Assembly: GCA_039918615.1 (NCBI GenBank) | Contig: JBDSHG010000024.1 | Span: forward strand, 7,795-71,794 | Direction of reading: 5' to 3' | Source of the DNA: Gemmatimonadaceae bacterium | Lineage (GTDB): Bacteria; Gemmatimonadota; Gemmatimonadetes; Gemmatimonadales; Gemmatimonadaceae | Length of the DNA stretch: 64,000 nucleotides | Shown here: one piece after another, positions 1 through 64,000 of the stretch | Position numbering within the stretch: the stretch's first letter is position 1 | Layout: every line of letters starts with the position of its first letter | Made by a program: the position numbers and the translations under genes | The notes under the pieces: generated by a model | The model's database searches: none | Seen by the model: the letters and a program-made list of their open reading frames with translations, nothing else | What the model was told of the DNA's origin: nothing

Positions 1-693
1 CAGCCGGTGGTGCGCGACATCGATCGCGAGCCCCGACGGCGATTCGCACGGCGCCAGCGCCCAATGGCGAGTGACGCGGTTGTGCTTCGTGTCGATCTCC
101 ACGATCGCGCTGCTGTCCTCGAGGTTCACGAAGACCGTTCCCATTCCATCCGATGCGCCGAACTCGGGACGGCCGCCGAGCGGGATCGTGGCGATGACGG
201 CGCCAGTGCTGCCATCGATGACGCTTGCGCTGTTCGCCGCCCCATTGAGCGAGAACACGTGCGACGAACCCTCGTCGAAGATCAGCCCGTCCGCGCCGGC
301 GCTCCCTTTCGCCGTAGCGAGCACCTTCAAAGTCGCGAGATCGAACATCGTGACGGAGCTGTCACCGCTGCCCGTCACGAATCCGTGGCTCGTGTGATAG
401 TCGAAGGCGACGCCGTGCGTGCGATGCAGCCCGGTGATCTCGCTGAGCAGCTTTCCGGATTTCTCGTCGATCACCATCACCCGGTCGCCGCGCGCCACGA
501 AGACCCGATGGTACGCCGTGTCGAGCGCGAGGTAATCCCACCCGCCGTCGCCGCCGAGCGTGTGCGCGGCGATCAGGTGATATGGCGCGGCGGCGTTCTG
601 CGCCGCGACCGGCATCGCCAGAATGGTGGCGCTGGCGATGCCGGCTGAGAGACGAAAGGCGCGGCGCCCGAGGGAGGATGGAGCGATCGGCAT
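1..693 (-). CDS. YncE-like beta-propeller repeat protein, secreted; 3' end runs off the window
   Basis: Not in the ORF track because there is no stop in the window. My minus-strand translation from ATG 693-691 gives MPIAPSSLGRRAFRLSAGIASATILAMPVAAQ (signal peptide). Repeated blade-like segments follow: HRVFVARGDRVMVIDEKSGK, GFVTGSGDSSVTMFDLATLK, TVFVNLEDSSAIVEIDTKHN. Confidence 0.65.
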   Translation of the reverse strand, partial: MPIAPSSLGRRAFRLSAGIASATILAMPVAAQNAAAPYHLIAAHTLGGDGGWDYLALDTAYHRVFVARGDRVMVIDEKSGKLLSEITGLHRTHGVAFDYHTSHGFVTGSGDSSVTMFDLATLKVLATAKGSAGADGLIFDEGSSHVFSLNGAANSASVIDGSTGAVIATIPLGGRPEFGASDGMGTVFVNLEDSSAIVEIDTKHNRVTRHWALAPCESPSGLAIDVAHHRL

Positions 694-883
694 GCGAGTC
701 GGATCGGATGGTGAGGTGAGCGCCCTTGGTCGCGCCCGCGCGAATGTGCGGCTCGGATCGAAGCTACCCCGCTAATCTGTCCGTCGGGTTACAGTAAGAA
801 CACCGGACACGACAATGCATTCGAGGTCCTCGGTCTCGCTACTTTTCTCCCTCACACAGTCGCTCACTCACGCGGGGAATTCC

Positions 884-1624
884 ATGCAGGGGATGTCGGC
901 ACGCGTCGTTGTAATCGCAGCGCTCTCACTCGTTATCCCGCCGGGCGCGCGTGCGCAGGCCGCCGACACCACGCACAAATTCTCCGGCAGCGGCGAGTTC
1001 GGCCTCGTGAATGCCGCCGGCAATACCGAAGTCACGACTCTCAACTTCGGCGAGCAGCTCTCGTATGCGCCGACCAAGCTGTTCCACTTTATGCAGACGG
1101 CGAGCATCGTCTACGGAAAGACCGACGGCGTCGAGTCCGCCAGCCTCTGGCAGGGGAACCTCCGTGGCGACCGCGACCTCGGCAATCGATGGGGCGCGTA
1201 CGCGCTGCTCGAGTTCGATCGCAATACCTTCGCCGGCATCGACCGCCGCTTTCAGGAGGGGGTGGGCGCGCTCTATCATCCGGTCCGCACGGCAACCGAC
1301 ACGCTGAGCGCGGAGCTCGGCGTCGGGCTCGTCGAGCAGCGCTCGACATCGGGCTCGAGCACCACGCAGCCAATCGGGCGCATCGCGGGGGTCTATCGTC
1401 GCAGCTTCGCGCCGAAGGCGTACGGCGAGGAGCAGCTCGAGATTCTTCCCGATCTGCAAGTGGGGAAGCAGCTTCGCATCAACTCGGCGACGTCGGTCGT
1501 CGCACCGCTCTTCAGGAATCTCGCGCTCAAGGCGAGCTACGTCGTCAACTTCGACAACGATCCGGAGCCGGGCCGTCGCAAAACCGATCGCTTTCTGACA
1601 ACGGGCGTGCAGCTTTCCTTCTGA
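884..1624 (+). CDS. DUF481-family outer-membrane beta-barrel protein
   Basis: ORF 815..1624. Internal ATGs at 884 and 893 precede the signal peptide MSARVVVIAALSLVIPPGARAQA. Alternating beta-strand pattern with a C-terminal aromatic (GVQLSF). Resembles YdiY/DUF481 proteins (GKTDGVESASLWQGNLRGDRDL, LLEFDRNTFAGIDRRF). Confidence 0.65.
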   Translation: MQGMSARVVVIAALSLVIPPGARAQAADTTHKFSGSGEFGLVNAAGNTEVTTLNFGEQLSYAPTKLFHFMQTASIVYGKTDGVESASLWQGNLRGDRDLGNRWGAYALLEFDRNTFAGIDRRFQEGVGALYHPVRTATDTLSAELGVGLVEQRSTSGSSTTQPIGRIAGVYRRSFAPKAYGEEQLEILPDLQVGKQLRINSATSVVAPLFRNLALKASYVVNFDNDPEPGRRKTDRFLTTGVQLSF

Positions 1625-1695
1625 TTTGCCGGAACGCCCCTTGCCTTACAGCTGCTGACGACGCTTCACCATCACACTCGAACGGATACGAACCA

Positions 1696-2064
1696 ATGGC
1701 ACTCTCCGCCGCTCAACTCAAGCATTTCGAAAAGCGACTCCTGGAAGAACGCGCCGCGCTGCAACAGGAGTTGCAACGTTACACGGGCGCCGAGGCGGCG
1801 GACGATGAGCAGGAACAGTCCGGCGATCTGAGCAAGGTGCCGTTCCACCCTGCGGATCTCGGAACCGACACGATCGACCAGGAGATCGAAGCGTCGAATG
1901 CGACGCGCGAGTCCGTGGAGCTCGCCGAGATCGACGCGGCGCTGCAGCGGCTCTACGAGACGCCGGAAAAGTTCGGGATGGATGAGAACACGAACACGCC
2001 GATCTCGCTGGAGCGGCTCGAGATCATTCCGTGGGCGCGCGCCGGAATGCAGGGACGAAAGTAG
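1696..2064 (+). CDS. DksA/TraR-family protein lacking the C4 zinc finger
   Basis: In-frame ATG at 1696 inside track ORF 1189..2064. MALSAAQLKHFEKRLLEERAALQQEL coiled coil and acidic tip (GDLSKVPFHPADLGTD). The C-terminal ELAEIDAALQRL...ISLERLEIIPWA resembles the DksA C-terminus but has no Cys pairs. Confidence 0.55.
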   Translation: MALSAAQLKHFEKRLLEERAALQQELQRYTGAEAADDEQEQSGDLSKVPFHPADLGTDTIDQEIEASNATRESVELAEIDAALQRLYETPEKFGMDENTNTPISLERLEIIPWARAGMQGRK

Positions 2065-2067
2065 TCG

Positions 2068-2637
2068 CTACTGATTCGCCGGCGCGGCATCCCACTTGAG
2101 GACCGCTCCCTTCTGGCCCGGCTTCACGTCGATCGGCGCGCCCAGCATGGCGCCGACGGTGCTTCGCGCGGCGATCGTGACGGTGCCCGCGCTCGAAAGG
2201 GTGAGCGTCGGATTGCCGATGAACATCGTGGTGCCCCCGATGTAGATCCGGCGGGCGTGTCCGCCGCACATCGTGTGCGCGTCCTTCCCGGCGACCAGCT
2301 CTGCGTGGAGATCGCCCTCGGGCGCGCTGTTGACGTTGATCGTCACCTGCGACGAGTGATTCGCCGCATCGCCATTCACGATGAGATCCACGCGCGCGCC
2401 CGCGCCCGCATCCCCGGCCTCGGCGCCGCAGAATCCAGCGAGCATGATCATGGCGCTGTCGCCCATCATCATCCCCATCTGCGGGCCCGGCTTGGGCGCC
2501 GGAAGGGGCGCAACGGCGACGGCAGGGCGCGCCGAGCCGCTGTCGGCGGGAACTGCGGGAGCCTCCTTCGAGCATCCGGCGGTGAAGAGCGCGACGACGA
2601 CGGGGAACGACAGACGGACGGGAAGTTGCGCGCGCAT
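2068..2637 (-). CDS. hypothetical lipoprotein
   Basis: Only the last 189 codons of track ORF 2068..3102 look real. ATG at 2637 gives MRAQLPVRLSFPVVVALFTAGCSKE (signal peptide plus lipobox-like TAGC). Confidence 0.5.
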   Translation of the reverse strand: MRAQLPVRLSFPVVVALFTAGCSKEAPAVPADSGSARPAVAVAPLPAPKPGPQMGMMMGDSAMIMLAGFCGAEAGDAGAGARVDLIVNGDAANHSSQVTINVNSAPEGDLHAELVAGKDAHTMCGGHARRIYIGGTTMFIGNPTLTLSSAGTVTIAARSTVGAMLGAPIDVKPGQKGAVLKWDAAPANQ

Positions 2638-2853
2638 TGGGGCTCCGGTTGGAGAGTCGGGTGGGAAGGTACGCAATTGGGAGGGGAAAGGGCCAGTTGC
2701 CGTTCGCGTGATTCGACGCAATTGGACCACGCAACGGTGGACTTCTTCGCGAAGGAATCTTTGCGCTGGCAGAGGTACTAAGGAAATCCTTGCGTTCGAC
2801 GCTCCCGGATTTAGCATAGGGCCCATTACTAGCGGCCTCATCCCCCATGCGAG

Positions 2854-3840
2854 GTGCAGATGCGTCGTCCCGGATTTGCACGGCCCATCATTGCGGTCCT
2901 TTGTGCGCTGGTCGGTGCCACGAGTGTGCTCGCGCAGACGTCCAGCGACTTGTGCAGCGCGCCGCAGATGAAGACCGAGAAGTGGAAGTCCCGGCCTGAG
3001 AATGGGGGGATGACTCTGCTTCTGCCGCCGGGCTTCGGCGCAACAGGCATCGGCGGCGGCGTCGAGGAATCGGGTGCGCACTATTATCAAAATGGCGAGC
3101 ACCGGACCATCGTCGTCGGCTTCGGTCCTGGGCTGCAGTCGCTGATGCGCTTCACGAACGTGTCCGAAAAGGGGGAGTGCGAGACGACGATCGCGGGTCG
3201 CCGCGTCTCCATCATCGTCTACAACTGGGTCGTCGAAGACCAGCTGTTATCATCGTCCGGAAACGCCGGCGCGCACTTCGCGGCGGTTGCCCGGTATTAC
3301 CCGAGCGGGTCGCAGCGCGAGGTGTACATCGCGTTCATCTCGAACGTCGCGTCCGAGCTCAAGTACTTCAAGCCGATATTCTGGGCGGTGACGTTCGACG
3401 GCTCGCCTGCAGTGGCATCGGCGTCGCCGTCGTCCGCGCCATCGGCCGGTGTCGCGAACATCTCCGACATGCATCCCGCTGCCGCTGCTCCACCGGCACC
3501 ACTGCAGAGCTGCATCATCGCCGAGCAGCCGGCCGGAACGGCCGCTACCAGCACGGTCGTCGATAGCGCAGCGGTGCAGACGCAGCTTGGCGGCAAGGCG
3601 GAGATTCCGAACGGCTACGAGCTGATGATGGTGCAGTACGCCGCGACCGGTGCGTTCAGCGGCGTGAAGGTCGCACAAACGAACTTCGATGACGCGACCC
3701 AGCACGAGCTCGCGGCGGCGCTTGGACCCAACGTGAAGGCGCACGACGCTGGGGTTCCCGCATCACTCATGCTCCGCGTCGATGCATCGATGCGGGGGCT
3801 GCACTATACGGCGCTGCCGGCGGGGTCCTGCACGCCATAG
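2854..3840 (+). CDS. hypothetical secreted protein
   Basis: ORF with signal peptide MQMRRPGFARPIIAVLCALVGATSVLAQ and an Ala/Ser/Pro-rich linker between two globular halves. No motif recognised. Confidence 0.5.
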   Translation: MQMRRPGFARPIIAVLCALVGATSVLAQTSSDLCSAPQMKTEKWKSRPENGGMTLLLPPGFGATGIGGGVEESGAHYYQNGEHRTIVVGFGPGLQSLMRFTNVSEKGECETTIAGRRVSIIVYNWVVEDQLLSSSGNAGAHFAAVARYYPSGSQREVYIAFISNVASELKYFKPIFWAVTFDGSPAVASASPSSAPSAGVANISDMHPAAAAPPAPLQSCIIAEQPAGTAATSTVVDSAAVQTQLGGKAEIPNGYELMMVQYAATGAFSGVKVAQTNFDDATQHELAAALGPNVKAHDAGVPASLMLRVDASMRGLHYTALPAGSCTP

Positions 3841-3865
3841 CATCTCGCCCGATGTCACCGGATGC

Positions 3866-3901
3866 AAAAAAGGCCGGCCCAATTCAGGGCCGGCCTTTTT
3901 G
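3866..3901. terminator. bidirectional rho-independent terminator between two convergent genes
   Basis: aaaaaa-GGCCGGCCC-aattca-GGGCCGGCC-ttttt. Perfect 9-bp GC stem (3872-3880 / 3888-3896) flanked by an A-run and a T-run. Confidence 0.7.
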
Positions 3902-3922
3902 CTTTCGAGTGTCGCCTACGAA

Positions 3923-4543
3923 CTACCGCGCGTAGAACTCGACGATCGCGGCCTCGTTCACGATGAACGGAATGTCCGCGCGCGCGGGCGAACCGATCAC
4001 GCGGCCCGTGAACTTGTCGTCGGGATCGAGCGCGAGGTAGCCCGGTATCCGAACCTGCGGACCACGCGTCACCGACTCCAGCACGCCGACACGCTCACGA
4101 ATCTTCCCCTCTGGCAGCGAAATCGTCTCGCCCACGTCGGCCAGGAAGCTCGCACGATCGACCTTCTTGCCGTTCACGCGAATGTGCCCATGCGAGACCA
4201 GCTGGCGAGCAGCGGGGATCGTGGGAGCGAAGCCGAGGCGGAAGACGACGTTGTCCAGCCGACGCTCGAGGAGCGCGAGCAGATTGTCGCCCGTCTTGCC
4301 CGGGAGGCGCTGCGCTTCCGCGAAGTAGCGGCGGAGCTGCGTCTCGGTGACCCCGTAGTTGAAGCGGACCTTCTGCTTCTCCTCGAGGAGGCGGCGGAAC
4401 ATGCTGGTCTTCCGGCGCTTGGAACCCGTGGGGCCGTGCTGGCCGGGCGGATACGGACGGCGCTCGCCATCCTTGCGGGTAAGACCGGGGAGCTGAACGC
4501 CCAGGCGTCGAATGACCCTGAGACGGGGACCGCGAATCGGCAT
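3923..4543 (-). CDS. rpsD: 30S ribosomal protein S4
   Basis: MPIRGPRLRVIRRLGVQLPGLTRK...YGVTETQLRRYF...LERRLDNVVFRLGFAPTIPAARQLVSHGHIRVNGKKVDRASF. Unmistakable S4 with S4 RNA-binding domain. Start taken at the internal ATG 4543 of ORF 3923..4573. Confidence 0.95.
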   Translation of the reverse strand: MPIRGPRLRVIRRLGVQLPGLTRKDGERRPYPPGQHGPTGSKRRKTSMFRRLLEEKQKVRFNYGVTETQLRRYFAEAQRLPGKTGDNLLALLERRLDNVVFRLGFAPTIPAARQLVSHGHIRVNGKKVDRASFLADVGETISLPEGKIRERVGVLESVTRGPQVRIPGYLALDPDDKFTGRVIGSPARADIPFIVNEAAIVEFYAR

Positions 4544-4989
4544 TGAGGAGCGACTGAGTAGTGAAAAGGGCAAACGCGTACAACTTCGAATGATAACTCA
4601 TTACAGGGCGTCGGGCAACTCGTTCCACGCTGCCCGTCCGCCCGTCTTCGCGCTGCCCGTTTGCCGTCTAGCGACAATCCCTGGGAGCGCTGCGAACTGT
4701 ACCCGTGAACGTGCGTGAAGCCATTCAAATGCGACTCGTACCACGCGACCGTCGGACCCATCGTGGGATTGTTCGTCGGGGAATTGTTGATCGAATAGTC
4801 GTTCCCCTGCATCTTGCTCGTGCAGATCACTCCGTCGGGCATTTTCGTGGGCGCGTTTCCGAGCATGCCAACGGTCGCGGGGCTCAGCGCGAGTCCCGTG
4901 AGCAGATCGCTCGTCAGCGTTTTTCCTTGTGCCGATGCGCTCGTCGACGCCAGAGCGACCATCGCCAGCAGTTTGCAGATGTTTTTCAT
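4174..4989 (-). CDS. putative small secreted protein; 3' end uncertain because the ORF runs into rpsD in another frame
   Basis: MKNICKLLAMVALASTSASAQ signal peptide and a plausible roughly 100-codon body (4650-4989). There is no stop until 4174, so the ORF would overlap the rpsD leader and about 370 nt of rpsD coding sequence. Confidence 0.3.
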   Translation of the reverse strand: MKNICKLLAMVALASTSASAQGKTLTSDLLTGLALSPATVGMLGNAPTKMPDGVICTSKMQGNDYSINNSPTNNPTMGPTVAWYESHLNGFTHVHGYSSQRSQGLSLDGKRAARRRADGQRGTSCPTPCNELSFEVVRVCPFHYSVAPQCRFAVPVSGSFDAWAFSSPVLPARMASAVRIRPASTAPRVPSAGRPACSAASSRRSRRSASTTGSPRRSSAATSRKRSASRARRATICSRSSSVGWTTSSSASASLPRSPLLASWSRMGTFA

Positions 4990-5124
4990 CTTCTCGCCTT
5001 TCGCCGCAGTGTGAGCACGCGGTGTCGGTACGAGAGCAAATCTCTTCGATACACGTTACTTCAGTGTTATCGCGCCGTTTGTTGGGCTAGGCCTTCGCTG
5101 GTTTCGCGCAAATCTCCTGCGCAA

Positions 5125-5706
5125 CTACGAAACGCTATCCGCCACCGCCACACTCCGATCATCCGTCAACACCCGCCTCGCCCCTCGCCACCGCTTTACT
5201 CCGGCGACCTTTGGATTCATCAGATCCGTCTCGATCACCTCGTGCGCCTTCGTGCTCGCGTGGACGATCCGCCCATTTCCCACGTAGATCCCGATGTGCG
5301 ACACGGCGCCCTTCGTACCGCGACCGAAAGTCACAAGATCGCCGGGGAGCAGTTGCGACGTGTCCGCAGGCACCTCGACGCCCGCGAAGGCCTGCTTCGC
5401 AGCAGTGCGCGGAACCACAATGTGAAGCGCGGCAACAATATAGCGAACCAGACCGCTGCAGTCGAAACCCCGCGCTGGCGTCTCACCACCGTGCACGTAC
5501 TTCCTGCCAACCTGCGCCCGTGCAAGCGATACCAGGCTGTCCCGGAGCGTCATCGCCGAGGCGCTGAAGGCCGCAAACGGCTTCGGGGCGCCGAGCGCCT
5601 TCGCGTCGTACGCCGGTGCCTCGCGCGCGCCATCCTGCGCCCACGCCGCCACCGGCACGACGAGCAGCGCACAGCCCACGGCCACGAGCCGGAGCGTGCG
5701 AGTCAT
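5125..5706 (-). CDS. NlpC/P60 (C40) family peptidoglycan endopeptidase
   Basis: Signal peptide MTRTLRLVAVGCALLVVPVAAWAQ. Catalytic core GRKYVHGGETPARGFDCSGLVRYI ... GDLVTFG...VSHIGIYVGNGRIVHAS (Cys/His of C40). Confidence 0.85.
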   Translation of the reverse strand: MTRTLRLVAVGCALLVVPVAAWAQDGAREAPAYDAKALGAPKPFAAFSASAMTLRDSLVSLARAQVGRKYVHGGETPARGFDCSGLVRYIVAALHIVVPRTAAKQAFAGVEVPADTSQLLPGDLVTFGRGTKGAVSHIGIYVGNGRIVHASTKAHEVIETDLMNPKVAGVKRWRGARRVLTDDRSVAVADSVS

Positions 5707-5832
5707 CCAAAGGGCACCACGTGAATGGAAGAGCACGCTAGAGTCATTCATACGAGAACACGACGAGCCGCCCCGAGGCGCAGCAACGCTGCAAATCGAG
5801 TGGCAAAATGTGCCGGTGAAGCTTCGAAAATG

Positions 5833-6699
5833 CTAACGCTTCCGCCTGGTTCGGGCAACCAAGGCCGTCGACACCTGTCCGTGATTGAGCATCGCCACGA
5901 AAGTGACTCCGCCGACGATATTCCCCATCACGGCGGGCAGAATGCACATCCCTGCCGCCGCCCACGTTGCGTGGCCACTCGCCGCCACGAAAAAGACCTC
6001 GACGCTCCCGGCGATCGAGTGGCGGAAGTTGAGCGCCGCGATCGGCGCCGTCGTCAGCCAGATCAGAAAGATTTGCGCCCCGGTGTGCGAAGTCGCCGCC
6101 ACCAGCCATGCCGTCAGCGCGATCAGCCACCCCGCGAAGATCGCAAGGTAGAAGTGTTCCCCGAAGCTCCCATTGAAAAGCGTCCCACCGAGGGCGAGCA
6201 TGCTCTCCCGCACGGCCGGTGTCACCACCGCGGTGTTGGCGAAGAGCGCCCCGAAGGCCGCCGATCCCGCCATGTTCCCCCCGAGGACGATCGCCCACAG
6301 CCGGAGCATCTTCGCCACCGTCTCCCGCGACGGATGCGCCAGCACCGGGATCACGGGCTCCAGCGTGTTCTCGGTGAACAGCTGGCTGCGCCCGATGATC
6401 ACGAGGATGAAGCCCATCGGATAGACCGCCGCGGCTATCGCCTGGCGGTATTCCGGCGCCACGAGCGTCGCCGCATACGCGCCACCCACGAAGCTCCATC
6501 CGATCGTGAGCCCGGCCGTGACCGCGGACCACAGGAGATCCCACGCCGGGCGGCTCATCTCCTCCTTCGCCGCCTGCAGCACGTTGTCGTGAATCTCCTG
6601 AGCCGACAGACGCGTACCGACTTCGGGTCCGACGGGGGCATTCGACGCGACGCCAGCCACTCCGCCGCGGCGGGGAGAGCGATTTTCCGTGGTCACCAT
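5833..6699 (-). CDS. formate/nitrite transporter (FNT) family channel
   Basis: Six-TM pattern with IGRSQLFTENTL and ALNFRHSIAGSVEVF-type FNT signatures. Confidence 0.8.
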   Translation of the reverse strand: MVTTENRSPRRGGVAGVASNAPVGPEVGTRLSAQEIHDNVLQAAKEEMSRPAWDLLWSAVTAGLTIGWSFVGGAYAATLVAPEYRQAIAAAVYPMGFILVIIGRSQLFTENTLEPVIPVLAHPSRETVAKMLRLWAIVLGGNMAGSAAFGALFANTAVVTPAVRESMLALGGTLFNGSFGEHFYLAIFAGWLIALTAWLVAATSHTGAQIFLIWLTTAPIAALNFRHSIAGSVEVFFVAASGHATWAAAGMCILPAVMGNIVGGVTFVAMLNHGQVSTALVARTRRKR

Positions 6700-6817
6700 G
6701 CATCCCGTGCAAGAGAAGTGAATCGACGAAGCACCACGGAAGAGTCATGCCCCGCTCGGCCGCCGCGCCCTGCGAATAACTTGCGGCCCAGTCCGTATGA
6801 CCGTAGTCTAGAGCACA

Positions 6818-7081
6818 ATGATCGAGATACTCCTCGAGGGCCTCCTGTTCGTCGCCTCCATCGCGACGATCGCGGCCCTCGTTTTTTACGTCACACGAAA
6901 GTCCACATCGCTCGGCCTTCGCGCGCAACAGAACGAGAATCGGCTCTCGATCGAGCGCGAGGCGGAGCTGGTCTGTCCGATCCACGGCGAGCACACCGAA
7001 GAGCAGCTCGTGCGCCTCGAGAGCGGCGAGCGCATCTGCCCCGAATGCTTTCGAGAAGCCATGAAAGGAATCGTCGACTAA
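6818..7081 (+). CDS. small membrane-anchored protein with a CPxH...CPEC zinc-ribbon-like motif
   Basis: N-terminal TM segment (LLEGLLFVASIATIAALVFYV), then LVCPIHGEHT...RICPECF. Lies 22 nt upstream of the SPFH gene on the same strand. Confidence 0.45.
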   Translation: MIEILLEGLLFVASIATIAALVFYVTRKSTSLGLRAQQNENRLSIEREAELVCPIHGEHTEEQLVRLESGERICPECFREAMKGIVD

Positions 7082-7103
7082 CGCACCTCCCGGAGCTCAC
7101 GAC

Positions 7104-7988
7104 ATGGACACCGATCGGCCCCGCCTTCCCGCCTCACTGCGCCTGGTCTTCATCGGACTCGGCGTCCTCGCCCTGCTCATCCTCGCGATGACCAGCACGA
7201 CGTACGTGAACCCCGGCCACGTCGGCATCATCATCCACCGCACCGGCGGCGGGGTCGACGCCACGCCGTATGGTCCCGGACTCCACATGCGCAACCCGCT
7301 CACGACGGGCGTCCAGGAGTATCCCACCTTCATGCAGACTCTCGTCCTCACGAAAGCCGGCACCGAGGGCTCTTCGAACAACGACGAGATCAACGTCAAC
7401 AGCGTCGAAGGACAGCCGCTCTCGCTCGACGTCTCGATGTCGTTCGAGCTCGATCCGCGCATGGTGCCCGCGCTCTACTCGACCTTCCGCTCGGACGTCA
7501 TGACGATCGAGCACACCTACGTGAAGCAGGCGATCCGGCAGGCGCTGCAGGAGATCGTCGGCAACGAGGCGATCGCCGACATCATCGGCCCGAAGAAGGC
7601 CGAGGTCACGGGGCGCGTCGAAAAGCTCATCGCATCGCGTCTCAGCCAGTACGGCATCGTCGTGAAGCAGTTCACGATCAACGAGCTCCGCGCACCGCCG
7701 GCGGTCATCGAAGCGATCAACCAGAAGAACGTGATGCAGCAGCAGTCGCTCACGGCCGAGAATGAGCTGCAGAAGAACAAGTTCCAGGCGCAGGGCGATT
7801 CGATCAAAGGAGCGGGCCGCGCGAAGGCGATTCTAGCCGAGGCCGAGGCGCAGGCGAAGGCGAACATTCTCCTCGCGCAGAGCATCACGGCGACGCTCGT
7901 CTCGTACGAGATGGCCAAGCGCTGGGACGGCAAGATGCCGCAGGTAACGGGCGGGGCCACGCCCTTGATCCAGATGCCGAAGCCGTAG
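7104..7988 (+). CDS. SPFH/band-7 (prohibitin-like) membrane protein
   Basis: N-terminal TM segment, then an SPFH core (VNPGHVGIIIHRTGGG..., INVNSVEGQPLSLDVSMSFELD) and a C-terminal Ala/Gln-rich coiled coil. Confidence 0.85.
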   Translation: MDTDRPRLPASLRLVFIGLGVLALLILAMTSTTYVNPGHVGIIIHRTGGGVDATPYGPGLHMRNPLTTGVQEYPTFMQTLVLTKAGTEGSSNNDEINVNSVEGQPLSLDVSMSFELDPRMVPALYSTFRSDVMTIEHTYVKQAIRQALQEIVGNEAIADIIGPKKAEVTGRVEKLIASRLSQYGIVVKQFTINELRAPPAVIEAINQKNVMQQQSLTAENELQKNKFQAQGDSIKGAGRAKAILAEAEAQAKANILLAQSITATLVSYEMAKRWDGKMPQVTGGATPLIQMPKP

Positions 7989-8021
7989 CTCCGGGGAACG
8001 AATCATGCGAAAGCCCGTCGC

Positions 8022-9536
8022 ATGGCACCGGCGCATCGCTCACGCGACGCCGCTCGAAAGGTATTGGTCGAGCGGTTCGGGCATGAAGATTTTCAGGAAG
8101 GACAGTGGGAGTCGATCGAGGCGCTGCTCGCGGGCCGCGACGCTCTCGTCGTCATGCCTACCGGCAGCGGCAAGTCGCTCGTCTACCAGCTTCCCGCGCT
8201 GATGCTTCCGGGGCTGACGGTGATCGTGAGCCCGCTCATCGCACTGATGAAAGACCAGCAGGACAAGCTCGCCTCGCACGGCGTGGATGCGCTCGCGATG
8301 CACTCGCATCTGTCTACGTCCGAAGCGCGCGACACGCAGCAGAAGATGGAAGATGGAACGGGCGAGATTCTCTATCTCACCCCTGAGCGCTTCAAGGACC
8401 GCGACTTCTTCGAACGGCTGCTCACTCGCAAGGTGAGTCTCTTCGTCATCGATGAGGCGCATTGCGTGAGCCAATGGGGACACGACTTCCGCCCCGACTA
8501 TCTCGTGCTTGGATCCATCGCGAAACGACTCGGCAGCCCGCCGATCCTCGCCCTCACCGCCACCGCCACCGCCACGGTGCGCAAGGACATCGTTCGCCAG
8601 CTCGGCATGCGCGACCCGCACATCACGATCACGGGCTTCGCGCGCCCCAACCTGCGCTTCGAGATCTCCCGCACGGTGAACCAGCAGGTGAAGGATGCAG
8701 AGCTCGAGCGCATCCTCGAGAACACGCCGGGAAGCTGCATCATCTACGTCGCCACGATCAAGGAAGCCGAGCGGCTGTACGAGGCGTTTCGCGAGAAGCA
8801 TCCAGTCGGCATCTATCACGGGAAGATGCCTGCCGCCGATCGCAAACAGATGCAGGACGCATTCATGGCCGACGAGATCGTCGCAATGATCGCGACCAAC
8901 GCCTTCGGACTGGGCATCGACAAGCACGATCTGCGCTTTATCGTCCACTATAACTTCCCAGGATCGATCGAGGCGTACTATCAGGAAGCCGGGCGCGCGG
9001 GGCGCGACGGCGAACCGGCGACGTGCACGCTGCTCTATCGCGTCGAGGATCGCCGCATCCAGTCATATTTCCTCGGCGGCAAGTACCCCGAGGTGCAGGA
9101 GGCTGCTCGCGTCGCGCTCGTGCTCGAGACCTATCCCATGCTCGTGCCCGTCACGCTCACCGAGCTCGCGAATCGTGCGGATGTGCCTGCACGCAAGGCG
9201 CGCATCTCGCTGATCCTGCTGAAGCGTCACGGGCTCGTGCGTGAGCATCGCGGCGGAAGCTGGGAGCGACTCGCGGACCATCTTACGGCCGTCGACCTGA
9301 GCGCGGATCTGCACTCGTACGAGGAACGGCGCGAGAGCGATCGTCGCGCGCTCGAGACGATGATCGAGTATGCGCAGACGGCGCGTTGCCGTACGCGCTT
9401 TATCCTCGAGTATTTCGGTGAGCAGGTAGAGGCGGAGTGGCGCTGCCACAACTGTGATGCGTGCGACGCGATCGACGCGTGGACGGACGCCGATCCCGCG
9501 CTGGAGCGCGGACGGCTCGCTACTCGGTCGGCGTAG
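8022..9536 (+). CDS. recQ: RecQ-family ATP-dependent DNA helicase (short form, no obvious HRDC)
   Basis: FGHEDFQEGQWESIEALLAGRDALVVMPTGSGKSLVYQLPA (motif I), VIDEAHCVSQWGHDFRPDY (DEAH), ATNAFGLGIDKHDLRFIVHYNFPGSIEAYYQEAGRAGRDG, and a C-terminal Cys cluster CRTRFILEYFGE...CHNCDAC. Confidence 0.9.
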   Translation: MAPAHRSRDAARKVLVERFGHEDFQEGQWESIEALLAGRDALVVMPTGSGKSLVYQLPALMLPGLTVIVSPLIALMKDQQDKLASHGVDALAMHSHLSTSEARDTQQKMEDGTGEILYLTPERFKDRDFFERLLTRKVSLFVIDEAHCVSQWGHDFRPDYLVLGSIAKRLGSPPILALTATATATVRKDIVRQLGMRDPHITITGFARPNLRFEISRTVNQQVKDAELERILENTPGSCIIYVATIKEAERLYEAFREKHPVGIYHGKMPAADRKQMQDAFMADEIVAMIATNAFGLGIDKHDLRFIVHYNFPGSIEAYYQEAGRAGRDGEPATCTLLYRVEDRRIQSYFLGGKYPEVQEAARVALVLETYPMLVPVTLTELANRADVPARKARISLILLKRHGLVREHRGGSWERLADHLTAVDLSADLHSYEERRESDRRALETMIEYAQTARCRTRFILEYFGEQVEAEWRCHNCDACDAIDAWTDADPALERGRLATRSA

Positions 9537-9996
9537 CGATTGGTGCGGGTGGCTCGGGCGCGGATGGCGACAGGGGCGCGATCGCGCAGTGATCGCCACA
9601 TCCGAACCGATAGCGGTTCCGCGCGAAGATGCGATAGCCCTTGTCCGCGAGCAGACCGAACGACGGCAGCCCCCAGAGCCAGCCGAGCAGCCAGCCGAAG
9701 GGGAGAATTGCGAGTAGCTGTCGAGCGGCGGCGGCCCCGCTCCACGTGCGGCCGTCCGCCGCGATCACGTACATGGACTCATCCAGCGATTCGCGCGAGA
9801 TCCACGGGAATCGCGTCGTCACGGTATCGTTCTGTGAGGCGACCGCCTGGATCACGTGGCGCGAGTCCCACTTCTGCACGCGCCGCACGAGCCGGCTGCA
9901 CACGTTGCACGACCCATCGTACACGAGCGTCCACGGACGGCCACCCGATTCGGGTCCCGCGCGCCTTGCGTCCGCCGTTCGCTTCGTGGTAGGCAT
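9520..9996 (-). CDS. thiol-disulfide oxidoreductase DCC family (DUF393)
   Basis: Only the last 158 codons of track ORF 9520..11118 are real. ATG at 9996. LVYDGSCNVCSRLVRRVQKWD (CxxC) and YRIFARNRYRF C-terminal motif. Confidence 0.8.
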   Translation of the reverse strand: MPTTKRTADARRAGPESGGRPWTLVYDGSCNVCSRLVRRVQKWDSRHVIQAVASQNDTVTTRFPWISRESLDESMYVIAADGRTWSGAAAARQLLAILPFGWLLGWLWGLPSFGLLADKGYRIFARNRYRFGCGDHCAIAPLSPSAPEPPAPIATPTE

Positions 9997-10023
9997 ATCG
10001 CACCTCTCTCCACTCAAGTTACC

Positions 10024-11067
10024 GTGCAAGAGCTCCAATCGAACACCCTGACGGAATGGATCATCGCCGTGAGCACCTTCGCTGTGGTGTTCGCGCTGAT
10101 TTTCCTCGTCAGAAGCTTGATCGCGCGCCGCGCGAAGAAGCGGGCCGTTCCGCCGTCGCACCTCCAGCAGCTCTTCGACCTCACCTGCAGGCGCACGCGC
10201 CCGTACTTCATCCTCATCATCGCGCTCTGGGCGGGATCGCTGGAGCTCACGCTCAATCCGCATCACGAGCACGTCTGGCATCTCGTCGTGATGGTGGGCG
10301 TGCTGCTGCAAGCGGGCATGTGGGCGGGCGGCTGGGTGCAGTTCTGGTCGGAGCGCATCTCCGACCATCGCGCGGCGGATGCGGGAACACGGATGTCGAT
10401 CAACGTCGTCGCGATCGCCGTGCGAGTGCTGCTCTGGCTGATCCTGCTCCTCGTGATCCTCGCCAACCTGGGGATCAACATCACCGCGCTGGTCACGGGG
10501 CTCGGCATCGGCGGCATCGCGATCGCGCTGGCGGTGCAGAACATCCTCGGCGATCTCTTCGCCGCGCTGTCGATCGTGCTCGACAAGCCGTTCGTGGTGG
10601 GCGACGCGATCAGTGTCGGCGACGCATCCGGAACGGTGGAGCACATCGGGCTCAAGTCGACACGACTGCGGAGCGTCACGGGTGAGCTCATCATCATCTC
10701 GAATGGCGACCTCCTCAAGAGCCGCATCCGGAACTTTCGTGGCCAGGAGAAGCGGCTGGTCATCCTTCAATTCGGAATCGCCTACGACACGGTGCCCGAG
10801 AAGCTCTCGCGCGTACCGTTGATCATCCGCGCAGCCGTCGAGAAGGAGGAGAGCGCCAACTTCGATCGCTCCAACATCACCACCTTCGGTATCTTCGCGA
10901 TCCTGACCGAGACGGTCTATTCGGTGCATCGAGTGAGTTATGGTGAGTACATGAACACGCAGCAGCGCATCAATTTCGAGATCTACAAACAGCTGGGCGC
11001 CGAGGCGATCGAGATTGCGCATCAGGTCCCGGTGGTTACTGCGGCGCCGGGAGACGTGATCAAGTGA
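10024..11067 (+). CDS. MscS-family mechanosensitive ion channel
   Basis: GTG at 10024 inside ORF 9856..11067. TM helices, then LVTGLGIGGIAIALAVQNILGDLFAALSIVLDKPFVVGDAISVGDASGTVEHIGLKSTRLR (classic MscS pore and beta-domain). Confidence 0.85.
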   Translation: MQELQSNTLTEWIIAVSTFAVVFALIFLVRSLIARRAKKRAVPPSHLQQLFDLTCRRTRPYFILIIALWAGSLELTLNPHHEHVWHLVVMVGVLLQAGMWAGGWVQFWSERISDHRAADAGTRMSINVVAIAVRVLLWLILLLVILANLGINITALVTGLGIGGIAIALAVQNILGDLFAALSIVLDKPFVVGDAISVGDASGTVEHIGLKSTRLRSVTGELIIISNGDLLKSRIRNFRGQEKRLVILQFGIAYDTVPEKLSRVPLIIRAAVEKEESANFDRSNITTFGIFAILTETVYSVHRVSYGEYMNTQQRINFEIYKQLGAEAIEIAHQVPVVTAAPGDVIK

Positions 11068-11099
11068 TCGAGGCGTATTCCTTGCACGCGATTTCCCGC

Positions 11100-11699
11100 A
11101 TGTCGGCAAAAGTGACATCCGGCGTCACACGTCTCGCGGTCGCGTGCATCTCGGCGCTCGTGCTCCTTGCGCCGCGCGCACACGCGCAGAGCGACGAGCA
11201 CGCGCATCTCGGCATCGACCGCTTCGGCAGCTTCCTCAGCTGGGCGTGGACGGATCACGGGAAGCAGGGACACGAGTTCGGCGCGGATCTCGACATCGGC
11301 TCGATCTTCTCGCCGAAGTTCCGGCTCGCGGTAGGGCTCAACTACTTCAAGGCGGACATCGATCGGCGCGACCATCTTGGCAATCCGATCGACGGCACCT
11401 TCCACGATTTCAGCGCCCACGCGGAAGCGAGCTACGAGCTGCTGCGCATTGGCCCGTTCGGTCCGTACGTAGGCGCGGGAGTGGGCGTGCATTGGCGCGG
11501 GAGCGACATCAGCGACGACATCGATGATACCGCACGACTCTACCGGGGCGCGGTGATCGGCGCTGACTTCTTTGGCGGGACGACGCTCGCGCTCTCGAAG
11601 TCGCGCCGGTATTCGCTCTACGCGGAGGCACGTCGCGTCCAGGCGCCGCACGTCGATCGCTCGCTCGCGCGCATCGGCATCATCATTCGCTTCCGATAG
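11100..11699 (+). CDS. hypothetical outer-membrane beta-barrel protein
   Basis: Signal peptide MSAKVTSGVTRLAVACISALVLLAPRAHAQ, alternating hydrophobic strands, terminal IIIRFR. Confidence 0.5.
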   Translation: MSAKVTSGVTRLAVACISALVLLAPRAHAQSDEHAHLGIDRFGSFLSWAWTDHGKQGHEFGADLDIGSIFSPKFRLAVGLNYFKADIDRRDHLGNPIDGTFHDFSAHAEASYELLRIGPFGPYVGAGVGVHWRGSDISDDIDDTARLYRGAVIGADFFGGTTLALSKSRRYSLYAEARRVQAPHVDRSLARIGIIIRFR

Positions 11700-11701
11700 C
11701 G

Positions 11702-12367
11702 ATGAACGCGCCGCAGAGCGATCGCGAGATCTCGTTCGCGTGTGGCGACGCGATGCTCGCCGGCGTCCTCGCGATACCGACCGGAGCGAAGGGGATGGTC
11801 GTCTTCGCGCACGGAAGCGGGAGCAATCATCGGAGCTCGCGCAACGCAATAACGGCGCGTCAGCTGTACGACGCGGGCTTCGCGACGCTGCGTGCGGATC
11901 TGCTCACGCCTGAAGAAGCGGAGTTCAACGAGCGCACGGGCCAGTTTCGCTTCGATGTGAAGACCCTCGCGGAGCGCGTGCTCGCGGCGTCGGCGTTCGT
12001 CGGCACGGTGCCGGAAGCGCAGATGCTCCCGCTCGCATACTTCGGTGCGAGCACGGGCGCGGCGGCGGCGCTCACCGCCTCGTGCAAGCGCCGCGATGTG
12101 TACGCGGTGGTCTCGCGTGGCGGGCGGCCGGACCTCGCGAGTGACATCCTCCCCGATGTGAAGGCCGCGACACTGCTCATCGTCGGCGGCGCCGACGTGC
12201 CGATCATTCCGCTGAACGAGGACGCACTCAAATGCCTGGGCGGCGAGAAGGCGATCTCGATCGTCCCCGACGCGACGCATCTGTTCGCGGAGCCGGGCGC
12301 GCTGGAGATCGTCGGCAGCCTCACGGTGGACTGGCTGACGCGCTATCTCCCGAAGTCGAGCGGGTAG
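11702..12367 (+). CDS. dienelactone-hydrolase-like alpha/beta hydrolase
   Basis: GMVVFAHGSGSNHRSSRN ... YFGASTGAAAAL (GxSxG-like elbow) ... LLIVGGADVPIIPLN ... ATHLF. Confidence 0.7.
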   Translation: MNAPQSDREISFACGDAMLAGVLAIPTGAKGMVVFAHGSGSNHRSSRNAITARQLYDAGFATLRADLLTPEEAEFNERTGQFRFDVKTLAERVLAASAFVGTVPEAQMLPLAYFGASTGAAAALTASCKRRDVYAVVSRGGRPDLASDILPDVKAATLLIVGGADVPIIPLNEDALKCLGGEKAISIVPDATHLFAEPGALEIVGSLTVDWLTRYLPKSSG

Positions 12368-12369
12368 CG

Positions 12370-13020
12370 ATGCTCTTCCGCGATCGAGCGGAGGCGGGAA
12401 GGTTCCTTGCCCGCGAGCTGCTCGACGCGCTGCCCGCGCTCCGCACGGAGCCCGTGACGGTGCTCGCGATCCCGCGTGGCGGAGTCGCGGTCGCCGCGCC
12501 GGTGGCCGCGCTGCTCGGAGCGCCGCTCGATGTCTTCATCGCGCGGAAGCTCGGTGCGCCGGGGCAAGAGGAGCTCGGGATCGGCGCCGTGGCAGCGGAT
12601 GGCACGCGCGTGCTCGACGACACACTGGTGCAGGTGCTCCGGGTAACGGATGCATACATCGAGAAAATCACGAGGATCGAGATCGCGGAGGCGAAGCGGC
12701 GGCTCGCGCTCTTTCGTGGCACCCGTGAGCCCGCTCCGGTGCGTGGCCGCATCGTGATCCTGGTCGATGACGGACTCGCGACGGGCGGCACCGCGCGCGC
12801 GGCGCTCACGGTGCTGCGCACCGAGGCCCCATCGCGGCTGATCTTCGCGGCGCCGGTGGCGAGCATGGATGGCGCCGAGTCGCTCACGGCGATGGGGATC
12901 GCCACCGTCTTCTGCGCGGTGCCGAAACACTTCCACGGTGTCGGCGAATGGTACGAGGAGTTCGAGCAGATGCGCGACGAGGAGGTGCTCGCGCTGCTTG
13001 CTGAGGCGAGCCCTCGATAA
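12370..13020 (+). CDS. phosphoribosyltransferase-family protein
   Basis: ATG at 12370 in ORF 12232..13020. MLFRDRAEAGRFLA..., PRGGVAVAAPVA, and the PRPP loop IVILVDDGLATGGTARAA. Confidence 0.8.
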   Translation: MLFRDRAEAGRFLARELLDALPALRTEPVTVLAIPRGGVAVAAPVAALLGAPLDVFIARKLGAPGQEELGIGAVAADGTRVLDDTLVQVLRVTDAYIEKITRIEIAEAKRRLALFRGTREPAPVRGRIVILVDDGLATGGTARAALTVLRTEAPSRLIFAAPVASMDGAESLTAMGIATVFCAVPKHFHGVGEWYEEFEQMRDEEVLALLAEASPR

Positions 13021-13046
13021 TCCTCTGGCTCGGGCGCGCACAAAAA

Positions 13047-13069
13047 GAGGGCCCCGTCACGGGGCCCTC
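13047..13069. terminator. bidirectional terminator hairpin between convergent genes
   Basis: caaaaa-GAGGGCCCCG-tcac-GGGGCCCTC-tttca. GC stem flanked by an A-run and a T-run. Confidence 0.65.
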
Positions 13070-13088
13070 TTTCATCCAGCACTTTCTA

Positions 13089-13421
13089 TTACGAGATCGT
13101 CGAGGCAGCCACTTCGTACGTCTCGACCGTCGGCGTGCCAACCAACACTGACTCGAGTCGCCGAAGGAGATTCGGATAGACCTCGGTCTCGTACTTCGTC
13201 GCGCTCGCCGAATCCTTCCACACGCTGATCGCGGACGCGTGTCCGTCATGATACAGCGCCATCTCGGACTGAAAGCCATCCTGCTTCTTGAGCGTCGGGA
13301 TCAACTCTTCCTTGAATAGGCGGCTGAGCTCGTCGCGCTTTCCCTGCTTGATCTGAAACTTCACGTTGCGGGCGGTCTGCAATATGATACCCTCCAACCT
13401 CTCGGACATGAACAAAAACAT
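13089..13421 (-). CDS. small ABM-like (dimeric alpha-beta barrel) protein, function unknown
   Basis: About 105-110 aa (alternative start 13409, MSERLEG). Pattern KQDGFQSEMALYHDGHASAISVWKDSASATKYE resembles antibiotic-biosynthesis-monooxygenase-fold proteins. Weak call. Confidence 0.45.
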   Translation of the reverse strand: MFLFMSERLEGIILQTARNVKFQIKQGKRDELSRLFKEELIPTLKKQDGFQSEMALYHDGHASAISVWKDSASATKYETEVYPNLLRRLESVLVGTPTVETYEVAASTIS

Positions 13422-13544
13422 ACGTTCTTACTGCTGAACTCGGTCTCCGGGACGGCACGCTGAGAGGAAAGGCGGCCACTTCGGCGACACCCTTAATTGT
13501 AACACAGGTTGCGTCATAAGTCAAGTCTTATCAACGATTTATGA

Positions 13545-13728
13545 CTAACATGCAGGTATTGGCGGACGCGCCTTTGACCCAGGATTCATTATTACCCCCT
13601 CCTCCCGAAGCCGCCGAAACAGGGTCCGGTGGCTCACGCCCAGGGCTCGGCAGATCGCCTCCATGCCCACCGCTTTGCCCCGAGGCAAGAGCGGTTCGAG
13701 CAGAGTTACTACCCGGCCCCGGTGCCCG
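13545..13728 (-). pseudogene. relic of a helix-turn-helix (AraC-like?) regulator gene
   Basis: Minus-strand frame reads ...VVTLLEPLLPRGKAVGMEAICRALGVSHRTLFRRLREEGVIMNPGSKARPPIPAC*. It has an HTH-like core but no upstream body (it abuts the aguA stop) and no second HTH. Confidence 0.3.
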
Positions 13729-14826
13729 CTAGCGCGACGCGGGCTGCTGCTGCGTCAGACAGTGCAGTGTGCCGAGCCCCCACACGAGATCCACCGCGTG
13801 GATTCCCACCACTTCTCGCGTCGGAAAGAGCTCTGCGATCGTGTTCAGCGCCGAGCGGTCGTTGCGGTCGTTGAACGTCGGCACCAGCACCACGCCGTTC
13901 GCGATGTAGAAGTTCGCGTAGCTCGCCGGCAGCCGCTCGCCCTGCATCGTCACCGGGCGCGGGAAGGGAAGGTGCACCACACGCAGCCCGCCCGGCCACG
14001 TCTTCGCCGCAAGCGCCAACCGATGCACGTTGTCCATCGACCGCTCGTGATTCTCGTCGGCGGGATCCTCCTCCACCGCGAGCACGATCGTGCGCTCGTC
14101 CGTGAAGCGCGCGATGTCATCGACGTGACCATGGGTGTCATCGCCGACGCACCCCTCGCCGAGCCAGATCGTTCGCGTCGCGCCGAGGTAGTGCGCGAAG
14201 GCGCGCTCGTAATCGGCGCGCGACACGCCCGGATTGCGCACCTGCACCTCGGAGAGCAGCCACTCCTCCGTGACCAACATCGCGCCCGCACCATTCGTCT
14301 CGATCCCGCCACCCTCGAGCACCAGCCGCCCGCCACCAGCGGGGCGCAGCGCCTCCTCGCGCGCGAGCCCGGAGAGCTCCGCCACCTCCATCCCGATCAT
14401 CTCGTCGCGCGCGAAGTTGTCGTACTTCGCCCATCCGTTGAAGCGCCAGCTCACCCAGTGCACCGCACCGCTCGGCGCCATCACCGCCGTGGGCGCCGAG
14501 TCGCGGAGCCACACGCGATCGGTACCCACCTTGTGCAGTCCGATGCGCGCGAAGTTCACCCCGTGCGCCACGAGCTGCTCGCGCGCCTCGTCCATCACCG
14601 CCTCGTCGTCGCACAGTACCTCGACGTGCTCGTGGCGGCTCAACACGCGCACGATCTCCGCGTACACCCACGGAATCGGCTCGAATTTCCCCGGCCAGTC
14701 CGGACGATGATGCGGCCACCCGATCCACGTCGCCTCGTGCGCCTCCCACTCGGCCGGCATCCGCTGCGCCGGGAAGTGTACGCCGTCGTCTCGACGCGAG
14801 TACACCGAGCTCTCCGACTCGCTCAC
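13729..14826 (-). CDS. aguA: agmatine deiminase
   Basis: GTG at 14826 overlaps the aguB stop (GTGA). RMPAEWEAHEATWIGWPH, GGGIETNGAGAMLVTEEWLL, GDDTHGHVDDIARF, ASYANFYIANGVVLVPTF, and the catalytic GTLHCLTQQQP C-terminus. Confidence 0.9.
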   Translation of the reverse strand: MSESESSVYSRRDDGVHFPAQRMPAEWEAHEATWIGWPHHRPDWPGKFEPIPWVYAEIVRVLSRHEHVEVLCDDEAVMDEAREQLVAHGVNFARIGLHKVGTDRVWLRDSAPTAVMAPSGAVHWVSWRFNGWAKYDNFARDEMIGMEVAELSGLAREEALRPAGGGRLVLEGGGIETNGAGAMLVTEEWLLSEVQVRNPGVSRADYERAFAHYLGATRTIWLGEGCVGDDTHGHVDDIARFTDERTIVLAVEEDPADENHERSMDNVHRLALAAKTWPGGLRVVHLPFPRPVTMQGERLPASYANFYIANGVVLVPTFNDRNDRSALNTIAELFPTREVVGIHAVDLVWGLGTLHCLTQQQPASR

Positions 14827-15734
14827 CCGATGTAGCGATTGAGGATCGGACCGTATGCATCGATGCGGCGGTCGCGCAGAAAGGGCCAGTTGCGCCGCGT
14901 GTACTCGATCGCGCCGGGATCGATCACCGCCGTGAGGATCGCGGGCTCGGTGCCCGCTTCGGTGATGATGCGGCCATACGGATCGCACACGAATGAATGT
15001 CCGAAGAACTCGAGTCCATCGGTGCCGGGCTCGGACTCGAAGCCCACGCGATTCACTGCGGCGACGTACACGCCGTTCGCGATCGCGTGCGCGCGCTGCG
15101 CCGTGCGCCACGCGTCGGCCTGCGCCGCGCCCCACTCCTCCTTCTCCTTCGGATGCCAGCCGATCGCCGTCGGATAGAAGAGAATCTGCGCGCCCATGAG
15201 CGCCGTGATGCGCGCCGCCTCCGGATACCACTGATCCCAACAGATCAGCACGCCGATCGTCGCCACCTTCGTCTTGAACACACGGAAGCCGCTCGGTGGA
15301 ATCGATTCGTCGTGCTGATAGATCTCGCCCGGCGTGAAGTAGTACTTCTCGTGGTAGAGCGGATCATCGGGGATGTGCATCTTGCGGTAGGTGCCGAGCA
15401 GCGCGCCGTCCGTGTCGATGACCGCTGCCGAATTGTGGTAGACACCGGGCCCGCGCTTCTCGAAGATCGGCACGATGATCACGACGCCGAGCTCCTTCGC
15501 GACGCGCTGCATGCGCTCGGTAACAGGACCGGGGATCGTCTCGGCGAGATCGAAGCGCTCGGCGTCCGTCACTTTGCAAAAATACGGCGCGTCGAAGAGC
15601 TCCTGCAGACAGATGATCTGCGCGCCGAGCTTCGCCGCCTCGCGAATGCCGCGCTCGCCCGCGTCGACCGCCTCGGCCGCGTTCGCCGGCACCGCCTGTT
15701 GAACGAGACCGATCGTAAATGGAGTGTCAGCCAC
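14823..15734 (-). CDS. aguB: N-carbamoylputrescine amidase (nitrilase superfamily)
   Basis: GTG at 15734 (no ATG available) inside ORF 14823..15989. FTIGLVQQ, ICLQELF, YRKMHIPDDPLYHEKYYFTPG, GVLICWDQWYPEAAR (Glu/Lys/Cys triad context). Confidence 0.9.
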   Translation of the reverse strand: MADTPFTIGLVQQAVPANAAEAVDAGERGIREAAKLGAQIICLQELFDAPYFCKVTDAERFDLAETIPGPVTERMQRVAKELGVVIIVPIFEKRGPGVYHNSAAVIDTDGALLGTYRKMHIPDDPLYHEKYYFTPGEIYQHDESIPPSGFRVFKTKVATIGVLICWDQWYPEAARITALMGAQILFYPTAIGWHPKEKEEWGAAQADAWRTAQRAHAIANGVYVAAVNRVGFESEPGTDGLEFFGHSFVCDPYGRIITEAGTEPAILTAVIDPGAIEYTRRNWPFLRDRRIDAYGPILNRYIG

Positions 15735-15754
15735 TATTGCACTGTGTCCGTCGG

Positions 15755-17212
15755 TTATTCGATGATCTTGCGGAATGAGCCCGAGAGCCGCGCGAGCGAT
15801 CCAGCGGGAGTGCGCATGCGCGAAGAGCCGCTCGGCGGCGGCGCGCAGATGCCGATGACGATGTCCATCACGTTCGTCGAGGTGAGGTCGGTGCGGAGCA
15901 GCGCTCCCGCCGCGTCGAGCGATGGATGCGAATCGTGCGCCGCGAGATCGGCGTCGGGCGTGCGGCCGGCTTTTTCGATCGCCCCCCACGTCTCCTTGTC
16001 GACGATGGCGCCCGCTGCATCCGTCGGACCATCACGCCCATCGGTACCGCACGCGAGCAGCGTCGATGCGCGCGCGCTCTTCGCCGTTGCCAGCTCACGC
16101 GCAGCCGCCAGCGCGAGCTCCTGGCACCGTCCACCGGCTCCGGTCGCATCGCCCATGGTAACCGTCGTTTCACCCCCCCAAAGAAGGCAGCTTTGCACTG
16201 GTCGATTGGTTAGTGGCGATGTCCCAGAGCCACAATAGCTTATAAGTGTCGACGCCAGCCTCTTGCCCACCTGGGCGGCCTCTCCAGCGAGTGCGGTGCT
16301 CAGAATTCGTGGCTCGTAGCCGAGCTCTTTGGCGCGAGCAGCCGCCGCTTCGAGAGCGACACGATTGCTGGCTATGATCTTGCGCTCGACGTTGGCGAAG
16401 ATGTTGTCGCCGGGCTTTGGCGTTTCCCGGGAAGGGTCGTGCTGCACCGCGGCAACGTGATGGCGCAACGACCCGGGGATTCGATCCCATAGCTTGGCAG
16501 ATTCGAGCAACGAACGGATCTCACTCGCGCTACTGGGGTCCGGCGAGCAGGGGCCCGATCCGATTGCGGCAAGATCATCGCCGATCACATCGGAGACAAT
16601 GAAGTTTCGCGTGCGCGCAGAGCTCAATGCAGCAGAGAGCCGGCCTGCGCTCCAGCGAGTGAACCGTTTGCGGATGAGATTCATGGTCGCAATATCCAAC
16701 CCGGAACCGAGCAGGAGCGCGAAGAGCTGCAGCATCTCTTCGGGCTTGATCGATCCATCCGGTGCGGCCACAAGACTCGTCGCGCCGCCGGAGAGCAGCA
16801 CCCAGACCTCATCGTCCGGCTTCACCTGTCGCACGATTTTCCCGACGGCATCCGCTGCGGCGATCGACTTCGCGCCGGGCAAGGGATGCTCGCCCGCGAC
16901 GAAATCGATGCGCGGATGGGGAGTCGGCAACACGCGCGGCGCGACGATCACGCCGCCCGCGGGCTCGAGCTTGCGCGCTGCGAGGAAGTCTACCGCGGCG
17001 ATCGCCATCGGATTCGCGGCTTTCCCGATCGCGATGATCCAGATGCGTTTCTGGCCGATCTCCTTCGAGACTTTCTCGAGCGCCGCAGTCATCGCGGGCC
17101 CCGGCGCGACCGCGCGCACCGCGGCCCAGTACAGCTGGACGAGTGCCATTCTCGCATCGATCGGACGTCCCGCGGGCATCACGGCCCACTGGGGTTGGCT
17201 CGGTGTTTTCAT
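15755..17212 (-). CDS. glycerate 2-kinase / hydroxypyruvate-reductase-type protein (DUF4147 + MOFRL)
   Basis: Start ATG 17212 (alternative 17179). IIAIGKAANPMAIAA, LLSGGATSLVAAP, and the C-terminal MOFRL motif LLACGTDGRDGPTDAAGAIVD. Confidence 0.8.
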   Translation of the reverse strand: MKTPSQPQWAVMPAGRPIDARMALVQLYWAAVRAVAPGPAMTAALEKVSKEIGQKRIWIIAIGKAANPMAIAAVDFLAARKLEPAGGVIVAPRVLPTPHPRIDFVAGEHPLPGAKSIAAADAVGKIVRQVKPDDEVWVLLSGGATSLVAAPDGSIKPEEMLQLFALLLGSGLDIATMNLIRKRFTRWSAGRLSAALSSARTRNFIVSDVIGDDLAAIGSGPCSPDPSSASEIRSLLESAKLWDRIPGSLRHHVAAVQHDPSRETPKPGDNIFANVERKIIASNRVALEAAAARAKELGYEPRILSTALAGEAAQVGKRLASTLISYCGSGTSPLTNRPVQSCLLWGGETTVTMGDATGAGGRCQELALAAARELATAKSARASTLLACGTDGRDGPTDAAGAIVDKETWGAIEKAGRTPDADLAAHDSHPSLDAAGALLRTDLTSTNVMDIVIGICAPPPSGSSRMRTPAGSLARLSGSFRKIIE

Positions 17213-17305
17213 CGATCGTAAGATTGCGGATCCGCGCGCCCCGCGCGAGTGCGACAATCCGTTCCCCAATTCGAACTGAACGAACTTTCTCTCGGAGTGT
17301 CCGAT

Positions 17306-18541
17306 ATGCCCGGTCGAAATTTTCTGTTTGTTCCTGGTCCCACCAACGTTCCCGACCGTATTCTGAATGCGATGCATCGGGCATCGGAAGACCATCGTTC
17401 TCCGGTCTTCCCGAAGCTTCCTCTCAGCATATTCCCCGACCTGAAAAAGGTGTTCCGCACGACGGAAGGGACGCCGTTCATTTTCGCCGCGACCGGCACC
17501 GGCATGTGGGAGGCTTCACTCTCGAACACCTGTAGTCCGGGCGACAAGGTGCTCGCCGTGCGCTATGGACAGTTCTGCCACCTCTTCATCGATTGCGCGC
17601 AGCGCCTTGGCCTGCAGGTAGATATCATCGATGTGCCCTGGGGAGAAGGCGCATCGCCGGAGAAGATCGAGGAGAAGCTCCGCGCCGACACGAAGCACGA
17701 GTACAAGGGCGTGCTCGTCGTGCACAACGAAACATCCACCGGCGTAACGAGCGACATTGCCGCCGTGCGCAAGGCGATCGACAACGCGAAGCACCCCGCG
17801 CTGCTCTACGTCGATGGGGTGAGCTCCATCGGCAGCCTCGAGTTCCGCATGGATGATTGGGGCGTCGATCTCGCGATCACCGGATCGCAGAAGGGCTTCA
17901 TGCTCCCAGCCGGTCTCGGGCTCATCGGCGTCAGTCAGAAGGCGCTCGCACGTCGCGAGAGCGCGAAGCTCCCGCGCGTCTTCTTCGACTTCGGCGATCA
18001 GCTCAAGGCGAATGCCACCGGCTACTTCCCGTACACGCCGCCGCTCACGCTCCTCTACGGCCTGCGCGAGTCGCTCGACATGCTCCTCGAGGAAGGGCTC
18101 GATAAGGTCTACGCGCGCCACCATCGCCTTGCGGAAGGCACGCGCGGCGCGGTGAAGGCGTGGGGACTTCAGCTCTGCGCGAAGGACCCGAAGTGGAACT
18201 CCGACACGGTCTCCGCGGTCATGGTGCCCGCCGGCATCGATGGCGCGCAGGTCATCTCCACGGCATTCAAAAAGTACAACCTCGCGCTCGGCGCGGGGCT
18301 CTCTCAGATGGCCGGTAAGCTCTTCCGCATCGGGCACCTCGGCGATCTCAACGAGCTGATGTTGCTCGGCGCGATCGCGGGCGCCGAGATGGCGATGCGC
18401 GATGTCGGCATGACGCAGATCGTTCCCGGCAGCGGAGTCGGCGCGGCTTCGGAGTACTGGCGCACCGGCGGCACGACCTCATCTGCTCCTGCGGCGAAGA
18501 GCGCCGAGACGCGCAACGAGCCTGCCGTAGCCGCTCGATGA
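17306..18541 (+). CDS. sga: serine-glyoxylate aminotransferase (class V)
   Basis: MPGRNFLFVPGPTNVPDRILNAM..., VVHNETSTGVTSDI, ITGSQKGFMLPAGLG (PLP Lys), YFPYTPPLTLLYGLRE, FRIGHLGDLNEL. Tracks the Methylobacterium Sga sequence as I remember it. Confidence 0.85.
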   Translation: MPGRNFLFVPGPTNVPDRILNAMHRASEDHRSPVFPKLPLSIFPDLKKVFRTTEGTPFIFAATGTGMWEASLSNTCSPGDKVLAVRYGQFCHLFIDCAQRLGLQVDIIDVPWGEGASPEKIEEKLRADTKHEYKGVLVVHNETSTGVTSDIAAVRKAIDNAKHPALLYVDGVSSIGSLEFRMDDWGVDLAITGSQKGFMLPAGLGLIGVSQKALARRESAKLPRVFFDFGDQLKANATGYFPYTPPLTLLYGLRESLDMLLEEGLDKVYARHHRLAEGTRGAVKAWGLQLCAKDPKWNSDTVSAVMVPAGIDGAQVISTAFKKYNLALGAGLSQMAGKLFRIGHLGDLNELMLLGAIAGAEMAMRDVGMTQIVPGSGVGAASEYWRTGGTTSSAPAAKSAETRNEPAVAAR

Positions 18542-19485
18542 GCTTCACCCGGCACGAGCCGGCTCGCTTCCGCCTCCAGCGGAGCGAGCTGGCGGTCCCC
18601 GGCTCGCGCGTGGAGATGTTCTCCAAGGCGGCCGACGGTCCCGCGGACTTCGTCTTCCTCGATCTCGAAGACGCGGTTGCTCCCAACGATAAGGAGCAGG
18701 CGCGCCTCAACGTCATCGAGGCGCTCAAAACGATTCCCTGGCGCGCGCGAGGGAAGACGATCTCCGTGCGCATCAACGGCATCGACACACACTATATGTA
18801 TCGCGACGTCGTCGACGTCATCGAGCAGGCAGGCCAGTTCGTCGACACGGTGCTCATCCCGAAGGTCGGCGTGCCGTCGGACGTGTACATGGTCGACGCG
18901 CTGCTTACGCAGATCGAGGATTCCAAAAAGCTCCCGCACCGAATCGGCATCGAAGTGCTCATCGAGACCGCGCTCGGCATGGCGAACGTCGAGGCGATCG
19001 CGCAGGCGAGCGAGCGGCTCGAGGCGATGCACTTCGGCGTCGCGGACTATGCGGCGAGCGTGCGCGCGCGCACGACGAACATCGGCGGCCTCAACCCCGA
19101 CTATCCCGGCGATCAGTGGCACTTCGGCATTTCGCGGATGGTCGTCGCGTGCCGCGCCTACGGCCTTCGCGCCATCGATGGCCCCTTCGGTGACTTCAAG
19201 GATCCAGATGGCTTCAAGCTCGCCGCGCGGCGCGCCGCTGCTCTCGGATGCGAGGGAAAGTGGGCGATCCACCCGACACAGATCGATCTCGCGAACGAGC
19301 TCTTCACTCCGTCGCCGGACGAGGTCACGAAGGCGAAGCGCATTCTCGACGCGCTCGCGGAAGCAGAGGCGCAGGGACGCGGCGCAGCCTCGCTCGACGG
19401 CCGACTCATCGACGCGGCATCCGCGAAGATGGCGCAGAACATCGTCGTGATGGCTGGTGAGATTTCGAAGAAGACGGGGACGTAA
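18538..19485 (+). CDS. mcl: L-malyl-CoA/beta-methylmalyl-CoA lyase (HpcH/CitE-like)
   Basis: ATG overlaps the sga stop (ATGA). DFVFLDLEDAVAP, SVRINGIDTHYMYRDVVDV, LIPKVG, IDGPFGDFKDPDGF, GKWAIHPTQIDLANELFTPS. Matches my recollection of Mcl1/MclA rather than the citrate lyase beta subunit. Confidence 0.85.
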   Translation: MSFTRHEPARFRLQRSELAVPGSRVEMFSKAADGPADFVFLDLEDAVAPNDKEQARLNVIEALKTIPWRARGKTISVRINGIDTHYMYRDVVDVIEQAGQFVDTVLIPKVGVPSDVYMVDALLTQIEDSKKLPHRIGIEVLIETALGMANVEAIAQASERLEAMHFGVADYAASVRARTTNIGGLNPDYPGDQWHFGISRMVVACRAYGLRAIDGPFGDFKDPDGFKLAARRAAALGCEGKWAIHPTQIDLANELFTPSPDEVTKAKRILDALAEAEAQGRGAASLDGRLIDAASAKMAQNIVVMAGEISKKTGT

Positions 19486-19569
19486 GCACACCGGCTGACC
19501 GTCGCAAATTCGGCGCGGCCAGTCTACATATTTCAGCATCGACGGGCTGACACCCACACCGAGCAGTCA

Positions 19570-20766
19570 ATGGACATTCACGAATATCAGGCGAAAGAGT
19601 TGCTGTCCGGCTTCGGTGTTGCAGTGCCGAAGGGTGGTGTCGTGTACACTCCCGATCAGGCGGTGTACCGGGCCGAGGAGATCGGTGGGGGACGCTGGGT
19701 CGTGAAGGCGCAGATCCATTCGGGTGCGCGCGGAAAGGCCGGCGGCATCAAGCTCTGCACCACAGCCGAAGAGGTGCGCGCAGCGGCGACGGAGCTGCTC
19801 GGCAAGAAGCTCGTCACGCATCAGACCGGACCCGCGGGGAAAATCGTGCATCGCCTCTACGTCGAGTCCGCGGTACCGATCAGGCGCGAGCTGTACATCG
19901 GGCTCGTGCTCGATCGGCGATCGGAGCGCGTGTGCGTCGTCGCGGCGCCGGAAGGGGGAATGGAGATCGAAGAGATCGCTGCCGCCTCGCCCGACACCAT
20001 GCTCAAGGTGATGATCGAGCCCGCGGTCGGCATGCAGCCCTTTCAGGCGCGCGAGATTGCGTTTGGGCTCAAGCTCAACCCCGCCGAGATCAACCAGGCC
20101 GTCAAGGCGATTCTCGGCGCGTATCGCGCCTTCCGCGATCTCGATGCGACGATGGTCGAGATCAACCCGCTCGCGATCACGGAGAGCGGACAGGTGCTCG
20201 CGCTCGATGCGAAAATGCAGTTCGACGACAACGCCATGTTCCGCAATCCCGGCGTCGCCGAGCTGCGCGACTACGCCGAGGAAGACCCTCGCGATGCGGA
20301 GGCCGCGAAGCACGGGCTGAATTACATCGCGCTCGAGGGGGCGATCGGCTGTATCGTGAATGGCGCAGGGCTGGCCATGGCCACGATGGATATGATCACC
20401 CACGCTGGCGGCGAGCCGGCGAACTTTCTCGATATCGGCGGTGGAGCCTCTCCAGAGCGCGTTGCCGCAGCGTTTCGTCTCGTCCTCTCCGATCCTCGCG
20501 TGCGTTGCGTGCTCGTCAACATCTTCGCGGGCATCAATCGCTGCGACTGGGTAGCCGAGGGGATCATTCAGGCGGCGAAGGACGTGAACGTGCCGGTGCC
20601 GATCGTGGCGCGGCTCGCGGGAACGAACGTCGAGCAGGGACGGCAAATATTGCGCGACAGTGGACTGAGCATCATCTCCGCAGATACCCTTGCGGATGCA
20701 GCCGAGAAAGCGGTCGCTGCATTGAATGCACCAGTGGCTCGCACCATCAGGGAGAAAGTCTCGTGA
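19570..20766 (+). CDS. mtkA: malate-CoA ligase (malate thiokinase) beta subunit
   Basis: [109 protein letters not shown]. Close to remembered M. extorquens MtkA. The mcl/sga context favours mtk over sucC. Confidence 0.8.
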
Positions 20767-21671
20767 GCATTCTGATCGACGAAAAGACCCGGATTCTCTT
20801 CCAGGGATTCACGGGCGACAAGTCGACCTTCCACGCGAAGGAAGCGATCGAGTACGGCACGAAGATCGTCGGCGGTGTCACTCCCGGAAAAGGCGGTGGT
20901 AAGCATCTGGGACTTCCCGTGTTCGATACAATGAAGGAAGCAGTGGCGGAGACTGGAGCGACGGCGAGCGGCATCTTCGTCCCGGCGCCGTTCTGCGCCG
21001 ACGCGATCATGGAAGCCGCAGACGCCGGTATTCAGCTCATCGTCTGCATCACCGACGGCATCCCGGCTCAGGATATGATGCGCGTCAAGCGCTACATGCT
21101 TCGCTACTCGCGCGAGCGGAAGCCCACGCTGATCGGTCCGAATTGCGCCGGCGTCATCTCGCCGGGCAAAGCGATGATCGGCATCATGCCCGGCAGCATC
21201 TACACGCAGGGGCGAGTCGGCATTGTGTCTCGCTCCGGCACGCTCGGCTACGAGGCCGCGGCGCAGATGCAGGCGCTCGGCATCGGGGTGAGCACGAGCG
21301 TCGGCATCGGCGGCGATCCGATCAACGGAAGCTCGTTCGTCGACATGCTGCAGCGCTTCGAAGCCGATGACGAAACCGACGCTGTGATGATGATCGGCGA
21401 AATCGGCGGCCCGCAGGAGGCCGAGGCATCGCTGTGGGCGCGCGACAACATGTCGAAGCCGATCGTCGGCTACGTCGCCGGGCTTTCGGCGCCGCGCGGA
21501 CGCCGCATGGGGCACGCCGGCGCGATCATTTCCGCATTCGGCGACAGCGCGCTCGAGAAGGCGGAGATCATGCGCAACTCGGGACTCACTGTTGCGTCGA
21601 GTCCCGCCGAGCTCGGATCGGCGATGAAGCAGGCGCTTTCGAAGCCTGCTCGTCGCGTGGTGCTTGCCTGA
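20763..21671 (+). CDS. mtkB: malate-CoA ligase alpha subunit
   Basis: GTG at 20763 overlaps the mtkA stop (GTGA). [49 protein letters not shown], and the phosphohistidine loop MGHAGAII. Confidence 0.8.
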
Positions 21672-21672
21672 T

Positions 21673-22644
21673 ATGACGAAGCCCAGGGTCGTCATCACGC
21701 GGAAGATCCCGGCTGCGGCCGAGGCGCGCGCGAAGCAACTGTTCGACGTCGTGTTGAATTCGGATGACAAGCCGCTCGACGCCGCGGCGCTGGCCAGGGT
21801 GATGCGTGAGGCGGACGGGCTGCTGCCGTGCGTCGCCGACAAGATCACCGCCGATCTGCTCGCGACACCCGGGCGCACGGTGAAGATCGTGTCGAACTAT
21901 GGAGTCGGCTACAACAACATCGATGTCGTGGGGGCGAAGGAGAACGGCGTCGTGGTCACGAACACGCCGGATGTGCTCACCGAAGACACGGCTGACCTCG
22001 CGCTCACGCTGATGCTGGCGACGGCGCGGCGCGCCGGTGAGGGCGAGCGCGAGGTGCGCGGCGGCAAGTGGACTGGCTGGCGTCCGATGCACATGCTCGC
22101 GACGCAGGTGCACGGGAAGACGCTCGGCCTCATCGGCATCGGGCGCATCGGACGCGCGGTGGCGAAGCGCGCGCATCTCGGATTTGGGATGAAGATCATC
22201 TACCACGATCCGTATCCGCTCAGCGATGCCGACACGAAGGTGCTGAACGCCGAGCGGAAGGCGAGCATCGAGGCGGTGCTGAGTGAGAGCGACTTCGTGT
22301 CGCTGCACTGCCCGGCGACCCCCGAGACGAGGCATCTGATGAATGCCGGGCGGTTCGGCCAGATGAAGAAGGGGTCGATCCTCATCAACACGGCACGTGG
22401 CGACGTCGTGAACGAGGCCGATCTGATCGAGGCGCTCAACGCGGGAACGATTGCGGGTGCGGGGCTCGATGTCTTCGAGAGGGAGCCATCCGTGCCGGCG
22501 GCGTTGATCGCGATGGAAAACGTGGTGCTGCTTCCGCACCTGGGGAGCGCGACGCTGGAGGCGCGCACCGCGATGGGGATGCGCGCGATCGACAATCTCG
22601 AGGCCTTCTTCGGGGGCACGGCGCCGCGCGACCGCGTCGCCTGA
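21673..22644 (+). CDS. hprA: hydroxypyruvate/glyoxylate reductase (D-2-hydroxyacid dehydrogenase)
   Basis: ATG sits 1 nt after the mtkB stop. GKTLGLIGIGRIGRAVAKRA (NAD fold), INTARGDVVNEADL, AGLDVFEREP, LPHLGSAT. Confidence 0.8.
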   Translation: MTKPRVVITRKIPAAAEARAKQLFDVVLNSDDKPLDAAALARVMREADGLLPCVADKITADLLATPGRTVKIVSNYGVGYNNIDVVGAKENGVVVTNTPDVLTEDTADLALTLMLATARRAGEGEREVRGGKWTGWRPMHMLATQVHGKTLGLIGIGRIGRAVAKRAHLGFGMKIIYHDPYPLSDADTKVLNAERKASIEAVLSESDFVSLHCPATPETRHLMNAGRFGQMKKGSILINTARGDVVNEADLIEALNAGTIAGAGLDVFEREPSVPAALIAMENVVLLPHLGSATLEARTAMGMRAIDNLEAFFGGTAPRDRVA

Positions 22645-22649
22645 CCGCA

Positions 22650-25382
22650 GTGGCAACTCGCGCGCACTTCCGCGCACCGCCGGCGGTTCCGATTGGAGCA
22701 ACCGCGATGGAGCTTCCGACGCCCGAGTCGGGGGCGGAGCGACTGCTCGTCGAGATGTTGCGGCAGGTCGTGATGCTGCGAGCGCCGGAGTCGGCGGCGG
22801 TGCTCGAAGGCGGGAAGATAGATGGTAACAGTTCCGGTGAGTCGATCGCGCGCTCGCTGCAAACCGTCGGGCTCCTCTCTCAGATTCTCCCGATCGCCGA
22901 GCTGCACGACGCAATGGATGCGCGGCAGCGCGTGGAGCGCGAGCGCGGCTTCGAGTCCCTCACGGGAACGTTCGCGAAGGTGATCGCCGAGTGGAAAGCG
23001 CTCGGCGTGCCGGCGGATACGGTGCGCGAACTCCTGCGCACCTTCCGCGTGATCCCGACGATCACCGCCCATCCGACCGAGGCGAAGCGCGTCACGGTGC
23101 TCGAAAAGCTGCGCACGATCTACGCGCTGCTGCTCAAGCTCGATGGTCCGCTGGTCACGTCGCGCGAGCGCGCGCTCTTCGGCGAGGAGCTTCGCACGGA
23201 GCTCGATCTCCTCTGGATGACCGGTGAGCTCAAGCTCGAGAAGCCGACGGTCGCGCAGGAGGTGGCGTGGGCGCTCCACTTCTTCGACACCACACTGTTC
23301 GGCCTCGTCTGGCTGCTCCACGATTCGCTGGCGCGCGCGCTGGCCGAGTCGTATCCCGGCGAGCATTTCGATCTCCCCAACTTCGTGCAGTTCGGCTCGT
23401 GGGTAGGAGGCGACCGCGACGGAAATCCGAATGTCACGAACGAGGTGACGCGAGCGGCGCTCAAGGAGTATCGCTCCAAGTGTCTCCATCGATATCAGCG
23501 ACGCGTGGCAGAGCTGTCACGTGAGCTGAGCATCTCGGAGCGGTCGACGAAGTTCACCGACGAATTCAAGCAGGCGCTCGCGCGCGCGCTCGAGGCGAGC
23601 AACGATGGCGAGCGTCTCGCGGCGCGCAATCCCGGAGAGCTCTGCCGGCAATGGCTGAGCGTCGTGCAGCGGCGGCTCGCGGCGACCGTGGACGAGAGTC
23701 AGCGTAAGCGCGGTGGCGAGGGGCTGACAGCGCCGCCGTATGCGACCGCTGACGATCTCGTCGCCGATCTCAAGACGCTCGAGCGCGCGCTCATCGATGC
23801 GGAGTGCGGCGCGATCGCGCGCGCGACGGTGGTGCCCGTCCGGCGCGAGGTCGAAGCGTTTCGCTTTTCCACGGTACGACTCGATGTGCGCCAGGGCTCG
23901 GGCGCATTCAACTCGGCAGTCGAGGAGCTTCGCCAGGCGCGCGGCGCGACGGAGGGCGCGTCGTGGGTCCGCGATGCGCTCACGCGTCCGATGCGCGAGG
24001 GCGAGGCGGGCGTCACGTCGGAGGGGGCGAAGGAGACCTGCGCGATGTTCACGCTCGTGCGCGAGCTGCGGAAGAGCATCGACCGGCGCGCCTTCGGGAG
24101 CCTGATCATCAGCAACACGCAGAGCGCGGCGGATGTGCTCAACGTGTATCTGCTCGCGAAGGAGGGCGGGCTCTTCCACGATGCCGCCGGCGTCGAGAGC
24201 TGCACGCTGCCCATCGTGCCGCTCTTCGAGACCATCGAGGATCTTCGCCGCGCGCCGGCGATCATGCGCGAGCTCTTCAGCGTGCCGGTGGTGAAGCGCA
24301 GCGTGCGCGCCCAGGGTGGCGTGCAGGAAGTGATGATCGGCTATTCGGACTCGAACAAGGATGGCGGCTTTCTCACGTCGAACTGGGAGCTGTACCAGGC
24401 GCAGAAGAGGCTCGCGCGCACGGCGCAGGAGTGCGGCGTCGAGCTTTCGTTCTTCCACGGTCGCGGCGGATCGGTGAGCCGGGGCGGCGCACCGACGCAT
24501 CGCGCGATCGCCGCGCAGCCGCCCGGCACGATCCGCGGGCGGATGCGGACGACGGAGCAGGGCGAGGTCGTCTCGTTCAAATTCGGCTACCGGAACGCGG
24601 CGTTCTATCAGCTCGAGCTCCTGGCATCGAGCGTTTTGGAATACTCGCTGCCGAGCGATGAGGCGGTGCCCGTGCCGGGGCTTGGGGAGGCGATGGAAGC
24701 GTTGAGCGGCGCGGCGTTCGCGGCCTATCGCGGCCTCATTCAGCATCCGGGGCTCATTGAGTACTACACGGCGGCGACGCCGCTCGAGGAGTTGCAGCTG
24801 CTCAACATCGGCTCGCGTCCGGCGCGCCGCGGAGGGACACGATCGCTGAGCGACCTGCGTGCGATCCCGTGGGTGTTCGCGTGGACGCAGAACCGGCACC
24901 TCGTGCCGGGGTGGTACGGAGTGGGAAGCGCGCTCAACTCCTTCCTCAGTGTGCGCGGCGAGCGCGGCGAGGCGATGCTGCGACGGATGTTCGCCGAGAC
25001 GCCGATCTTCCGCCTCATCATCGACGAGGTGGAGAAGACGCTGGCGCAGGTCGATCTCTCGCTCGTGCGCGCGTACGCGAGTCTGGTGCCCAACAAGCTC
25101 GCGCGCGCGGAGGTGCTCGCGCTGATCGAGGCGGAATACGAGCGCACGGTGACGGCGGTGCTGCATCTCACGGGTGAGGAGGCGCTGGCCGAGCGCTTCC
25201 CGCAATTCCGTAGGCGCATGACGCGGCGGCTGGGGATGCTGGAGCGCGCGCACTATCAGCAGATCGAGCTGCTGCGTCGCGTGCGGGGGAAGCAAACCGA
25301 GGGTGCGGAGCGCGAGGACGATCTTGCGGCGCTGCTCTTGTCGATCAATTGTATCGCGGCGGGATTTGGGACTACGGGCTGA
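22650..25382 (+). CDS. ppc: phosphoenolpyruvate carboxylase
   Basis: IPTITAHPTEAKR, VMIGYSDSNKDGGFLTSNWELYQAQ, FFHGRGGSVSRGGAP, IPWVFAWTQNRHLVPGWYG, C-terminal IAAGFGTTG. Start is GTG 22650 or ATG 22707. Confidence 0.95.
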   Translation: MATRAHFRAPPAVPIGATAMELPTPESGAERLLVEMLRQVVMLRAPESAAVLEGGKIDGNSSGESIARSLQTVGLLSQILPIAELHDAMDARQRVERERGFESLTGTFAKVIAEWKALGVPADTVRELLRTFRVIPTITAHPTEAKRVTVLEKLRTIYALLLKLDGPLVTSRERALFGEELRTELDLLWMTGELKLEKPTVAQEVAWALHFFDTTLFGLVWLLHDSLARALAESYPGEHFDLPNFVQFGSWVGGDRDGNPNVTNEVTRAALKEYRSKCLHRYQRRVAELSRELSISERSTKFTDEFKQALARALEASNDGERLAARNPGELCRQWLSVVQRRLAATVDESQRKRGGEGLTAPPYATADDLVADLKTLERALIDAECGAIARATVVPVRREVEAFRFSTVRLDVRQGSGAFNSAVEELRQARGATEGASWVRDALTRPMREGEAGVTSEGAKETCAMFTLVRELRKSIDRRAFGSLIISNTQSAADVLNVYLLAKEGGLFHDAAGVESCTLPIVPLFETIEDLRRAPAIMRELFSVPVVKRSVRAQGGVQEVMIGYSDSNKDGGFLTSNWELYQAQKRLARTAQECGVELSFFHGRGGSVSRGGAPTHRAIAAQPPGTIRGRMRTTEQGEVVSFKFGYRNAAFYQLELLASSVLEYSLPSDEAVPVPGLGEAMEALSGAAFAAYRGLIQHPGLIEYYTAATPLEELQLLNIGSRPARRGGTRSLSDLRAIPWVFAWTQNRHLVPGWYGVGSALNSFLSVRGERGEAMLRRMFAETPIFRLIIDEVEKTLAQVDLSLVRAYASLVPNKLARAEVLALIEAEYERTVTAVLHLTGEEALAERFPQFRRRMTRRLGMLERAHYQQIELLRRVRGKQTEGAEREDDLAALLLSINCIAAGFGTTG

Positions 25383-25433
25383 CCCGTGCGACGACCAGAG
25401 TGAGGACCACTTGCGCATCCGCATGGCATGTTG

Positions 25434-25456
25434 TATTTAACAACTACGTTATTTAA
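25434..25456 (+). promoter_or_regulatory. AT-rich promoter/operator block upstream of the arsR-like gene
   Basis: A sharply AT-rich stretch in a GC-rich background, with the direct repeat TATTTAA (25434-25440 and 25450-25456) 18-40 nt upstream of ATG 25474. Confidence 0.3.
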
Positions 25457-25473
25457 GCTAAAGGTTAAGTACG

Positions 25474-25842
25474 ATGACCGTTGACCATCTCAGCACCACC
25501 TTCGCCGCACTCGCCGATCCCACGCGCCGAGCGATCCTCGCCCGGCTCGCCTCCGGCGAATCGACCGTCAACGAGCTCGCCAAGCCCTTCGCCATGAGCT
25601 TGCCGGCCGTCTCCCGCCACCTCAAGGTGCTCGAGCACGCCGGCCTCATCTCGCGCGGCCGCGATGCGCAGTGGCGCCCAGCCAAGCTCGAAGCTGCGCC
25701 GCTCGAAACGGCCTCGGGGTGGATCGAGAAATACCGGCGGTTCTGGGACGACAGCTTCGACCGCCTCGATCTCTACATCATCGAACTTCAACGCCAGGAG
25801 AAGGCCAATGCGCGCAACAGGAAAAAGCGCCACAAGCGCTGA
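25474..25842 (+). CDS. ArsR/SmtB-family transcriptional regulator
   Basis: FAALADPTRRAILARLASGESTVNELAKPFAMSLPAVSRHLKVLEHAGLI (winged HTH). Confidence 0.85.
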   Translation: MTVDHLSTTFAALADPTRRAILARLASGESTVNELAKPFAMSLPAVSRHLKVLEHAGLISRGRDAQWRPAKLEAAPLETASGWIEKYRRFWDDSFDRLDLYIIELQRQEKANARNRKKRHKR

Positions 25843-26320
25843 GCCGGACTCGAAGACGCTCGAGCTCACCATCACCCGCATCTTCGACGTGCCGCGTGAT
25901 CTCGTGTGGAAGCTTTTCACCGAGCCCGAACATCTGATGAACTGGATGGGGCCTCGCGGCTTCACGCCGATGCACTTCACACAGGACGCACGCGTCGGCG
26001 GCAGATGGCGTGGCATGCTCCACCCCGACACGAACAATCCGCACACGCAGAAGGATCTCTGGCAGGGCGGCGTCTTCGAGGAGATCGCCCCACCCGAGCG
26101 CATCGCCTACACCTTCGCGTGGGAAGAAGGAATGAGCGGGAACCCCGCCACAGAGACGCTCGTCACCCTCATCTTCGCCGACCGGGGCGAGAAAACAAGG
26201 CTGACCTTCACCCAGCGCGGCTTCACTTCCGAGGGCGAGCGCGACGGCCACATCGGCGGCTGGAACAGCGCCTTCGACAAGCTCGACAACTACGTCGCCA
26301 CGCTCGACGAGGGCGAATAG
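25808..26320 (+). CDS. SRPBCC / Aha1-like (AHSA1) domain protein
   Basis: ATG 25808 inside ORF 25664..26320, overlapping the arsR 3' end. LELTITRIFDVPRDLVWKLFTEPEHLMNWMGP ... TLVTLIFADRGEKTRLTFTQ ... GWNSAFDKLDNYV. This is the usual ArsR partner. Confidence 0.8.
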   Translation: MRATGKSATSAEPDSKTLELTITRIFDVPRDLVWKLFTEPEHLMNWMGPRGFTPMHFTQDARVGGRWRGMLHPDTNNPHTQKDLWQGGVFEEIAPPERIAYTFAWEEGMSGNPATETLVTLIFADRGEKTRLTFTQRGFTSEGERDGHIGGWNSAFDKLDNYVATLDEGE

Positions 26321-26608
26321 CCATAAGCGGCGGCCTTTCGGAAGCGCGCCTCGCTCGCCTGCATGGCGTCAAGGTTGGCTGCGTCGACCGCGGCGAGCTT
26401 CGGAATGTCCGTCGTCACACAAATGAGCGACTATTCGGGAACCGTCGGAACATTCGGCTGGGATGGCGGATTGGGTACCAGCTGGTACTGCGATCCCCGC
26501 GAGAGTATGATCCGCATCCTGATGACCCGGGTGATGTGGGCCTCGCCGGCCGGGACGCGGGTATCCTCCGACTTCGCGACCGCTGCGTATCAGGCGATCG
26601 CCGACTGA
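26320..26608 (+). pseudogene. beta-lactamase-family serine hydrolase remnant with a large internal deletion
   Basis: Frame 1 (26320 to about 26400) reads GLSEARLARLHGVKVGCVDRGEL, the typical N-terminus of this family. Frame 3 (track ORF 26363..26608) reads GTVGTFGWDGGLGTSWYCDPRESMIRILMTRV, the typical C-terminus. The SxxK catalytic core between them is missing. Confidence 0.6.
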
Positions 26609-26662
26609 TTCGCAGACGATCTCAGACTCCGCACACATGCCGCCTAGCAGCGTCTCCGCACC

Positions 26663-28126
26663 TTGACCGACTTCGCCGCCCCGACGCCGCACGTCACGTC
26701 GGACGACAAGCCGGCTCCCGCTGCGCCCGCGGGCCGCAAGTACGATCGCTCGATCGTAGAGGGCCCGCTCGGTCCCGCGGTCTGGAAGCTCGCGTGGCCC
26801 ACGATGCTCACCAACATCATCGGCGGGCTGCAGGGGATCATCGACCACATCATGGTCGGGCATCTCGTTGGCTTCGTCGGAAACGCCGCGATCGGTGTCT
26901 CCTATCAGATCTTCATCATGGTGATCGTCTTCATCTCCTCGCTCTTCACGGGGATGAGCGTGCTCGTGTCGCGCTTCGCGGGCGCCGGCGAGGAGGCGAA
27001 GGTCAATCGAACGGTGTATCAGGCATTTCTCACGGCGATAGGCATGTCGCTGTTCGTGATGGCGCCCGTCGGGCTCTTCTTCGCATCGCCACTGCTCGAC
27101 ATGGTGAACGCCGCGCCGGAGGTCAAGGTGCAGGCGCTCCCGTTCCTGCGCATCATGTTCACCTTCAGCACCGGGCTACTCCTCTTCTTCATGCTGAGCG
27201 GCGCCCTCCGCTCCGCCGGAGATGCGCGCACGCCCATGATCCTTGGGCTTACGATGACCGCACTCAACATCGCGTTCAACGTGGTGCTCATCCGCGGGCT
27301 CGGTCCGATCCCCTCCTACGGCACCGCCGGCGCGGCGATGGGGACCGTCTCGGCGACCAGCATCATCGGGATCTACTCACTCTACAGGCTGTGGAAGGGC
27401 GGATGGGTCGTGCAGTTCCCGCGTGGACTCGGCTGGGGTCCGGACTGGACCATCATCAAGTCGCTGTTCAAATTCGGACTCCCCACGGGCATTCAGGGAA
27501 TCGCCATGAACGTCGGAGGCGTGCTGATGCTCTCGTTCATCGGTTCACTGGCGCAGAGTGCAGTCGCGCAGGCGGTGTTCACCGTCTCGTACTCGGAGCT
27601 CTTCTCACTCATCACGTGGACGTCGATGGGGCTCATGGGCGCCGCGTCCGCGATGGCCGGCCAGAACCTCGGCGCCGGGAAGCCTGAGCGCGCGATCCAG
27701 TCGGTGCACATCGCGGCGCGCGTCGCGGTCATGACGGCAGCATTCGTCGGCCTCTTCTTCTTTTTCTTCCCGCGCCAGCTCCTCGCGGTGTTCGGGATGC
27801 ACGAGCCCGCGGTGATCGAGCTCGGCACGCAGCTGCTACGTGTGCTCAGCTTCTCCGGATTGTTCATCTCGGTTGCGCTCACCTACACGGGAGCGCTGCA
27901 GGGCACCGGCGACACCAAGAGCCCGCTCTACATCTCCGTCGTGTCGCAAGTCATCATCCCGCTCGGCATCTGCTTCACGATCCGCCACACGGGCACGCTA
28001 CAACCGATCCACATCTGGATCGCGATCCTGATCGGCCATGCAACGCGATGCCTGCTCAGCGTGTGGAGATTCAATCAGGGCAAGTGGCGCGGGATCCGCG
28101 TGGACATCGCCCCGGCAAAGGCTTAA
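26663..28126 (+). CDS. MATE-family multidrug efflux transporter
   Basis: TTG start. LAWPTMLTNIIGGLQGIIDHIMVGHL, 12-TM layout, internal duplication (second half LFKFGLPTGIQGIAMNVG). Confidence 0.9.
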   Translation: MTDFAAPTPHVTSDDKPAPAAPAGRKYDRSIVEGPLGPAVWKLAWPTMLTNIIGGLQGIIDHIMVGHLVGFVGNAAIGVSYQIFIMVIVFISSLFTGMSVLVSRFAGAGEEAKVNRTVYQAFLTAIGMSLFVMAPVGLFFASPLLDMVNAAPEVKVQALPFLRIMFTFSTGLLLFFMLSGALRSAGDARTPMILGLTMTALNIAFNVVLIRGLGPIPSYGTAGAAMGTVSATSIIGIYSLYRLWKGGWVVQFPRGLGWGPDWTIIKSLFKFGLPTGIQGIAMNVGGVLMLSFIGSLAQSAVAQAVFTVSYSELFSLITWTSMGLMGAASAMAGQNLGAGKPERAIQSVHIAARVAVMTAAFVGLFFFFFPRQLLAVFGMHEPAVIELGTQLLRVLSFSGLFISVALTYTGALQGTGDTKSPLYISVVSQVIIPLGICFTIRHTGTLQPIHIWIAILIGHATRCLLSVWRFNQGKWRGIRVDIAPAKA

Positions 28127-28257
28127 CTGTCTCGACAGCCAACCGCCCGGAGTGTCTATCTTGGTGACGGTGGAACGCTCACTGCGTATCAGATCAGCAG
28201 TAGTGTTCTGTCAGCGAAGCACGGGAGCCGTTATTTCTAGTGTTGATGGAGAGCGCT

Positions 28258-28722
28258 ATGTCATGGTCTCGCAGCTTCGCATGGCAGTTTCTATCGATGG
28301 TCGGATTCGCGGCTCTTTCGTGCGCGCACGCCCCGACCGATCCAGGTCCAGGTAAACGAGTCGTATTTGAGATTTCCCGTCAGGACTATCGAAGCGGCGA
28401 CAGCGTCCCGATCGTAGCTGTGAACCTGAGTTCTCTTACGCTCGAATATCCATCCGGCTTTTGCCCGATGTCTTTGGAATTGCTCGATCAAGGGACATGG
28501 GTTGTTGTGCCGCCCCCATCTCAGAATTCTGGATGCGCACTGTCGGTTGCTTCATTGGGGCCGAACGAGAGTGTGCCTTTTTTCTTCGTACGACCGAACG
28601 ACCTCGCGGCGGGAACGTACCGGATCCTGATTCCTTCGCCAACAACGGATATCTCAAATCCTGCTTTGGCTGAACCTCCACTGGCGACGCAAGACTTCAC
28701 GGTCAGCGCCGGTGGGCAATAG
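28258..28722 (+). CDS. hypothetical secreted protein or lipoprotein
   Basis: MSWSRSFAWQFLSMVGFAALSCAHA signal sequence. Visibly lower GC than flanking genes. No motif recognised. Confidence 0.45.
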   Translation: MSWSRSFAWQFLSMVGFAALSCAHAPTDPGPGKRVVFEISRQDYRSGDSVPIVAVNLSSLTLEYPSGFCPMSLELLDQGTWVVVPPPSQNSGCALSVASLGPNESVPFFFVRPNDLAAGTYRILIPSPTTDISNPALAEPPLATQDFTVSAGGQ

Positions 28723-28821
28723 TTGGAATCGCGTCGACATTCATCTCAGCTGATCTCCGCAAATCGTCGCGATTGTCGGAGATCATTTCGTCTGGTCGTT
28801 GGTCTCGCCTGTAAAGCTTCC

Positions 28822-29811
28822 ATGTCACTGAAGCTCATCGCGCTGCTAGCGACCGCGGCGATGCCACAGGCTCTCGCCGCCCAAGCCGTGCCTGGCGTAG
28901 CGGTCCAGGGCGAGAATGATGGACTCGACCTCTGGCTTCCAAAGATCAAGCGTCCGGATGGCGAGTACACCAACGGTCTCCGCGTTTCCATGACACGTAG
29001 CGTTGCGCCGCTGTGGGGCCGCTTCGTACACGATGCGACACCATGTAATGGAAGTGAGGTTGCCTCCCAGCGCTGCCTCACGACCGAGTTTGCTATCGCG
29101 CAGCAGATGTACACACCGTTCAACGCTGAGAACAACCCGCGACCGATCGATCGTCCATTCGCGGGATGGCTGCATGCGGATGTCACGGCTGACGTGGTCT
29201 CGACCTCTCGGCTTCGCTCCCTCAAACTCACTGCTGGTTTTACGGGCCGCGCCACACTCGCCGAAGACGTACAGAAAGCATTTCATCGGGCCGTCGGCAT
29301 ATCGACCGCCGACGGATGGCAGTATCAACTCGGCTTTCGTCCCGCCGCCAGCCTCACTTACGTCGAAAAAATTCGCGCGGTGCTTGCTACGCTGCGAGGG
29401 CGCGCAATCATCGACGCTCAACCATCGTGGAGCGTGCAGGGCGGCAACTCGCGCACGGACGCGTACGCAGAGATGACGGCTCGTCTCGGCTATCATCTCT
29501 CGCATCCGTGGAACCTCGCCTCTCGTGTGCGAGAGGGCGCGCACTCATTCGGTATCTGGATTTATGGCGGTGTTCGCGGGACCTTCGTCGCGTATGACCA
29601 GACGCTCGACCGAAGCTGGAGCAGGCATGATACCACTTACTCCGTCCAGCGAGTTCCATGGGTCGGGAGCTATCAATTTGGCGTCACCGCTCGACGCCAC
29701 TCCCTGACAGTCAGCTTCGGTGGTGTGCGCGACGAAAGGGAGTACAAGACGGAATTCGCCCCACATTCCTACGGCTCTCTCACCGTCACCGTAGATCGCC
29801 TCCTTCACTGA
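28822..29811 (+). CDS. LpxR-family (DUF2219) lipid A 3'-O-deacylase-like outer-membrane protein
   Basis: ATG 28822 within ORF 28723..29811. Signal peptide MSLKLIALLATAAMPQALAAQ, then GENDGLDLW...DGEYTNGLRVS and AIAQQMYTP, motifs I associate with LpxR/DUF2219. Confidence 0.65.
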   Translation: MSLKLIALLATAAMPQALAAQAVPGVAVQGENDGLDLWLPKIKRPDGEYTNGLRVSMTRSVAPLWGRFVHDATPCNGSEVASQRCLTTEFAIAQQMYTPFNAENNPRPIDRPFAGWLHADVTADVVSTSRLRSLKLTAGFTGRATLAEDVQKAFHRAVGISTADGWQYQLGFRPAASLTYVEKIRAVLATLRGRAIIDAQPSWSVQGGNSRTDAYAEMTARLGYHLSHPWNLASRVREGAHSFGIWIYGGVRGTFVAYDQTLDRSWSRHDTTYSVQRVPWVGSYQFGVTARRHSLTVSFGGVRDEREYKTEFAPHSYGSLTVTVDRLLH

Positions 29812-29835
29812 GCACTTCGGCACAACTGACACAAA

Positions 29836-29861
29836 CGGACAACTACATTCGCCGTTGTCCG
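29836..29861 (+). terminator. hairpin (copy 1 of a recurring intergenic element) in a convergent gap
   Basis: CGGACAAC-10 nt-GTTGTCCG perfect 8-bp stem, preceded by ACAAA and followed by ATTGTGTCC. Confidence 0.35.
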
Positions 29862-29929
29862 ATTGTGTCCGCTCGATAGGTCTGTGCCCGTATCTCAATT
29901 GTTAGTGCCAGTCTCGCGCGTACGAACCT

Positions 29930-30580
29930 CTAAACCAACTTCTCCCGCACCCGCGCCGCCGCGGGGATCTGCTTCTCGTATTCCACCGCCGCCGCCGTGC
30001 GGTTGTTCACGCCCAGCTTCTGGAAGAGATTCTGCGTGTGGAACTTCACCGTGCTCGCGCTCACGCCGAGCTGCGTCGCGATCACGCCGTTGGAGAGTCC
30101 CGCGGCGAGCAGCGCCCACACCTCGCGCTCGCGATCGCTCAGCGACCCCGGACCCGCGATCGCCCGCTCGTTCGACTTCCGCATCCAGCGCCGCGCGGCC
30201 TGCGGGAACACGAGTACTCCCGAATGCACCGCGCGCAGCGCGTCGACCGTGCGCGCGGGCGCGTCGGTCTTGAGCGCAATGCCGTCCGCCTGATGCTCGA
30301 GCGCCGCGCGCATCGACTCGCCATCGCCGTACGCCGTGAGCACCAGCACGCGAATCGTGATCTGCTCCGCGCGCAGCTTCTTGAGCACCTCGTAGCCGTT
30401 CGTGGTGCCGAGCTCGAGATCGAGCACGACGACGTCCGGACGATGCAGCCGAACGAGCTCGGGAACGCGCTCGCCCTCGGTGGTCGTAGCGACCACCTGG
30501 ATGTCGCGCTCCGCGTCCATCATCGCGCGCAGCCCTTCGAGTACGAGCGGGTGGTCGTCGACCAGCATCACACGAATCAT
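29930..30580 (-). CDS. NarL/FixJ (LuxR-type) response regulator
   Basis: ATG 30580. MIRVMLVDDHPLVLEGL, VVVLDLELG (phospho-Asp), LSDREREVWALLAAGLSNGVIATQLGVSASTVKFHTQNLFQKLG. Confidence 0.9.
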   Translation of the reverse strand: MIRVMLVDDHPLVLEGLRAMMDAERDIQVVATTTEGERVPELVRLHRPDVVVLDLELGTTNGYEVLKKLRAEQITIRVLVLTAYGDGESMRAALEHQADGIALKTDAPARTVDALRAVHSGVLVFPQAARRWMRKSNERAIAGPGSLSDREREVWALLAAGLSNGVIATQLGVSASTVKFHTQNLFQKLGVNNRTAAAVEYEKQIPAAARVREKLV

Positions 30581-30593
30581 GTCGTTTCCACTG

Positions 30594-31328
30594 TCATTGG
30601 ATGGGGAAGCAGACTTCGACACTCGTTCCATCAGCGCCCGAGTCGATCTCCAGCGTTCCATTCATGATCTCGACGCGATCGCGCATCCCGCGCAATCCGA
30701 AATGGCCACCCGTCACCCCAACATCACTCTCACTCTCGAGGATGCCGGCCACATCGAAGCCGCGTCCGTCATCTCGCACCTCGAGCACGAGCTCGTTCGC
30801 GATCACCGTGAGCTTCACCGCATGCTCCGACGCGTCTGCATGCCTCGTCGCATTCGCGAGCGCTTCCTGCAGAATTCGATAGATCGCGATCTTGAGCGCC
30901 ACCGACACCTCGGGAAGGTTTTCGCCGAGCTCGAGGTCGACGCTGTTCCCGGTGATCGATTCGTGCTGCACGATCAGCCCTTCCACGATCTCGCCCACCG
31001 GCCGCCGCTCGAACTCCGGCGGGCGGAAGGCGCCGATGAAGCTGCGGATCTCGCCGAGCGCGCGCTCGAGCGCCGCGGCGACGCGACGAAGTCCGATGGA
31101 TGCCTCACCCGCCTGCAGCTCCGGTCGCATGCGCAGGAGATGCACCTGCGACAGCGCGCTGAAGATGTCCTGCACCGGACCGTCGTGAATGTCGAGTACC
31201 ACCTGCTGCAGATCGCGCTCGGCCGCCTGCAGCAGGCCATGCGCCGCCGTCCGGTCCGACCTCTCAGGCCCCGGCTTCGCGCGCTTCGATGTCGTGCGCG
31301 GGAACAGTCCGGCGGCGCGACCCCTCAA
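30594..31328 (-). CDS. minimal cytoplasmic histidine kinase (HisKA_3 + HATPase_c only)
   Basis: TTG 31328 overlaps the peroxiredoxin stop (TTGA). H-box VLDIHDGPVQDIF, N-box ILQEALANATRHA, G-boxes DDGRGF / GHFGLRGMRDRV. No TM or sensor domain precedes the H-box. Confidence 0.8.
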   Translation of the reverse strand: MRGRAAGLFPRTTSKRAKPGPERSDRTAAHGLLQAAERDLQQVVLDIHDGPVQDIFSALSQVHLLRMRPELQAGEASIGLRRVAAALERALGEIRSFIGAFRPPEFERRPVGEIVEGLIVQHESITGNSVDLELGENLPEVSVALKIAIYRILQEALANATRHADASEHAVKLTVIANELVLEVRDDGRGFDVAGILESESDVGVTGGHFGLRGMRDRVEIMNGTLEIDSGADGTSVEVCFPIQ

Positions 31329-31918
31329 CGCGTGCCGGCGCCCGTGTGCGACGTGCTCGCCACGGCGGAGCCAAGCTCCGCATACGCACCCTCAGTGAGC
31401 TCTTTGAAGGGCATCGCCCGATACGCGATCTTGCCGTCCGGATTCAGCACGAAGGCGACGCGCGTGTCGTAGTGATTCTTCTCGTCGATCACGCCGTACG
31501 CCTTTCCGATCGTGCCCGCGGAATCGCTGACGAACACCATCGGAAAGTTCGCGTCGCGCGCCCACGACTGCTGCGTGGTGTCCGCATCCGTGCTGATCGA
31601 CACGACGACGATCCCCTTGCCGCCATTGAAGAGCGTCGCATAGCGATCGCGATACGACTCCATCTGCACCGTGCATCCCTTCGTGCGCGAGCGCGGGAAA
31701 AACGCGAGCACGACGGTCTTGCCGCGCAGGTCGGAGAGATGCAGCGGGTTCTTGAGCAAACCGTAGCGCGTGGACGCGGGCGCAGAGAAGTCCGGCGCCT
31801 GTGTGCCGACGTTGGAGACGTTCGCGGGCGATGGATCCTGCGCGGCGGCGGCCGTCGCGCAAACCGCCAACGCGGCGGCGGCAGCGAGCGAGCGCCGCAG
31901 ACTGACGAAGGTGGACAT
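31325..31918 (-). CDS. secreted AhpC/TSA (Bcp-like) peroxiredoxin
   Basis: Signal peptide MSTFVSLRRSLAAAAALAVCATAAAAQ. APDFSAP...LSDLRGKTVVLAFFPRSRTKGCTVQ (TxxC peroxidatic Cys motif). Confidence 0.8.
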   Translation of the reverse strand: MSTFVSLRRSLAAAAALAVCATAAAAQDPSPANVSNVGTQAPDFSAPASTRYGLLKNPLHLSDLRGKTVVLAFFPRSRTKGCTVQMESYRDRYATLFNGGKGIVVVSISTDADTTQQSWARDANFPMVFVSDSAGTIGKAYGVIDEKNHYDTRVAFVLNPDGKIAYRAMPFKELTEGAYAELGSAVASTSHTGAGTR

Positions 31919-32451
31919 TGTGGGGCTCCGGGGCGGGTATCCCGCAAGATGAAAGCGTGGGAGGGGGGAGGCAACAGTCCTTTCGGGCAGGTGGCGCTTG
32001 ATTTGGCTACGACGATCTGCGAAGCAAACGCCGCGAAGCGGTTTGCGACTGAGTCGAGCGTGTATACGCGCTTCGGAAGCTCCGCGTCGCGAATGTGGCG
32101 CGGCGCGGATCGTCGGAACGCGCGAATCGAGTCAACCGCATTCCGGGGGTCGTTGGCTACAACGTGCGCTCGAGCCTCGCCCCGGACAAACTCTACGAGC
32201 GATACCAGCGATACGCCGATAAAGGGAGTTAGCTCGACCTGAGAGCACTCAGCATCGATCAGCATTGTTTTGTTGCAATGGAGAGCTTCGAGGATAGCGG
32301 TGTGGCCATGCTCGGTGAGGCGGTGCGCGTCGAGTGCGACGGAGCATCTCTGCGCGAAGTCATGCGAGATTGGCTCGCGTCGGTGTATCGTGAGGAGGGC
32401 ACCAAAGTGACTCGGAAATCGTGGCGCCTATTCTCATACTATGTGATCGAG

Positions 32452-33444
32452 ATGGTGCACGTTCTTACGGTACGGTCTCGCACCCTGTGGACGTCGGCTG
32501 CGATAATCATTGCTGTCGGCGCCGCTGGCGCCTGTGGGTCGCGAGATGCGAACGGACCCATCGGCCTCACCTCAATCGTCGTCACGCCGAACCCCCAAAT
32601 CTTCGGCGTGGGTGGAACAGGCCCTTTCACCGCGACGGGGAGCAACGACCTCGGCGCCCCGGTGGCTCTTACGGCCGTCTGGTCCGTCAATCACGGCGGC
32701 GGGACGATCAATGCGTCTACGGGGATGTTCACCGCCGGACCCGATACCGGCACTTTCACCAATACGGTAAAGGCGGCGAGCGGCGCAGTCTTCGGCGAGG
32801 CGACAGTCATCGTCACGGACGACGCCACCCTTCTCGTGCCCGGACCGTTGAGGAGCGCGTCCGCGAATGGGATCATGGCGGGACAGTCATTCACCTGCGT
32901 AACCGGAGGAACGATCAACGCGAACATCGCCATCAGTCCGGGAAGCACGGTGACCGGATTTCCGCCGTGCGTCATCACTGGTGTGCAGCACCTCGCCGAT
33001 GCGATTGCGCTCGCATCGCAGAACGATCTCACGGCCGCCTACGATTCGCTGATGGGGCTCCCGTGTCCGGGCGCGAATGTCATCACCACGGACCTCGGAG
33101 CGACGACGAAGGCCGCGGGCGTCTACTGCTCCTCGTCTGGCATCGGCGTCACGGGAACGCTCACGTTGGATGCAGGAAACGATACATCGGCGACGTTCGT
33201 GTTCCAGGCGCAGAGCACCTTGATCACCGCCGGGAACGTCGTGCTGATCAACGGTGCCAAGGCCCACAACGTGTATTGGGTCGTGGGATCGTCGGCGACG
33301 CTCGGTACCAGCTCGCAGTGGCAGGGAAACGTCATTGCCCTCACGAGCATTACGTTGGTGGACAATGCGAATCTGACCGGCCGCGCACTCGCTCGAAACG
33401 GCTCGGTCTCGCTCGGAAACAACAACACGATCACGCTGCCATAG
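32452..33444 (+). CDS. ice-binding-like (DUF3494) protein with N-terminal Big_2-like Ig domain, probable lipoprotein
   Basis: ATG 32452. MVHVLTVRSRTLWTSAAIIIAVGAAGACGS. Ig-like LTSIVVTPNPQIFGVGGTGPFTATG. DUF3494 core DLTAAYDSL...DLGATTKAAGVYCSSSGIGVTGTLTLDAGNDTSATFVFQAQSTLITAGNVVLINGAKAHNVYWVVGSSATLGTSSQWQGNVIALTSITLVDNANLTGRALARNGSVSLGNNNTITLP. Confidence 0.75.
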   Translation: MVHVLTVRSRTLWTSAAIIIAVGAAGACGSRDANGPIGLTSIVVTPNPQIFGVGGTGPFTATGSNDLGAPVALTAVWSVNHGGGTINASTGMFTAGPDTGTFTNTVKAASGAVFGEATVIVTDDATLLVPGPLRSASANGIMAGQSFTCVTGGTINANIAISPGSTVTGFPPCVITGVQHLADAIALASQNDLTAAYDSLMGLPCPGANVITTDLGATTKAAGVYCSSSGIGVTGTLTLDAGNDTSATFVFQAQSTLITAGNVVLINGAKAHNVYWVVGSSATLGTSSQWQGNVIALTSITLVDNANLTGRALARNGSVSLGNNNTITLP

Positions 33445-33473
33445 AGTGACCGCTGTGCGCACACGGCGCCCGC

Positions 33474-34691
33474 TCAGTATCGGAAGGCGACCTTAATGCT
33501 CTCGCCGTCGGCCTTGTTCGACGCGGTTGCGAGCGCCTTGCGGTAGTCGCCGAGCGCGAAGGTGTGTGTGAGCAGCGGCGCGAGCGGCGCCGCTCCGCTC
33601 GCGATCAGCGAGGCCGCCGTCGCGAACGCCCCCTGCGCCGCGCTCGCGTGCACCGGGCTCCCGTAGCACAGCGAGCCGCGCACGGTGAGCTCCTTGAGCC
33701 AGAGCGGCGTCCAATCGAGACCATTCATCGTGCTCGAGTTCCCCAGCAGCACGATCGTCCCCCCCGCGCGCGTGACGCGCATCGCGTCGTCCATCCCCCG
33801 CGCGCCGCCGATACACACGAACGTCCGGTCGAAGCCGCCGACGCCAACCATCTTCCCGATGATCGGCTTGAGCAACCGCGTGCCACCCGCATCCGCGAGC
33901 GCCTTCGTATAATCGCCGCGCGCCGGAACGATTTCGGTGGCGCCGAGCCGCGTCGCGTGCGCGCGCTGCGCATCGTAGCGCGCGAGCGCCGTGATGCGCG
34001 CCGTCGGCGCCAGCGCCCGCAGCGCAGCGATCGTGAGTAGCCCGATCGACCCCGCGCCGATTACCAGCACCCGCTCTCCAGCCCCGGGGAGATTCGCGCG
34101 CACGGCATGAACCGAGCACGCGAACGGCTCGATCAGCACCGCGCTCTCATCGCTCACGCCTTCCGGGATCGTCACGAGCTGCCCTTCGTGCGCGACGAAC
34201 TCCTCCCCCCAGCTCCCGCCGAGCCCGCGTGTCGTGCCGATCAGCATCCCCGGCGCGATCGCGCCGTCGGTGAAGTGCGCGCACCTCGAGTGATGCCCGC
34301 TCTCGCAGGGCACGCATCGCGGCGCGATCCCGCGCGGCTCGCAGCAGAGCAGGGGATTCGCCGTCACGCGCGCGCCGACCTTCACCGTCGTCACCCCGTC
34401 TCCCACCGCCACCACCTCGCCGACGTTCTCGTGGCCGAGCACGAACGGAAACGACGAGAATGGCGACGTCGACGGGCTCGCACCCAGCGAGACGACGTTG
34501 AGATCGCTCCCGCAGATGCCGCCGAGCCGCGTGCGAATGCGCACCCACCGCTCGTTTGGCAGCGATGGCTGCTCGATGTCCGTGTACGACGTGCACGCGA
34601 GCGCGCCGGTGTAGAAGCGGCGGGAGAGCCTTCCAGCAGCGAGCGTGGCGAGGTACGTCGGGATCGGCGCCGCGAAGCGGATCGCCTTCAC
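33474..34691 (-). CDS. zinc-dependent alcohol dehydrogenase (MDR family)
   Basis: GTG 34691 overlaps the upstream stop (GTGA); only the last 405 codons of ORF 33474..35414 are real. GGICGSDL, GHENVGEV, structural-Zn Cys cluster CCEPRGIAPRCVPCESGHHSRC, VIGAGSIGL NAD loop. Confidence 0.85.
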   Translation of the reverse strand: MKAIRFAAPIPTYLATLAAGRLSRRFYTGALACTSYTDIEQPSLPNERWVRIRTRLGGICGSDLNVVSLGASPSTSPFSSFPFVLGHENVGEVVAVGDGVTTVKVGARVTANPLLCCEPRGIAPRCVPCESGHHSRCAHFTDGAIAPGMLIGTTRGLGGSWGEEFVAHEGQLVTIPEGVSDESAVLIEPFACSVHAVRANLPGAGERVLVIGAGSIGLLTIAALRALAPTARITALARYDAQRAHATRLGATEIVPARGDYTKALADAGGTRLLKPIIGKMVGVGGFDRTFVCIGGARGMDDAMRVTRAGGTIVLLGNSSTMNGLDWTPLWLKELTVRGSLCYGSPVHASAAQGAFATAASLIASGAAPLAPLLTHTFALGDYRKALATASNKADGESIKVAFRY

Positions 34692-35602
34692 GCCCTGGTG
34701 CTCACGGATGTCGCCGGCGTCGCGACGCGCAGCGCGGCGGGGATGCAGGAGATCTCTATCGTCGACGACTTCGCCGTGTTGTACTCGCCGTCCGTCTCGT
34801 ACGCCGGCGGCGCATCGAACTTCAGCGTGAACACGCACGCCTGCTCCGACAGTACCAGCGGATTGCGTACGTGCTTCCCGCTCGGCGCCGCCGCCAGCAT
34901 CGCGATACGCGTGAACGGAGACGCATCGAGGATCGAGATCGCGTCGAGCTTCCCGTCGTTGATGCGGGCGTCCGGAGCGATCTCGAACATTCCGCCGAAG
35001 TTGCGGCCGTTGGCGATTATGAGCATGAGGTGCGCCCGTGGCCCGCGCGCGACTGCGGCCGTGGCGATGTCGATCGGCATTCCGCTGAACTTGAAGAGCT
35101 GCCGGAGCGCGGCCGTGAGATAGAGCAGGTCGCCGGTGATGAGCGGGATGTTCTCGAGGTCGTCGAGCACCGCGATGTCGAAGCCGAAGCCCGCGACGTT
35201 GAGGAAGTAGCGATCCTCGATGCGCCCGACATCGCAGCGCATGTCGGGGCCCTCGACGGCGAGCTTCGCGGTGGCGGCGAGATCGCGCGCGGGTGCGCCG
35301 ACGGTCTTCGCGAAGTCGTTCCCCGTCCCAGTCGCGAGGAGCGCGAGTCGGCAGTCCGACCCCGAGGAGAGGATTGCGTTGGCGGCATTGCTCCACGTCC
35401 CGTCGCCGCCGCATGCGACGATCGTGGTCGCGCCGTCGTGCAGCGCGAGCGCCGCGAGCCGCTTCTCGTCGCCCGGGCGCTGGGTGAGCCGGATGTCGGT
35501 GACGCCAACGCTTGCGAAGGTCTTACGGATGTCGGGGAGTAAACGCGAACCCCGCCCCCTTCCGGAGGCGGGGTTCACGATCACCGTGACGCGGTCGGTC
35601 AT
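34688..35602 (-). CDS. diacylglycerol/ceramide-kinase-family lipid kinase (YegS/BmrU-like)
   Basis: ATG 35602 overlaps the upstream stop (ATGA). VTVIVNPASGRGRG, IVACGGDGTWSNAANA, LLATGTGNDFAKT, FLNVAGFGFDIAV, ETDGE. Confidence 0.85.
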   Translation of the reverse strand: MTDRVTVIVNPASGRGRGSRLLPDIRKTFASVGVTDIRLTQRPGDEKRLAALALHDGATTIVACGGDGTWSNAANAILSSGSDCRLALLATGTGNDFAKTVGAPARDLAATAKLAVEGPDMRCDVGRIEDRYFLNVAGFGFDIAVLDDLENIPLITGDLLYLTAALRQLFKFSGMPIDIATAAVARGPRAHLMLIIANGRNFGGMFEIAPDARINDGKLDAISILDASPFTRIAMLAAAPSGKHVRNPLVLSEQACVFTLKFDAPPAYETDGEYNTAKSSTIEISCIPAALRVATPATSVSTRA

Positions 35603-36291
35603 CGACGCGCGTAGGAGGCCAGCGTCTGCAGCGGATGGAAAGTCTGCAGCCCGTTCTTCATCCACAGCTCGCGGAAGGGTGTGAAGTCCACGTCCCAGTC
35701 CTCGACCAATCCCGTCATCGCCTGCGAGTGGATGGTGATGCCACCGCGCTCCTCTTCGTTCTCGGAGAACTGGCCGTTCATCATGATTGTGGATGTGTAC
35801 GCCCCATCCTCGTCGTTCATGAACGCCTGGTAGCGGTGATCGACGTTCGACCACTCGTGCTCCGTCACGCGCATGTCGACGATCGGCTCGCCGCGGTCCG
35901 TCGCGTGGATCGTGATGTGGCCATCGCCGCGCTCCCACGTCAGCGAGATGTCCTGCATGTAGTGTGGAAGGTGCCAGCGCTCGATCGCGTGCTCGCGCGA
36001 CTCGCGCGTCGTCGTCGCGAGGCGGAACGGATAGAAGGCCGAGCGCGGCATCGGGACGCCCGGCTCGACGCGCGGCGACACGAGGATCGAGAGAATCAGC
36101 TCGCCGTAGTCGCCTACCGGACTGTCGTGGAAGTCGAACGCCATCACCGAGAGCACGCTCGAGCCGTGGTGCGGCTCGATCGGCTGCAGCTCGGGAGGCA
36201 GGATCGCACGCGCGTTCTCCGTGGGGAACTCGAAGAAACCGCCGATCGCATCACGAAAGTGGTACTGCACCATGTCGTCAGTTTTGCTCAT
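35599..36291 (-). CDS. hypothetical protein, possibly acetoacetate-decarboxylase-like fold (weak)
   Basis: ATG 36291 overlaps the upstream stop (ATGA). The segment VMAFDFHDSPVGDYGELILSILV resembles the 'dY.dSpvGpY.E' motif I associate with ADC/DUF2071-type proteins. Nothing else recognised. Confidence 0.6.
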   Translation of the reverse strand: MSKTDDMVQYHFRDAIGGFFEFPTENARAILPPELQPIEPHHGSSVLSVMAFDFHDSPVGDYGELILSILVSPRVEPGVPMPRSAFYPFRLATTTRESREHAIERWHLPHYMQDISLTWERGDGHITIHATDRGEPIVDMRVTEHEWSNVDHRYQAFMNDEDGAYTSTIMMNGQFSENEEERGGITIHSQAMTGLVEDWDVDFTPFRELWMKNGLQTFHPLQTLASYARR

Positions 36292-37565
36292 ACAAGTATT
36301 CCCTCATCACGAAGTACGCGGGCGATGATGGTCACGCCCTCGTCGAGCTGTTCGATGGTGTGCGATGACGACACCGAGACGCGGAAGCGCGACCGGTGCT
36401 TGGCGACCGCGGGATAGATGATCGGCTGCAGGTAGATCCCCGCCGTGAGCAGCTTGTGGCCGAGCTCGAAGATGCGGCGGTCGTTGCGGACCATGATCGG
36501 AATGATCTGCGACGTGGAGTCGCCGACGTCGACGCCCTCTTCCTCCAGTCGTGCGCGCATGTGCGCGACATTCGACCACAGCTTGGTGCGCAGTTCCGGC
36601 TCGTTCGTCGCGAGCTCGAGCGATTTGAGTACGCCCGCCGCGACCACCGGCGAGAGTGCGCAGGAGAACACGCGTGATCGCGCGAACCCCTTCAGATAGT
36701 TGTACAGATTCTGCGACCCACCGACGTAGCCACCCTGTCCGCCGAGCGCCTTGGAGAAGGTGCCGATGTGGACGTCGACCTCATCCTCGAGGCCGAACTG
36801 CTCGGCCACGCCGCGCCCGTTCGCACCGTACACGAACGCCGAATGCGCTTCGTCGAGCAGGATCCGCGCGCCGTACTTCTTCGCGACGGCGACGAGCTCC
36901 GGCAGCGGGCACACGTCGCCGTCCATCGAGTAGACGCCTTCGATAGCGACGAGCTTCTTCCCCGTCGTCTGCTTGAGCTTCTTCTCGAGGTCCTCCGGAT
37001 TGTTGTGGCGGAAGAAGCGCACGTTCGCCTTCGAGAGAATCGCTCCGTCGACGATGCTCGCATGCGCGTTCTGGTCGGCGATGACCCAGTCGCCCGGCCG
37101 CATGAGCGCCGAGATCATCCCGACGTTCGTGCTGTAGCCGGTGGGGAACACCATCACCGCTTCCTTCTTCTTGAACTTCGCGAGCGCTTCCTCGAGCTGG
37201 CAGTGCACATCCATCGTGCCGCTCAAAATCGGAGAGCCAGCCGCGCCGAGTCCGTACTGGTCGAGCGCTTTCTTCCCCGCCTCGATCACTTCACGGCGAT
37301 AGGACAGGCCGAGATAGTTGTAGGAGGATAGATTGACGAGCTTGACGTGGTTGCGATGCAGCCCTTCGGTCAGGTCGACGGTGCCGCTCGGCGGCGTCGA
37401 CATGGCCTGCGCGAAGAGGTAGTACCCCTCCGGAACGGCCTGATTATACCACTCGTTGTAAGGCTCGAGAATCGAAAACGGGTCGTCGCTCGACGAGTAG
37501 AAAAAGCTGCTGTAATCGTAGTCCAGTGGATTCATGCTCGTCCGCGCTTCGACTCGTGTTGCCAT
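36288..37565 (-). CDS. alpha-oxoamine synthase, serine-palmitoyltransferase-like (PLP)
   Basis: Start ATG 37565 or 37535. VNLSSYNYLGLS, AAGSPILSGT, DEAHS, PLP-lysine motif GTFSKALGGQGGY, IIYPAV. Unusual roughly 60-aa N-terminal extension (NPLDYDYSSFFYSSSDDPF). Confidence 0.85.
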   Translation of the reverse strand: MATRVEARTSMNPLDYDYSSFFYSSSDDPFSILEPYNEWYNQAVPEGYYLFAQAMSTPPSGTVDLTEGLHRNHVKLVNLSSYNYLGLSYRREVIEAGKKALDQYGLGAAGSPILSGTMDVHCQLEEALAKFKKKEAVMVFPTGYSTNVGMISALMRPGDWVIADQNAHASIVDGAILSKANVRFFRHNNPEDLEKKLKQTTGKKLVAIEGVYSMDGDVCPLPELVAVAKKYGARILLDEAHSAFVYGANGRGVAEQFGLEDEVDVHIGTFSKALGGQGGYVGGSQNLYNYLKGFARSRVFSCALSPVVAAGVLKSLELATNEPELRTKLWSNVAHMRARLEEEGVDVGDSTSQIIPIMVRNDRRIFELGHKLLTAGIYLQPIIYPAVAKHRSRFRVSVSSSHTIEQLDEGVTIIARVLRDEGILV

Positions 37566-37578
37566 TGGTGACCTCCAC

Positions 37579-38451
37579 ATGAATGCCGACAGCTCATCGC
37601 CGTCCACCTCTCGCGCTCACAGCGCGACTCGCGTCACTGGACTCACGCGTACGCTGCGTAGCGGCATGTTTTTCGTCGTATACTCTATTTTCACACTTAC
37701 AATATTCGATCTCGGCCAGCGGCTCGTGATCTGGCCTGCGGTTCTACTATTTCCCGTCAAACGACGGGCCGTCGTACGCAGCTGGCTTCGCTTCCTCGCA
37801 AAGGGATCGCTCTGGATCTCCCGCGTCTTCGGCGGCGTTCGTGTGACAGTGCAAGGTACGGCCCCTACCGAGAGCTGCCTTCTGGTGATGAACCACCAGT
37901 CGCTGCTCGACATCACGATCTCGGTCAATGCGGCGGAAGGGCCGCAAGCGGTCATTCCAACGCGTGAAAGATACGGCCATGGCATCCCTGGCATATCCTC
38001 CCTGACAAAACTCGGCGGCTTCCCCCTGGTGACGCAACAGGCGAGGGCCACAAAGGCTGAGGTCGCTGCGTTGCTGCAGGCTGCGAAGGATCTCGAAAAC
38101 GGGGAAACGACGCTCATCATCTACCCCGAAGGACATCGAACGACCGACGGCAATATCCAGCCCTTCATGCGCAGCGGACTAAAGCTGTTGCTCTCTCGAG
38201 CGAACCGACCGATTTACTACATCGTCTCCGACGGTCTCTGGCACGCACGAACGATCAAGGAGACGGTGCACTCGTTCGCGAACAGCACGGTCGACGTGGT
38301 GATACGTGGTCCCTTTCCGCCACCCGCGAGGGAAGACATCGACAGCTTCATCGATGAGCTCCACGCGCGCATGACTGCTTCACTCGCCGAGATTCGCCAT
38401 CGCTCGCCGCCGCCGTTGCGTGAAGCGCAGGAGACGTCGAGCGTTGGTTGA
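37579..38451 (+). CDS. PlsC/LPLAT-family acyltransferase
   Basis: Start ATG 37579 (alternative 37666). TM segment MFFVVYSIFTLTIF, HX4D motif MNHQSLLD, and IIYPEGHRT motif. Confidence 0.8.
   Translation: MNADSSSPSTSRAHSATRVTGLTRTLRSGMFFVVYSIFTLTIFDLGQRLVIWPAVLLFPVKRRAVVRSWLRFLAKGSLWISRVFGGVRVTVQGTAPTESCLLVMNHQSLLDITISVNAAEGPQAVIPTRERYGHGIPGISSLTKLGGFPLVTQQARATKAEVAALLQAAKDLENGETTLIIYPEGHRTTDGNIQPFMRSGLKLLLSRANRPIYYIVSDGLWHARTIKETVHSFANSTVDVVIRGPFPPPAREDIDSFIDELHARMTASLAEIRHRSPPPLREAQETSSVG
37611..37627. promoter_or_regulatory. inverted repeat in the divergent control region of the lipid locus
   Basis: TCGCGCT-cac-AGCGCGA perfect 7-bp inverted repeat. A GCGTACGC palindrome lies about 20 nt downstream. 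It is only intergenic if the flanking genes use their internal ATGs (37535 and 37666). Confidence 0.25.
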
Positions 38452-39430
38452 TCCCGTGCTTCGTGCCGATCTCGCGGCGGGGCTCGACAACGTGCCCGGC
38501 CCCGATGCCACCATGCTTGCGGCGACGCTCGCCCGCTCGTTCGGCGAAGGGACCGTCGGGATCATCCACTACGGCTCTCACGCCCAGCACTCGGATGCGC
38601 GCCGCGAAAGTGCGTTCGACTTCTTCGTCATCGTCGATCGGTATCGCGCGGCATACGAATCGCTCGCCCAAACGATGGGCACCAGCTACTCGCCGCGCAC
38701 CGCGGCCACCCTCAATCGAATTCTGCCGCCAAATGTCATTGCGGTGACCGACAGCGCTCACGTGCCGCCGCTCGCCGCCAAGTGTGCCGTGCTGTCGCTG
38801 AGGGATCTGCGTCGCGAGTGCGGGTTGGCTGCTCGCGATCACTTCGTTCGAGGACGACTCTTTCAATACGTGCAGCTGGTCTGGACTCGCGACTCGAGCG
38901 CGCGAACCGCCGTGACCGACGCCATCATCGACGCCCGCGTCGGTTCGTTCGCGTGGGGACTCGCCTCGCTTCCGCCAACATTCGACGCGGAACAGTATTT
39001 CCGGGCGCTTCTCGAGCGGTCGTTCTCGGGAGAGATTCGCCCCGAGCGCGGTGGCCGGATCGACGCCCTGCTCGGTGCGCAACGCGAGATCGTGCTTCGC
39101 GTGTATGATGCTTTGCTTCAACAACTTGCACGTGAAAGAATACTCGCGAAAGCGGGGAATGTCTACAGTCTGACGAACCCCGTTCGCGCGCTGCGGTCGA
39201 TGGCCATCGACTGGTATTTTCGGCGGAGCAAGGCGCGCGCGACGACGCGGTGGGCGAAGTACGTCGTGCTCTACGATGACTGGCTGGACTACGTGGTGCG
39301 GAAGGTCGCGCGCAGAAGTGGCGTGACGATCGAGCTGACCGCGCGCGAACGTCGATGGCCGCTCATCTTTCTCTGGCCCAAAGCCATCCGGTATCTTCGT
39401 TCCCGTCCTCAACGCCGTTCCGATCAATAA
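38420..39430 (+). CDS. Tam41/Mmp37-like nucleotidyltransferase (putative CDP-lipid synthase)
   Basis: Start GTG 38420, TTG 38444 or GTG 38456. GIIHYGSHAQ...FDFFVIVD, AAKCAVLSLRDL...DHFVRGRLFQYVQLV, FDAEQYFRALLERSFSGEIRPERGG. These parallel my recollection of yeast Tam41 (GYGS...DiIFGV, VKYGVVS...FYLAGRLQKPV, FDEfQFY...SYaGDIR..lGGE). Confidence 0.6.
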   Translation: MKRRRRRALVDPVLRADLAAGLDNVPGPDATMLAATLARSFGEGTVGIIHYGSHAQHSDARRESAFDFFVIVDRYRAAYESLAQTMGTSYSPRTAATLNRILPPNVIAVTDSAHVPPLAAKCAVLSLRDLRRECGLAARDHFVRGRLFQYVQLVWTRDSSARTAVTDAIIDARVGSFAWGLASLPPTFDAEQYFRALLERSFSGEIRPERGGRIDALLGAQREIVLRVYDALLQQLARERILAKAGNVYSLTNPVRALRSMAIDWYFRRSKARATTRWAKYVVLYDDWLDYVVRKVARRSGVTIELTARERRWPLIFLWPKAIRYLRSRPQRRSDQ

Positions 39431-40212
39431 TGTCGACGACAACGTGGGTCGCGCTCGGCCTGATGGCGCTCGCGATCCTGACCATGCCCATCTACGCCGT
39501 GATGACGCGCAGCCGCGCGGTCGACGCGGACGTCGCGCGCAGACCGACGACGATCATTCTCGGCACGTGGGTGCGCGACTGGCTCATGTGGATGATCGGG
39601 CCGGTCGAGCGGAAGTTCGTCGAATGGAAATTGTCGCCGGATCTTTTCAACTACATCGGCGGCGCATTCGGATTGTTCGCCGGCATTGCGTACGCGCAGA
39701 ACGAGCTCGCCCTCGGTGGCTGGCTGATTCTCATCGGTGGGCTCGCCGACATCTTCGACGGGCGCATTGCTCGCGCGCGCGGGATCGGCTCGAACTACGG
39801 CGAGTTCCTGGACTCGATGCTGGATCGATTCGCCGAGATGTTCGCCTTCCTCGGGATCGCGCTCTACTTCGAGCCGACGTGGTGGGCGATGTCCGCGACG
39901 GTGCTCGCGAGCGGCGGCTCGATGATGGTGTCGTACGCGCGCGCGAAGGGCGAAGCGGTGGGCGTCGACTGCCGCGGCGGGATCATGCAGCGCGCCGAGC
40001 GGCTGGTCACGCTCGCGGTTGCATCGCTCATCGACACGCCAATCACGACGGCGCTGGGCTGGATTCCCGGAGTAATTCTGCTAAGTGCGGTGACGCTGAT
40101 CGGACTCGGATCGCTGGGCACGGCGGTATATCGGACGGTCTACATCTGCAGGGCGCTGCGGAAGATGGAGGTCGAGGCGGCGGCGAAGGTGGCGGCGAGT
40201 CCTGCGGTGTAG
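39430..40212 (+). CDS. CDP-alcohol phosphatidyltransferase family protein (headgroup unknown)
   Basis: ATG overlaps the previous TAA (TAATG). Signature D-G-x2-A-R-x8-G-x3-D-x3-D seen as ADIFDGRIARARGIGSNYGEFLDSMLDRFAE. Multi-TM. Confidence 0.85.
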   Translation: MSTTTWVALGLMALAILTMPIYAVMTRSRAVDADVARRPTTIILGTWVRDWLMWMIGPVERKFVEWKLSPDLFNYIGGAFGLFAGIAYAQNELALGGWLILIGGLADIFDGRIARARGIGSNYGEFLDSMLDRFAEMFAFLGIALYFEPTWWAMSATVLASGGSMMVSYARAKGEAVGVDCRGGIMQRAERLVTLAVASLIDTPITTALGWIPGVILLSAVTLIGLGSLGTAVYRTVYICRALRKMEVEAAAKVAASPAV

Positions 40213-40286
40213 GCACTCTGCAGGCCGCTCGAACAGCAAGGCAAGATGAGTAGGAAACGTGCATGGCAGATTTGCACGGATGCTCT

Positions 40287-40760
40287 CTACCGGCTGCGTG
40301 TCCGCGCTTTTTTCGGAGTTTTCCTCAGCGCCGTCGTCGAGCGCGGCCGCCCAGTTTTGACGGGCATTTTCAGGCGACCTTCCGACACGCGCGGAGCAGA
40401 CAATCGCTTTCCTCGCCCTGTCACGAGATCGTTCATACACGTCGGGTTCTGCTCCGCGATCTGAAGCAGCCGTTGCGGAGCGCCATCTGGATGGCGAGCG
40501 CCTTGCTCCCACGCCTTCACGAGCGCCGCGCTGACGTTGAGCATGTCGGCGAATACCGCCTGCGAGACCTTCATCGACTTGCGGACCCGCGCTACCCGAG
40601 CCGCATCGAACATCGGTGGTGGCGCGATCTCCACATCGCGAGCGGTTCGTCCGAGCACGGTCACCCTCGCTGGAGCGAGCTCGCCACGCGCCACCGCGAG
40701 AACTTGCTCCGCGCTCCTGATCGAGAGGCGCTCGAACTCCGACACCTTTTTGATGGCCAC
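40287..40760 (-). CDS. XRE-family HTH antitoxin (HigA-like)
   Basis: GTG 40760 overlaps the toxin-frame TAG by 1 nt. MKVSQAVFADMLNVSAALVKAWEQGARHPDGAPQRLLQI HTH. The basic low-complexity C-terminal tail may be read-through. Confidence 0.7.
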   Translation of the reverse strand: MAIKKVSEFERLSIRSAEQVLAVARGELAPARVTVLGRTARDVEIAPPPMFDAARVARVRKSMKVSQAVFADMLNVSAALVKAWEQGARHPDGAPQRLLQIAEQNPTCMNDLVTGRGKRLSAPRVSEGRLKMPVKTGRPRSTTALRKTPKKARTRSR

Positions 40761-41085
40761 TATTTTGTCTCCCTCTCGATATACTCCGCGATCGACCGCA
40801 GATATTTCCGACCAGCGAGACTGATGTCCGACGCCTCATTCTTTGCGTAGTAGAACATCAAATAGACTGTTGACGCTCGGGCGACGAAGTAATAGATCAG
40901 TCGTCGCCGCCCCTCTTTCCACGTCCAGTCGGTCGGATTCGAAGCTTGCGAAAATCGGTTCCGGTTACTCGATCCCCAGTTTCGGGATTGTCATGCAGAT
41001 CCCTCTGAAAGCGGCGAATGTCCTCGTCGGTAAGCGCTGCCGCCGAGTTGTCGAAATCAGGCATCGTCACAAAGGTCAGCCGCAT
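40760..41085 (-). pseudogene. HigB/RelE-like toxin, frameshifted
   Basis: Track ORF 40897..41085 gives MRLTFVTMPDFDNSAAALTDEDIRRFQRDLHDNPETGDRVTGTDFRKLRIRPTGRGKRGGDD*. Shifting one frame at about 40897-40903 continues LIYYFVARASTVYLMFYYAKNEASDISLAGRKYLRSIAEYIERETK*, the expected C-terminus. Total length 326 nt is not a multiple of 3. Confidence 0.65.
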
Positions 41086-41096
41086 ATCACAGTATC

Positions 41097-41107
41097 ATAC
41101 AGTGTAT
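41097..41107. promoter_or_regulatory. palindrome upstream of the toxin-antitoxin operon (candidate operator)
   Basis: ATACA-G-TGTAT perfect palindrome 12 nt upstream of toxin ATG 41085, inside an AT-rich stretch. Confidence 0.35.
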
Positions 41108-41272
41108 TATGCTACAACATAGTATAGTTCGTAGTGTTGAAGGTAGCAATTGCTCCGTGGTCAGCATCATCTTTGCGTCGCGAGCGAAAGGGCTCCCTGC
41201 GGGGAAGCGGGCGAAGACCAGCAACCGCTCTGGAAAAGCGACAAGAAACGGAGAACGGCGCGGTCACAAAAC

Positions 41273-41296
41273 GGAGAACTGCGAAGGGCGTTCTCC
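41273..41296 (+). other. hairpin (copy 2 of the recurring intergenic element)
   Basis: GGAGAAC-10 nt-GTTCTCC, preceded by CACAAAAC and followed by ATTGTTTGTC. Lies in a divergent gap, so it is not an obvious terminator. Confidence 0.3.
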
Positions 41297-41474
41297 ATTG
41301 TTTGTCGCCTCAATCCGCGCGATTCATCTCAATAGTCGTCAACGCTTGTGTTCCCGCGCGGCCCTGAGAGACGCGCGCGATGATCGACTACTCCTTTCGT
41401 GTAATTGCTCGCGGCGCGGCGATCGATACACTTGGGATGCGCCGCGTGAGCGCACATCTCAACGGGGGAGTCCG

Positions 41475-41978
41475 ATGAAGTTGTGGAGTAGTCGTGTCAC
41501 GATTGCGGCGACTGCGGCAATCTGCGTGCTGCCGCCGCCGGCGTCAGCGCAGGACAAGACCCCCGACGCGGCAGACATCTTACCCGGCAACGGTGTGTGG
41601 TATCTCGTCCCTACGATTCTGCCACAGGGCGCACGCGTCACTTTCGTGAGCGGGAATCCCTACCTGCCCGAGAAGTGCACCGTCGAATTCCGGATGCCCG
41701 ACAAATACGTGCTGCCGCCGCACACGCATCCACAGCGCGAGAGCGTTGTGCTCAAGAGCGGCACTCTGCGCGTGGGTCTCGGAAAAAAGATCGACCGCAA
41801 ACAGTCGGTGCTACTGGTGGCGGGGGACACGGCCTCGACGCCAGCCGGCGTGCCGCATTGGTCGATCGCCGAGGGCGAGGTTGATCTCCTCGTCACCTAC
41901 GAGACGGGACCGATGGGGATCGCGTACATGAACAGGCGCGACGAGCCGGGGAGCCATTCGTTCCCCAGCGGCTACTAG
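41475..41978 (+). CDS. secreted cupin-domain protein
   Basis: ATG 41475 inside ORF 41109..41978. Signal peptide MKLWSSRVTIAATAAICVLPPPASAQ. Cupin motifs PPHTHPQRESVVLKSG and GDTASTPAGVPHW. Confidence 0.65.
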   Translation: MKLWSSRVTIAATAAICVLPPPASAQDKTPDAADILPGNGVWYLVPTILPQGARVTFVSGNPYLPEKCTVEFRMPDKYVLPPHTHPQRESVVLKSGTLRVGLGKKIDRKQSVLLVAGDTASTPAGVPHWSIAEGEVDLLVTYETGPMGIAYMNRRDEPGSHSFPSGY

Positions 41979-41981
41979 CCG

Positions 41982-44768
41982 CTACCTCCGCTTGACCAGG
42001 CTTCGCAGCACGTACTGCAGGATCCCGCCGTTGCGGTAGTACGTCGCCTCTTCCGGCGTGTCGATGCGCGAGCGCACCGCGAAGCGCGTCACGCTCCCAT
42101 CGGCCGCCGTCGCCTTCATTGTCAGCAGCGCGCGTGGCTTGGTCGAGTCATCGAAGCCTTCCAGATCATAGCTCTCGAAGCCCGTGAGCTTCAGCGACTG
42201 CCGCGAGGCATCGTCCGCGAACTCCAGCGGCACGATCCCCATCCCCACGAGATTGGAGCGATGGATCCGCTCGAACGACTCGGCGATCACCGCGCGTACG
42301 CCGAGCAGCAGCGTCCCCTTCGCCGCCCAGTCGCGCGACGAGCCAGTGCCGTACTCCTTCCCCGCGATGATGATCAGTTGCGTTCCGTGCTGCTGATATT
42401 CCATCGCCGCATCGTAGATCGTCACCGCCTTCGCGCCAGGCGCCGTCGCCGTCCATCCACCTTCGGTGCCCGGTGCGAGCTCGTTGCGCAGTCGGATGTT
42501 GCCGAAGGTGCCGCGCATCATCACCTCGTGGTGTCCGCGCCGCGCACCGTACGAGTTGAATTCCGACGTCGGCACGCCGTGCGCAATCAGCCACTTCCCG
42601 GCCGGGCTCGCGGCCGGAATCGAGCCCGCGGGCGAGATGTGGTCCGTCGTGATCGAGTCGCCGAGCATCGCGAGCACGCGCGCGCCGCGCACCTGCGCGA
42701 CCGGCTTGATCTCCGCCGTCATCCCCTCGAAGAACGGCGGGTTCGCCACGTACGTCGAATCCTTCGACCACGTGTAGCGGCTGCCGGTGGGGAAGGGGAG
42801 CGCCTGCCACTGCTCGTCGCCGTCGAACACGTTGCCGTACTGCTTGTGGAACATCGCGCTGTTGATCGACGAGAGCACGGTGTCCTCCACTTCCTTCGGC
42901 GACGGCCACACATCGCGCAGGAAAACCGGACCATTCGTGCCGACGCCGAGCGGCTCCGTCGCGAAGTCAATGTCCATCCGCCCCGCCAGCGCATACGCGA
43001 CCACCAGCGGCGGCGACGCGAGATAGTTGAAGCGCGTGTACGGATTCACACGCCCCTCGAAGTTGCGATTCCCCGACAGCACCGCGCACACGATCAGCTT
43101 CTCCGCCTCCACCGCATCGACGATCGGCTGCGGCAGCGGCCCGGAGTTGCCGATGCACGTCGTGCACCCGTATCCCGCGAGGTAGAAGCCGAGCGCCTCG
43201 AGCGACTTCATCACGCCGGCCTTCTCGTAGTAGTCGGTGACGACCTTCGACCCCGGCGCGAGACTCGTCTTCACCCACGGCTTCGACTTGAGCCCGAGGG
43301 CGACGGCTTTCTGCGCGAGCAGCCCGGCGCCGAGCATCACGCTCGGGTTCGATGTGTTCGTACAACTCGTGATCGCCGCGATCACGACCGCGCCGTGTCT
43401 GAGCGCGAACTCCTGCCCGTTGTACTTCACGCTCGCGCTTCCCGACTTCGCCATCACCTCGGCCGGATCCGTCGCGACCGCCGCCGGCGAGAGTTGCGTG
43501 CTCGCGCTCACCGCCATCGCCTTCTCCACCGCGATCGTTCCCGCCATCGTGCCGATGCGCTCCATCTCCGCGTACCACGCATCGTTGAACGACTTCTTCG
43601 ACGTCGACAGCGGCACGCGATCCTGCGGCCGCTTCGGCCCCGCGATGCTCGGCTCGACGGTCGACAGATCGAGCGACACACTGTCGGTGAACTCGGGATC
43701 CGGCGTCTCATCGGTTCTGAACATCCCTTGCGCCTTGCAGTACTCCTCGACCAGCCGCACCTGATGCTCATCGCGTCCGCTCAGTCGCAGATACTTGAGC
43801 GTCTCCGCATCGACGGGGAAGAAGCCGACCGTCGCACCATACTCCGGCGCCATGTTCGCGATCGTCGCGCGATCGGCGAGGGAGAGACTCGACAGCCCCG
43901 ATCCATAGAACTCGACGAACTTGCCGACGACCTTCTTCTTGCGCAGGATCTGCGTGACGGTGAGCACGAGATCGGTCGCCGTCGCTCCCGCAGGGAGCTT
44001 CCCGTGCAGACGGAAGCCCACCACCTCCGGAATCAGCATGGAGAGCGGCTGCCCGAGCATCGCGGCCTCCGCCTCGATCCCACCCACGCCCCAGCCGAGC
44101 ACGCCCAACCCATTGATCATGGTCGTATGCGAGTCGGTGCCGACGAGCGAGTCCGGATACGAGACGGCCGCGCCGTTCTTCTGCCCCGTGAAGACGACCT
44201 GTCCGAGATACTCGAGATTGATCTGGTGTACGATGCCGGTGTCGGGCGGCACGACGCGGAAGTTCTGGAACGCCGTCTGCCCCCAGCGCAGGAACGCGTA
44301 GCGCTCGCGGTTGCGATCGAACTCGAGCCCCGCATTGATGAGAAAGGCGGCGTCGGAGCCGTACTCATCGACCTGCACCGAGTGGTCGATCACGAGGTCG
44401 ACGGGCTGCAACGGGTTGATCAGCGCCGGATCGCCGCCAAGCGAAGCGATGGCATCGCGCATCGCGGCGAGGTCGACGACTGCGGGGACGCCGGTGAAGT
44501 CCTGCAGCAGCACGCGACTCGTGCGGAACGCGATCTCGCGCTCGACGCCGGCCTTCGTGTCCCACTTCGCGAGCATCTCGATGTCGGAGCGCTTCACGAA
44601 CGCATCGTCCTCGTTTCTGAGCAGATTCTCCAGCAGCACCTTGAGCGTCACCGGCAGCTTCGCCGCTCTCGATCCCGCGAGCGAGTTCAGCAAGTCGAGC
44701 CGGTAAATGGTGTACGCGCGGCCATCGACGGTGAGCGTCGCGCGACTGCCGAATGAATCGAGTGACAT
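41982..44768 (-). CDS. acnA: aconitate hydratase A
   Basis: ATG 44768 within ORF 41982..45035. MSLDSFGSRATLTVDGRAYTIYRL, VLLQDFTGVPAVVDLAAMR, GTDSHTTMINGLGVLGWGVGGIEAEA, ITSCTNTSNP, GCTTCIGNSG, SGNRNFEGR (Fe-S ligands). Confidence 0.95.
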   Translation of the reverse strand: MSLDSFGSRATLTVDGRAYTIYRLDLLNSLAGSRAAKLPVTLKVLLENLLRNEDDAFVKRSDIEMLAKWDTKAGVEREIAFRTSRVLLQDFTGVPAVVDLAAMRDAIASLGGDPALINPLQPVDLVIDHSVQVDEYGSDAAFLINAGLEFDRNRERYAFLRWGQTAFQNFRVVPPDTGIVHQINLEYLGQVVFTGQKNGAAVSYPDSLVGTDSHTTMINGLGVLGWGVGGIEAEAAMLGQPLSMLIPEVVGFRLHGKLPAGATATDLVLTVTQILRKKKVVGKFVEFYGSGLSSLSLADRATIANMAPEYGATVGFFPVDAETLKYLRLSGRDEHQVRLVEEYCKAQGMFRTDETPDPEFTDSVSLDLSTVEPSIAGPKRPQDRVPLSTSKKSFNDAWYAEMERIGTMAGTIAVEKAMAVSASTQLSPAAVATDPAEVMAKSGSASVKYNGQEFALRHGAVVIAAITSCTNTSNPSVMLGAGLLAQKAVALGLKSKPWVKTSLAPGSKVVTDYYEKAGVMKSLEALGFYLAGYGCTTCIGNSGPLPQPIVDAVEAEKLIVCAVLSGNRNFEGRVNPYTRFNYLASPPLVVAYALAGRMDIDFATEPLGVGTNGPVFLRDVWPSPKEVEDTVLSSINSAMFHKQYGNVFDGDEQWQALPFPTGSRYTWSKDSTYVANPPFFEGMTAEIKPVAQVRGARVLAMLGDSITTDHISPAGSIPAASPAGKWLIAHGVPTSEFNSYGARRGHHEVMMRGTFGNIRLRNELAPGTEGGWTATAPGAKAVTIYDAAMEYQQHGTQLIIIAGKEYGTGSSRDWAAKGTLLLGVRAVIAESFERIHRSNLVGMGIVPLEFADDASRQSLKLTGFESYDLEGFDDSTKPRALLTMKATAADGSVTRFAVRSRIDTPEEATYYRNGGILQYVLRSLVKRR

Positions 44769-44847
44769 GCGTGCCTGAGGTGTCTGGGAGAGAAGAAATC
44801 TAGCACGCCACGCCCTACATTGTGAGCGACTCGGAGGCGTACAGAAG

Positions 44848-45867
44848 ATGACAAGTGATGTCCTGCGGCTCACGGCCGAGCTGATGGCGATCGACTCGAC
44901 GAGTGGCCAGGAAGGCGAGCTGATGGCGCACGTCGCCCTCATGCTCGAGAGCCGCGGCTGGCGGGTGAAGAAAATCCCGGTCACCCCCGGCCGCATCGAC
45001 GTGTTCGCGACGTGCGTCAACGAGCCGCTCGTCACGCTCTCGACACATCTCGATACGGTGCCGCCCTACATCCCGCCGCGCGTCGATGGTGATACGCTGT
45101 GGGGCCGCGGCGCCTGCGACGCGAAGGGGATCGCCGCCTCCATGATTCTCGCGGCCGAGCAGCTGCGCGAACGCGAGGCGCCGGTCGCGCTCCTCTTCGT
45201 TGTGGGCGAGGAGGTGACGCACGACGGCGCCCACGCCGCGAATGCGACCTTCACCACGAGCCGGGCGATCATCGATGGCGAGCCCACCGAGGGCAAGCTC
45301 GCCCTGGGCACCAAAGGCGCCGTGCGGGCCACCATACGGACCGCCGGCGTCGCCGCTCACTCAGCCTACCCCCACCTCGGCGACTCTGCCATCACGAAGC
45401 TGATCGCGCTGCTCGCCGAGCTTCCGCATCTCGATCTTCCGCACGACGAGCTGCTCGGCGCCACGACGATCAATGTCGGGCAGATCTCCGGCGGCGTCGC
45501 CGACAACGTCATCGCGCCCGCAGCCGAGGCGCGTATCATGGTGCGGCTCGTCACCGACGTCGAAGATGTCTGGGCGCTTCTCGAAAACTGGATCGCAGGA
45601 CGCGCGACGATCGAGCGCGGCTCGCTCGTGCCAGCGATCCGCCTTGGATCGGTCCCCGGCTTCGAGACGATGGTCGCGGCCTTCGCAACCGATATCCCCG
45701 CGCTCACGCGCTGGGGAAGGCCGTATTTGTACGGACCGGGATCGATCCACGTGGCGCACACGAAGAATGAGCACATCACGCGGAGGGAGCTCGAGACGGC
45801 GGTGGAGGGCTACGTCGAGCTTGCCATCGCGGCCCTTGCCACCGCCGACACGACTAGCGTCGGGTAG
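44848..45867 (+). CDS. M20-family metallopeptidase (ArgE/DapE-like deacylase)
   Basis: LMAIDSTSGQEGE, LSTHLDTVPP, GRGACDAKG, VVGEEVTHDG, and AHSAYPHLG in the dimerisation-domain region. Confidence 0.85.
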   Translation: MTSDVLRLTAELMAIDSTSGQEGELMAHVALMLESRGWRVKKIPVTPGRIDVFATCVNEPLVTLSTHLDTVPPYIPPRVDGDTLWGRGACDAKGIAASMILAAEQLREREAPVALLFVVGEEVTHDGAHAANATFTTSRAIIDGEPTEGKLALGTKGAVRATIRTAGVAAHSAYPHLGDSAITKLIALLAELPHLDLPHDELLGATTINVGQISGGVADNVIAPAAEARIMVRLVTDVEDVWALLENWIAGRATIERGSLVPAIRLGSVPGFETMVAAFATDIPALTRWGRPYLYGPGSIHVAHTKNEHITRRELETAVEGYVELAIAALATADTTSVG

Positions 45868-45913
45868 TCCCGGCGCGCTGGCTCAGCGGTTATTTCCGCT
45901 GCATCTTCTGTTG

Positions 45914-46768
45914 GTGAAGACTGAACTCTCCCTGATCGCTCCTCGGCGTGCCATGCTCGCCTCGCGTATCGCTCGCCGCTACTACCGCGCCTATGGGAGG
46001 CTCCCGCGCCTCTTCCCGCCGCGCTCGTACAGCGAGAAGATCCAGCATCGCAAGCTCTTCGATCGCCGTCCGTATCTCACCGAAACCGCTGACAAGTTCG
46101 CAGTGCGCGCCTACGCGGAGCGCATTCTCGGTGAAGACCTCGCGCCTCGCATCCACTATCGCACCACCGATCCGTCGTCGATCCCGTTCGACGACCTGCC
46201 GAAGCGCTTCGTCGTGAAGGCGACGCATGGCAGCGGTTGGCAACGCATCGTCTCCGATCGCGATGCGCTCGACCGCGATGCGCTCATCGCAACGTGCGCG
46301 CAGTGGCTCATCAGCGACTATTCGTGGCACTACGAAGAGCCATTCTACTCGAATATTCCGCCGCAGATCATCGTCGAGGAATTTCTCGACGACGGGACTG
46401 GGCGGTCAGCATCGGACATCAAACTTCTCGTCTTCAACCAGCGCGTGCGGGTCGTGCAGATTGATGCCGGCCGCTACGACGATCACCGGCGTGCCTTCTT
46501 CGATACCGACTGGAATCGGCTCCCGATCTACGACAAGATCATCCCGCTGGAGGGCAGGATCGATCCGCCCACCCGCCTCGGCGATCTCATTCGCAGCGCG
46601 GAGGCGCTGGGGCGCGACACCGATTTCGTTCGTGTCGACTGCTATCAGGTAGGCGAGCGCATCTACCTGGGCGAGATGACTCACACGCCGGGATCGGGGT
46701 TGAGCTTGCTCTATCCCCTCAGTTGGGACGATCGCTGGGGCGAAATGTGGGAGATGACGTCCAGCTAA
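45914..46768 (+). CDS. ATP-grasp fold amidoligase (TupA-like)
   Basis: GTG 45914 (TTG 45911) in ORF 45473..46768. PRSYSEKIQHRKLFDRRPYLTETADKFAVRAY, FVVKATHGSGW, DIKLLVFNQRV, VRVDCYQVGERIYLGEMTHTPGSG. Confidence 0.75.
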   Translation: MKTELSLIAPRRAMLASRIARRYYRAYGRLPRLFPPRSYSEKIQHRKLFDRRPYLTETADKFAVRAYAERILGEDLAPRIHYRTTDPSSIPFDDLPKRFVVKATHGSGWQRIVSDRDALDRDALIATCAQWLISDYSWHYEEPFYSNIPPQIIVEEFLDDGTGRSASDIKLLVFNQRVRVVQIDAGRYDDHRRAFFDTDWNRLPIYDKIIPLEGRIDPPTRLGDLIRSAEALGRDTDFVRVDCYQVGERIYLGEMTHTPGSGLSLLYPLSWDDRWGEMWEMTSS

Positions 46769-46912
46769 CGGTCAGGCGTTACCTCTCTCGGACCGATGGC
46801 GATGGTGGTCGCCGACATGGTCCCGGATGATGCAGGCATCTGGCTCTTTCACTGCCACGTCTCCTTTCACAACGAAGCCGGAATGGCGGTGCGTTACCGG
46901 GTGCTGCCGTGA
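46769..46912 (+). pseudogene. C-terminal stub of a multicopper oxidase
   Basis: The frame immediately after the upstream TAA reads RSGVTSLGPMAMVVADMVPDDAGIWLFHCHVSFHNEAGMAVRYRVLP*. It carries the HCHxxxHxxxGM type-1/type-3 copper motif with no upstream body. Confidence 0.6.
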
Positions 46913-47082
46913 TGCCGAGGTGCTGGCAAATCATCACGGCTGCTCCGCCTCATTTCGCCTCCGCGAAAATTTGGTTGCAGATGTCGCCGAGTGCATTCGC
47001 TCTCGCAGTACCGGTCAGAGCGGCACAGGGTTCGAGCCGCTGGATGCATCGAAGTCGCACCCCATGTTCCCCTTGCTCGCAG

Positions 47083-47481
47083 TCACGGTGGGGCGATCGA
47101 TGTGAGCGCGCTGTCGCCTAGGCCGGGAAGAGGCTCGGGGCTCGAGAGGTAGTCCCGAAAGGCGTGAAAGCTTCCCGGGGTTATTCCCTTCAATGTGATG
47201 GTGATATCGCCACCGCTTGCCACGTTCCTGACGGTGCACGACTGCGCGCTGAGTCTCTTTCGCTCGTCGACGTCGGTGCCGAAGATTTTCTTGACGACAT
47301 CGGTCGTCAGATATTTGTCGCAGGCCGCGGCACCGCCATTTTCAAATGATGCGTGACGGGCCGGCTGGGATGCCGCTGGAGCGGCGGACTCGCCCGCAGC
47401 CTGAGAGTCGGCGGACTTCGAACACGCGAGCGCGGCGCCGAGCGTTAATAGTGCTAGCAGGGACTGAGTCGACCGAATCAT
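47083..47481 (-). CDS. hypothetical lipoprotein
   Basis: MIRSTQSLLALLTLGAALACSKS (signal peptide plus lipobox-like). No other motif. Confidence 0.5.
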   Translation of the reverse strand: MIRSTQSLLALLTLGAALACSKSADSQAAGESAAPAASQPARHASFENGGAAACDKYLTTDVVKKIFGTDVDERKRLSAQSCTVRNVASGGDITITLKGITPGSFHAFRDYLSSPEPLPGLGDSALTSIAPP

Positions 47482-47566
47482 CTTCCTCTCCAGACCAAAA
47501 GGTTGGAGAGAAGATCGGCCGCAGCGGTTATCCGCCCGTTACGGCGCAGTCACGCGGGTCGACGAT

Positions 47567-48676
47567 CTACCGGTCGACCGTCGCCTGCTCCGCTGGCCGC
47601 GTCGTCTGGCTGCGAGTGGCGATCGATTCGACCGTGATCGCCTCGGTCGGACAGTGCCCGACGAACTCGCCGTCGGCGGGCGACCATTCATGCTCCGGAA
47701 TAGCCGCGAACGCCTTGTGCTCGGAATCCATCTTCATGATCCGCGGCGCGAGCGCCGTGCACACGCCGCAGCCGATGCACTTCTCGCGATTCACCGACAC
47801 CCGGATGCGTCGCCGCGGGTAGATCAGATTCCGCACGAGCGGCCCGTCCTCCAACTCGTCCAGCGCCGAAATCGTCCCGTCATACCCCGCCTGGATCATC
47901 TCCTCGGCGTGCGAGAAGCCGAACCAGTCGCGATGCCCGACGCGCGGACGGATCAGCAGCATCGGAGGCCCCATCCACGTGGCGAGGGGGTTGAGTTGCA
48001 ACGCGTGCATCATCACGGAGGCCGCGCGCATGTAGATCGCGGCGAAGCCACGGCTCGAGACGTCCTGAGCGCGTCCGAGATCCGTGTTGCCGACGTCGAC
48101 CGCGATCACCGCGTCGACGCCGAGCGATGCGATGGCGGTTGGGAGATTGTCGATGGTGCCGCCATCGACGCAGACGCGGCCGCCGACGACCGCCGGCGGG
48201 AAGAAACCGGGGAGCGCGCACGATGCGTACACTGCGTCACGAATCGACACGTCGTTGAGCCCCGGCAACCCCCAGACGACGATCGTCCCGCGCTCGAGAT
48301 CAACGGTGTTGACGAGCAACCTGCTCCCGAGCTCGCGGAAGCTGTGGTGCGGAACGACGGAGTCGACGAGATCGCGCAGCGGCTGCTCGAGGTAGAGCGA
48401 CGGCGCGCGCGAGCGGTCCATGAGCATCCCGACGCGATTCAGCCGGAAGAGATCGCGCTTCGATACGGAGATCGCGCGACGCCCCATCTCGTCGAGCGGA
48501 ATGCCGCCGATGCGCGCGGCCGCGATCAGGGCGCCGATGCTCGTCCCCGCGTAGCGCACCGGCACTATCCTGCGCTCCTCGAGCGCGCGCATGACGCCGA
48601 TGTGCGCAAAACCCTTCAGCCCTCCACCACCGAGGACCAGGGCCGTTCGATGCGGAGCGAGCCACGACACCGTCAC
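47567..48676 (-). CDS. patatin-like phospholipase fused to a C-terminal 4Fe-4S ferredoxin-type domain
   Basis: LVLGGGGLKGFAHIGV (oxyanion loop), YAGTSIGALIA (GxSxG), CVDGGTIDNLP (Asp of dyad). C-terminus (about 47567-47790): VNREKCIGCGVCTALAP...GHCPTEAITV (CxxCxxC...CP). Confidence 0.8.
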   Translation of the reverse strand: MTVSWLAPHRTALVLGGGGLKGFAHIGVMRALEERRIVPVRYAGTSIGALIAAARIGGIPLDEMGRRAISVSKRDLFRLNRVGMLMDRSRAPSLYLEQPLRDLVDSVVPHHSFRELGSRLLVNTVDLERGTIVVWGLPGLNDVSIRDAVYASCALPGFFPPAVVGGRVCVDGGTIDNLPTAIASLGVDAVIAVDVGNTDLGRAQDVSSRGFAAIYMRAASVMMHALQLNPLATWMGPPMLLIRPRVGHRDWFGFSHAEEMIQAGYDGTISALDELEDGPLVRNLIYPRRRIRVSVNREKCIGCGVCTALAPRIMKMDSEHKAFAAIPEHEWSPADGEFVGHCPTEAITVESIATRSQTTRPAEQATVDR

Positions 48677-48776
48677 ACGCTTCCTCCTGTTCCCGAAAGC
48701 TCAGCCCACGTGCCTCGAGAGGCGCGTGGGCTGAGCTGAGTATCGTCGGAGCGAGTCGGCCGGTGCCGCCGGACGG

Positions 48777-49367
48777 TCAGTTCGTGTTCAGCTTGTAGCC
48801 GAGTCCGATGCGGCTCCCCTGCTCCATACCTGTAGGACGACCGAGGTAGACGTATAGTCCATACAGGCCGACAAGTGCGCCGCCGACGGCGATGACCGTA
48901 CCGGCGTTGTCGCCGATGATGAGTCCCGTGATGAGCGCCGCACCGCCGAAGATCATGAGGCCAACGCCACTGCCGCGCGATGGCCGGCGCATGGCATTCG
49001 CGCTCTCGGAGGCGTGGCTCTTGACGCGCGGGGACAGTGCGGAGGCATCCATGCTCGGACCCGTCGGCGCTGCGTCTTGGGCGGCGACCGGCGGATCCTG
49101 CGCGATCGTCGGTGTTGCGTCCGCCACGATCAGTTGCGCGTCGAGCGGAGCGATCATAGGCGCCTCCTCGGCGACTACCGGTGCATCGGCGGCGACGGCG
49201 GGGGCATCCTGCGCGACGACTGGCGCGTCCTGCGCGACGACTGGCGCGTCCTGCGCGACCGCTGGCTGGTCGAGCGTGGCCAGCTGTTGCTCCTCCTGAG
49301 CCTGAACGCGCGTGCCGGCCAGTGAAAGTGCAACCAGTGCCACTACTGCGAATGTGAGCTTGGCCAT
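48777..49367 (-). CDS. secreted repeat protein with C-terminal glycine-zipper membrane segment
   Basis: ATG 49367 in ORF 48777..49568. Signal peptide MAKLTFAVVALVALSLAGTRVQAQ. Heptad-like repeats VAQDAPV/VAADAPV. C-terminal GVGLMIFGGAALITGLIIGDNAGTVIAVGGALVGLYGLYVYLG. Confidence 0.6.
   Translation of the reverse strand: MAKLTFAVVALVALSLAGTRVQAQEEQQLATLDQPAVAQDAPVVAQDAPVVAQDAPAVAADAPVVAEEAPMIAPLDAQLIVADATPTIAQDPPVAAQDAAPTGPSMDASALSPRVKSHASESANAMRRPSRGSGVGLMIFGGAALITGLIIGDNAGTVIAVGGALVGLYGLYVYLGRPTGMEQGSRIGLGYKLNTN
49188..49271. repeat. 21-bp coding tandem repeat
   Basis: CTGCGCGACGACTGGCGCGTC occurs identically at 49209-49229 and 49230-49250, with degenerate copies on both sides. Encodes the (V)AQDAPV repeats on the minus strand. 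Confidence 0.8.
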
Positions 49368-49524
49368 ATGATCCTTGAATAGGAGGTGCGTGTGAGAACT
49401 TCCGCATCCATGGAGGATGCAAGGAAGGGGCCCGGTGTGTACGGTAGCGGACGGCGTTCTCTTGAGTGCGGCTCCGATACGCGGTATCTTCACCCAGCAG
49501 CGCCCACCCCAAATCCGACGGTTG

Positions 49525-49752
49525 ATGCCCACTCCTCCGAAAAAGCTCAGAAAGCAGTACGAGAACAAGGATTATCCCAACGTCGTTCTTCGCTTCGAGG
49601 ATGGTCATCAGATCGAGGTCATCAAGGGCGCAACCAAGACCTTCGATTGCTATGCGGGCGAAACAATCAAGGTCCTTGCGATGTACGACAAGACGTCGAA
49701 GGAGCGCGAGCTCGTCAAGACCTCGAAGGCGGACGAATTTCCGGACGCGTGA
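49525..49752 (+). CDS. small hypothetical protein
   Basis: ATG 49525 in ORF 49417..49752. MPTPPKKLRKQYENKDYPNVVLRFEDGHQIEVIKGATKTFDCYAGETIKVLAMYDK. Lys-rich, with lower GC than the surroundings. Confidence 0.4.
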   Translation: MPTPPKKLRKQYENKDYPNVVLRFEDGHQIEVIKGATKTFDCYAGETIKVLAMYDKTSKERELVKTSKADEFPDA

Positions 49753-49833
49753 TGGCGTGCGAGCCACCTGGCTCGCGGCACTAATCCTGCCTCTCCCGGT
49801 GGTTACCACAGTCCGTTTGACCGGAGGATCGTC

Positions 49834-50289
49834 GTGCGTCTGAGCCACCTTTCGCTGCTCACCTGCGCCCTCGCGGCGCTGGCGATTCCGGCCGTCGCGA
49901 GCGCGCAGTTCACCGCCGCGATCATGCCTCCGCGCGTGAAGGCGAAAGTCGACACCGTCATGAGGCAGGATTCAGTGCGTCGCGCGACGGTAGCGCTCGC
50001 GACGCGCGTCACCGACATGAGGAAGTGGGTCGACTCTGCGGCTGGCGTCTCCATTCCGGCCGCCGACAGCGCGTCGCTCGAGAAGGCGAGGAAGCCCGAT
50101 TCCGCGAAGACTGCGGTGATGAAGGATTCGGTCATCCTCAATCGCAACGCGCGCATCCGTGCGGACTCTGCGGCATCCATCGGTACCGTCGAAGTGCACG
50201 ACAGCACGGGGCTCAAGGGCGATGCGCCCGCGCCCGCGCCGCCCGCGAAGAAATCGCCGGCAGGGGCGATGCACTTTCGTCGAGACTAG
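49834..50289 (+). CDS. hypothetical secreted protein
   Basis: GTG start. Signal peptide MRLSHLSLLTCALAALAIPAVASAQ. Low-complexity Ala/Ser/Lys-rich body. Ends 1 nt before the sortase start. Confidence 0.5.
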   Translation: MRLSHLSLLTCALAALAIPAVASAQFTAAIMPPRVKAKVDTVMRQDSVRRATVALATRVTDMRKWVDSAAGVSIPAADSASLEKARKPDSAKTAVMKDSVILNRNARIRADSAASIGTVEVHDSTGLKGDAPAPAPPAKKSPAGAMHFRRD

Positions 50290-50290
50290 C

Positions 50291-50881
50291 GTGCGGCGCA
50301 CGCTCGGCGCCGTGCTCGTGGCGGCCGGCGCGGCGGTGTTGCTCTACGTCGGCTATCGATACGCGAGCGGTGCGATCGAGCGCGACGGCGCGCGGGCGGC
50401 GTGGGCGGAGCTCGAGGCGCACCGCGCTGGTGCATCTGCGTCGCTGACGTCGGCGCCTGCACACACGACGTACGTCACGGGCGAGCTGGTCGGTCGCCTG
50501 ATGATTCCTGCGGTGAAGCTCGACGAGGTGATTGCAGAGGGCGTAGGCGACGAGGAGCTCGATGCGGGACCGGGGCACTTTCCCGGCACCGCGTCGCCCG
50601 GCGAGGGGGGGAATGCGGTCATCTCCGCGCATCGCGACAGGCACTTCCACTCGCTGGGCCGCGTCGTTATCGGCGACACGGTGATCACGGAAACCCGGAC
50701 GGCGCGCACCGCATGGGTGATCACGGACCGGAAGATCGTCGGGCGATACGAGCCATCGCTCTTCCCCTCAACGACGCCGGAGCTCACGCTCACGACGTGC
50801 TGGCCCATTCGCTACGTCGGCCCCGCGCCGGACCGGCTGATCCTCACCGCGAAGCCGGTCGTCGCGCCGCCACGCGCCTGA
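50291..50881 (+). CDS. sortase-family transpeptidase (class E/other)
   Basis: GTG 50291 in ORF 50159..50881. N-terminal TM LGAVLVAAGAAVLLYVGY. GPGHFPGTASPGEGGNAVISAHRD (His), ELTLTTCWP (TLxTC Cys), downstream Arg. Confidence 0.8.
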   Translation: MRRTLGAVLVAAGAAVLLYVGYRYASGAIERDGARAAWAELEAHRAGASASLTSAPAHTTYVTGELVGRLMIPAVKLDEVIAEGVGDEELDAGPGHFPGTASPGEGGNAVISAHRDRHFHSLGRVVIGDTVITETRTARTAWVITDRKIVGRYEPSLFPSTTPELTLTTCWPIRYVGPAPDRLILTAKPVVAPPRA

Positions 50882-50893
50882 GCCACTACAACT

Positions 50894-50915
50894 AACGGCA
50901 GTCGCAGTCGCCGTT
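50894..50915 (+). terminator. hairpin (copy 3 of the recurring intergenic element) after the sortase gene
   Basis: AACGGC-10 nt-GCCGTT, preceded by CAACT and followed by TATTGTCCGTG. Confidence 0.3.
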
Positions 50916-51301
50916 TATTGTCCGTGCCATGAGAACTGCTACCGCGCGGTCGCCGCTGCCGGACTATTGCCCGATCCGGCCACGCCATAGTGATGCCACA
51001 CGAAGAAGAGCGAGAGGCAGAGCAGCGCGACGACCAGAATCCCGATGGTGATTCCGCGTCTCTCGCTGTCGGTTCGTGCGTCTGTGGCCAGTTCTTCGCT
51101 CAACGTGCGCTCCGGTAAGGGTGCCCCAGCAGGGATGGCTGAAAGGAAGGCAAAAGGCTCGCCACGGCGGCACCACCGTACACCGCGCCGTCACGCGCGC
51201 CAAGGGGTGACCGCGTGTGGGGCGCGCACTAACTTTCTCCCCGGAAGCAGCAGAACCGTCGCTCCCGCGCGCAACTTCTCCTCCCCCGAACCGCCTCTCC
51301 C

Positions 51302-52951
51302 ATGCGCCTCCACTCGCTCGCGCTTCTCGCTTCGCTCACACCGATGATCGCGGGCGCGCAGGCCACCTCGAAAGCGGCTGCAGGGCCGATCACGGCCACC
51401 GAGATCGACGGCGACCTTCGCTTCCTCTCGTCGGATCTGCTCGAGGGGCGCGCGCCGGCCACACGCGCCGACAAACTCACCACCGAGTACATCGCCGACC
51501 AGCTTCGCGGCGCCGGCGTCGAGCCGGGGGTGAATGGCTCCTATTTCCAGACCGTTCCCATCGATGTCGTGAAGGCGGATCCCGCATCGATCAAGGTCAA
51601 CGCCACAGGGAAATCGACGATGACGCTCCACTCGCCCGACGATGTCGTGGTTTTCGCCGGCTCCGCCGTCGAAGACAGCAAAGCGAGCGGCGAGTTGGTC
51701 TACGTCGGCTACGGCGCCTCGGCGCCCGAGTACAAATGGGATGACTACAAGGGAATCGATCTCAAGGGAAAGATCCTGCTCGTTCTCGTGAACGATCCGC
51801 CCGCCACCGCCGCCGAGCCGAAGCTCTTCGGCGGAAAGGCAATGACGTACTACGGCCGCTGGACCTACAAGTACGAGGAGGCCGAGCGTCGCGGAGCGGC
51901 GGGCGTGCTCATCGTGCACACCACCGCGGCCGCGAGCTACCCCTGGCACACGGTCGTCGGCTCGTGGAGCGGCGAGCAACGGATGCTCCCGCGCGATGCG
52001 TCTTCCGCGCCGGTGCTCGGCATGCGCGGCTGGATCACCGACAGTGCGGCGACCGCGCTGCTCAAGCCCGCGGGGCTCGACATGGCCAGGCTGCGCAAGG
52101 ACGCCGAGTCGCGCGACTTCAAGCCGGTGAGCACCGGGATCACGATCGACTTCTCGGCGCACAACAGCGTGAATCACCTCTCGAGCGCGAACGTCGTCGG
52201 CGTCGTGCGCGGGCATGACGCGAAGCTCAAGAACGAGTACATCGCAATCAGCGCGCACTGGGATCACCTCGGCATCGGCGTCCCGGTAAATGGCGACTCG
52301 ATCTACAACGGCGCAGTCGACAACGGCTCCGGCGTCGCCTCGGTGCTCGCGATCGCCCGTGCGGCCGCGAAGCTCCCGACGACGCGCCGCTCGCTGATCT
52401 TCCTCTTCGTCACCGCGGAGGAGTCGGGGCTGCTCGGCTCGCAGTACTACGGCGAGCATCCGACCGTCCCAGCACGGAGCATCGCGGCGGATCTCAACCT
52501 CGATGTCGTGACGGTGGACGGCCGTGTGCGCGATCTCAACGTGATGGGCGACAACAAGTCGACGCTCGGGCCCATGCTCGCGAACCTGGTTCGTCCGCAG
52601 GGGATGAAGCTCTCTCCGGACGCGCATCCGGAGGCGGGACACTTCTATCGCTCCGACCACTTCTCCTTCGCGAAGGTAGGCATTCCGTCGGTTTCGATCG
52701 GCGCCGGTGACGACTACATCGGGAAGCCGAAGGACTTCGGCAATCAGGCGGATGAAGATTACACGGCACACCGCTATCATCAGCCCGCGGACGCGTACAG
52801 CCCCGACTTCGACCTGAGCGGGGCCGCGCAGATATCGAACATCGTGCTCAAGTTCGCGCGCACGCTCGCGAACTCGCCGGTGACGCCGACGTGGAACGCC
52901 GATGCGGAGTTCAAGGCCGCGCGTGAGAAATCGCTGAAGCCGCTCTCGTAG
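51302..52951 (+). CDS. M28-family aminopeptidase with PA domain
   Basis: Signal peptide MRLHSLALLASLTPMIAGAQA. ANVVGVVRG, ISAHWDHLG, NGAVDNGSGVASVLAIA, FLFVTAEESGLLGSQYY, YHQPAD. Confidence 0.85.
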   Translation: MRLHSLALLASLTPMIAGAQATSKAAAGPITATEIDGDLRFLSSDLLEGRAPATRADKLTTEYIADQLRGAGVEPGVNGSYFQTVPIDVVKADPASIKVNATGKSTMTLHSPDDVVVFAGSAVEDSKASGELVYVGYGASAPEYKWDDYKGIDLKGKILLVLVNDPPATAAEPKLFGGKAMTYYGRWTYKYEEAERRGAAGVLIVHTTAAASYPWHTVVGSWSGEQRMLPRDASSAPVLGMRGWITDSAATALLKPAGLDMARLRKDAESRDFKPVSTGITIDFSAHNSVNHLSSANVVGVVRGHDAKLKNEYIAISAHWDHLGIGVPVNGDSIYNGAVDNGSGVASVLAIARAAAKLPTTRRSLIFLFVTAEESGLLGSQYYGEHPTVPARSIAADLNLDVVTVDGRVRDLNVMGDNKSTLGPMLANLVRPQGMKLSPDAHPEAGHFYRSDHFSFAKVGIPSVSIGAGDDYIGKPKDFGNQADEDYTAHRYHQPADAYSPDFDLSGAAQISNIVLKFARTLANSPVTPTWNADAEFKAAREKSLKPLS

Positions 52952-53868
52952 TGGCAGCGGTGTCGCGGGTGCGCACGCCTCCGGACTTCGGCACGTGGAT
53001 GGTGGAGGCGAAGCCGATCGTCGCCCTCGAGAGCTCCGTGTTTGCCCAGGGACTTCCGAGTCCCGCGAATCGCACGGCCGCGCGATCGATGATCGAGGCG
53101 ATCGAGTCGCGCGGCGCAATCCCGCTCATCACCGCGATCGTGAAGGGGACGCCGGCCGCCGGGCTCACCGACGACGAGCTCGAGCGCTTCCTCGCTCGCG
53201 ACGGCATCGAGAAGGTCTCCGCGCGTGATCTCGCGCAGGCGATGGCGCGCGGCATCGACGGTGCGACGACCGTCGCGGCGGCGATCATGCTCGCGCACAG
53301 CGCCGGCATCGAGGTGATGGCGACGGGCGGCATCGGCGGCGTCCATCGCGCCCCGGCGTACGACGAGTCCGCCGACCTCGCCGAGCTGGCGCGCACATCG
53401 ATCATCGTGGTGTGCTCGGGACCCAAGGCGATCCTCGATCTCCGCGCGACGTCGGAGCGCCTGGACACGCTCGGCGTTACGATCGCCGGCTTCGGGACCA
53501 GCGAGCTCCCTGCCTTCTACGGCGCCGAAAGCGGCATTCCGGTGCAGCGCGTCGACGATCCGGCGATGATCGCGTCGATCTTCAAGGCGAAACGTGAGCT
53601 CGGACAGACGGGTGCGCTGCTCGTCGTACAGCCTCCGCCGGTGCACTACGCGTTGCCCGCATCGGTAGTCGAGCGTGCTGTAGTAGAGGGGATACGCGAG
53701 AGCACGCGAGCCGGCATCCAGGGCTCGGCGATCACGCCCTTTCTGCTCGCCTACGTCGACAAGGCCACCTCCGGGCGAGCGCGCGAGGTGAATCTGGCAC
53801 TACTGGAACAGAACGCAGCGCTCGCGGCCTCTATCGCAGTAGAGCTCACACGCTTTGCGTTTCGGTGA
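52951..53868 (+). CDS. psuG: pseudouridine-5'-phosphate glycosidase
   Basis: PIVALESSVFAQGLPSPAN, TAIVKGTPAAGLTDDELE, GIDGATTVAAAIMLAHSAGIEVMATGGIGGVHR, DLAELART. Start is GTG 52951 (1-nt overlap with the M28 stop) or ATG 52998. Confidence 0.85.
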   Translation: MAAVSRVRTPPDFGTWMVEAKPIVALESSVFAQGLPSPANRTAARSMIEAIESRGAIPLITAIVKGTPAAGLTDDELERFLARDGIEKVSARDLAQAMARGIDGATTVAAAIMLAHSAGIEVMATGGIGGVHRAPAYDESADLAELARTSIIVVCSGPKAILDLRATSERLDTLGVTIAGFGTSELPAFYGAESGIPVQRVDDPAMIASIFKAKRELGQTGALLVVQPPPVHYALPASVVERAVVEGIRESTRAGIQGSAITPFLLAYVDKATSGRAREVNLALLEQNAALAASIAVELTRFAFR

Positions 53869-53954
53869 TGAAGCTGCCCTGTTTACCATTGAACTCTGCG
53901 GCTCCGACACACTAAAATAGGCAAGACCTTTCGACGTCGGAGGAAGCTCGCCAC

Positions 53955-55070
53955 ATGGCCACGCCCTTCTTGAGTTCCGAGGAGTACGACGAGCGGGCGC
54001 ACGAGCTCTATAACGAGGGTCAGTACGATGCCGCGCTGGATGTGCTGCGGGAGGGATTGAATCTCTACCCGGAGTCCGTCGAGCTGCACATCGGCGCTGG
54101 ATTCGCGCGCCTCGCGCGCGAGGAATACGCGTGGGCGCGACGCAGCTTCGAGACCGCGCTGGTGCTCGACGCGCTGCACGAGGAGGCGCTCGCGGGGCTC
54201 GGTGAGACGTTGCTGAAGTTCGGCATGCGCGACGAAGCGCTGAAGTCCTTCCGGAAGATCCTCGATCTTGGCTACGACGACGATCTCGATCTCGTGCTGC
54301 AGGTCGGACGCGCACTCTTCCGCGAAGAGATGATGGACGAGGCGCGCGAGTTCTTCGAGGTCGCCTCGCGCGAGCAGAAGGACCTCGCGGAGGCGTCGGC
54401 GTGCCTCGGCTACGTCAATCATCGCCTTGGCAACGACGACGCGGCGCTCATGCATCTGCGGCGCGCGCTTCAGCTCGACGGGGAGCACACCGAGGCGCGC
54501 ATCTATCTCGCCAACGTCCTCTACGATCGCGGCGAGTACGAGCCCGCGCTCAACGAGCTCGATCTCACCACTCCCGACGATCACTGGGACGAGCTCGGGA
54601 TCTGGCGCTTCATCGAGCTCAAGAAGTCGATCTACAAGCTCAAGGACGGCGATGGCGAGCTGCGTCCGTGGGAAGCGCGCCTCGGCGAGCTCTCGGGCGA
54701 GCCGGACGACATCGACGAGATGCTCGCCGACATCGAGCAGCGCGTGCTCGAGCAGGAGGAGGCGCGCGACAAGGGGCAGCTCGAGCTCTTCGGCGCGCTG
54801 CTCACCGATCTCGCCGAGAGGAAAAAGGAAGATGTGCTCGAGCACAGCATCCTCATGACAGACGGCGCGGAGTACATCGGGAGCTGGGAGCACATCGTGC
54901 GCGAGATGCGCGACGCGAGCCGCCACATGGCCGACCGCTCGCTGCAGGACTACATGTCGAACGAGGCCCGGCGCGGATACTCGCTCACGGGCGTGAAGAT
55001 TCCGACGAGCGACGCCGAGAGCTTCATCCGCGGCAGCGCGAACGCGGGGCTGCTTCGCATCGTTCGTTGA
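53955..55070 (+). CDS. TPR-repeat protein
   Basis: Repeated A..Y...G.Y..A...F..AL.L.P-type units (HELYNEGQYDAALDVLREGLNLYP, ARLAREEYAWARRSFETALVLD, NHRLGNDDAALMHLRRALQLD) and an acidic C-terminal half. Confidence 0.75.
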   Translation: MATPFLSSEEYDERAHELYNEGQYDAALDVLREGLNLYPESVELHIGAGFARLAREEYAWARRSFETALVLDALHEEALAGLGETLLKFGMRDEALKSFRKILDLGYDDDLDLVLQVGRALFREEMMDEAREFFEVASREQKDLAEASACLGYVNHRLGNDDAALMHLRRALQLDGEHTEARIYLANVLYDRGEYEPALNELDLTTPDDHWDELGIWRFIELKKSIYKLKDGDGELRPWEARLGELSGEPDDIDEMLADIEQRVLEQEEARDKGQLELFGALLTDLAERKKEDVLEHSILMTDGAEYIGSWEHIVREMRDASRHMADRSLQDYMSNEARRGYSLTGVKIPTSDAESFIRGSANAGLLRIVR

Positions 55071-57742
55071 GCGCAGCTGATTTGCGCGCGGCGCCGCTTG
55101 CAGGGGGCGCCGCGCGTGCGTCCGGAGCCCTGCTCGATCCCGCGTCCGTGCGCCGGATCGTGCTGGCGAACGGGCTCACGGTGCTCCTCCGTCATGACGA
55201 CAGCGCACCCGTCGTCGCCATCGTCACGTATGTGCGGGCCGGCTACTTCGACGAAAGCGATGCCGTCGTTGGCATCGCGCACGTGCTCGAACACATGTTT
55301 TTCAAAGGCACCACGGCGCGCGCGGTGGGCGAGATCTCGAAGGAGACCAAGGCCGCCGGCGGCTATCTGAACGCCGGCACGATCTACGATCACACCAGCT
55401 ATTACACAGTACTCCCCTCGGCCAGCTTCGCGCGCGGCCTCGACATCCAGCGCGATGCGTACGCGGATTCCGTCATCGATGCGGCAGAGCTCGCGAAGGA
55501 GCTCGAGGTGATCATCCAGGAGGCGAAGCGCAAGGCGGACAACCCGCAGGCGGTCGCCTCCGAGACGCTGTTCGAGCTGCTGCACGATGTGCATCGCGTG
55601 CGCCGCTGGCGCATCGGGCGCGAGCCCGGGCTGCGCCGGCTCACGCGCGACGATCTCGTGGGCTTCTATCGTAATTTCTATCGGCCGCGGCAGACGATTC
55701 TGAGCATCGTCGGCGCGATCGACCTCGACGATGCGCAGCGCGAGATCGAGAAGCAGTACGGCTCGCTGGCCGATGTTCCGGTGATCGCCAACGTCGGGCC
55801 AGCGGAGCCCGAGCATCGCGAGCTGCGATACCGCGAGCTCGAGGGCGACATCACGCAGACGCAGCTCTCCTTTGGCTGGCGCACGCCGGGCACACTGCAC
55901 CCCGACACGCCGCTGCTCGAGCTCGCGGGCACGATGCTCGGCAGCGGGCGCGGCTCGCGACTCTACCGCGCCGTGCGCGAGCGGAAGCTGGCCACCAGCG
56001 TCTCGGCATACGACTACACACCCACCGAGATCGGCATCTTCGTGATCCACGCCGAGGGTCCGCCGGAGAAGACGGTAGACGCGGCGCGGAATATCTGGGC
56101 GCAGCTCGCGGACGTCCGCGCGAACGGCTTCACCGACGACGAGCTCAATCGCGCGCGGCAGCTGCTCGAGGCGCGCTTCGTTCGGCGGCTCGAAACGATG
56201 GAGGGGCAGGCGAACTACCTCGCGGAGTGGGAGGCGCTCGGCGACTGGCGCATGGGCGAGCGCGATCTCGACCGGCTGATGACGGCGACGGCGGCCGAGG
56301 TGACGGACGCCGTGCGCAGGCATCTCGGTGAGGACTCCGCCGGGGTGATCCTGTATCGGCCGCGCGATGCGGCGCCGATCGCGCGCGACGCGGCAGCCAT
56401 GCGCGCGGTGCTCGGCGGCACGGGCACGGCGCCGTTGGCTGCGGTGCCCGCGCCGAAGCCCGTGGCGCCCGCGCGCGCGGCGCGCGCGACCTTCGAGCGC
56501 GAAGAAGGGCGCGTGCGCGTCTATCGCACGGCGTCGAACGTGCCGATCCTCGTGCTACGCCGGCCTGGTGCGCCACTCGTGCAGCTCGGCGTGCACATCG
56601 CGGGCGGAGCGACGGAAGAGACCGAAGCGCACGCGGGGCTCACATCGATGCTGACGCGCACATCGGTGAAGGGAACGCGCACGCGCTCCGCGGCGCAGAT
56701 CGCCGAGGATGGCGAGCTGCTCGGCGGGTCGGTGAGCGGAGGTACGAGTGCGGAGAGCTTCAGCTGGGGCATCTCGGTCCCCGCGCGCCACACCGCTGCC
56801 GCGCTCGAGCTGCTCGCGGATGTCGTGCAGCACCCCACGCTCGAGCCGTCGGCGCTCGAGACGGAGCGCGCGCTCGCGATCGCGGATCTCGAGATGCTGC
56901 GCGACGACATGTACCGGTATCCGCTCCGCCAGCTCACGGCGGCGGCCTTTGCGGAGCACCCGTACGGCGTGCCGGCGTCGGGCACCGAGGAGTCGCTCGC
57001 TACCATCGGCGCGAGCGATGTGCGCGAGTGGCATGGTGCGCGCGTGCTCGAGGGCGCGAGTGTCATCGCGATCGTGGGCGACGTGGATCCAGACGAGATG
57101 GCGGCGCTCGCGGCCGCGCGCTTCGACGAGCTGCGGTGGCGTGAGACTGCGCGAATCGAGGCGCCGGAGTGGCCCACTGCGCCAATCATGCGGGCCGAGT
57201 CGCGCGACAAGGCGCAGAGCGCGCTCGCGCTCGCGTTCCCATCGCCATCGCGCTCGGCCGACTCGCGCATCGCGGCCGAGTTGCTCGCGGGAGTGGCGAG
57301 CGGCCTCGGTGGACGCTTCTTCGATCAGCTGCGCGACCGTCAGTCGCTGGCGTACACCGTGAGCGCGTTTACGGCCGAGTGGCGGAACGCGGGGATGTTC
57401 ATCTCCTACATCGCGACGGGGCCCGAGAAGGAAGAGATCGCGCGCGCGGGGCTGCTCGCGGAATTCGCGAAGCTGCGCGAAGAGCCGGTGACGGCGGCCG
57501 AGCTCGCGCAGGCGCAGGAGTACGCGATCGGGACGCACGCGATTCGGTCGCAGAGCGGCGGCGCGCTCCTGGGCGAGCTGATCGATGCGTGGCTGTTCGG
57601 CAGCGGACTCGGCGAGATCGACGAGCACGATGCGCAAATTCGCCGCGTGACCGCGCGCGAGATGCAGGAGCTCGCGAACATGTACTTCGACGAGAGCAAG
57701 CTGGTGCAGTCAGTGATCCGGGGCGCGGCGCGCAGCGTCTAG
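55067..57742 (+). CDS. M16 (pitrilysin/insulinase) family zinc peptidase, double-length (two M16 units)
   Basis: TTG 55067 overlaps the TPR stop (TTGA); the first 222 codons of track ORF 54401..57742 are shadow. HxxEH motif GIAHVLEHMFFKGT. The second half repeats the fold without HxxEH. Confidence 0.85.
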   Translation: MSAADLRAAPLAGGAARASGALLDPASVRRIVLANGLTVLLRHDDSAPVVAIVTYVRAGYFDESDAVVGIAHVLEHMFFKGTTARAVGEISKETKAAGGYLNAGTIYDHTSYYTVLPSASFARGLDIQRDAYADSVIDAAELAKELEVIIQEAKRKADNPQAVASETLFELLHDVHRVRRWRIGREPGLRRLTRDDLVGFYRNFYRPRQTILSIVGAIDLDDAQREIEKQYGSLADVPVIANVGPAEPEHRELRYRELEGDITQTQLSFGWRTPGTLHPDTPLLELAGTMLGSGRGSRLYRAVRERKLATSVSAYDYTPTEIGIFVIHAEGPPEKTVDAARNIWAQLADVRANGFTDDELNRARQLLEARFVRRLETMEGQANYLAEWEALGDWRMGERDLDRLMTATAAEVTDAVRRHLGEDSAGVILYRPRDAAPIARDAAAMRAVLGGTGTAPLAAVPAPKPVAPARAARATFEREEGRVRVYRTASNVPILVLRRPGAPLVQLGVHIAGGATEETEAHAGLTSMLTRTSVKGTRTRSAAQIAEDGELLGGSVSGGTSAESFSWGISVPARHTAAALELLADVVQHPTLEPSALETERALAIADLEMLRDDMYRYPLRQLTAAAFAEHPYGVPASGTEESLATIGASDVREWHGARVLEGASVIAIVGDVDPDEMAALAAARFDELRWRETARIEAPEWPTAPIMRAESRDKAQSALALAFPSPSRSADSRIAAELLAGVASGLGGRFFDQLRDRQSLAYTVSAFTAEWRNAGMFISYIATGPEKEEIARAGLLAEFAKLREEPVTAAELAQAQEYAIGTHAIRSQSGGALLGELIDAWLFGSGLGEIDEHDAQIRRVTAREMQELANMYFDESKLVQSVIRGAARSV

Positions 57743-57827
57743 CTCTTACGCTTGTCGGTTTCTCGTCCGTTCCATTCCGTTTGTTGTCCGTATTTCCCGT
57801 TTGCCGCTTCTCAGGCGCGATGCCGAG

Positions 57828-59360
57828 CTACGGCGCCGCATTCTCCGACAGCACCTTGATCGCGCGCGCCACCGTCGCCGCGGCGGGACGCACGCGTCCG
57901 CCGGGCGCGCGCAGTCCGATAGGCGTGCCGTAGTCGCTCGCCTCGAGTACGATGACGCCTTTCACGGCGCGACGGTTCGTCGCCCATGCGAGCGTTCCCC
58001 AGATCGCGCTGGCCTGCGCCTCCTCCCCGTGCGCCATCGGGAAGCCCCCGGCTTCGAGCACCCAGTGTTCCTTCGGCTCGGGGTAGCTGTTGAGCCACGC
58101 GTCGGCGATTCGCATGCGCGCGTCGAGCGTGGCGGCGCCACCGAGCCACGGGAAGAGCGTAAAGCCGATCGCATCGACCGGCGACGCCGGCGCGGCGGCC
58201 CAGGCGTAGAGAGCCGAGTCGCGCGCACCGAAGCCGCCGATGTGCGCGAGCACGCGCACCTTCGGGCTCGCCTGATGGGCGATCAGCGCGGCGTGACGGA
58301 AGTACGAGATCCAGATTGCGATCGGTACGCGGCCGAGCGCGCGCGATGCCGAGCCGTTGGGATCGATGGCGGGGACGATGAAGTCCGGATGAAGCGCGCG
58401 CACGATGCGCGCGAGATCCGCCGCGCGCGCATCGAAGTACGCGGCCTGCCGCGCGGGCGCGGGCTTGCGCTCGCCCGAGAGGTCGAGCGCGACGAAGAGC
58501 TGGCGGTCGCCGCGTCGGTCGACGAGCACGTGCGCGAGCGAATCGAGCGACGCGTTGCTCGTGCCCGCTGGCGTGAGGTAGACCGAGAGGGCCTGCGCGC
58601 CGACGGTGTCCGCGAGGTCGAGATCGCCAACGAGTGCCAGCGGCGGCGGTCCGCTCGAGAGCGTCGGAAAGATCTTGAGTCCGATCGCGAAGTCGCTGTC
58701 GGCGCGCTCCGTAAGCCGCTCGTTCGTGTACGACGCGTAGCTGCGCACGGCGGTCGTGGCCGACGGCACTTCGAGCACGATGAACGTCCCCCAGATCGCC
58801 GCGAGCACCGCCACTGCGGTACGCAGCACGGTGCCGGCGCCGCGGTGTCCCGGCGTCGGCGGCGCGACGATCGGGATGTGCAGATAGTACGGAAGAAAGA
58901 GCGCGAGCGGGCTCGCGGTGTAGGCGAGCGAGCTTGCATCGGCGGCGGAGAGCATGAGGATCGGCGACGGCACCTCGTAGCCCCGATAGATCGCGTAGCG
59001 CGCGACGGCGACGAGCGCGATGATCACATCGTAGGCGACGATCGGCGCACCGATCGGCGGCGCGACGGCTCCGCGCGAGAGCGCGTACGCCGCCTGGATC
59101 GCGATGACGATCGTCGTCGCCGGCCACACCCACGCGAGCGTGTAGAGCGCGCGCCCGGTGAGCACCGACGTGCCGACGAGCAGCACCGTGAGCGCGGGGA
59201 GGAGCAGCAGCCCGCAGAGCGCGCACAGAAACGCCATCGTCCGCTGCGTCGACTGCAGCCGCGCGGCGCGACCGGAGATCGTGAGATTCCAGATGATGAC
59301 GAGCGCAGTGAGGACGAGATGCGCCGTCGCGAGCTGCGCCGGCGCGAGAAGCGTGTTCAT
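57828..59360 (-). CDS. large integral-membrane protein with extracytoplasmic C-terminal domain, unknown function
   Basis: ATG 59360 overlaps the upstream stop (ATGA). About 6 TM helices in the first 200 residues, then a roughly 300-aa soluble domain (FAIGLKIFPTL..., VYLTPAG, HPDFIVPAIDPNG, GFTLFPW, WVLEAGGFP) reminiscent of a TIM-barrel glycosidase-like fold. Weak call. Confidence 0.6.
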   Translation of the reverse strand: MNTLLAPAQLATAHLVLTALVIIWNLTISGRAARLQSTQRTMAFLCALCGLLLLPALTVLLVGTSVLTGRALYTLAWVWPATTIVIAIQAAYALSRGAVAPPIGAPIVAYDVIIALVAVARYAIYRGYEVPSPILMLSAADASSLAYTASPLALFLPYYLHIPIVAPPTPGHRGAGTVLRTAVAVLAAIWGTFIVLEVPSATTAVRSYASYTNERLTERADSDFAIGLKIFPTLSSGPPPLALVGDLDLADTVGAQALSVYLTPAGTSNASLDSLAHVLVDRRGDRQLFVALDLSGERKPAPARQAAYFDARAADLARIVRALHPDFIVPAIDPNGSASRALGRVPIAIWISYFRHAALIAHQASPKVRVLAHIGGFGARDSALYAWAAAPASPVDAIGFTLFPWLGGAATLDARMRIADAWLNSYPEPKEHWVLEAGGFPMAHGEEAQASAIWGTLAWATNRRAVKGVIVLEASDYGTPIGLRAPGGRVRPAAATVARAIKVLSENAAP

Positions 59361-59719
59361 CCTCGGCTGCGCGCCTCGCTGCGAATCTCCTTTGGTACGA
59401 GCCGGCGCACGAAGACGTCGAGCGCCTTCTGCAGATCGCGCGTGGCGGGCGCGAGGATGTCGAGCAGGAGCAGCTCGCGGTCCGGGAGCGTGCGCAGCGT
59501 GATGTGGCACGCGTCGAGGAAGAGCACGGCGGCAACGCCGCCGTCGGGGAGCTGGCGGATGACGGGCGCTCCGATGATCGAAAAGCCGGCCGCGCTTGCG
59601 GCGGCGATCAGGAGGCCGGTGAGCGCAGACGTGTCGCGCAGCGCAGGCGCCGGCACTCCGGTGAGGTCGGCGATGACGTGCGTGAAGGCTCCGCTGCCAG
59701 CCGATGCTGCCACGCCCAC
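59357..59719 (-). CDS. S-adenosylmethionine-decarboxylase-fold (SpeH-like) protein lacking canonical catalytic residues
   Basis: GTG 59719 lies 2 nt after the upstream stop. THVIADLTG..LRDTSAL...AAGFSIIG...LPDGGVAAVLFLDACHITLRTLPDRELLLLDILAP aligns by eye to SpeH ...[32 protein letters not shown]. The Glu-Ser cleavage pair reads Ala-Cys, and the FTCG Cys is absent. Confidence 0.55.
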   Translation of the reverse strand: MGVAASAGSGAFTHVIADLTGVPAPALRDTSALTGLLIAAASAAGFSIIGAPVIRQLPDGGVAAVLFLDACHITLRTLPDRELLLLDILAPATRDLQKALDVFVRRLVPKEIRSEARSRG

Positions 59720-59721
59720 TG

Positions 59722-60186
59722 CTAGAACATCGACAGCGCGAGGAACGATCGCAGCGAGTCGTTCGTCGACCGCAGCCGTCCGCTCAGCATCCGCACCACT
59801 GCCCACAGCACCTTGTACGCGAGCTCGCGGTTGAACTCGAGCAGCATCTCGAACTCCGAGCGCGAGATCGTCAGCACCGTGGTGCCCCCGTGCGAGATCG
59901 CGTCGGTCGAACGCTTGCTCCGGTCGAACACCGCCATCTCGCCGAACATTGAGCCGCGCTTGAGCACCGCCAGCGCCTCCTCGCCCGCACCCGGAATCTC
60001 CCGGCTGATGCGCACCCCGCCCTCCACGATGATGAACAGCCGGTTCCCCGGCTCACCCTCGCGGAAGATGTACTCCCCGGATTCGTAGCTCTTCGATTCG
60101 CACAGCTCCGCGATCTTCCCGAGCTCCTCTGCGGTGAGCGCATTGAAGAGCGGTAGCGGTCGAAGAAGCTCCAGTGTGGCAGACAT
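59722..60186 (-). CDS. stand-alone cyclic-nucleotide-binding domain protein
   Basis: LPLFNALTAEELGKIAELCESKSYESGEYIFREGEPGNRLFIIVEGGVRISR...GSMFGEMAVFD...RSTDAIS (cNMP phosphate-binding cassette). Confidence 0.85.
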   Translation of the reverse strand: MSATLELLRPLPLFNALTAEELGKIAELCESKSYESGEYIFREGEPGNRLFIIVEGGVRISREIPGAGEEALAVLKRGSMFGEMAVFDRSKRSTDAISHGGTTVLTISRSEFEMLLEFNRELAYKVLWAVVRMLSGRLRSTNDSLRSFLALSMF

Positions 60187-60279
60187 GTCTTATGGACGAG
60201 CGAGACAGGGTGGATGGTTCTATGTACGCACCACGCGATGCGCTGGCAAGCAGCGGCGGTGCGGGCTTAACTTGGGGGC

Positions 60280-60804
60280 GTGCGCCGCCCACCGTTGCTC
60301 ACCATCCCCAATCTCCTCTCGGCCTCGCGCTTTCCTCTGGCCGCCGCGTTTCTGGCGACGGACGCGACACCGACGCGAGTCGCGCTCATCGGGGCGGCGT
60401 CGCTCACCGATGTGCTCGATGGCTGGCTCGCCCGGCGCCAGCAAACTACCCGGCTCGGCGCCCTCCTCGATCCGATCGCCGACAAGACCTTCGTGCTGGT
60501 CGCGATCTCGGCGTTTCTGATCGCAGGCGAGCTCTCGACGCTCGACTACTTCATCATCCTCCTCCGCGACTTCGCGACGGCGATCGGATTCCTCGTCGCC
60601 TACCTGCTCAAGGGGCTCGACCCGAAGAACTTCAAGGCGCGGATGTCGGGGAAGGTGGTGACGGTGCTGCAGCTCGCCACCGTGCTCGCGCTGGTGCTGC
60701 ACTCGCCGCTCCTCCGCCCTCTGGTCTGGATGGTCGGAGCGGCGTCGGTGTGGGCGATCGTTGACTACACATTGCTGTTGAGCCGCCAGCGCGCGAGCGG
60801 ATGA
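60280..60804 (+). CDS. pgsA: CDP-diacylglycerol--glycerol-3-phosphate 3-phosphatidyltransferase-like
   Basis: GTG start. IPNLLSASRFPLA, signature TDVLDGWLARRQQTTRLGALLDPIADK, four TM helices, short PgsA-like size. Confidence 0.8.
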   Translation: MRRPPLLTIPNLLSASRFPLAAAFLATDATPTRVALIGAASLTDVLDGWLARRQQTTRLGALLDPIADKTFVLVAISAFLIAGELSTLDYFIILLRDFATAIGFLVAYLLKGLDPKNFKARMSGKVVTVLQLATVLALVLHSPLLRPLVWMVGAASVWAIVDYTLLLSRQRASG

Positions 60805-61292
60805 CCGCAGCGTGCCGTGTACTCCTCGCGACTGTCGCGACAGTGCTCGTAGTCGCCTCGCCGGCGCGCGCGCAGGCCCATGCGCAGCGCGTGGAGCCTG
60901 AGCTCCGCCTCGACGCTATCCTCTCGCACAGGAGCGTCCTCCAGGCCGCCCTCGGCGCCGACATCCCGATCTCGCCAGCCATGCACCTCGAGCTCGCCGC
61001 CGGCGCGGGACCATCGCTCGGCGAGCGCTCGGTGAACGGCGCGAACGTCAGCGCGCGCGGCGATGTCATCGTCCACTTCCTGATCGATCCGCAACACCGC
61101 ATGCGCTGGTCACCCTACGCTGGCGGCGGCATTGGCGCGCGCTACGATCGCGGCCCCGGTGACGACTGGCGTGCTGTCGCGATCATTGTGGCCGGAGTGA
61201 ACGCGCCGAAGTGGAAACACGCGGTGCCGTTCATCGAGGTGGGGCTGGGCGGCGGCTTCCGGATCGGCGCCGGACTTCGACGCGCGCAGTAG
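60801..61292 (+). CDS. hypothetical outer-membrane/secreted beta-rich protein
   Basis: ATG overlaps the pgsA stop (ATGA). Signal peptide MTAACRVLLATVATVLVVASPARAQA. Gly-rich beta-strand pattern. Confidence 0.5.
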   Translation: MTAACRVLLATVATVLVVASPARAQAHAQRVEPELRLDAILSHRSVLQAALGADIPISPAMHLELAAGAGPSLGERSVNGANVSARGDVIVHFLIDPQHRMRWSPYAGGGIGARYDRGPGDDWRAVAIIVAGVNAPKWKHAVPFIEVGLGGGFRIGAGLRRAQ

Positions 61293-61364
61293 CGTCGCCC
61301 GGATAAACGAAGCCCCCACGCCTAAGCGGAGGGGCGGTGTTTCAAACTTCAGGTACTTCGGAGA

Positions 61365-61649
61365 TCAGGCTGCGGTCGCTGCGTCGGCGGGCTCACTCTC
61401 GATTCGCGACTTCGGCGGCTGCGAGAAACGAAGGCCCAGCGTTCGGAGCTCGGTCAGCTCCTCCTTCGTCAGCTCGTGATAGCGATCCCCAAGGTACGCC
61501 ATTGTTTCGTTGAACCACTCTTCCTGGTGCTCTGGAGTCGCCTGCGGCACTCCGCACCGAATCACCTGCTGGAACATCTCATCTCGTGCTTGTTCGAACG
61601 GCGTTGGAACGCTCACTTCTTTGCGTCGGGTTCTAATGTTGTTGGCCAT
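61365..61649 (-). CDS. small hypothetical protein
   Basis: 94-aa ORF with normal composition (MANNIRTRRKEVSVPTPFEQARDEMFQQVIRCGVPQATPEHQEEWFNETMAYLGDRYHELTKEEL). No motif recognised. Confidence 0.45.
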   Translation of the reverse strand: MANNIRTRRKEVSVPTPFEQARDEMFQQVIRCGVPQATPEHQEEWFNETMAYLGDRYHELTKEELTELRTLGLRFSQPPKSRIESEPADAATAA

Positions 61650-61766
61650 GCATCCTGTTGGGTGTGGAAGTCCTGCAAATATAACGGTTTTCGCTCTGTC
61701 TTTCCACTAAAAGGCGCCGTAATTCATGCGGTAAGTGCACTAGCAGAGCGCATCGTTCCAGCCGCG

Positions 61767-62525
61767 TCAGACCACTCGCCGAACGAGCTCATCGATCAAT
61801 TGCGTCAACGTGTCGGGTGACTCCTCGGGGACGAGTCGAGCCACACCTGGCAACTTGACCAGCACGCTCCCCGGGATCGCTCCCTGGAGTCGCTCGCCCA
61901 TGCCGCTGTCGAGCCACTGATCGGCCTCCCCCCAGACTATTGTCGTCGGCACCGCGATGGTCTTGAGCGCGAGATCGGCGACGTCCTCTGCCCGCAGCGC
62001 CCTTGCGACCGCGAGGAGGTGCGTAACCCCCTCGGAGCCCACGTACGGTGCCAGATAGCGGGCCACGAGCCTCGCCGGCATGCGCTCCCGGTCAGCCACG
62101 CTCCCCTCCAGCACCCGCCTGAGCAGCTGCGCGGCGCCAAGCATCCCCTGCGTCAGCCGGAAGGCGACGCGCGCCGTCTCGCGCTGGACGACCTTCACGT
62201 CGCGCGCCGGGCATTCTTCGAAGCCCACGCTGTTGATCAGCATGAGCGCGCTCACGCGAGTTGGCCTCGTCACCGCGAGCCGCTGCGCGACGCCACCTCC
62301 CGCGTCGATCCCGACCACCACCGCGCGAGGAATCCTCAGCGCCGTCAGCACCCGGTCGATGTGCTCTGCCTGCGCCGCGATCGAATAGTCGCCGTCGAGC
62401 GGACGGTCCGACTCGCCGTAGCCGAGCAGGTCGAGGGCGAGCGCGGTGTGCCCCGACTCGGCAAGACGCGGCGCGATCGCGCGCCACAGAAAGCTCGATG
62501 TCGGGAAGCCGTGGACGAGCAGCAC
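61767..62525 (-). CDS. alpha/beta hydrolase (haloalkane-dehalogenase/epoxide-hydrolase-like, Asp nucleophile); N-terminus problematic
   Basis: LLVHGFPTSSFLWRAIAPRL, nucleophile elbow VVGIDAGGGVA, C-terminal GEADQW. Family-typical N-terminal strands ILRIPAGGGALHVERFGHGGHP continue in frame upstream of the track GTG 62525, but no ATG/GTG/TTG precedes them before the in-frame TAG at 62637-62639. Confidence 0.7.
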   Translation of the reverse strand: MLLVHGFPTSSFLWRAIAPRLAESGHTALALDLLGYGESDRPLDGDYSIAAQAEHIDRVLTALRIPRAVVVGIDAGGGVAQRLAVTRPTRVSALMLINSVGFEECPARDVKVVQRETARVAFRLTQGMLGAAQLLRRVLEGSVADRERMPARLVARYLAPYVGSEGVTHLLAVARALRAEDVADLALKTIAVPTTIVWGEADQWLDSGMGERLQGAIPGSVLVKLPGVARLVPEESPDTLTQLIDELVRRVV

Positions 62526-62751
62526 CGGGTGACCGCCGTGTCCGAATCGCTCGACGTGCAGGGCGCCGCCGCCGGCCGGTATTCGGAGGATGTCGGCTTG
62601 GATGTGTGGCTCCGAATGCGTGGGTGAAAGAGAAAACTACAGCTTCCGCGAGTTGCTTGCGCAACATCGGACTCCCGGTAGCTTTCGGGAATTCCAGAGC
62701 GACGCGCGGAACGGCCGTGTGTGCGGGCCGTGCACCACACGAGGCAGCAGC

Positions 62752-63057
62752 ATGTCGGATTCAGAAGAAACGTACGACGACAAACGGGCGCGCAAGCTCG
62801 AGGCACTCTTGCGCGAGCTGGCCGCGCGCATCGGTGAGCTGGACACGCGCGGCGAGCTCCTTGGCTATGCCGGTGAGCTGACCAAGCGCATCGGAGACAT
62901 TCGCAGCGAGCTGTTTCATTACGAAGTGCGCGCTACATACGACACGCCCGATATCGCGGAAAACCGCCGCATCGTGGACGACGCCCAAAAGAGAAGCGAG
63001 AGCCAATGGCAGACAAAGGAGTGGACGGCGGACGAGGACGACGACCCGGCGTGGTGA
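62752..63057 (+). CDS. small acidic hypothetical protein
   Basis: ATG 62752 in ORF 62590..63057. MSDSEETYDDKRARKLEALLRELAARIGELDTRGELL... helical, acidic C-terminus. Confidence 0.45.
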   Translation: MSDSEETYDDKRARKLEALLRELAARIGELDTRGELLGYAGELTKRIGDIRSELFHYEVRATYDTPDIAENRRIVDDAQKRSESQWQTKEWTADEDDDPAW

Positions 63058-63803
63058 CGAAGTCGCGCGGAAACTCCGCGCAGCGCTTCTACGTCGTGCT
63101 CGCGCTCGTGGTCGTCGCAGGTGCGCTGCTCATCGTCCGCGCCGCGCGCGCGCCGCGTGTGCGCGCGAACGTCACCACCGCGCCCATCACCCCCGCGACG
63201 GCCGAGGGTTACCTGCTCGGCAATCCGAACGCGCCGGTGCAGATCATGGAGTTCGCGGACTTCGAGTGTCCGGCGTGCGGCAACTTCTCCGTCATCACCG
63301 AGCCGGACGTCCGCGCGCGAATCGTGAATACGGGGCTCGCGAGCTATCGCTTCTTCGACTATCCGCTCCCGATGCACAAGAACACGATGGCGGCATCGAA
63401 TGCTGCCGCGTGCGCCGCGGATCAGGGGAAGTTCTGGGAGATGCACGACGCGCTCTTCCGCAATCAGCCCGAGTGGAACGGCGAAGCGACCGACAATCCG
63501 AAGAAGATGTTCATGGGCTACGCGAAGGAGCTCAATCTCAACTCGGACACCTTCGAGAAGTGCCTCGACGCGCAGACGCACCAGCCGCGCATTCTCGCCA
63601 ACCAGGCCGAGGGCCAGCGCAGAAAGGTGCAGTCGACGCCGACGTTCGTGATCGGCACGCGCATGATCCCGGGCGCGATGAGCTACGACGTGTTCAAGGC
63701 GTACGTCGACAGCGCGACGAAGGAAGCGCCGGCGGCGAAGGCAGCGCCTGCGGTTCCAGCGTCGCCGAAGGTTGATACCGCCGCAAAGAAGATCATGCAG
63801 TGA
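63051..63803 (+). CDS. DsbA-family thiol:disulfide oxidoreductase, membrane-anchored
   Basis: GTG 63051 overlaps the previous stop. TM FYVVLALVVVAGALLIV. Active site FADFECPACGNF. FWEMHDALF, STPTFVIG. Confidence 0.85.
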   Translation: MVTKSRGNSAQRFYVVLALVVVAGALLIVRAARAPRVRANVTTAPITPATAEGYLLGNPNAPVQIMEFADFECPACGNFSVITEPDVRARIVNTGLASYRFFDYPLPMHKNTMAASNAAACAADQGKFWEMHDALFRNQPEWNGEATDNPKKMFMGYAKELNLNSDTFEKCLDAQTHQPRILANQAEGQRRKVQSTPTFVIGTRMIPGAMSYDVFKAYVDSATKEAPAAKAAPAVPASPKVDTAAKKIMQ

Positions 63804-64000
63804 CGCGTCGTCAGCTGCTCGTGCTGCTGGCGGTGGTCGGCGTCGGCATCGCGCTCTATCTGACGCTTTACAAAGTGGGCGTGATCGGTGTCCTGAGCTG
63901 CTCGATCGGCTCGTGCGAGACCGTGAACACGAGCAAGTGGTCCGTGCTCCTCGGCATTCCGATCGCCGCGTGGGGGCTCGCGGCGTACGTCGCGCTCCTC
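63800..64000 (+). CDS. vitamin K epoxide reductase (VKOR) family protein, 5' part only (runs off window)
   Basis: Not in the track. GTG 63800 overlaps the DsbA stop (GTGA). My translation is VTRRQLLVLLAVVGVGIALYLTLYKVGVIGVLSCSIGSCETVNTSKWSVLLGIPIAAWGLAAYVALL, showing the CxxxxC loop pair plus the S.w...lGiP motif of VKOR. Confidence 0.7.
   Translation, partial: MTRRQLLVLLAVVGVGIALYLTLYKVGVIGVLSCSIGSCETVNTSKWSVLLGIPIAAWGLAAYVALL

Follow-up and report, generated by a model that had tools for sequence, protein, structure and literature searches.

Which lipid the seven adjacent genes at positions 33474-40212 might build together, and by which route, is the question raised by this locus of a Gemmatimonadaceae bacterium. 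It lies in a stretch of 64,000 nt, the window. A first-pass annotation had read the genes as a complete lipid route which may pass through a CDP-ceramide-like intermediate.

Divergent arrangement and conservation of the seven genes

The seven-gene divergent lipid locus is confirmed. All annotated open reading frames were found in place and form two divergent operons with an overlap at every junction. The minus operon encodes a PLP-dependent, SPT-like alpha-oxoamine synthase (AOS, 36288..37535), a 230-aa protein of the acetoacetate-decarboxylase or beta-cone fold (ADC-fold, 35599..36291), a soluble DAG-kinase-family lipid kinase of 304 aa with the motif GGDGT (34688..35602) and a Zn-dependent medium-chain dehydrogenase of 405 aa and polyol/threonine-dehydrogenase type (ADH, 33474..34691). 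The plus operon consists of a PlsC/LPLAT-type acyltransferase (ACT, 37534..38451), a Tam41/Mmp37-family nucleotidyltransferase of 336 aa (NT, 38420..39430) and a CDP-alcohol phosphotransferase of PIPS/AIPS type with 260 aa (CDPOH, 39430..40212).

In the minus operon the 4-nt overlaps ATGA, ATGA and GTGA were recovered exactly as annotated. One ATGA belongs to the kinase, and the ADH start, in agreement with the public gene call, overlaps the kinase stop as GTGA. The overlaps claimed for the plus operon amount to 32 nt between ACT and NT, provided that NT starts at GTG 38420, and to 1 nt (TAATG) between NT and CDPOH, whose start at 39430 again agrees with the public gene call. Translational coupling is seen at all junctions of the locus. 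The AOS reading frame extends to 37607 and its start was set to 37535 based on the conserved N-terminus; ACT starts at 37534 or 37579. AOS and the first ATG of ACT abut back to back within CATG, and the operons diverge from one point as had been described. Moreover, Pfam and NCBIfam confirmed the family calls for six of the seven proteins, and each of the computational checks suggested earlier turned out favourable.

The gene neighbourhood is strongly co-conserved. Among 80 loci overall, 53 come from related genomes with enough flank to be evaluated, and 46 of these keep all seven genes in identical order and on identical strands. The arrangement exceeds chance by far. It is found in Gemmatimonadaceae, Longimicrobiaceae, Eisenbacteria and one Vicinamibacterales genome. 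The sequences flanking the module differ between these lineages; the sole widely shared neighbour is a downstream aconitase-like ORF, kept in 44/80 loci. The locus is a discrete conserved module in soil bacteria of Gemmatimonadota and their relatives.

Variants are also found. NT and CDPOH stand without the other five genes at one locus (L065), ADH, kinase, NT and CDPOH occur without AOS, ADC-fold and ACT at two (L058, L075), and ADH is missing at three (L048, L050, L051). Within the NT subfamily, ACT-NT fusions occur in five 50%-identity clusters, an NT-CDPOH fusion in one, and a kinase-NT fusion is possible. Such Rosetta-stone fusions tie ACT, the Tam41-like NT and CDPOH to each other.

Enzymes of the minus operon

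AOS matches Pfam Aminotran_1_2 (1.3e-57) and carries the motifs SYNYLGL, DEAHS and GTFSK. It stays under every NCBIfam equivalog cut-off, including three curated ones for SPT (358/640, 348/500 and 292/670 bits) and both for Kbl. In the PDB it matches three bacterial SPTs best (300, 256 and 248 bits), followed by BioF/KBL (244), KBL (228) and BioF (180). In a small NJ tree the AOS family forms a separate clade (100% bootstrap) sister to the SPTs (55%), and joins Kbl in 1.5% of the replicates. AOS thus appears closest to bacterial SPTs, outside Kbl and BioF. Assignment to Kbl or BioF as such was ruled out by its own clade, the rare grouping with Kbl and the scores below cut-off.

The 230-aa protein had been called unknown. 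It is present, but its family can be assigned: Pfam ADC is matched with 33.7 bits (cut-off 29.8), and the top 24 Foldseek matches of its AF2 model (pLDDT 88.8) are without exception structures of the ADC family (E 8e-11, TM 0.52-0.69). No invariant or near-invariant lysine is found in a 21-sequence alignment of the family (A2), so that the Schiff-base decarboxylase mechanism would be unavailable.

ADH is recognised by Pfam ADH_N (2e-21) and ADH_zinc_N (2e-16) and retains aligned zinc-site motifs (ICGSD, GHENVGEV and a four-Cys cluster). Its best PDB matches are xylitol DH, ketose reductase and Tdh. The kinase matches Pfam DAGK_cat (3.1e-28) and YegS_C (3.2e-23), exceeds the cut-off of the YegS/Rv2252/BmrU lipid kinases (TIGR00147, 146 bits vs 118.65) and has DgkB (97 bits) and YegS (78 bits) as best PDB matches. 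Phosphorylation of ceramide and dihydrosphingosine has been proven for soluble bacterial kinases of this family (PMC10331486).

AOS and an MDR Zn-dehydrogenase sharing one operon resemble the kbl-tdh threonine degradation pair, with the same 2-amino-3-keto to 2-amino-3-hydroxy chemistry. Unlike in kbl-tdh, neither protein reaches its curated cut-off (Kbl 347/460 bits for AOS; Tdh 118.7/380 for ADH, for which L-threonine 3-dehydrogenase is the best NCBIfam match), the ADC-fold gene and the lipid kinase lie between them, and the pair is tied to lipid enzymes. AOS is 34% identical to E. coli Kbl, and ADH 28% identical to E. coli Tdh. It is conceivable, though improbable, that the module follows the same CDP logic with a backbone not derived from serine. 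AOS would then act as a long-chain Kbl and join glycine to an acyl thioester with no loss of CO2, the ADC-fold protein would handle the 2-amino-3-keto acid, and ADH would yield a 1-amino-2-alkanol or 3-hydroxy-2-amino acid that is acylated, phosphorylated on its secondary hydroxyl and CMP-activated. Such a backbone would fit the ADC-fold gene directly downstream of AOS and translationally coupled to it, the Kbl-like C-terminal loop of AOS (YPAVAK) with 40% identity to Bacillus Kbl, and the fact that Tdh, the natural partner of Kbl, is the best curated match of ADH. The missing lysine of the ADC-fold family, the 1.5% grouping and both missed Kbl cut-offs argue against it, and characterised DAGK-family lipid kinases are not known to act on any but primary hydroxyls.

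Enzymes of the plus operon

ACT matches Pfam Acyltransferase (8.1e-11), carries an N-terminal hydrophobic segment and shows the motifs HX4D (HQSLLD) and EGHR. The best NCBIfam matches, lyso-ornithine-lipid O-acyltransferase and AGPAT, are both far under cut-off. PlsC-type enzymes are known O-acyltransferases and are not known to carry out N-acylation.

The Tam41/Mmp37-like assignment of NT is nearly invisible by sequence: identity to Tam41 is just 12-14% and the Pfam match is sub-threshold (E = 0.09, 12.5 bits vs 24). It is upheld by the AF2 model (pLDDT 83), whose top five Foldseek PDB matches are all Tam41 (6ig4, 6ig2, 7ecd; E 1e-7 to 3e-6, TMt 0.59-0.67), with the next match at E 5e-3. Moreover, the NT profile (A1) finds 1068 clusters, and more distant members among these exceed the Pfam Tam41_Mmp37 cut-off of 24 bits (P0296 and P0390 with 45 bits, P0248 with 29) and link NT to that family as intermediate sequences. 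Owing to fold match and transitive homology we regard membership in the Tam41 family as confirmed at the level of model and sequence. With mitochondrial Tam41/TAMM41 and Firmicutes Tam41 the protein shares the two-domain fold of NTase and winged helix and a basic, hydrophobic C-terminal segment; unlike these it stands in a conserved operon with ACT and CDPOH and is sometimes fused to them. The NTase motif reads HYGS...DFFVIVD. We propose that NT is a lipid-phosphate cytidylyltransferase; phosphatidate is the sole known substrate of Tam41 enzymes.

CDPOH matches Pfam CDP-OH_P_transf (5.2e-13) and contains the complete DxxDGxxAR...GxxxDxxxD motif. Its NCBIfam scores are highest for archaetidylinositol-phosphate synthase (132.8 bits, cut-off 180) and PIP synthase (104.9, cut-off 170), while PgsA reaches merely 23 bits. 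PIP synthases (5d91, 5d92, 6h53) are its best PDB matches, and basic residues at their phosphate-binding sites are retained. The topology comprises a six-TM core plus one N-terminal TM. Short six-TM CDP-alcohol phosphotransferases go with soluble acceptors, whereas lipid-acceptor enzymes have 3-4 extra TM helices (PMC4634129). The annotated CDP-alcohol transferase can be refined to PIPS/AIPS type, with a predicted lipid-CDP donor and soluble acceptor.

A Kennedy-type route would reverse these roles: NT would activate a soluble alcohol phosphate, either inositol phosphate or a small amino-alcohol phosphate from AOS, ADC-fold protein, ADH and kinase, and CDPOH would pass it to diacylglycerol or a ceramide-like lipid alcohol. 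A CDP-inositol route has been proposed in Prevotella and Bacteroides vulgatus (PMC9246714), aminoacetone and 1-amino-2-propanol are conceivable products of a Kbl/ADC/Tdh-like trio, and one NT relative (P0318) carries a fused MobA/IspD-like NTP transferase. We nevertheless consider this route very unlikely. The fold of NT is that of Tam41, whose sole reported activity uses a membrane lipid phosphate (phosphatidate), the kinase lies above the lipid-kinase subfamily cut-off, CDPOH has the short form that matches soluble acceptors, and it scores 133 bits with AIPS vs 49 with the CDP-inositol-using DIPP synthase. Only a route in which CDP activates the lipid rather than the head group requires a lipid kinase.

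A candidate route via a CDP-activated lipid

With about an even chance of being correct, the seven genes form a module for a two-chain, sphingolipid-type phospholipid with amino-acid backbone, made via a CDP-lipid to which inositol phosphate is joined. What is established here is to which families and folds the enzymes belong, how the operons are built, that the module is conserved and that fusions occur; from this we infer all substrates (serine, ceramide-1-phosphate, CDP-ceramide), the order of the steps, the product and any role of the ADC-fold protein. Condensation by AOS of a long-chain acyl thioester with an amino acid, probably L-serine, would give a 3-keto long-chain base, whose 2-amino-3-keto group the Tdh-like ADH would reduce (Tdh/Kbl chemistry reversed, on a long chain). 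The kinase would phosphorylate the C1 hydroxyl, and ACT would add the second chain to give a ceramide-1-phosphate-like analogue of phosphatidate. We favour the kinase acting before ACT, the base-1-phosphate standing in for lysophosphatidate. NT and CTP would then generate the CDP-activated lipid ("CDP-ceramide"), and the PIPS-like CDPOH would transfer the lipid phosphate to a soluble alcohol phosphate, of which inositol 1-phosphate is the likeliest. Completion of the inositol-phosphoceramide-like lipid would fall to a phosphatase from another locus; neither a head-group phosphatase nor an inositol-phosphate synthase was found in the conserved module or among the Pfam-scanned ORFs of the window.

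The gene content (AOS chain, one ACT, kinase, cytidylyltransferase and head-group transferase) is exactly sufficient for this route, and the module holds no glycerol-phosphate enzyme. Of the complete seven-gene pathway annotated before, the families, the co-conservation and the fusions stand, while the chemistry is inferred and the scheme leaves the ADC-fold protein unused. The ADC-fold gene is the most conserved of the seven (median identity 83% across loci). If true, the product would be a sphingolipid-like membrane phospholipid with CTP activation as for ordinary phospholipids. The route looks self-contained and previously undescribed within the literature searched, in which we found no mention of CDP-ceramide and no report of such a lipid for Gemmatimonadota.

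The route with its CDP-ceramide-like intermediate is favoured by the proximity of AOS to SPTs. It is weakened by the missed SPT cut-offs, the 55% bootstrap and the Kbl-like C-terminal loop of AOS, by the variant loci, by the known activities of PlsC-type and Tam41 enzymes, and by its main rival, a rather unlikely alternative with two linked halves. Here the plus operon would catalyse the ordinary sequence from LPA via PA (PlsC) and CDP-DAG (Tam41) to PIP (PIPS). The minus operon would separately make and phosphorylate a long-chain base or ceramide, or its kinase would recycle diacylglycerol; an enzyme from outside the locus, like Bacteroides BT_1522, would have to supply any inositol sphingolipid by moving the head group over from PI. 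Every plus-operon enzyme would keep its known substrate, as Tam41 is a CDP-DAG synthase (PMC7018664) and CDPOH resembles PIPS. The sequence PA, CDP-DAG, PIP accommodates the ACT-NT and NT-CDPOH fusions equally well, and NT and CDPOH do stand alone at L065. Moreover, Bacteroides makes PI-dihydroceramide from PI-DAG via an AUR1-like enzyme (PMC9246714), and CpgB accepts DAG as well in vitro (PMC10331486). However, neither the conserved module nor the Pfam-scanned ORFs of the window include an AUR1/PAP2-like transferase, and the module would be left without an N-acyltransferase for the base. A dedicated PlsC is not obviously needed where the cell already makes phosphatidate, nor is the contribution of a lipid kinase obvious, and the seven genes travel as one unit in four lineages with identical divergent layout.

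The sphingolipid-type route shares its outline with the pathways of Caulobacter (Spt/AcpR/AasR/bCerS/CerR and the ceramide kinase CpgB) and Bacteroides/Porphyromonas (Spt and dhSphK1). All start with an SPT-like AOS and require keto-reduction and N-acylation, and as in Bacteroidetes the module has no dedicated ACP. CerR is SDR-like and bCerS GNAT-like; the module, in contrast, has an MDR Zn-dehydrogenase as reductase and a PlsC-type acyltransferase, with no further gene for either, and the extra ADC-fold gene. A soluble DAGK-family kinase for the sphingoid lipid is again common to them (PMC10331486; bioRxiv 10.1101/2024.02.16.580706). Head-group attachment by a Tam41-type cytidylyltransferase and a CDP-alcohol transferase occurs in no known sphingolipid pathway. 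The endpoint, an inositol-phosphate-headed sphingolipid, and the use of a CDP-alcohol phosphotransferase recall Bacteroides BT_1522-1526 and the proposed Prevotella cluster. In Bacteroides, however, an AUR1-like enzyme moves phosphoinositol from PI-DAG onto ceramide, and in the Prevotella proposal inositol is activated instead of the lipid (PMC9246714). Unlike these clusters, the module lacks MIPS, PgpA-like phosphatase, AUR1-like and HAD genes.

The plus operon follows the same logic, with the same enzyme families, as the actinobacterial route of PlsC, CdsA/Tam41 and PIP synthase and the archaeal route via CDP-archaeol and AIPS. In this common scheme an acylated lipid phosphate becomes a CDP-lipid, which a six-TM CDP-alcohol phosphotransferase joins to inositol 1-phosphate (PMC4634129). 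In contrast to both routes, the cytidylyltransferase of the module is of Tam41 type, neither CdsA nor CarS, CDPOH scores under the PIPS and AIPS cut-offs, and the genes are welded to the operon of AOS, reductase and kinase. This linkage suggests a non-glycerol lipid donor.

Layout and conservation of the seven-gene module

The seven ORFs of the module fill 33474-40212 of the window, a compact 6.7 kb within a stretch of high GC content (~65%) from a Gemmatimonadaceae metagenome-assembled genome (MAG). The minus operon encodes an alpha-oxoamine synthase (AOS), a 230-aa protein of the ADC fold, a DAGK-family kinase and a Tdh-like zinc dehydrogenase (ADH), which are joined by 4-nt overlaps (ATGA, ATGA, GTGA). 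The plus operon encodes a PlsC-type acyltransferase (ACT), a Tam41-like nucleotidyltransferase (NT) and a PIPS-like CDP-alcohol phosphotransferase (CDPOH), with overlaps of 32 nt and 1 nt. The palindrome CATG (37533-37536) contains both the start codon of the AOS and the first ATG of the ACT ORF; with these starts no intergenic promoter region exists. Alternative start choices result in a gap of ~43 nt or in an overlap. ORF coordinates and junctions show that the first-pass annotation was accurate in describing seven overlapping ORFs that diverge from one point. Four of the seven proteins are identical to NCBI MAG proteins (MEO6208881-887, on a 76.6-kb contig), which carry generic names only.

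A scan with one genome per species yielded 147 relatives of the Tam41-like gene. The best 80 of these were fetched and searched with the seven module proteins using tblastn, and 53 loci had enough upstream sequence to be evaluated. All seven genes are found in identical order and orientation in 46 of the 53. That the genes form one locus, as proposed in the first-pass annotation, is thus borne out by the neighbourhoods in related genomes. The module is hosted by Gemmatimonadaceae (including a Gemmatimonas aurantiaca MAG), Longimicrobiaceae, Candidatus Eisenbacteria and one Vicinamibacterales genome. Conservation across these lineages ends at the seven genes, which makes the module a discrete unit. 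Median identity over the 46 complete loci differs greatly from gene to gene: it is highest of the seven for the ADC-fold protein (83%), with the AOS at 80%, and far lower for the Tam41-like protein (57%) and the ACT (47%). Taken together, the seven-gene locus is real and non-random, and it is without pathway-level annotation.

Several loci deviate from this layout. In L058 and L075, which belong to one Gemmatimonadota lineage, a single 518-aa ORF on the minus strand (L058 6034-7590; L075 6032-7585) replaces the AOS, ADC-fold and ACT genes; the other four genes (dehydrogenase, kinase, Tam41-like and CDP-alcohol) are retained. Its two copies share 95% identity. The ORF has no Pfam match and occurs neither in the other 78 loci nor in the window. 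As it occurs only in these near-identical loci, it was counted as a single replacement event. Three loci (L048, L050 and L051) are without the dehydrogenase, and the module of L043 is interrupted by the contig end. L065 (7334-9751) has only the Tam41-like and CDP-alcohol transferase genes of the module. A small membrane protein, DUF1003-like by eye, directly precedes this gene pair, and a similar one is located upstream of the dehydrogenase in L058.

Predicted functions of the module proteins

The AOS (36288-37535, minus strand) is a PLP-dependent enzyme (Aminotran_1_2, 1.3e-57) carrying the catalytic Lys, the PLP-stacking His and the Asp/His pair of AOS-type PLP enzymes. Its motifs HASIVDG, DEAHS and GTFSK align with their equivalents in three crystallised serine palmitoyltransferases (SPTs). 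The overall motif content is mixed: SYNYLGL, DEAHS and GTFSK are SPT-like, the YPAVAK loop is closer to Kbl. The AOS scores below every curated equivalog cut-off, namely those for SPT (NCBIfam NF047600 358.1/640, NF047599 348.1/500, NF047603 291.7/670), Kbl (NF005394 347/460, TIGR01822 291.1/493) and BioF (TIGR00858 366.1/426.45). Among solved structures the top three matches are bacterial SPTs (300, 256 and 248 bits), followed by Thermus BioF/KBL (244), KBL (228), ALAS (226), E. coli KBL (209) and BioF (180 bits). Annotated plasmid-derived references were too generic in name for classing the AOS. In a small NJ tree (12 sequences, 338 columns) the AOSs of the loci form a clade of their own with 100% bootstrap support, placed outside the known SPT groups and not within them. 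In 54.5% of the replicates this clade and all SPTs are sister groups, and in 1.5% it groups with Kbl. Below the cut-offs of both and so placed, the AOS does not fall inside BioF or Kbl, in keeping with its first-pass annotation as an SPT-like synthase.

The dehydrogenase, an MDR zinc enzyme of the polyol/threonine-dehydrogenase type, shares 28% identity with E. coli Tdh, keeps the aligned zinc-site motifs and scores under the threonine-dehydrogenase cut-offs (NF003808 118.7/380, TIGR00692 110.4/458). A Kbl/Tdh reading of the AOS and the dehydrogenase was discarded in view of the curated cut-offs, the identities and the tree.

The 230-aa protein belongs to the ADC family according to Pfam (PF06314, 33.7 vs a threshold of 29.8). 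The top 24 Foldseek hits are all ADC-family structures (TM 0.52-0.69); PDB searches with the profile and the single sequence gave no match. Among 21 family members (63-86% identity) no lysine is invariant or conserved to at least 90%. Hence the family has no access to the Schiff-base chemistry by which ADC, MppR and Sbi00515 are defined. Lys115 of Clostridium ADC presumably corresponds to the invariant His110. The missing lysine, along with the AOS tree, weakens a rival reading which is attractive for the gene order. In that reading the AOS would condense glycine in a Kbl-like manner and the ADC-fold protein would handle the keto acid; we consider it unlikely.

The kinase passes TIGR00147 (YegS/Rv2252/BmrU lipid kinase) with 146 bits at a cut-off of 118.65, carries a GGDG-type nucleotide motif (ACGGDGTW) and stays under the specific YegS and DgkB equivalogs (137/284 and 117/385). 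In bacteria, soluble kinases of the DAGK family are proven to act on ceramide and dihydrosphingosine (PMC10331486). The ACT is of PlsC/LPLAT type (Pfam PF01553, 42.3 vs a threshold of 23) with the motifs NHQSLLD (HX4D) and YPEGHR (EGxR), and fails the AGPAT domain model TIGR00530 (31.1 vs 102.95).

At the sequence level the relation of the NT (38420-39430) to Tam41 is hardly detectable, and a fold search plus transitive Pfam matches were needed. The NT is under the gathering threshold of Pfam PF09139 (12.5 vs 24 bits), Pfam searches with the NT of the window and all 19 aligned members gave only E ~0.09, and a PDB profile search detected a minimal NTase only. The AF2 model (pLDDT 83) confidently matches Tam41 structures only: the five best PDB matches are all Tam41 (E 1e-7 to 3e-6; next E 5e-3), with 277-295 columns covered, a probability of 1.00 and TMt of 0.59-0.67. 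Moreover, the NT family profile finds 1068 clusters at 50% identity. Five of its members (E 1e-32 to 1e-82) pass Tam41_Mmp37, namely P0296 (44.8 bits), P0390 (45.0), P0248 (29.0), P0333 (27.1) and P0308 (26.1), which supports homology of the NT to Tam41 transitively. Fold match and Pfam relatives thus confirm the Tam41-like call of the first pass. Tam41 consists of an NTase domain followed by a winged-helix domain, which jointly form the CTP pocket (PMC7018664). The NT model shows this two-domain fold, and the GS...DxD-type NTase motif (HYGS/DFFVIVD) is invariant. Tam41 enzymes bind the membrane with a positively charged, amphipathic segment at the C-terminus. The C-terminus of the NT, ERRWPLIFLWPKAIRYLRSRPQRR, is conserved, basic and hydrophobic, with no predicted TM segments.

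The NT subfamily contains acyltransferase-Tam41 fusions in five clusters, a Tam41-CDP-alcohol transferase fusion in one cluster and possibly a kinase-Tam41 fusion. The fusions of acyltransferase and Tam41 suggest that the Tam41-like enzyme takes the product of the acyltransferase as its substrate. A Kennedy-type route, in which a soluble head group would be activated instead of the lipid, appears very improbable to us. The distant Tam41-like relatives L087-L089 stand alone among unrelated genes, so that their context is silent on the substrate. In further proteins of the NT subfamily (P0263, P0278 and P0318) the Tam41-like domain is fused to a cytochrome P450 (two clusters) or to a MobA/IspD-like NTP transferase domain (one cluster). 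These fusions hint at lipid hydroxylation and a second nucleotidyl transfer in related pathways.

The CDPOH (260 aa) has all eight signature residues of D1xxD2G1xxAR...G2xxxD3xxxD4 in the sequence DIFDGRIARARGIGSNYGEFLDSMLD. Its best-scoring models are AIPS, then PIPS, all under the curated cut-offs (AIPS NF040950 132.8/180, PIPS NF045883 104.9/170, BT1523-type 101.4/350); scores with PgsA, Pss and DIPP synthase are poor. The alignment with the transmembrane part of RsPIPS (fusion constructs 5d91/5d92) spans residues 48-236. The protein has an additional TM at the N-terminus, lacks an extension at the C-terminus and represents the short six-TM form. This form goes with soluble acceptors; lipid-acceptor enzymes have extra C-terminal helices (PMC4634129). 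In RsPIPS two arginines, R153 and R191, bind the phosphate of inositol phosphate (PMC4634129). The second Arg site is kept in the CDPOH (QRAER vs ERSER), and in the first (YARAKGE vs YSKARAE) a Lys is aligned with the Arg and an Arg is located two residues upstream. The placement of R153 and R191 in the numbering of the fusion constructs is what we take it to be by our own reading.

A putative CDP-activated sphingoid route

The seven genes match exactly the requirements for a two-chain phospholipid whose backbone is not glycerol. The AOS would supply the backbone and one chain, the ADH would work on the 2-amino-3-keto group (Tdh/Kbl chemistry in reverse), and the single acyltransferase would add the second chain. 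Lipid kinase, lipid-phosphate cytidylyltransferase and CDP-alcohol phosphotransferase would then act as the last three steps and mirror the CDP-diacylglycerol pathway. We infer an order from base to base-1-phosphate, N-acyl-base-1-phosphate and CDP-lipid, which would parallel that from lysophosphatidate to phosphatidate and CDP-diacylglycerol. Judged by its similarity to PIPS/AIPS and by the basic residues that it retains, the CDPOH would most likely use inositol 1-phosphate as acceptor.

Genes for an inositol-phosphate synthase, a phosphatase, an AUR1-like protein, ACP or CdsA are found neither among the 30 other Pfam-scanned ORFs of the window nor in conserved flanks. The plus operon could also represent an ordinary pathway from PA via CDP-DAG to PIP, the minus operon being a separate base/kinase unit. 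This agrees with the known substrates of the plus-operon enzymes and with the isolated gene pair of L065, but it leaves the base without an N-acyltransferase, requires an inositol phosphoceramide synthase which is not seen and does not account for the joint travel of the seven genes. We regard it as rather doubtful, though less so than the other two alternatives.

The module product is probably some amino-acid-derived two-chain phospholipid, and the chances that it is made by a CDP-activated sphingoid route are about even. Somewhat more tentatively, we propose that the Gemmatimonadota/Eisenbacteria lineage possesses a third, independent ceramide route with an MDR reductase and a PlsC-type N-acyltransferase. 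The head group would be attached via a sphingolipid liponucleotide (CDP-ceramide or CDP-sphinganine) made by a bacterial Tam41 homologue and used by a PIPS-like enzyme, such that the CDP-diacylglycerol pathway would be copied step for step on a serine-derived backbone. The interpretation of the module as a CDP-activated sphingoid route is plausible and a prediction, and it passes every computational refutation test that was run. The module appears as a cluster for lipid biosynthesis in which known enzyme families are newly combined, and a new intermediate is predicted.

The dehydrogenase and the N-acyltransferase of the known ceramide route belong to other families than those of the module. 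To our knowledge, the phospho-head groups of sphingolipids are, in all known routes, either built on ceramide-1-phosphate or transferred with a glycerophospholipid or CDP-alcohol as donor. Bacterial ceramide synthesis comprises Spt, a dehydrogenase and an N-acyltransferase, with AcpR/AasR added in Rhodobacteria (bioRxiv 10.1101/2024.02.16.580706). The phosphoglycerate head group depends on ceramide kinase and CpgA/C (PMC10331486). In Bacteroides an AUR1-like transfer from PI-DAG takes place, and for Prevotella a CDP-inositol route has been proposed (PMC9246714). The literature searched contained neither the term CDP-ceramide nor a link of Tam41 to bacterial sphingolipids, and nothing relevant on sphingolipids or polar lipids of Gemmatimonas. 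If true, the proposed route would bring a novel liponucleotide intermediate as well as a new mode of attaching phospho-head groups to sphingolipids. It would provide a first physiological role for a widespread, uncharacterised bacterial Tam41 branch (>1000 clusters at 50% identity) and a further independent enzyme recruitment for ceramide synthesis. Moreover, it would imply an unrecognised membrane-lipid class in Gemmatimonadota, with bearing on soil lipid biomarkers. Gemmatimonadota are among the commonest soil phyla.

Genes surrounding the module

An ice-binding-like (DUF3494) protein (32278-33444) adjoins the module in the window and is not kept with it in other lineages. An LpxR-like outer-membrane lipid A deacylase (28723-29811; 2.7e-59) is encoded where the GC content of the window is lowest (0.586 vs ~0.65), hence this gene may have been acquired recently.

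The region 13729-25382 contains a gene set resembling the serine cycle or glyoxylate assimilation. It consists of a glycerate kinase (DUF4147/MOFRL; 15755-17515, minus strand), a HpcH/malyl-CoA-lyase-like gene (18319-19485), an ATP-grasp CoA-ligase beta subunit (19486-20766), a D-2-hydroxyacid dehydrogenase (21628-22644) and a PEP carboxylase (22287-25382). Inspected by eye, the translations of L048 and L065 also show glycerate-kinase-like ORFs close to the module. L048 has a D-2-hydroxyacid-dehydrogenase-like ORF nearby as well. On the other side of the module, the ORF at 47567-48700 combines a patatin-like phospholipase domain with a C-terminal 4Fe-4S ferredoxin domain.
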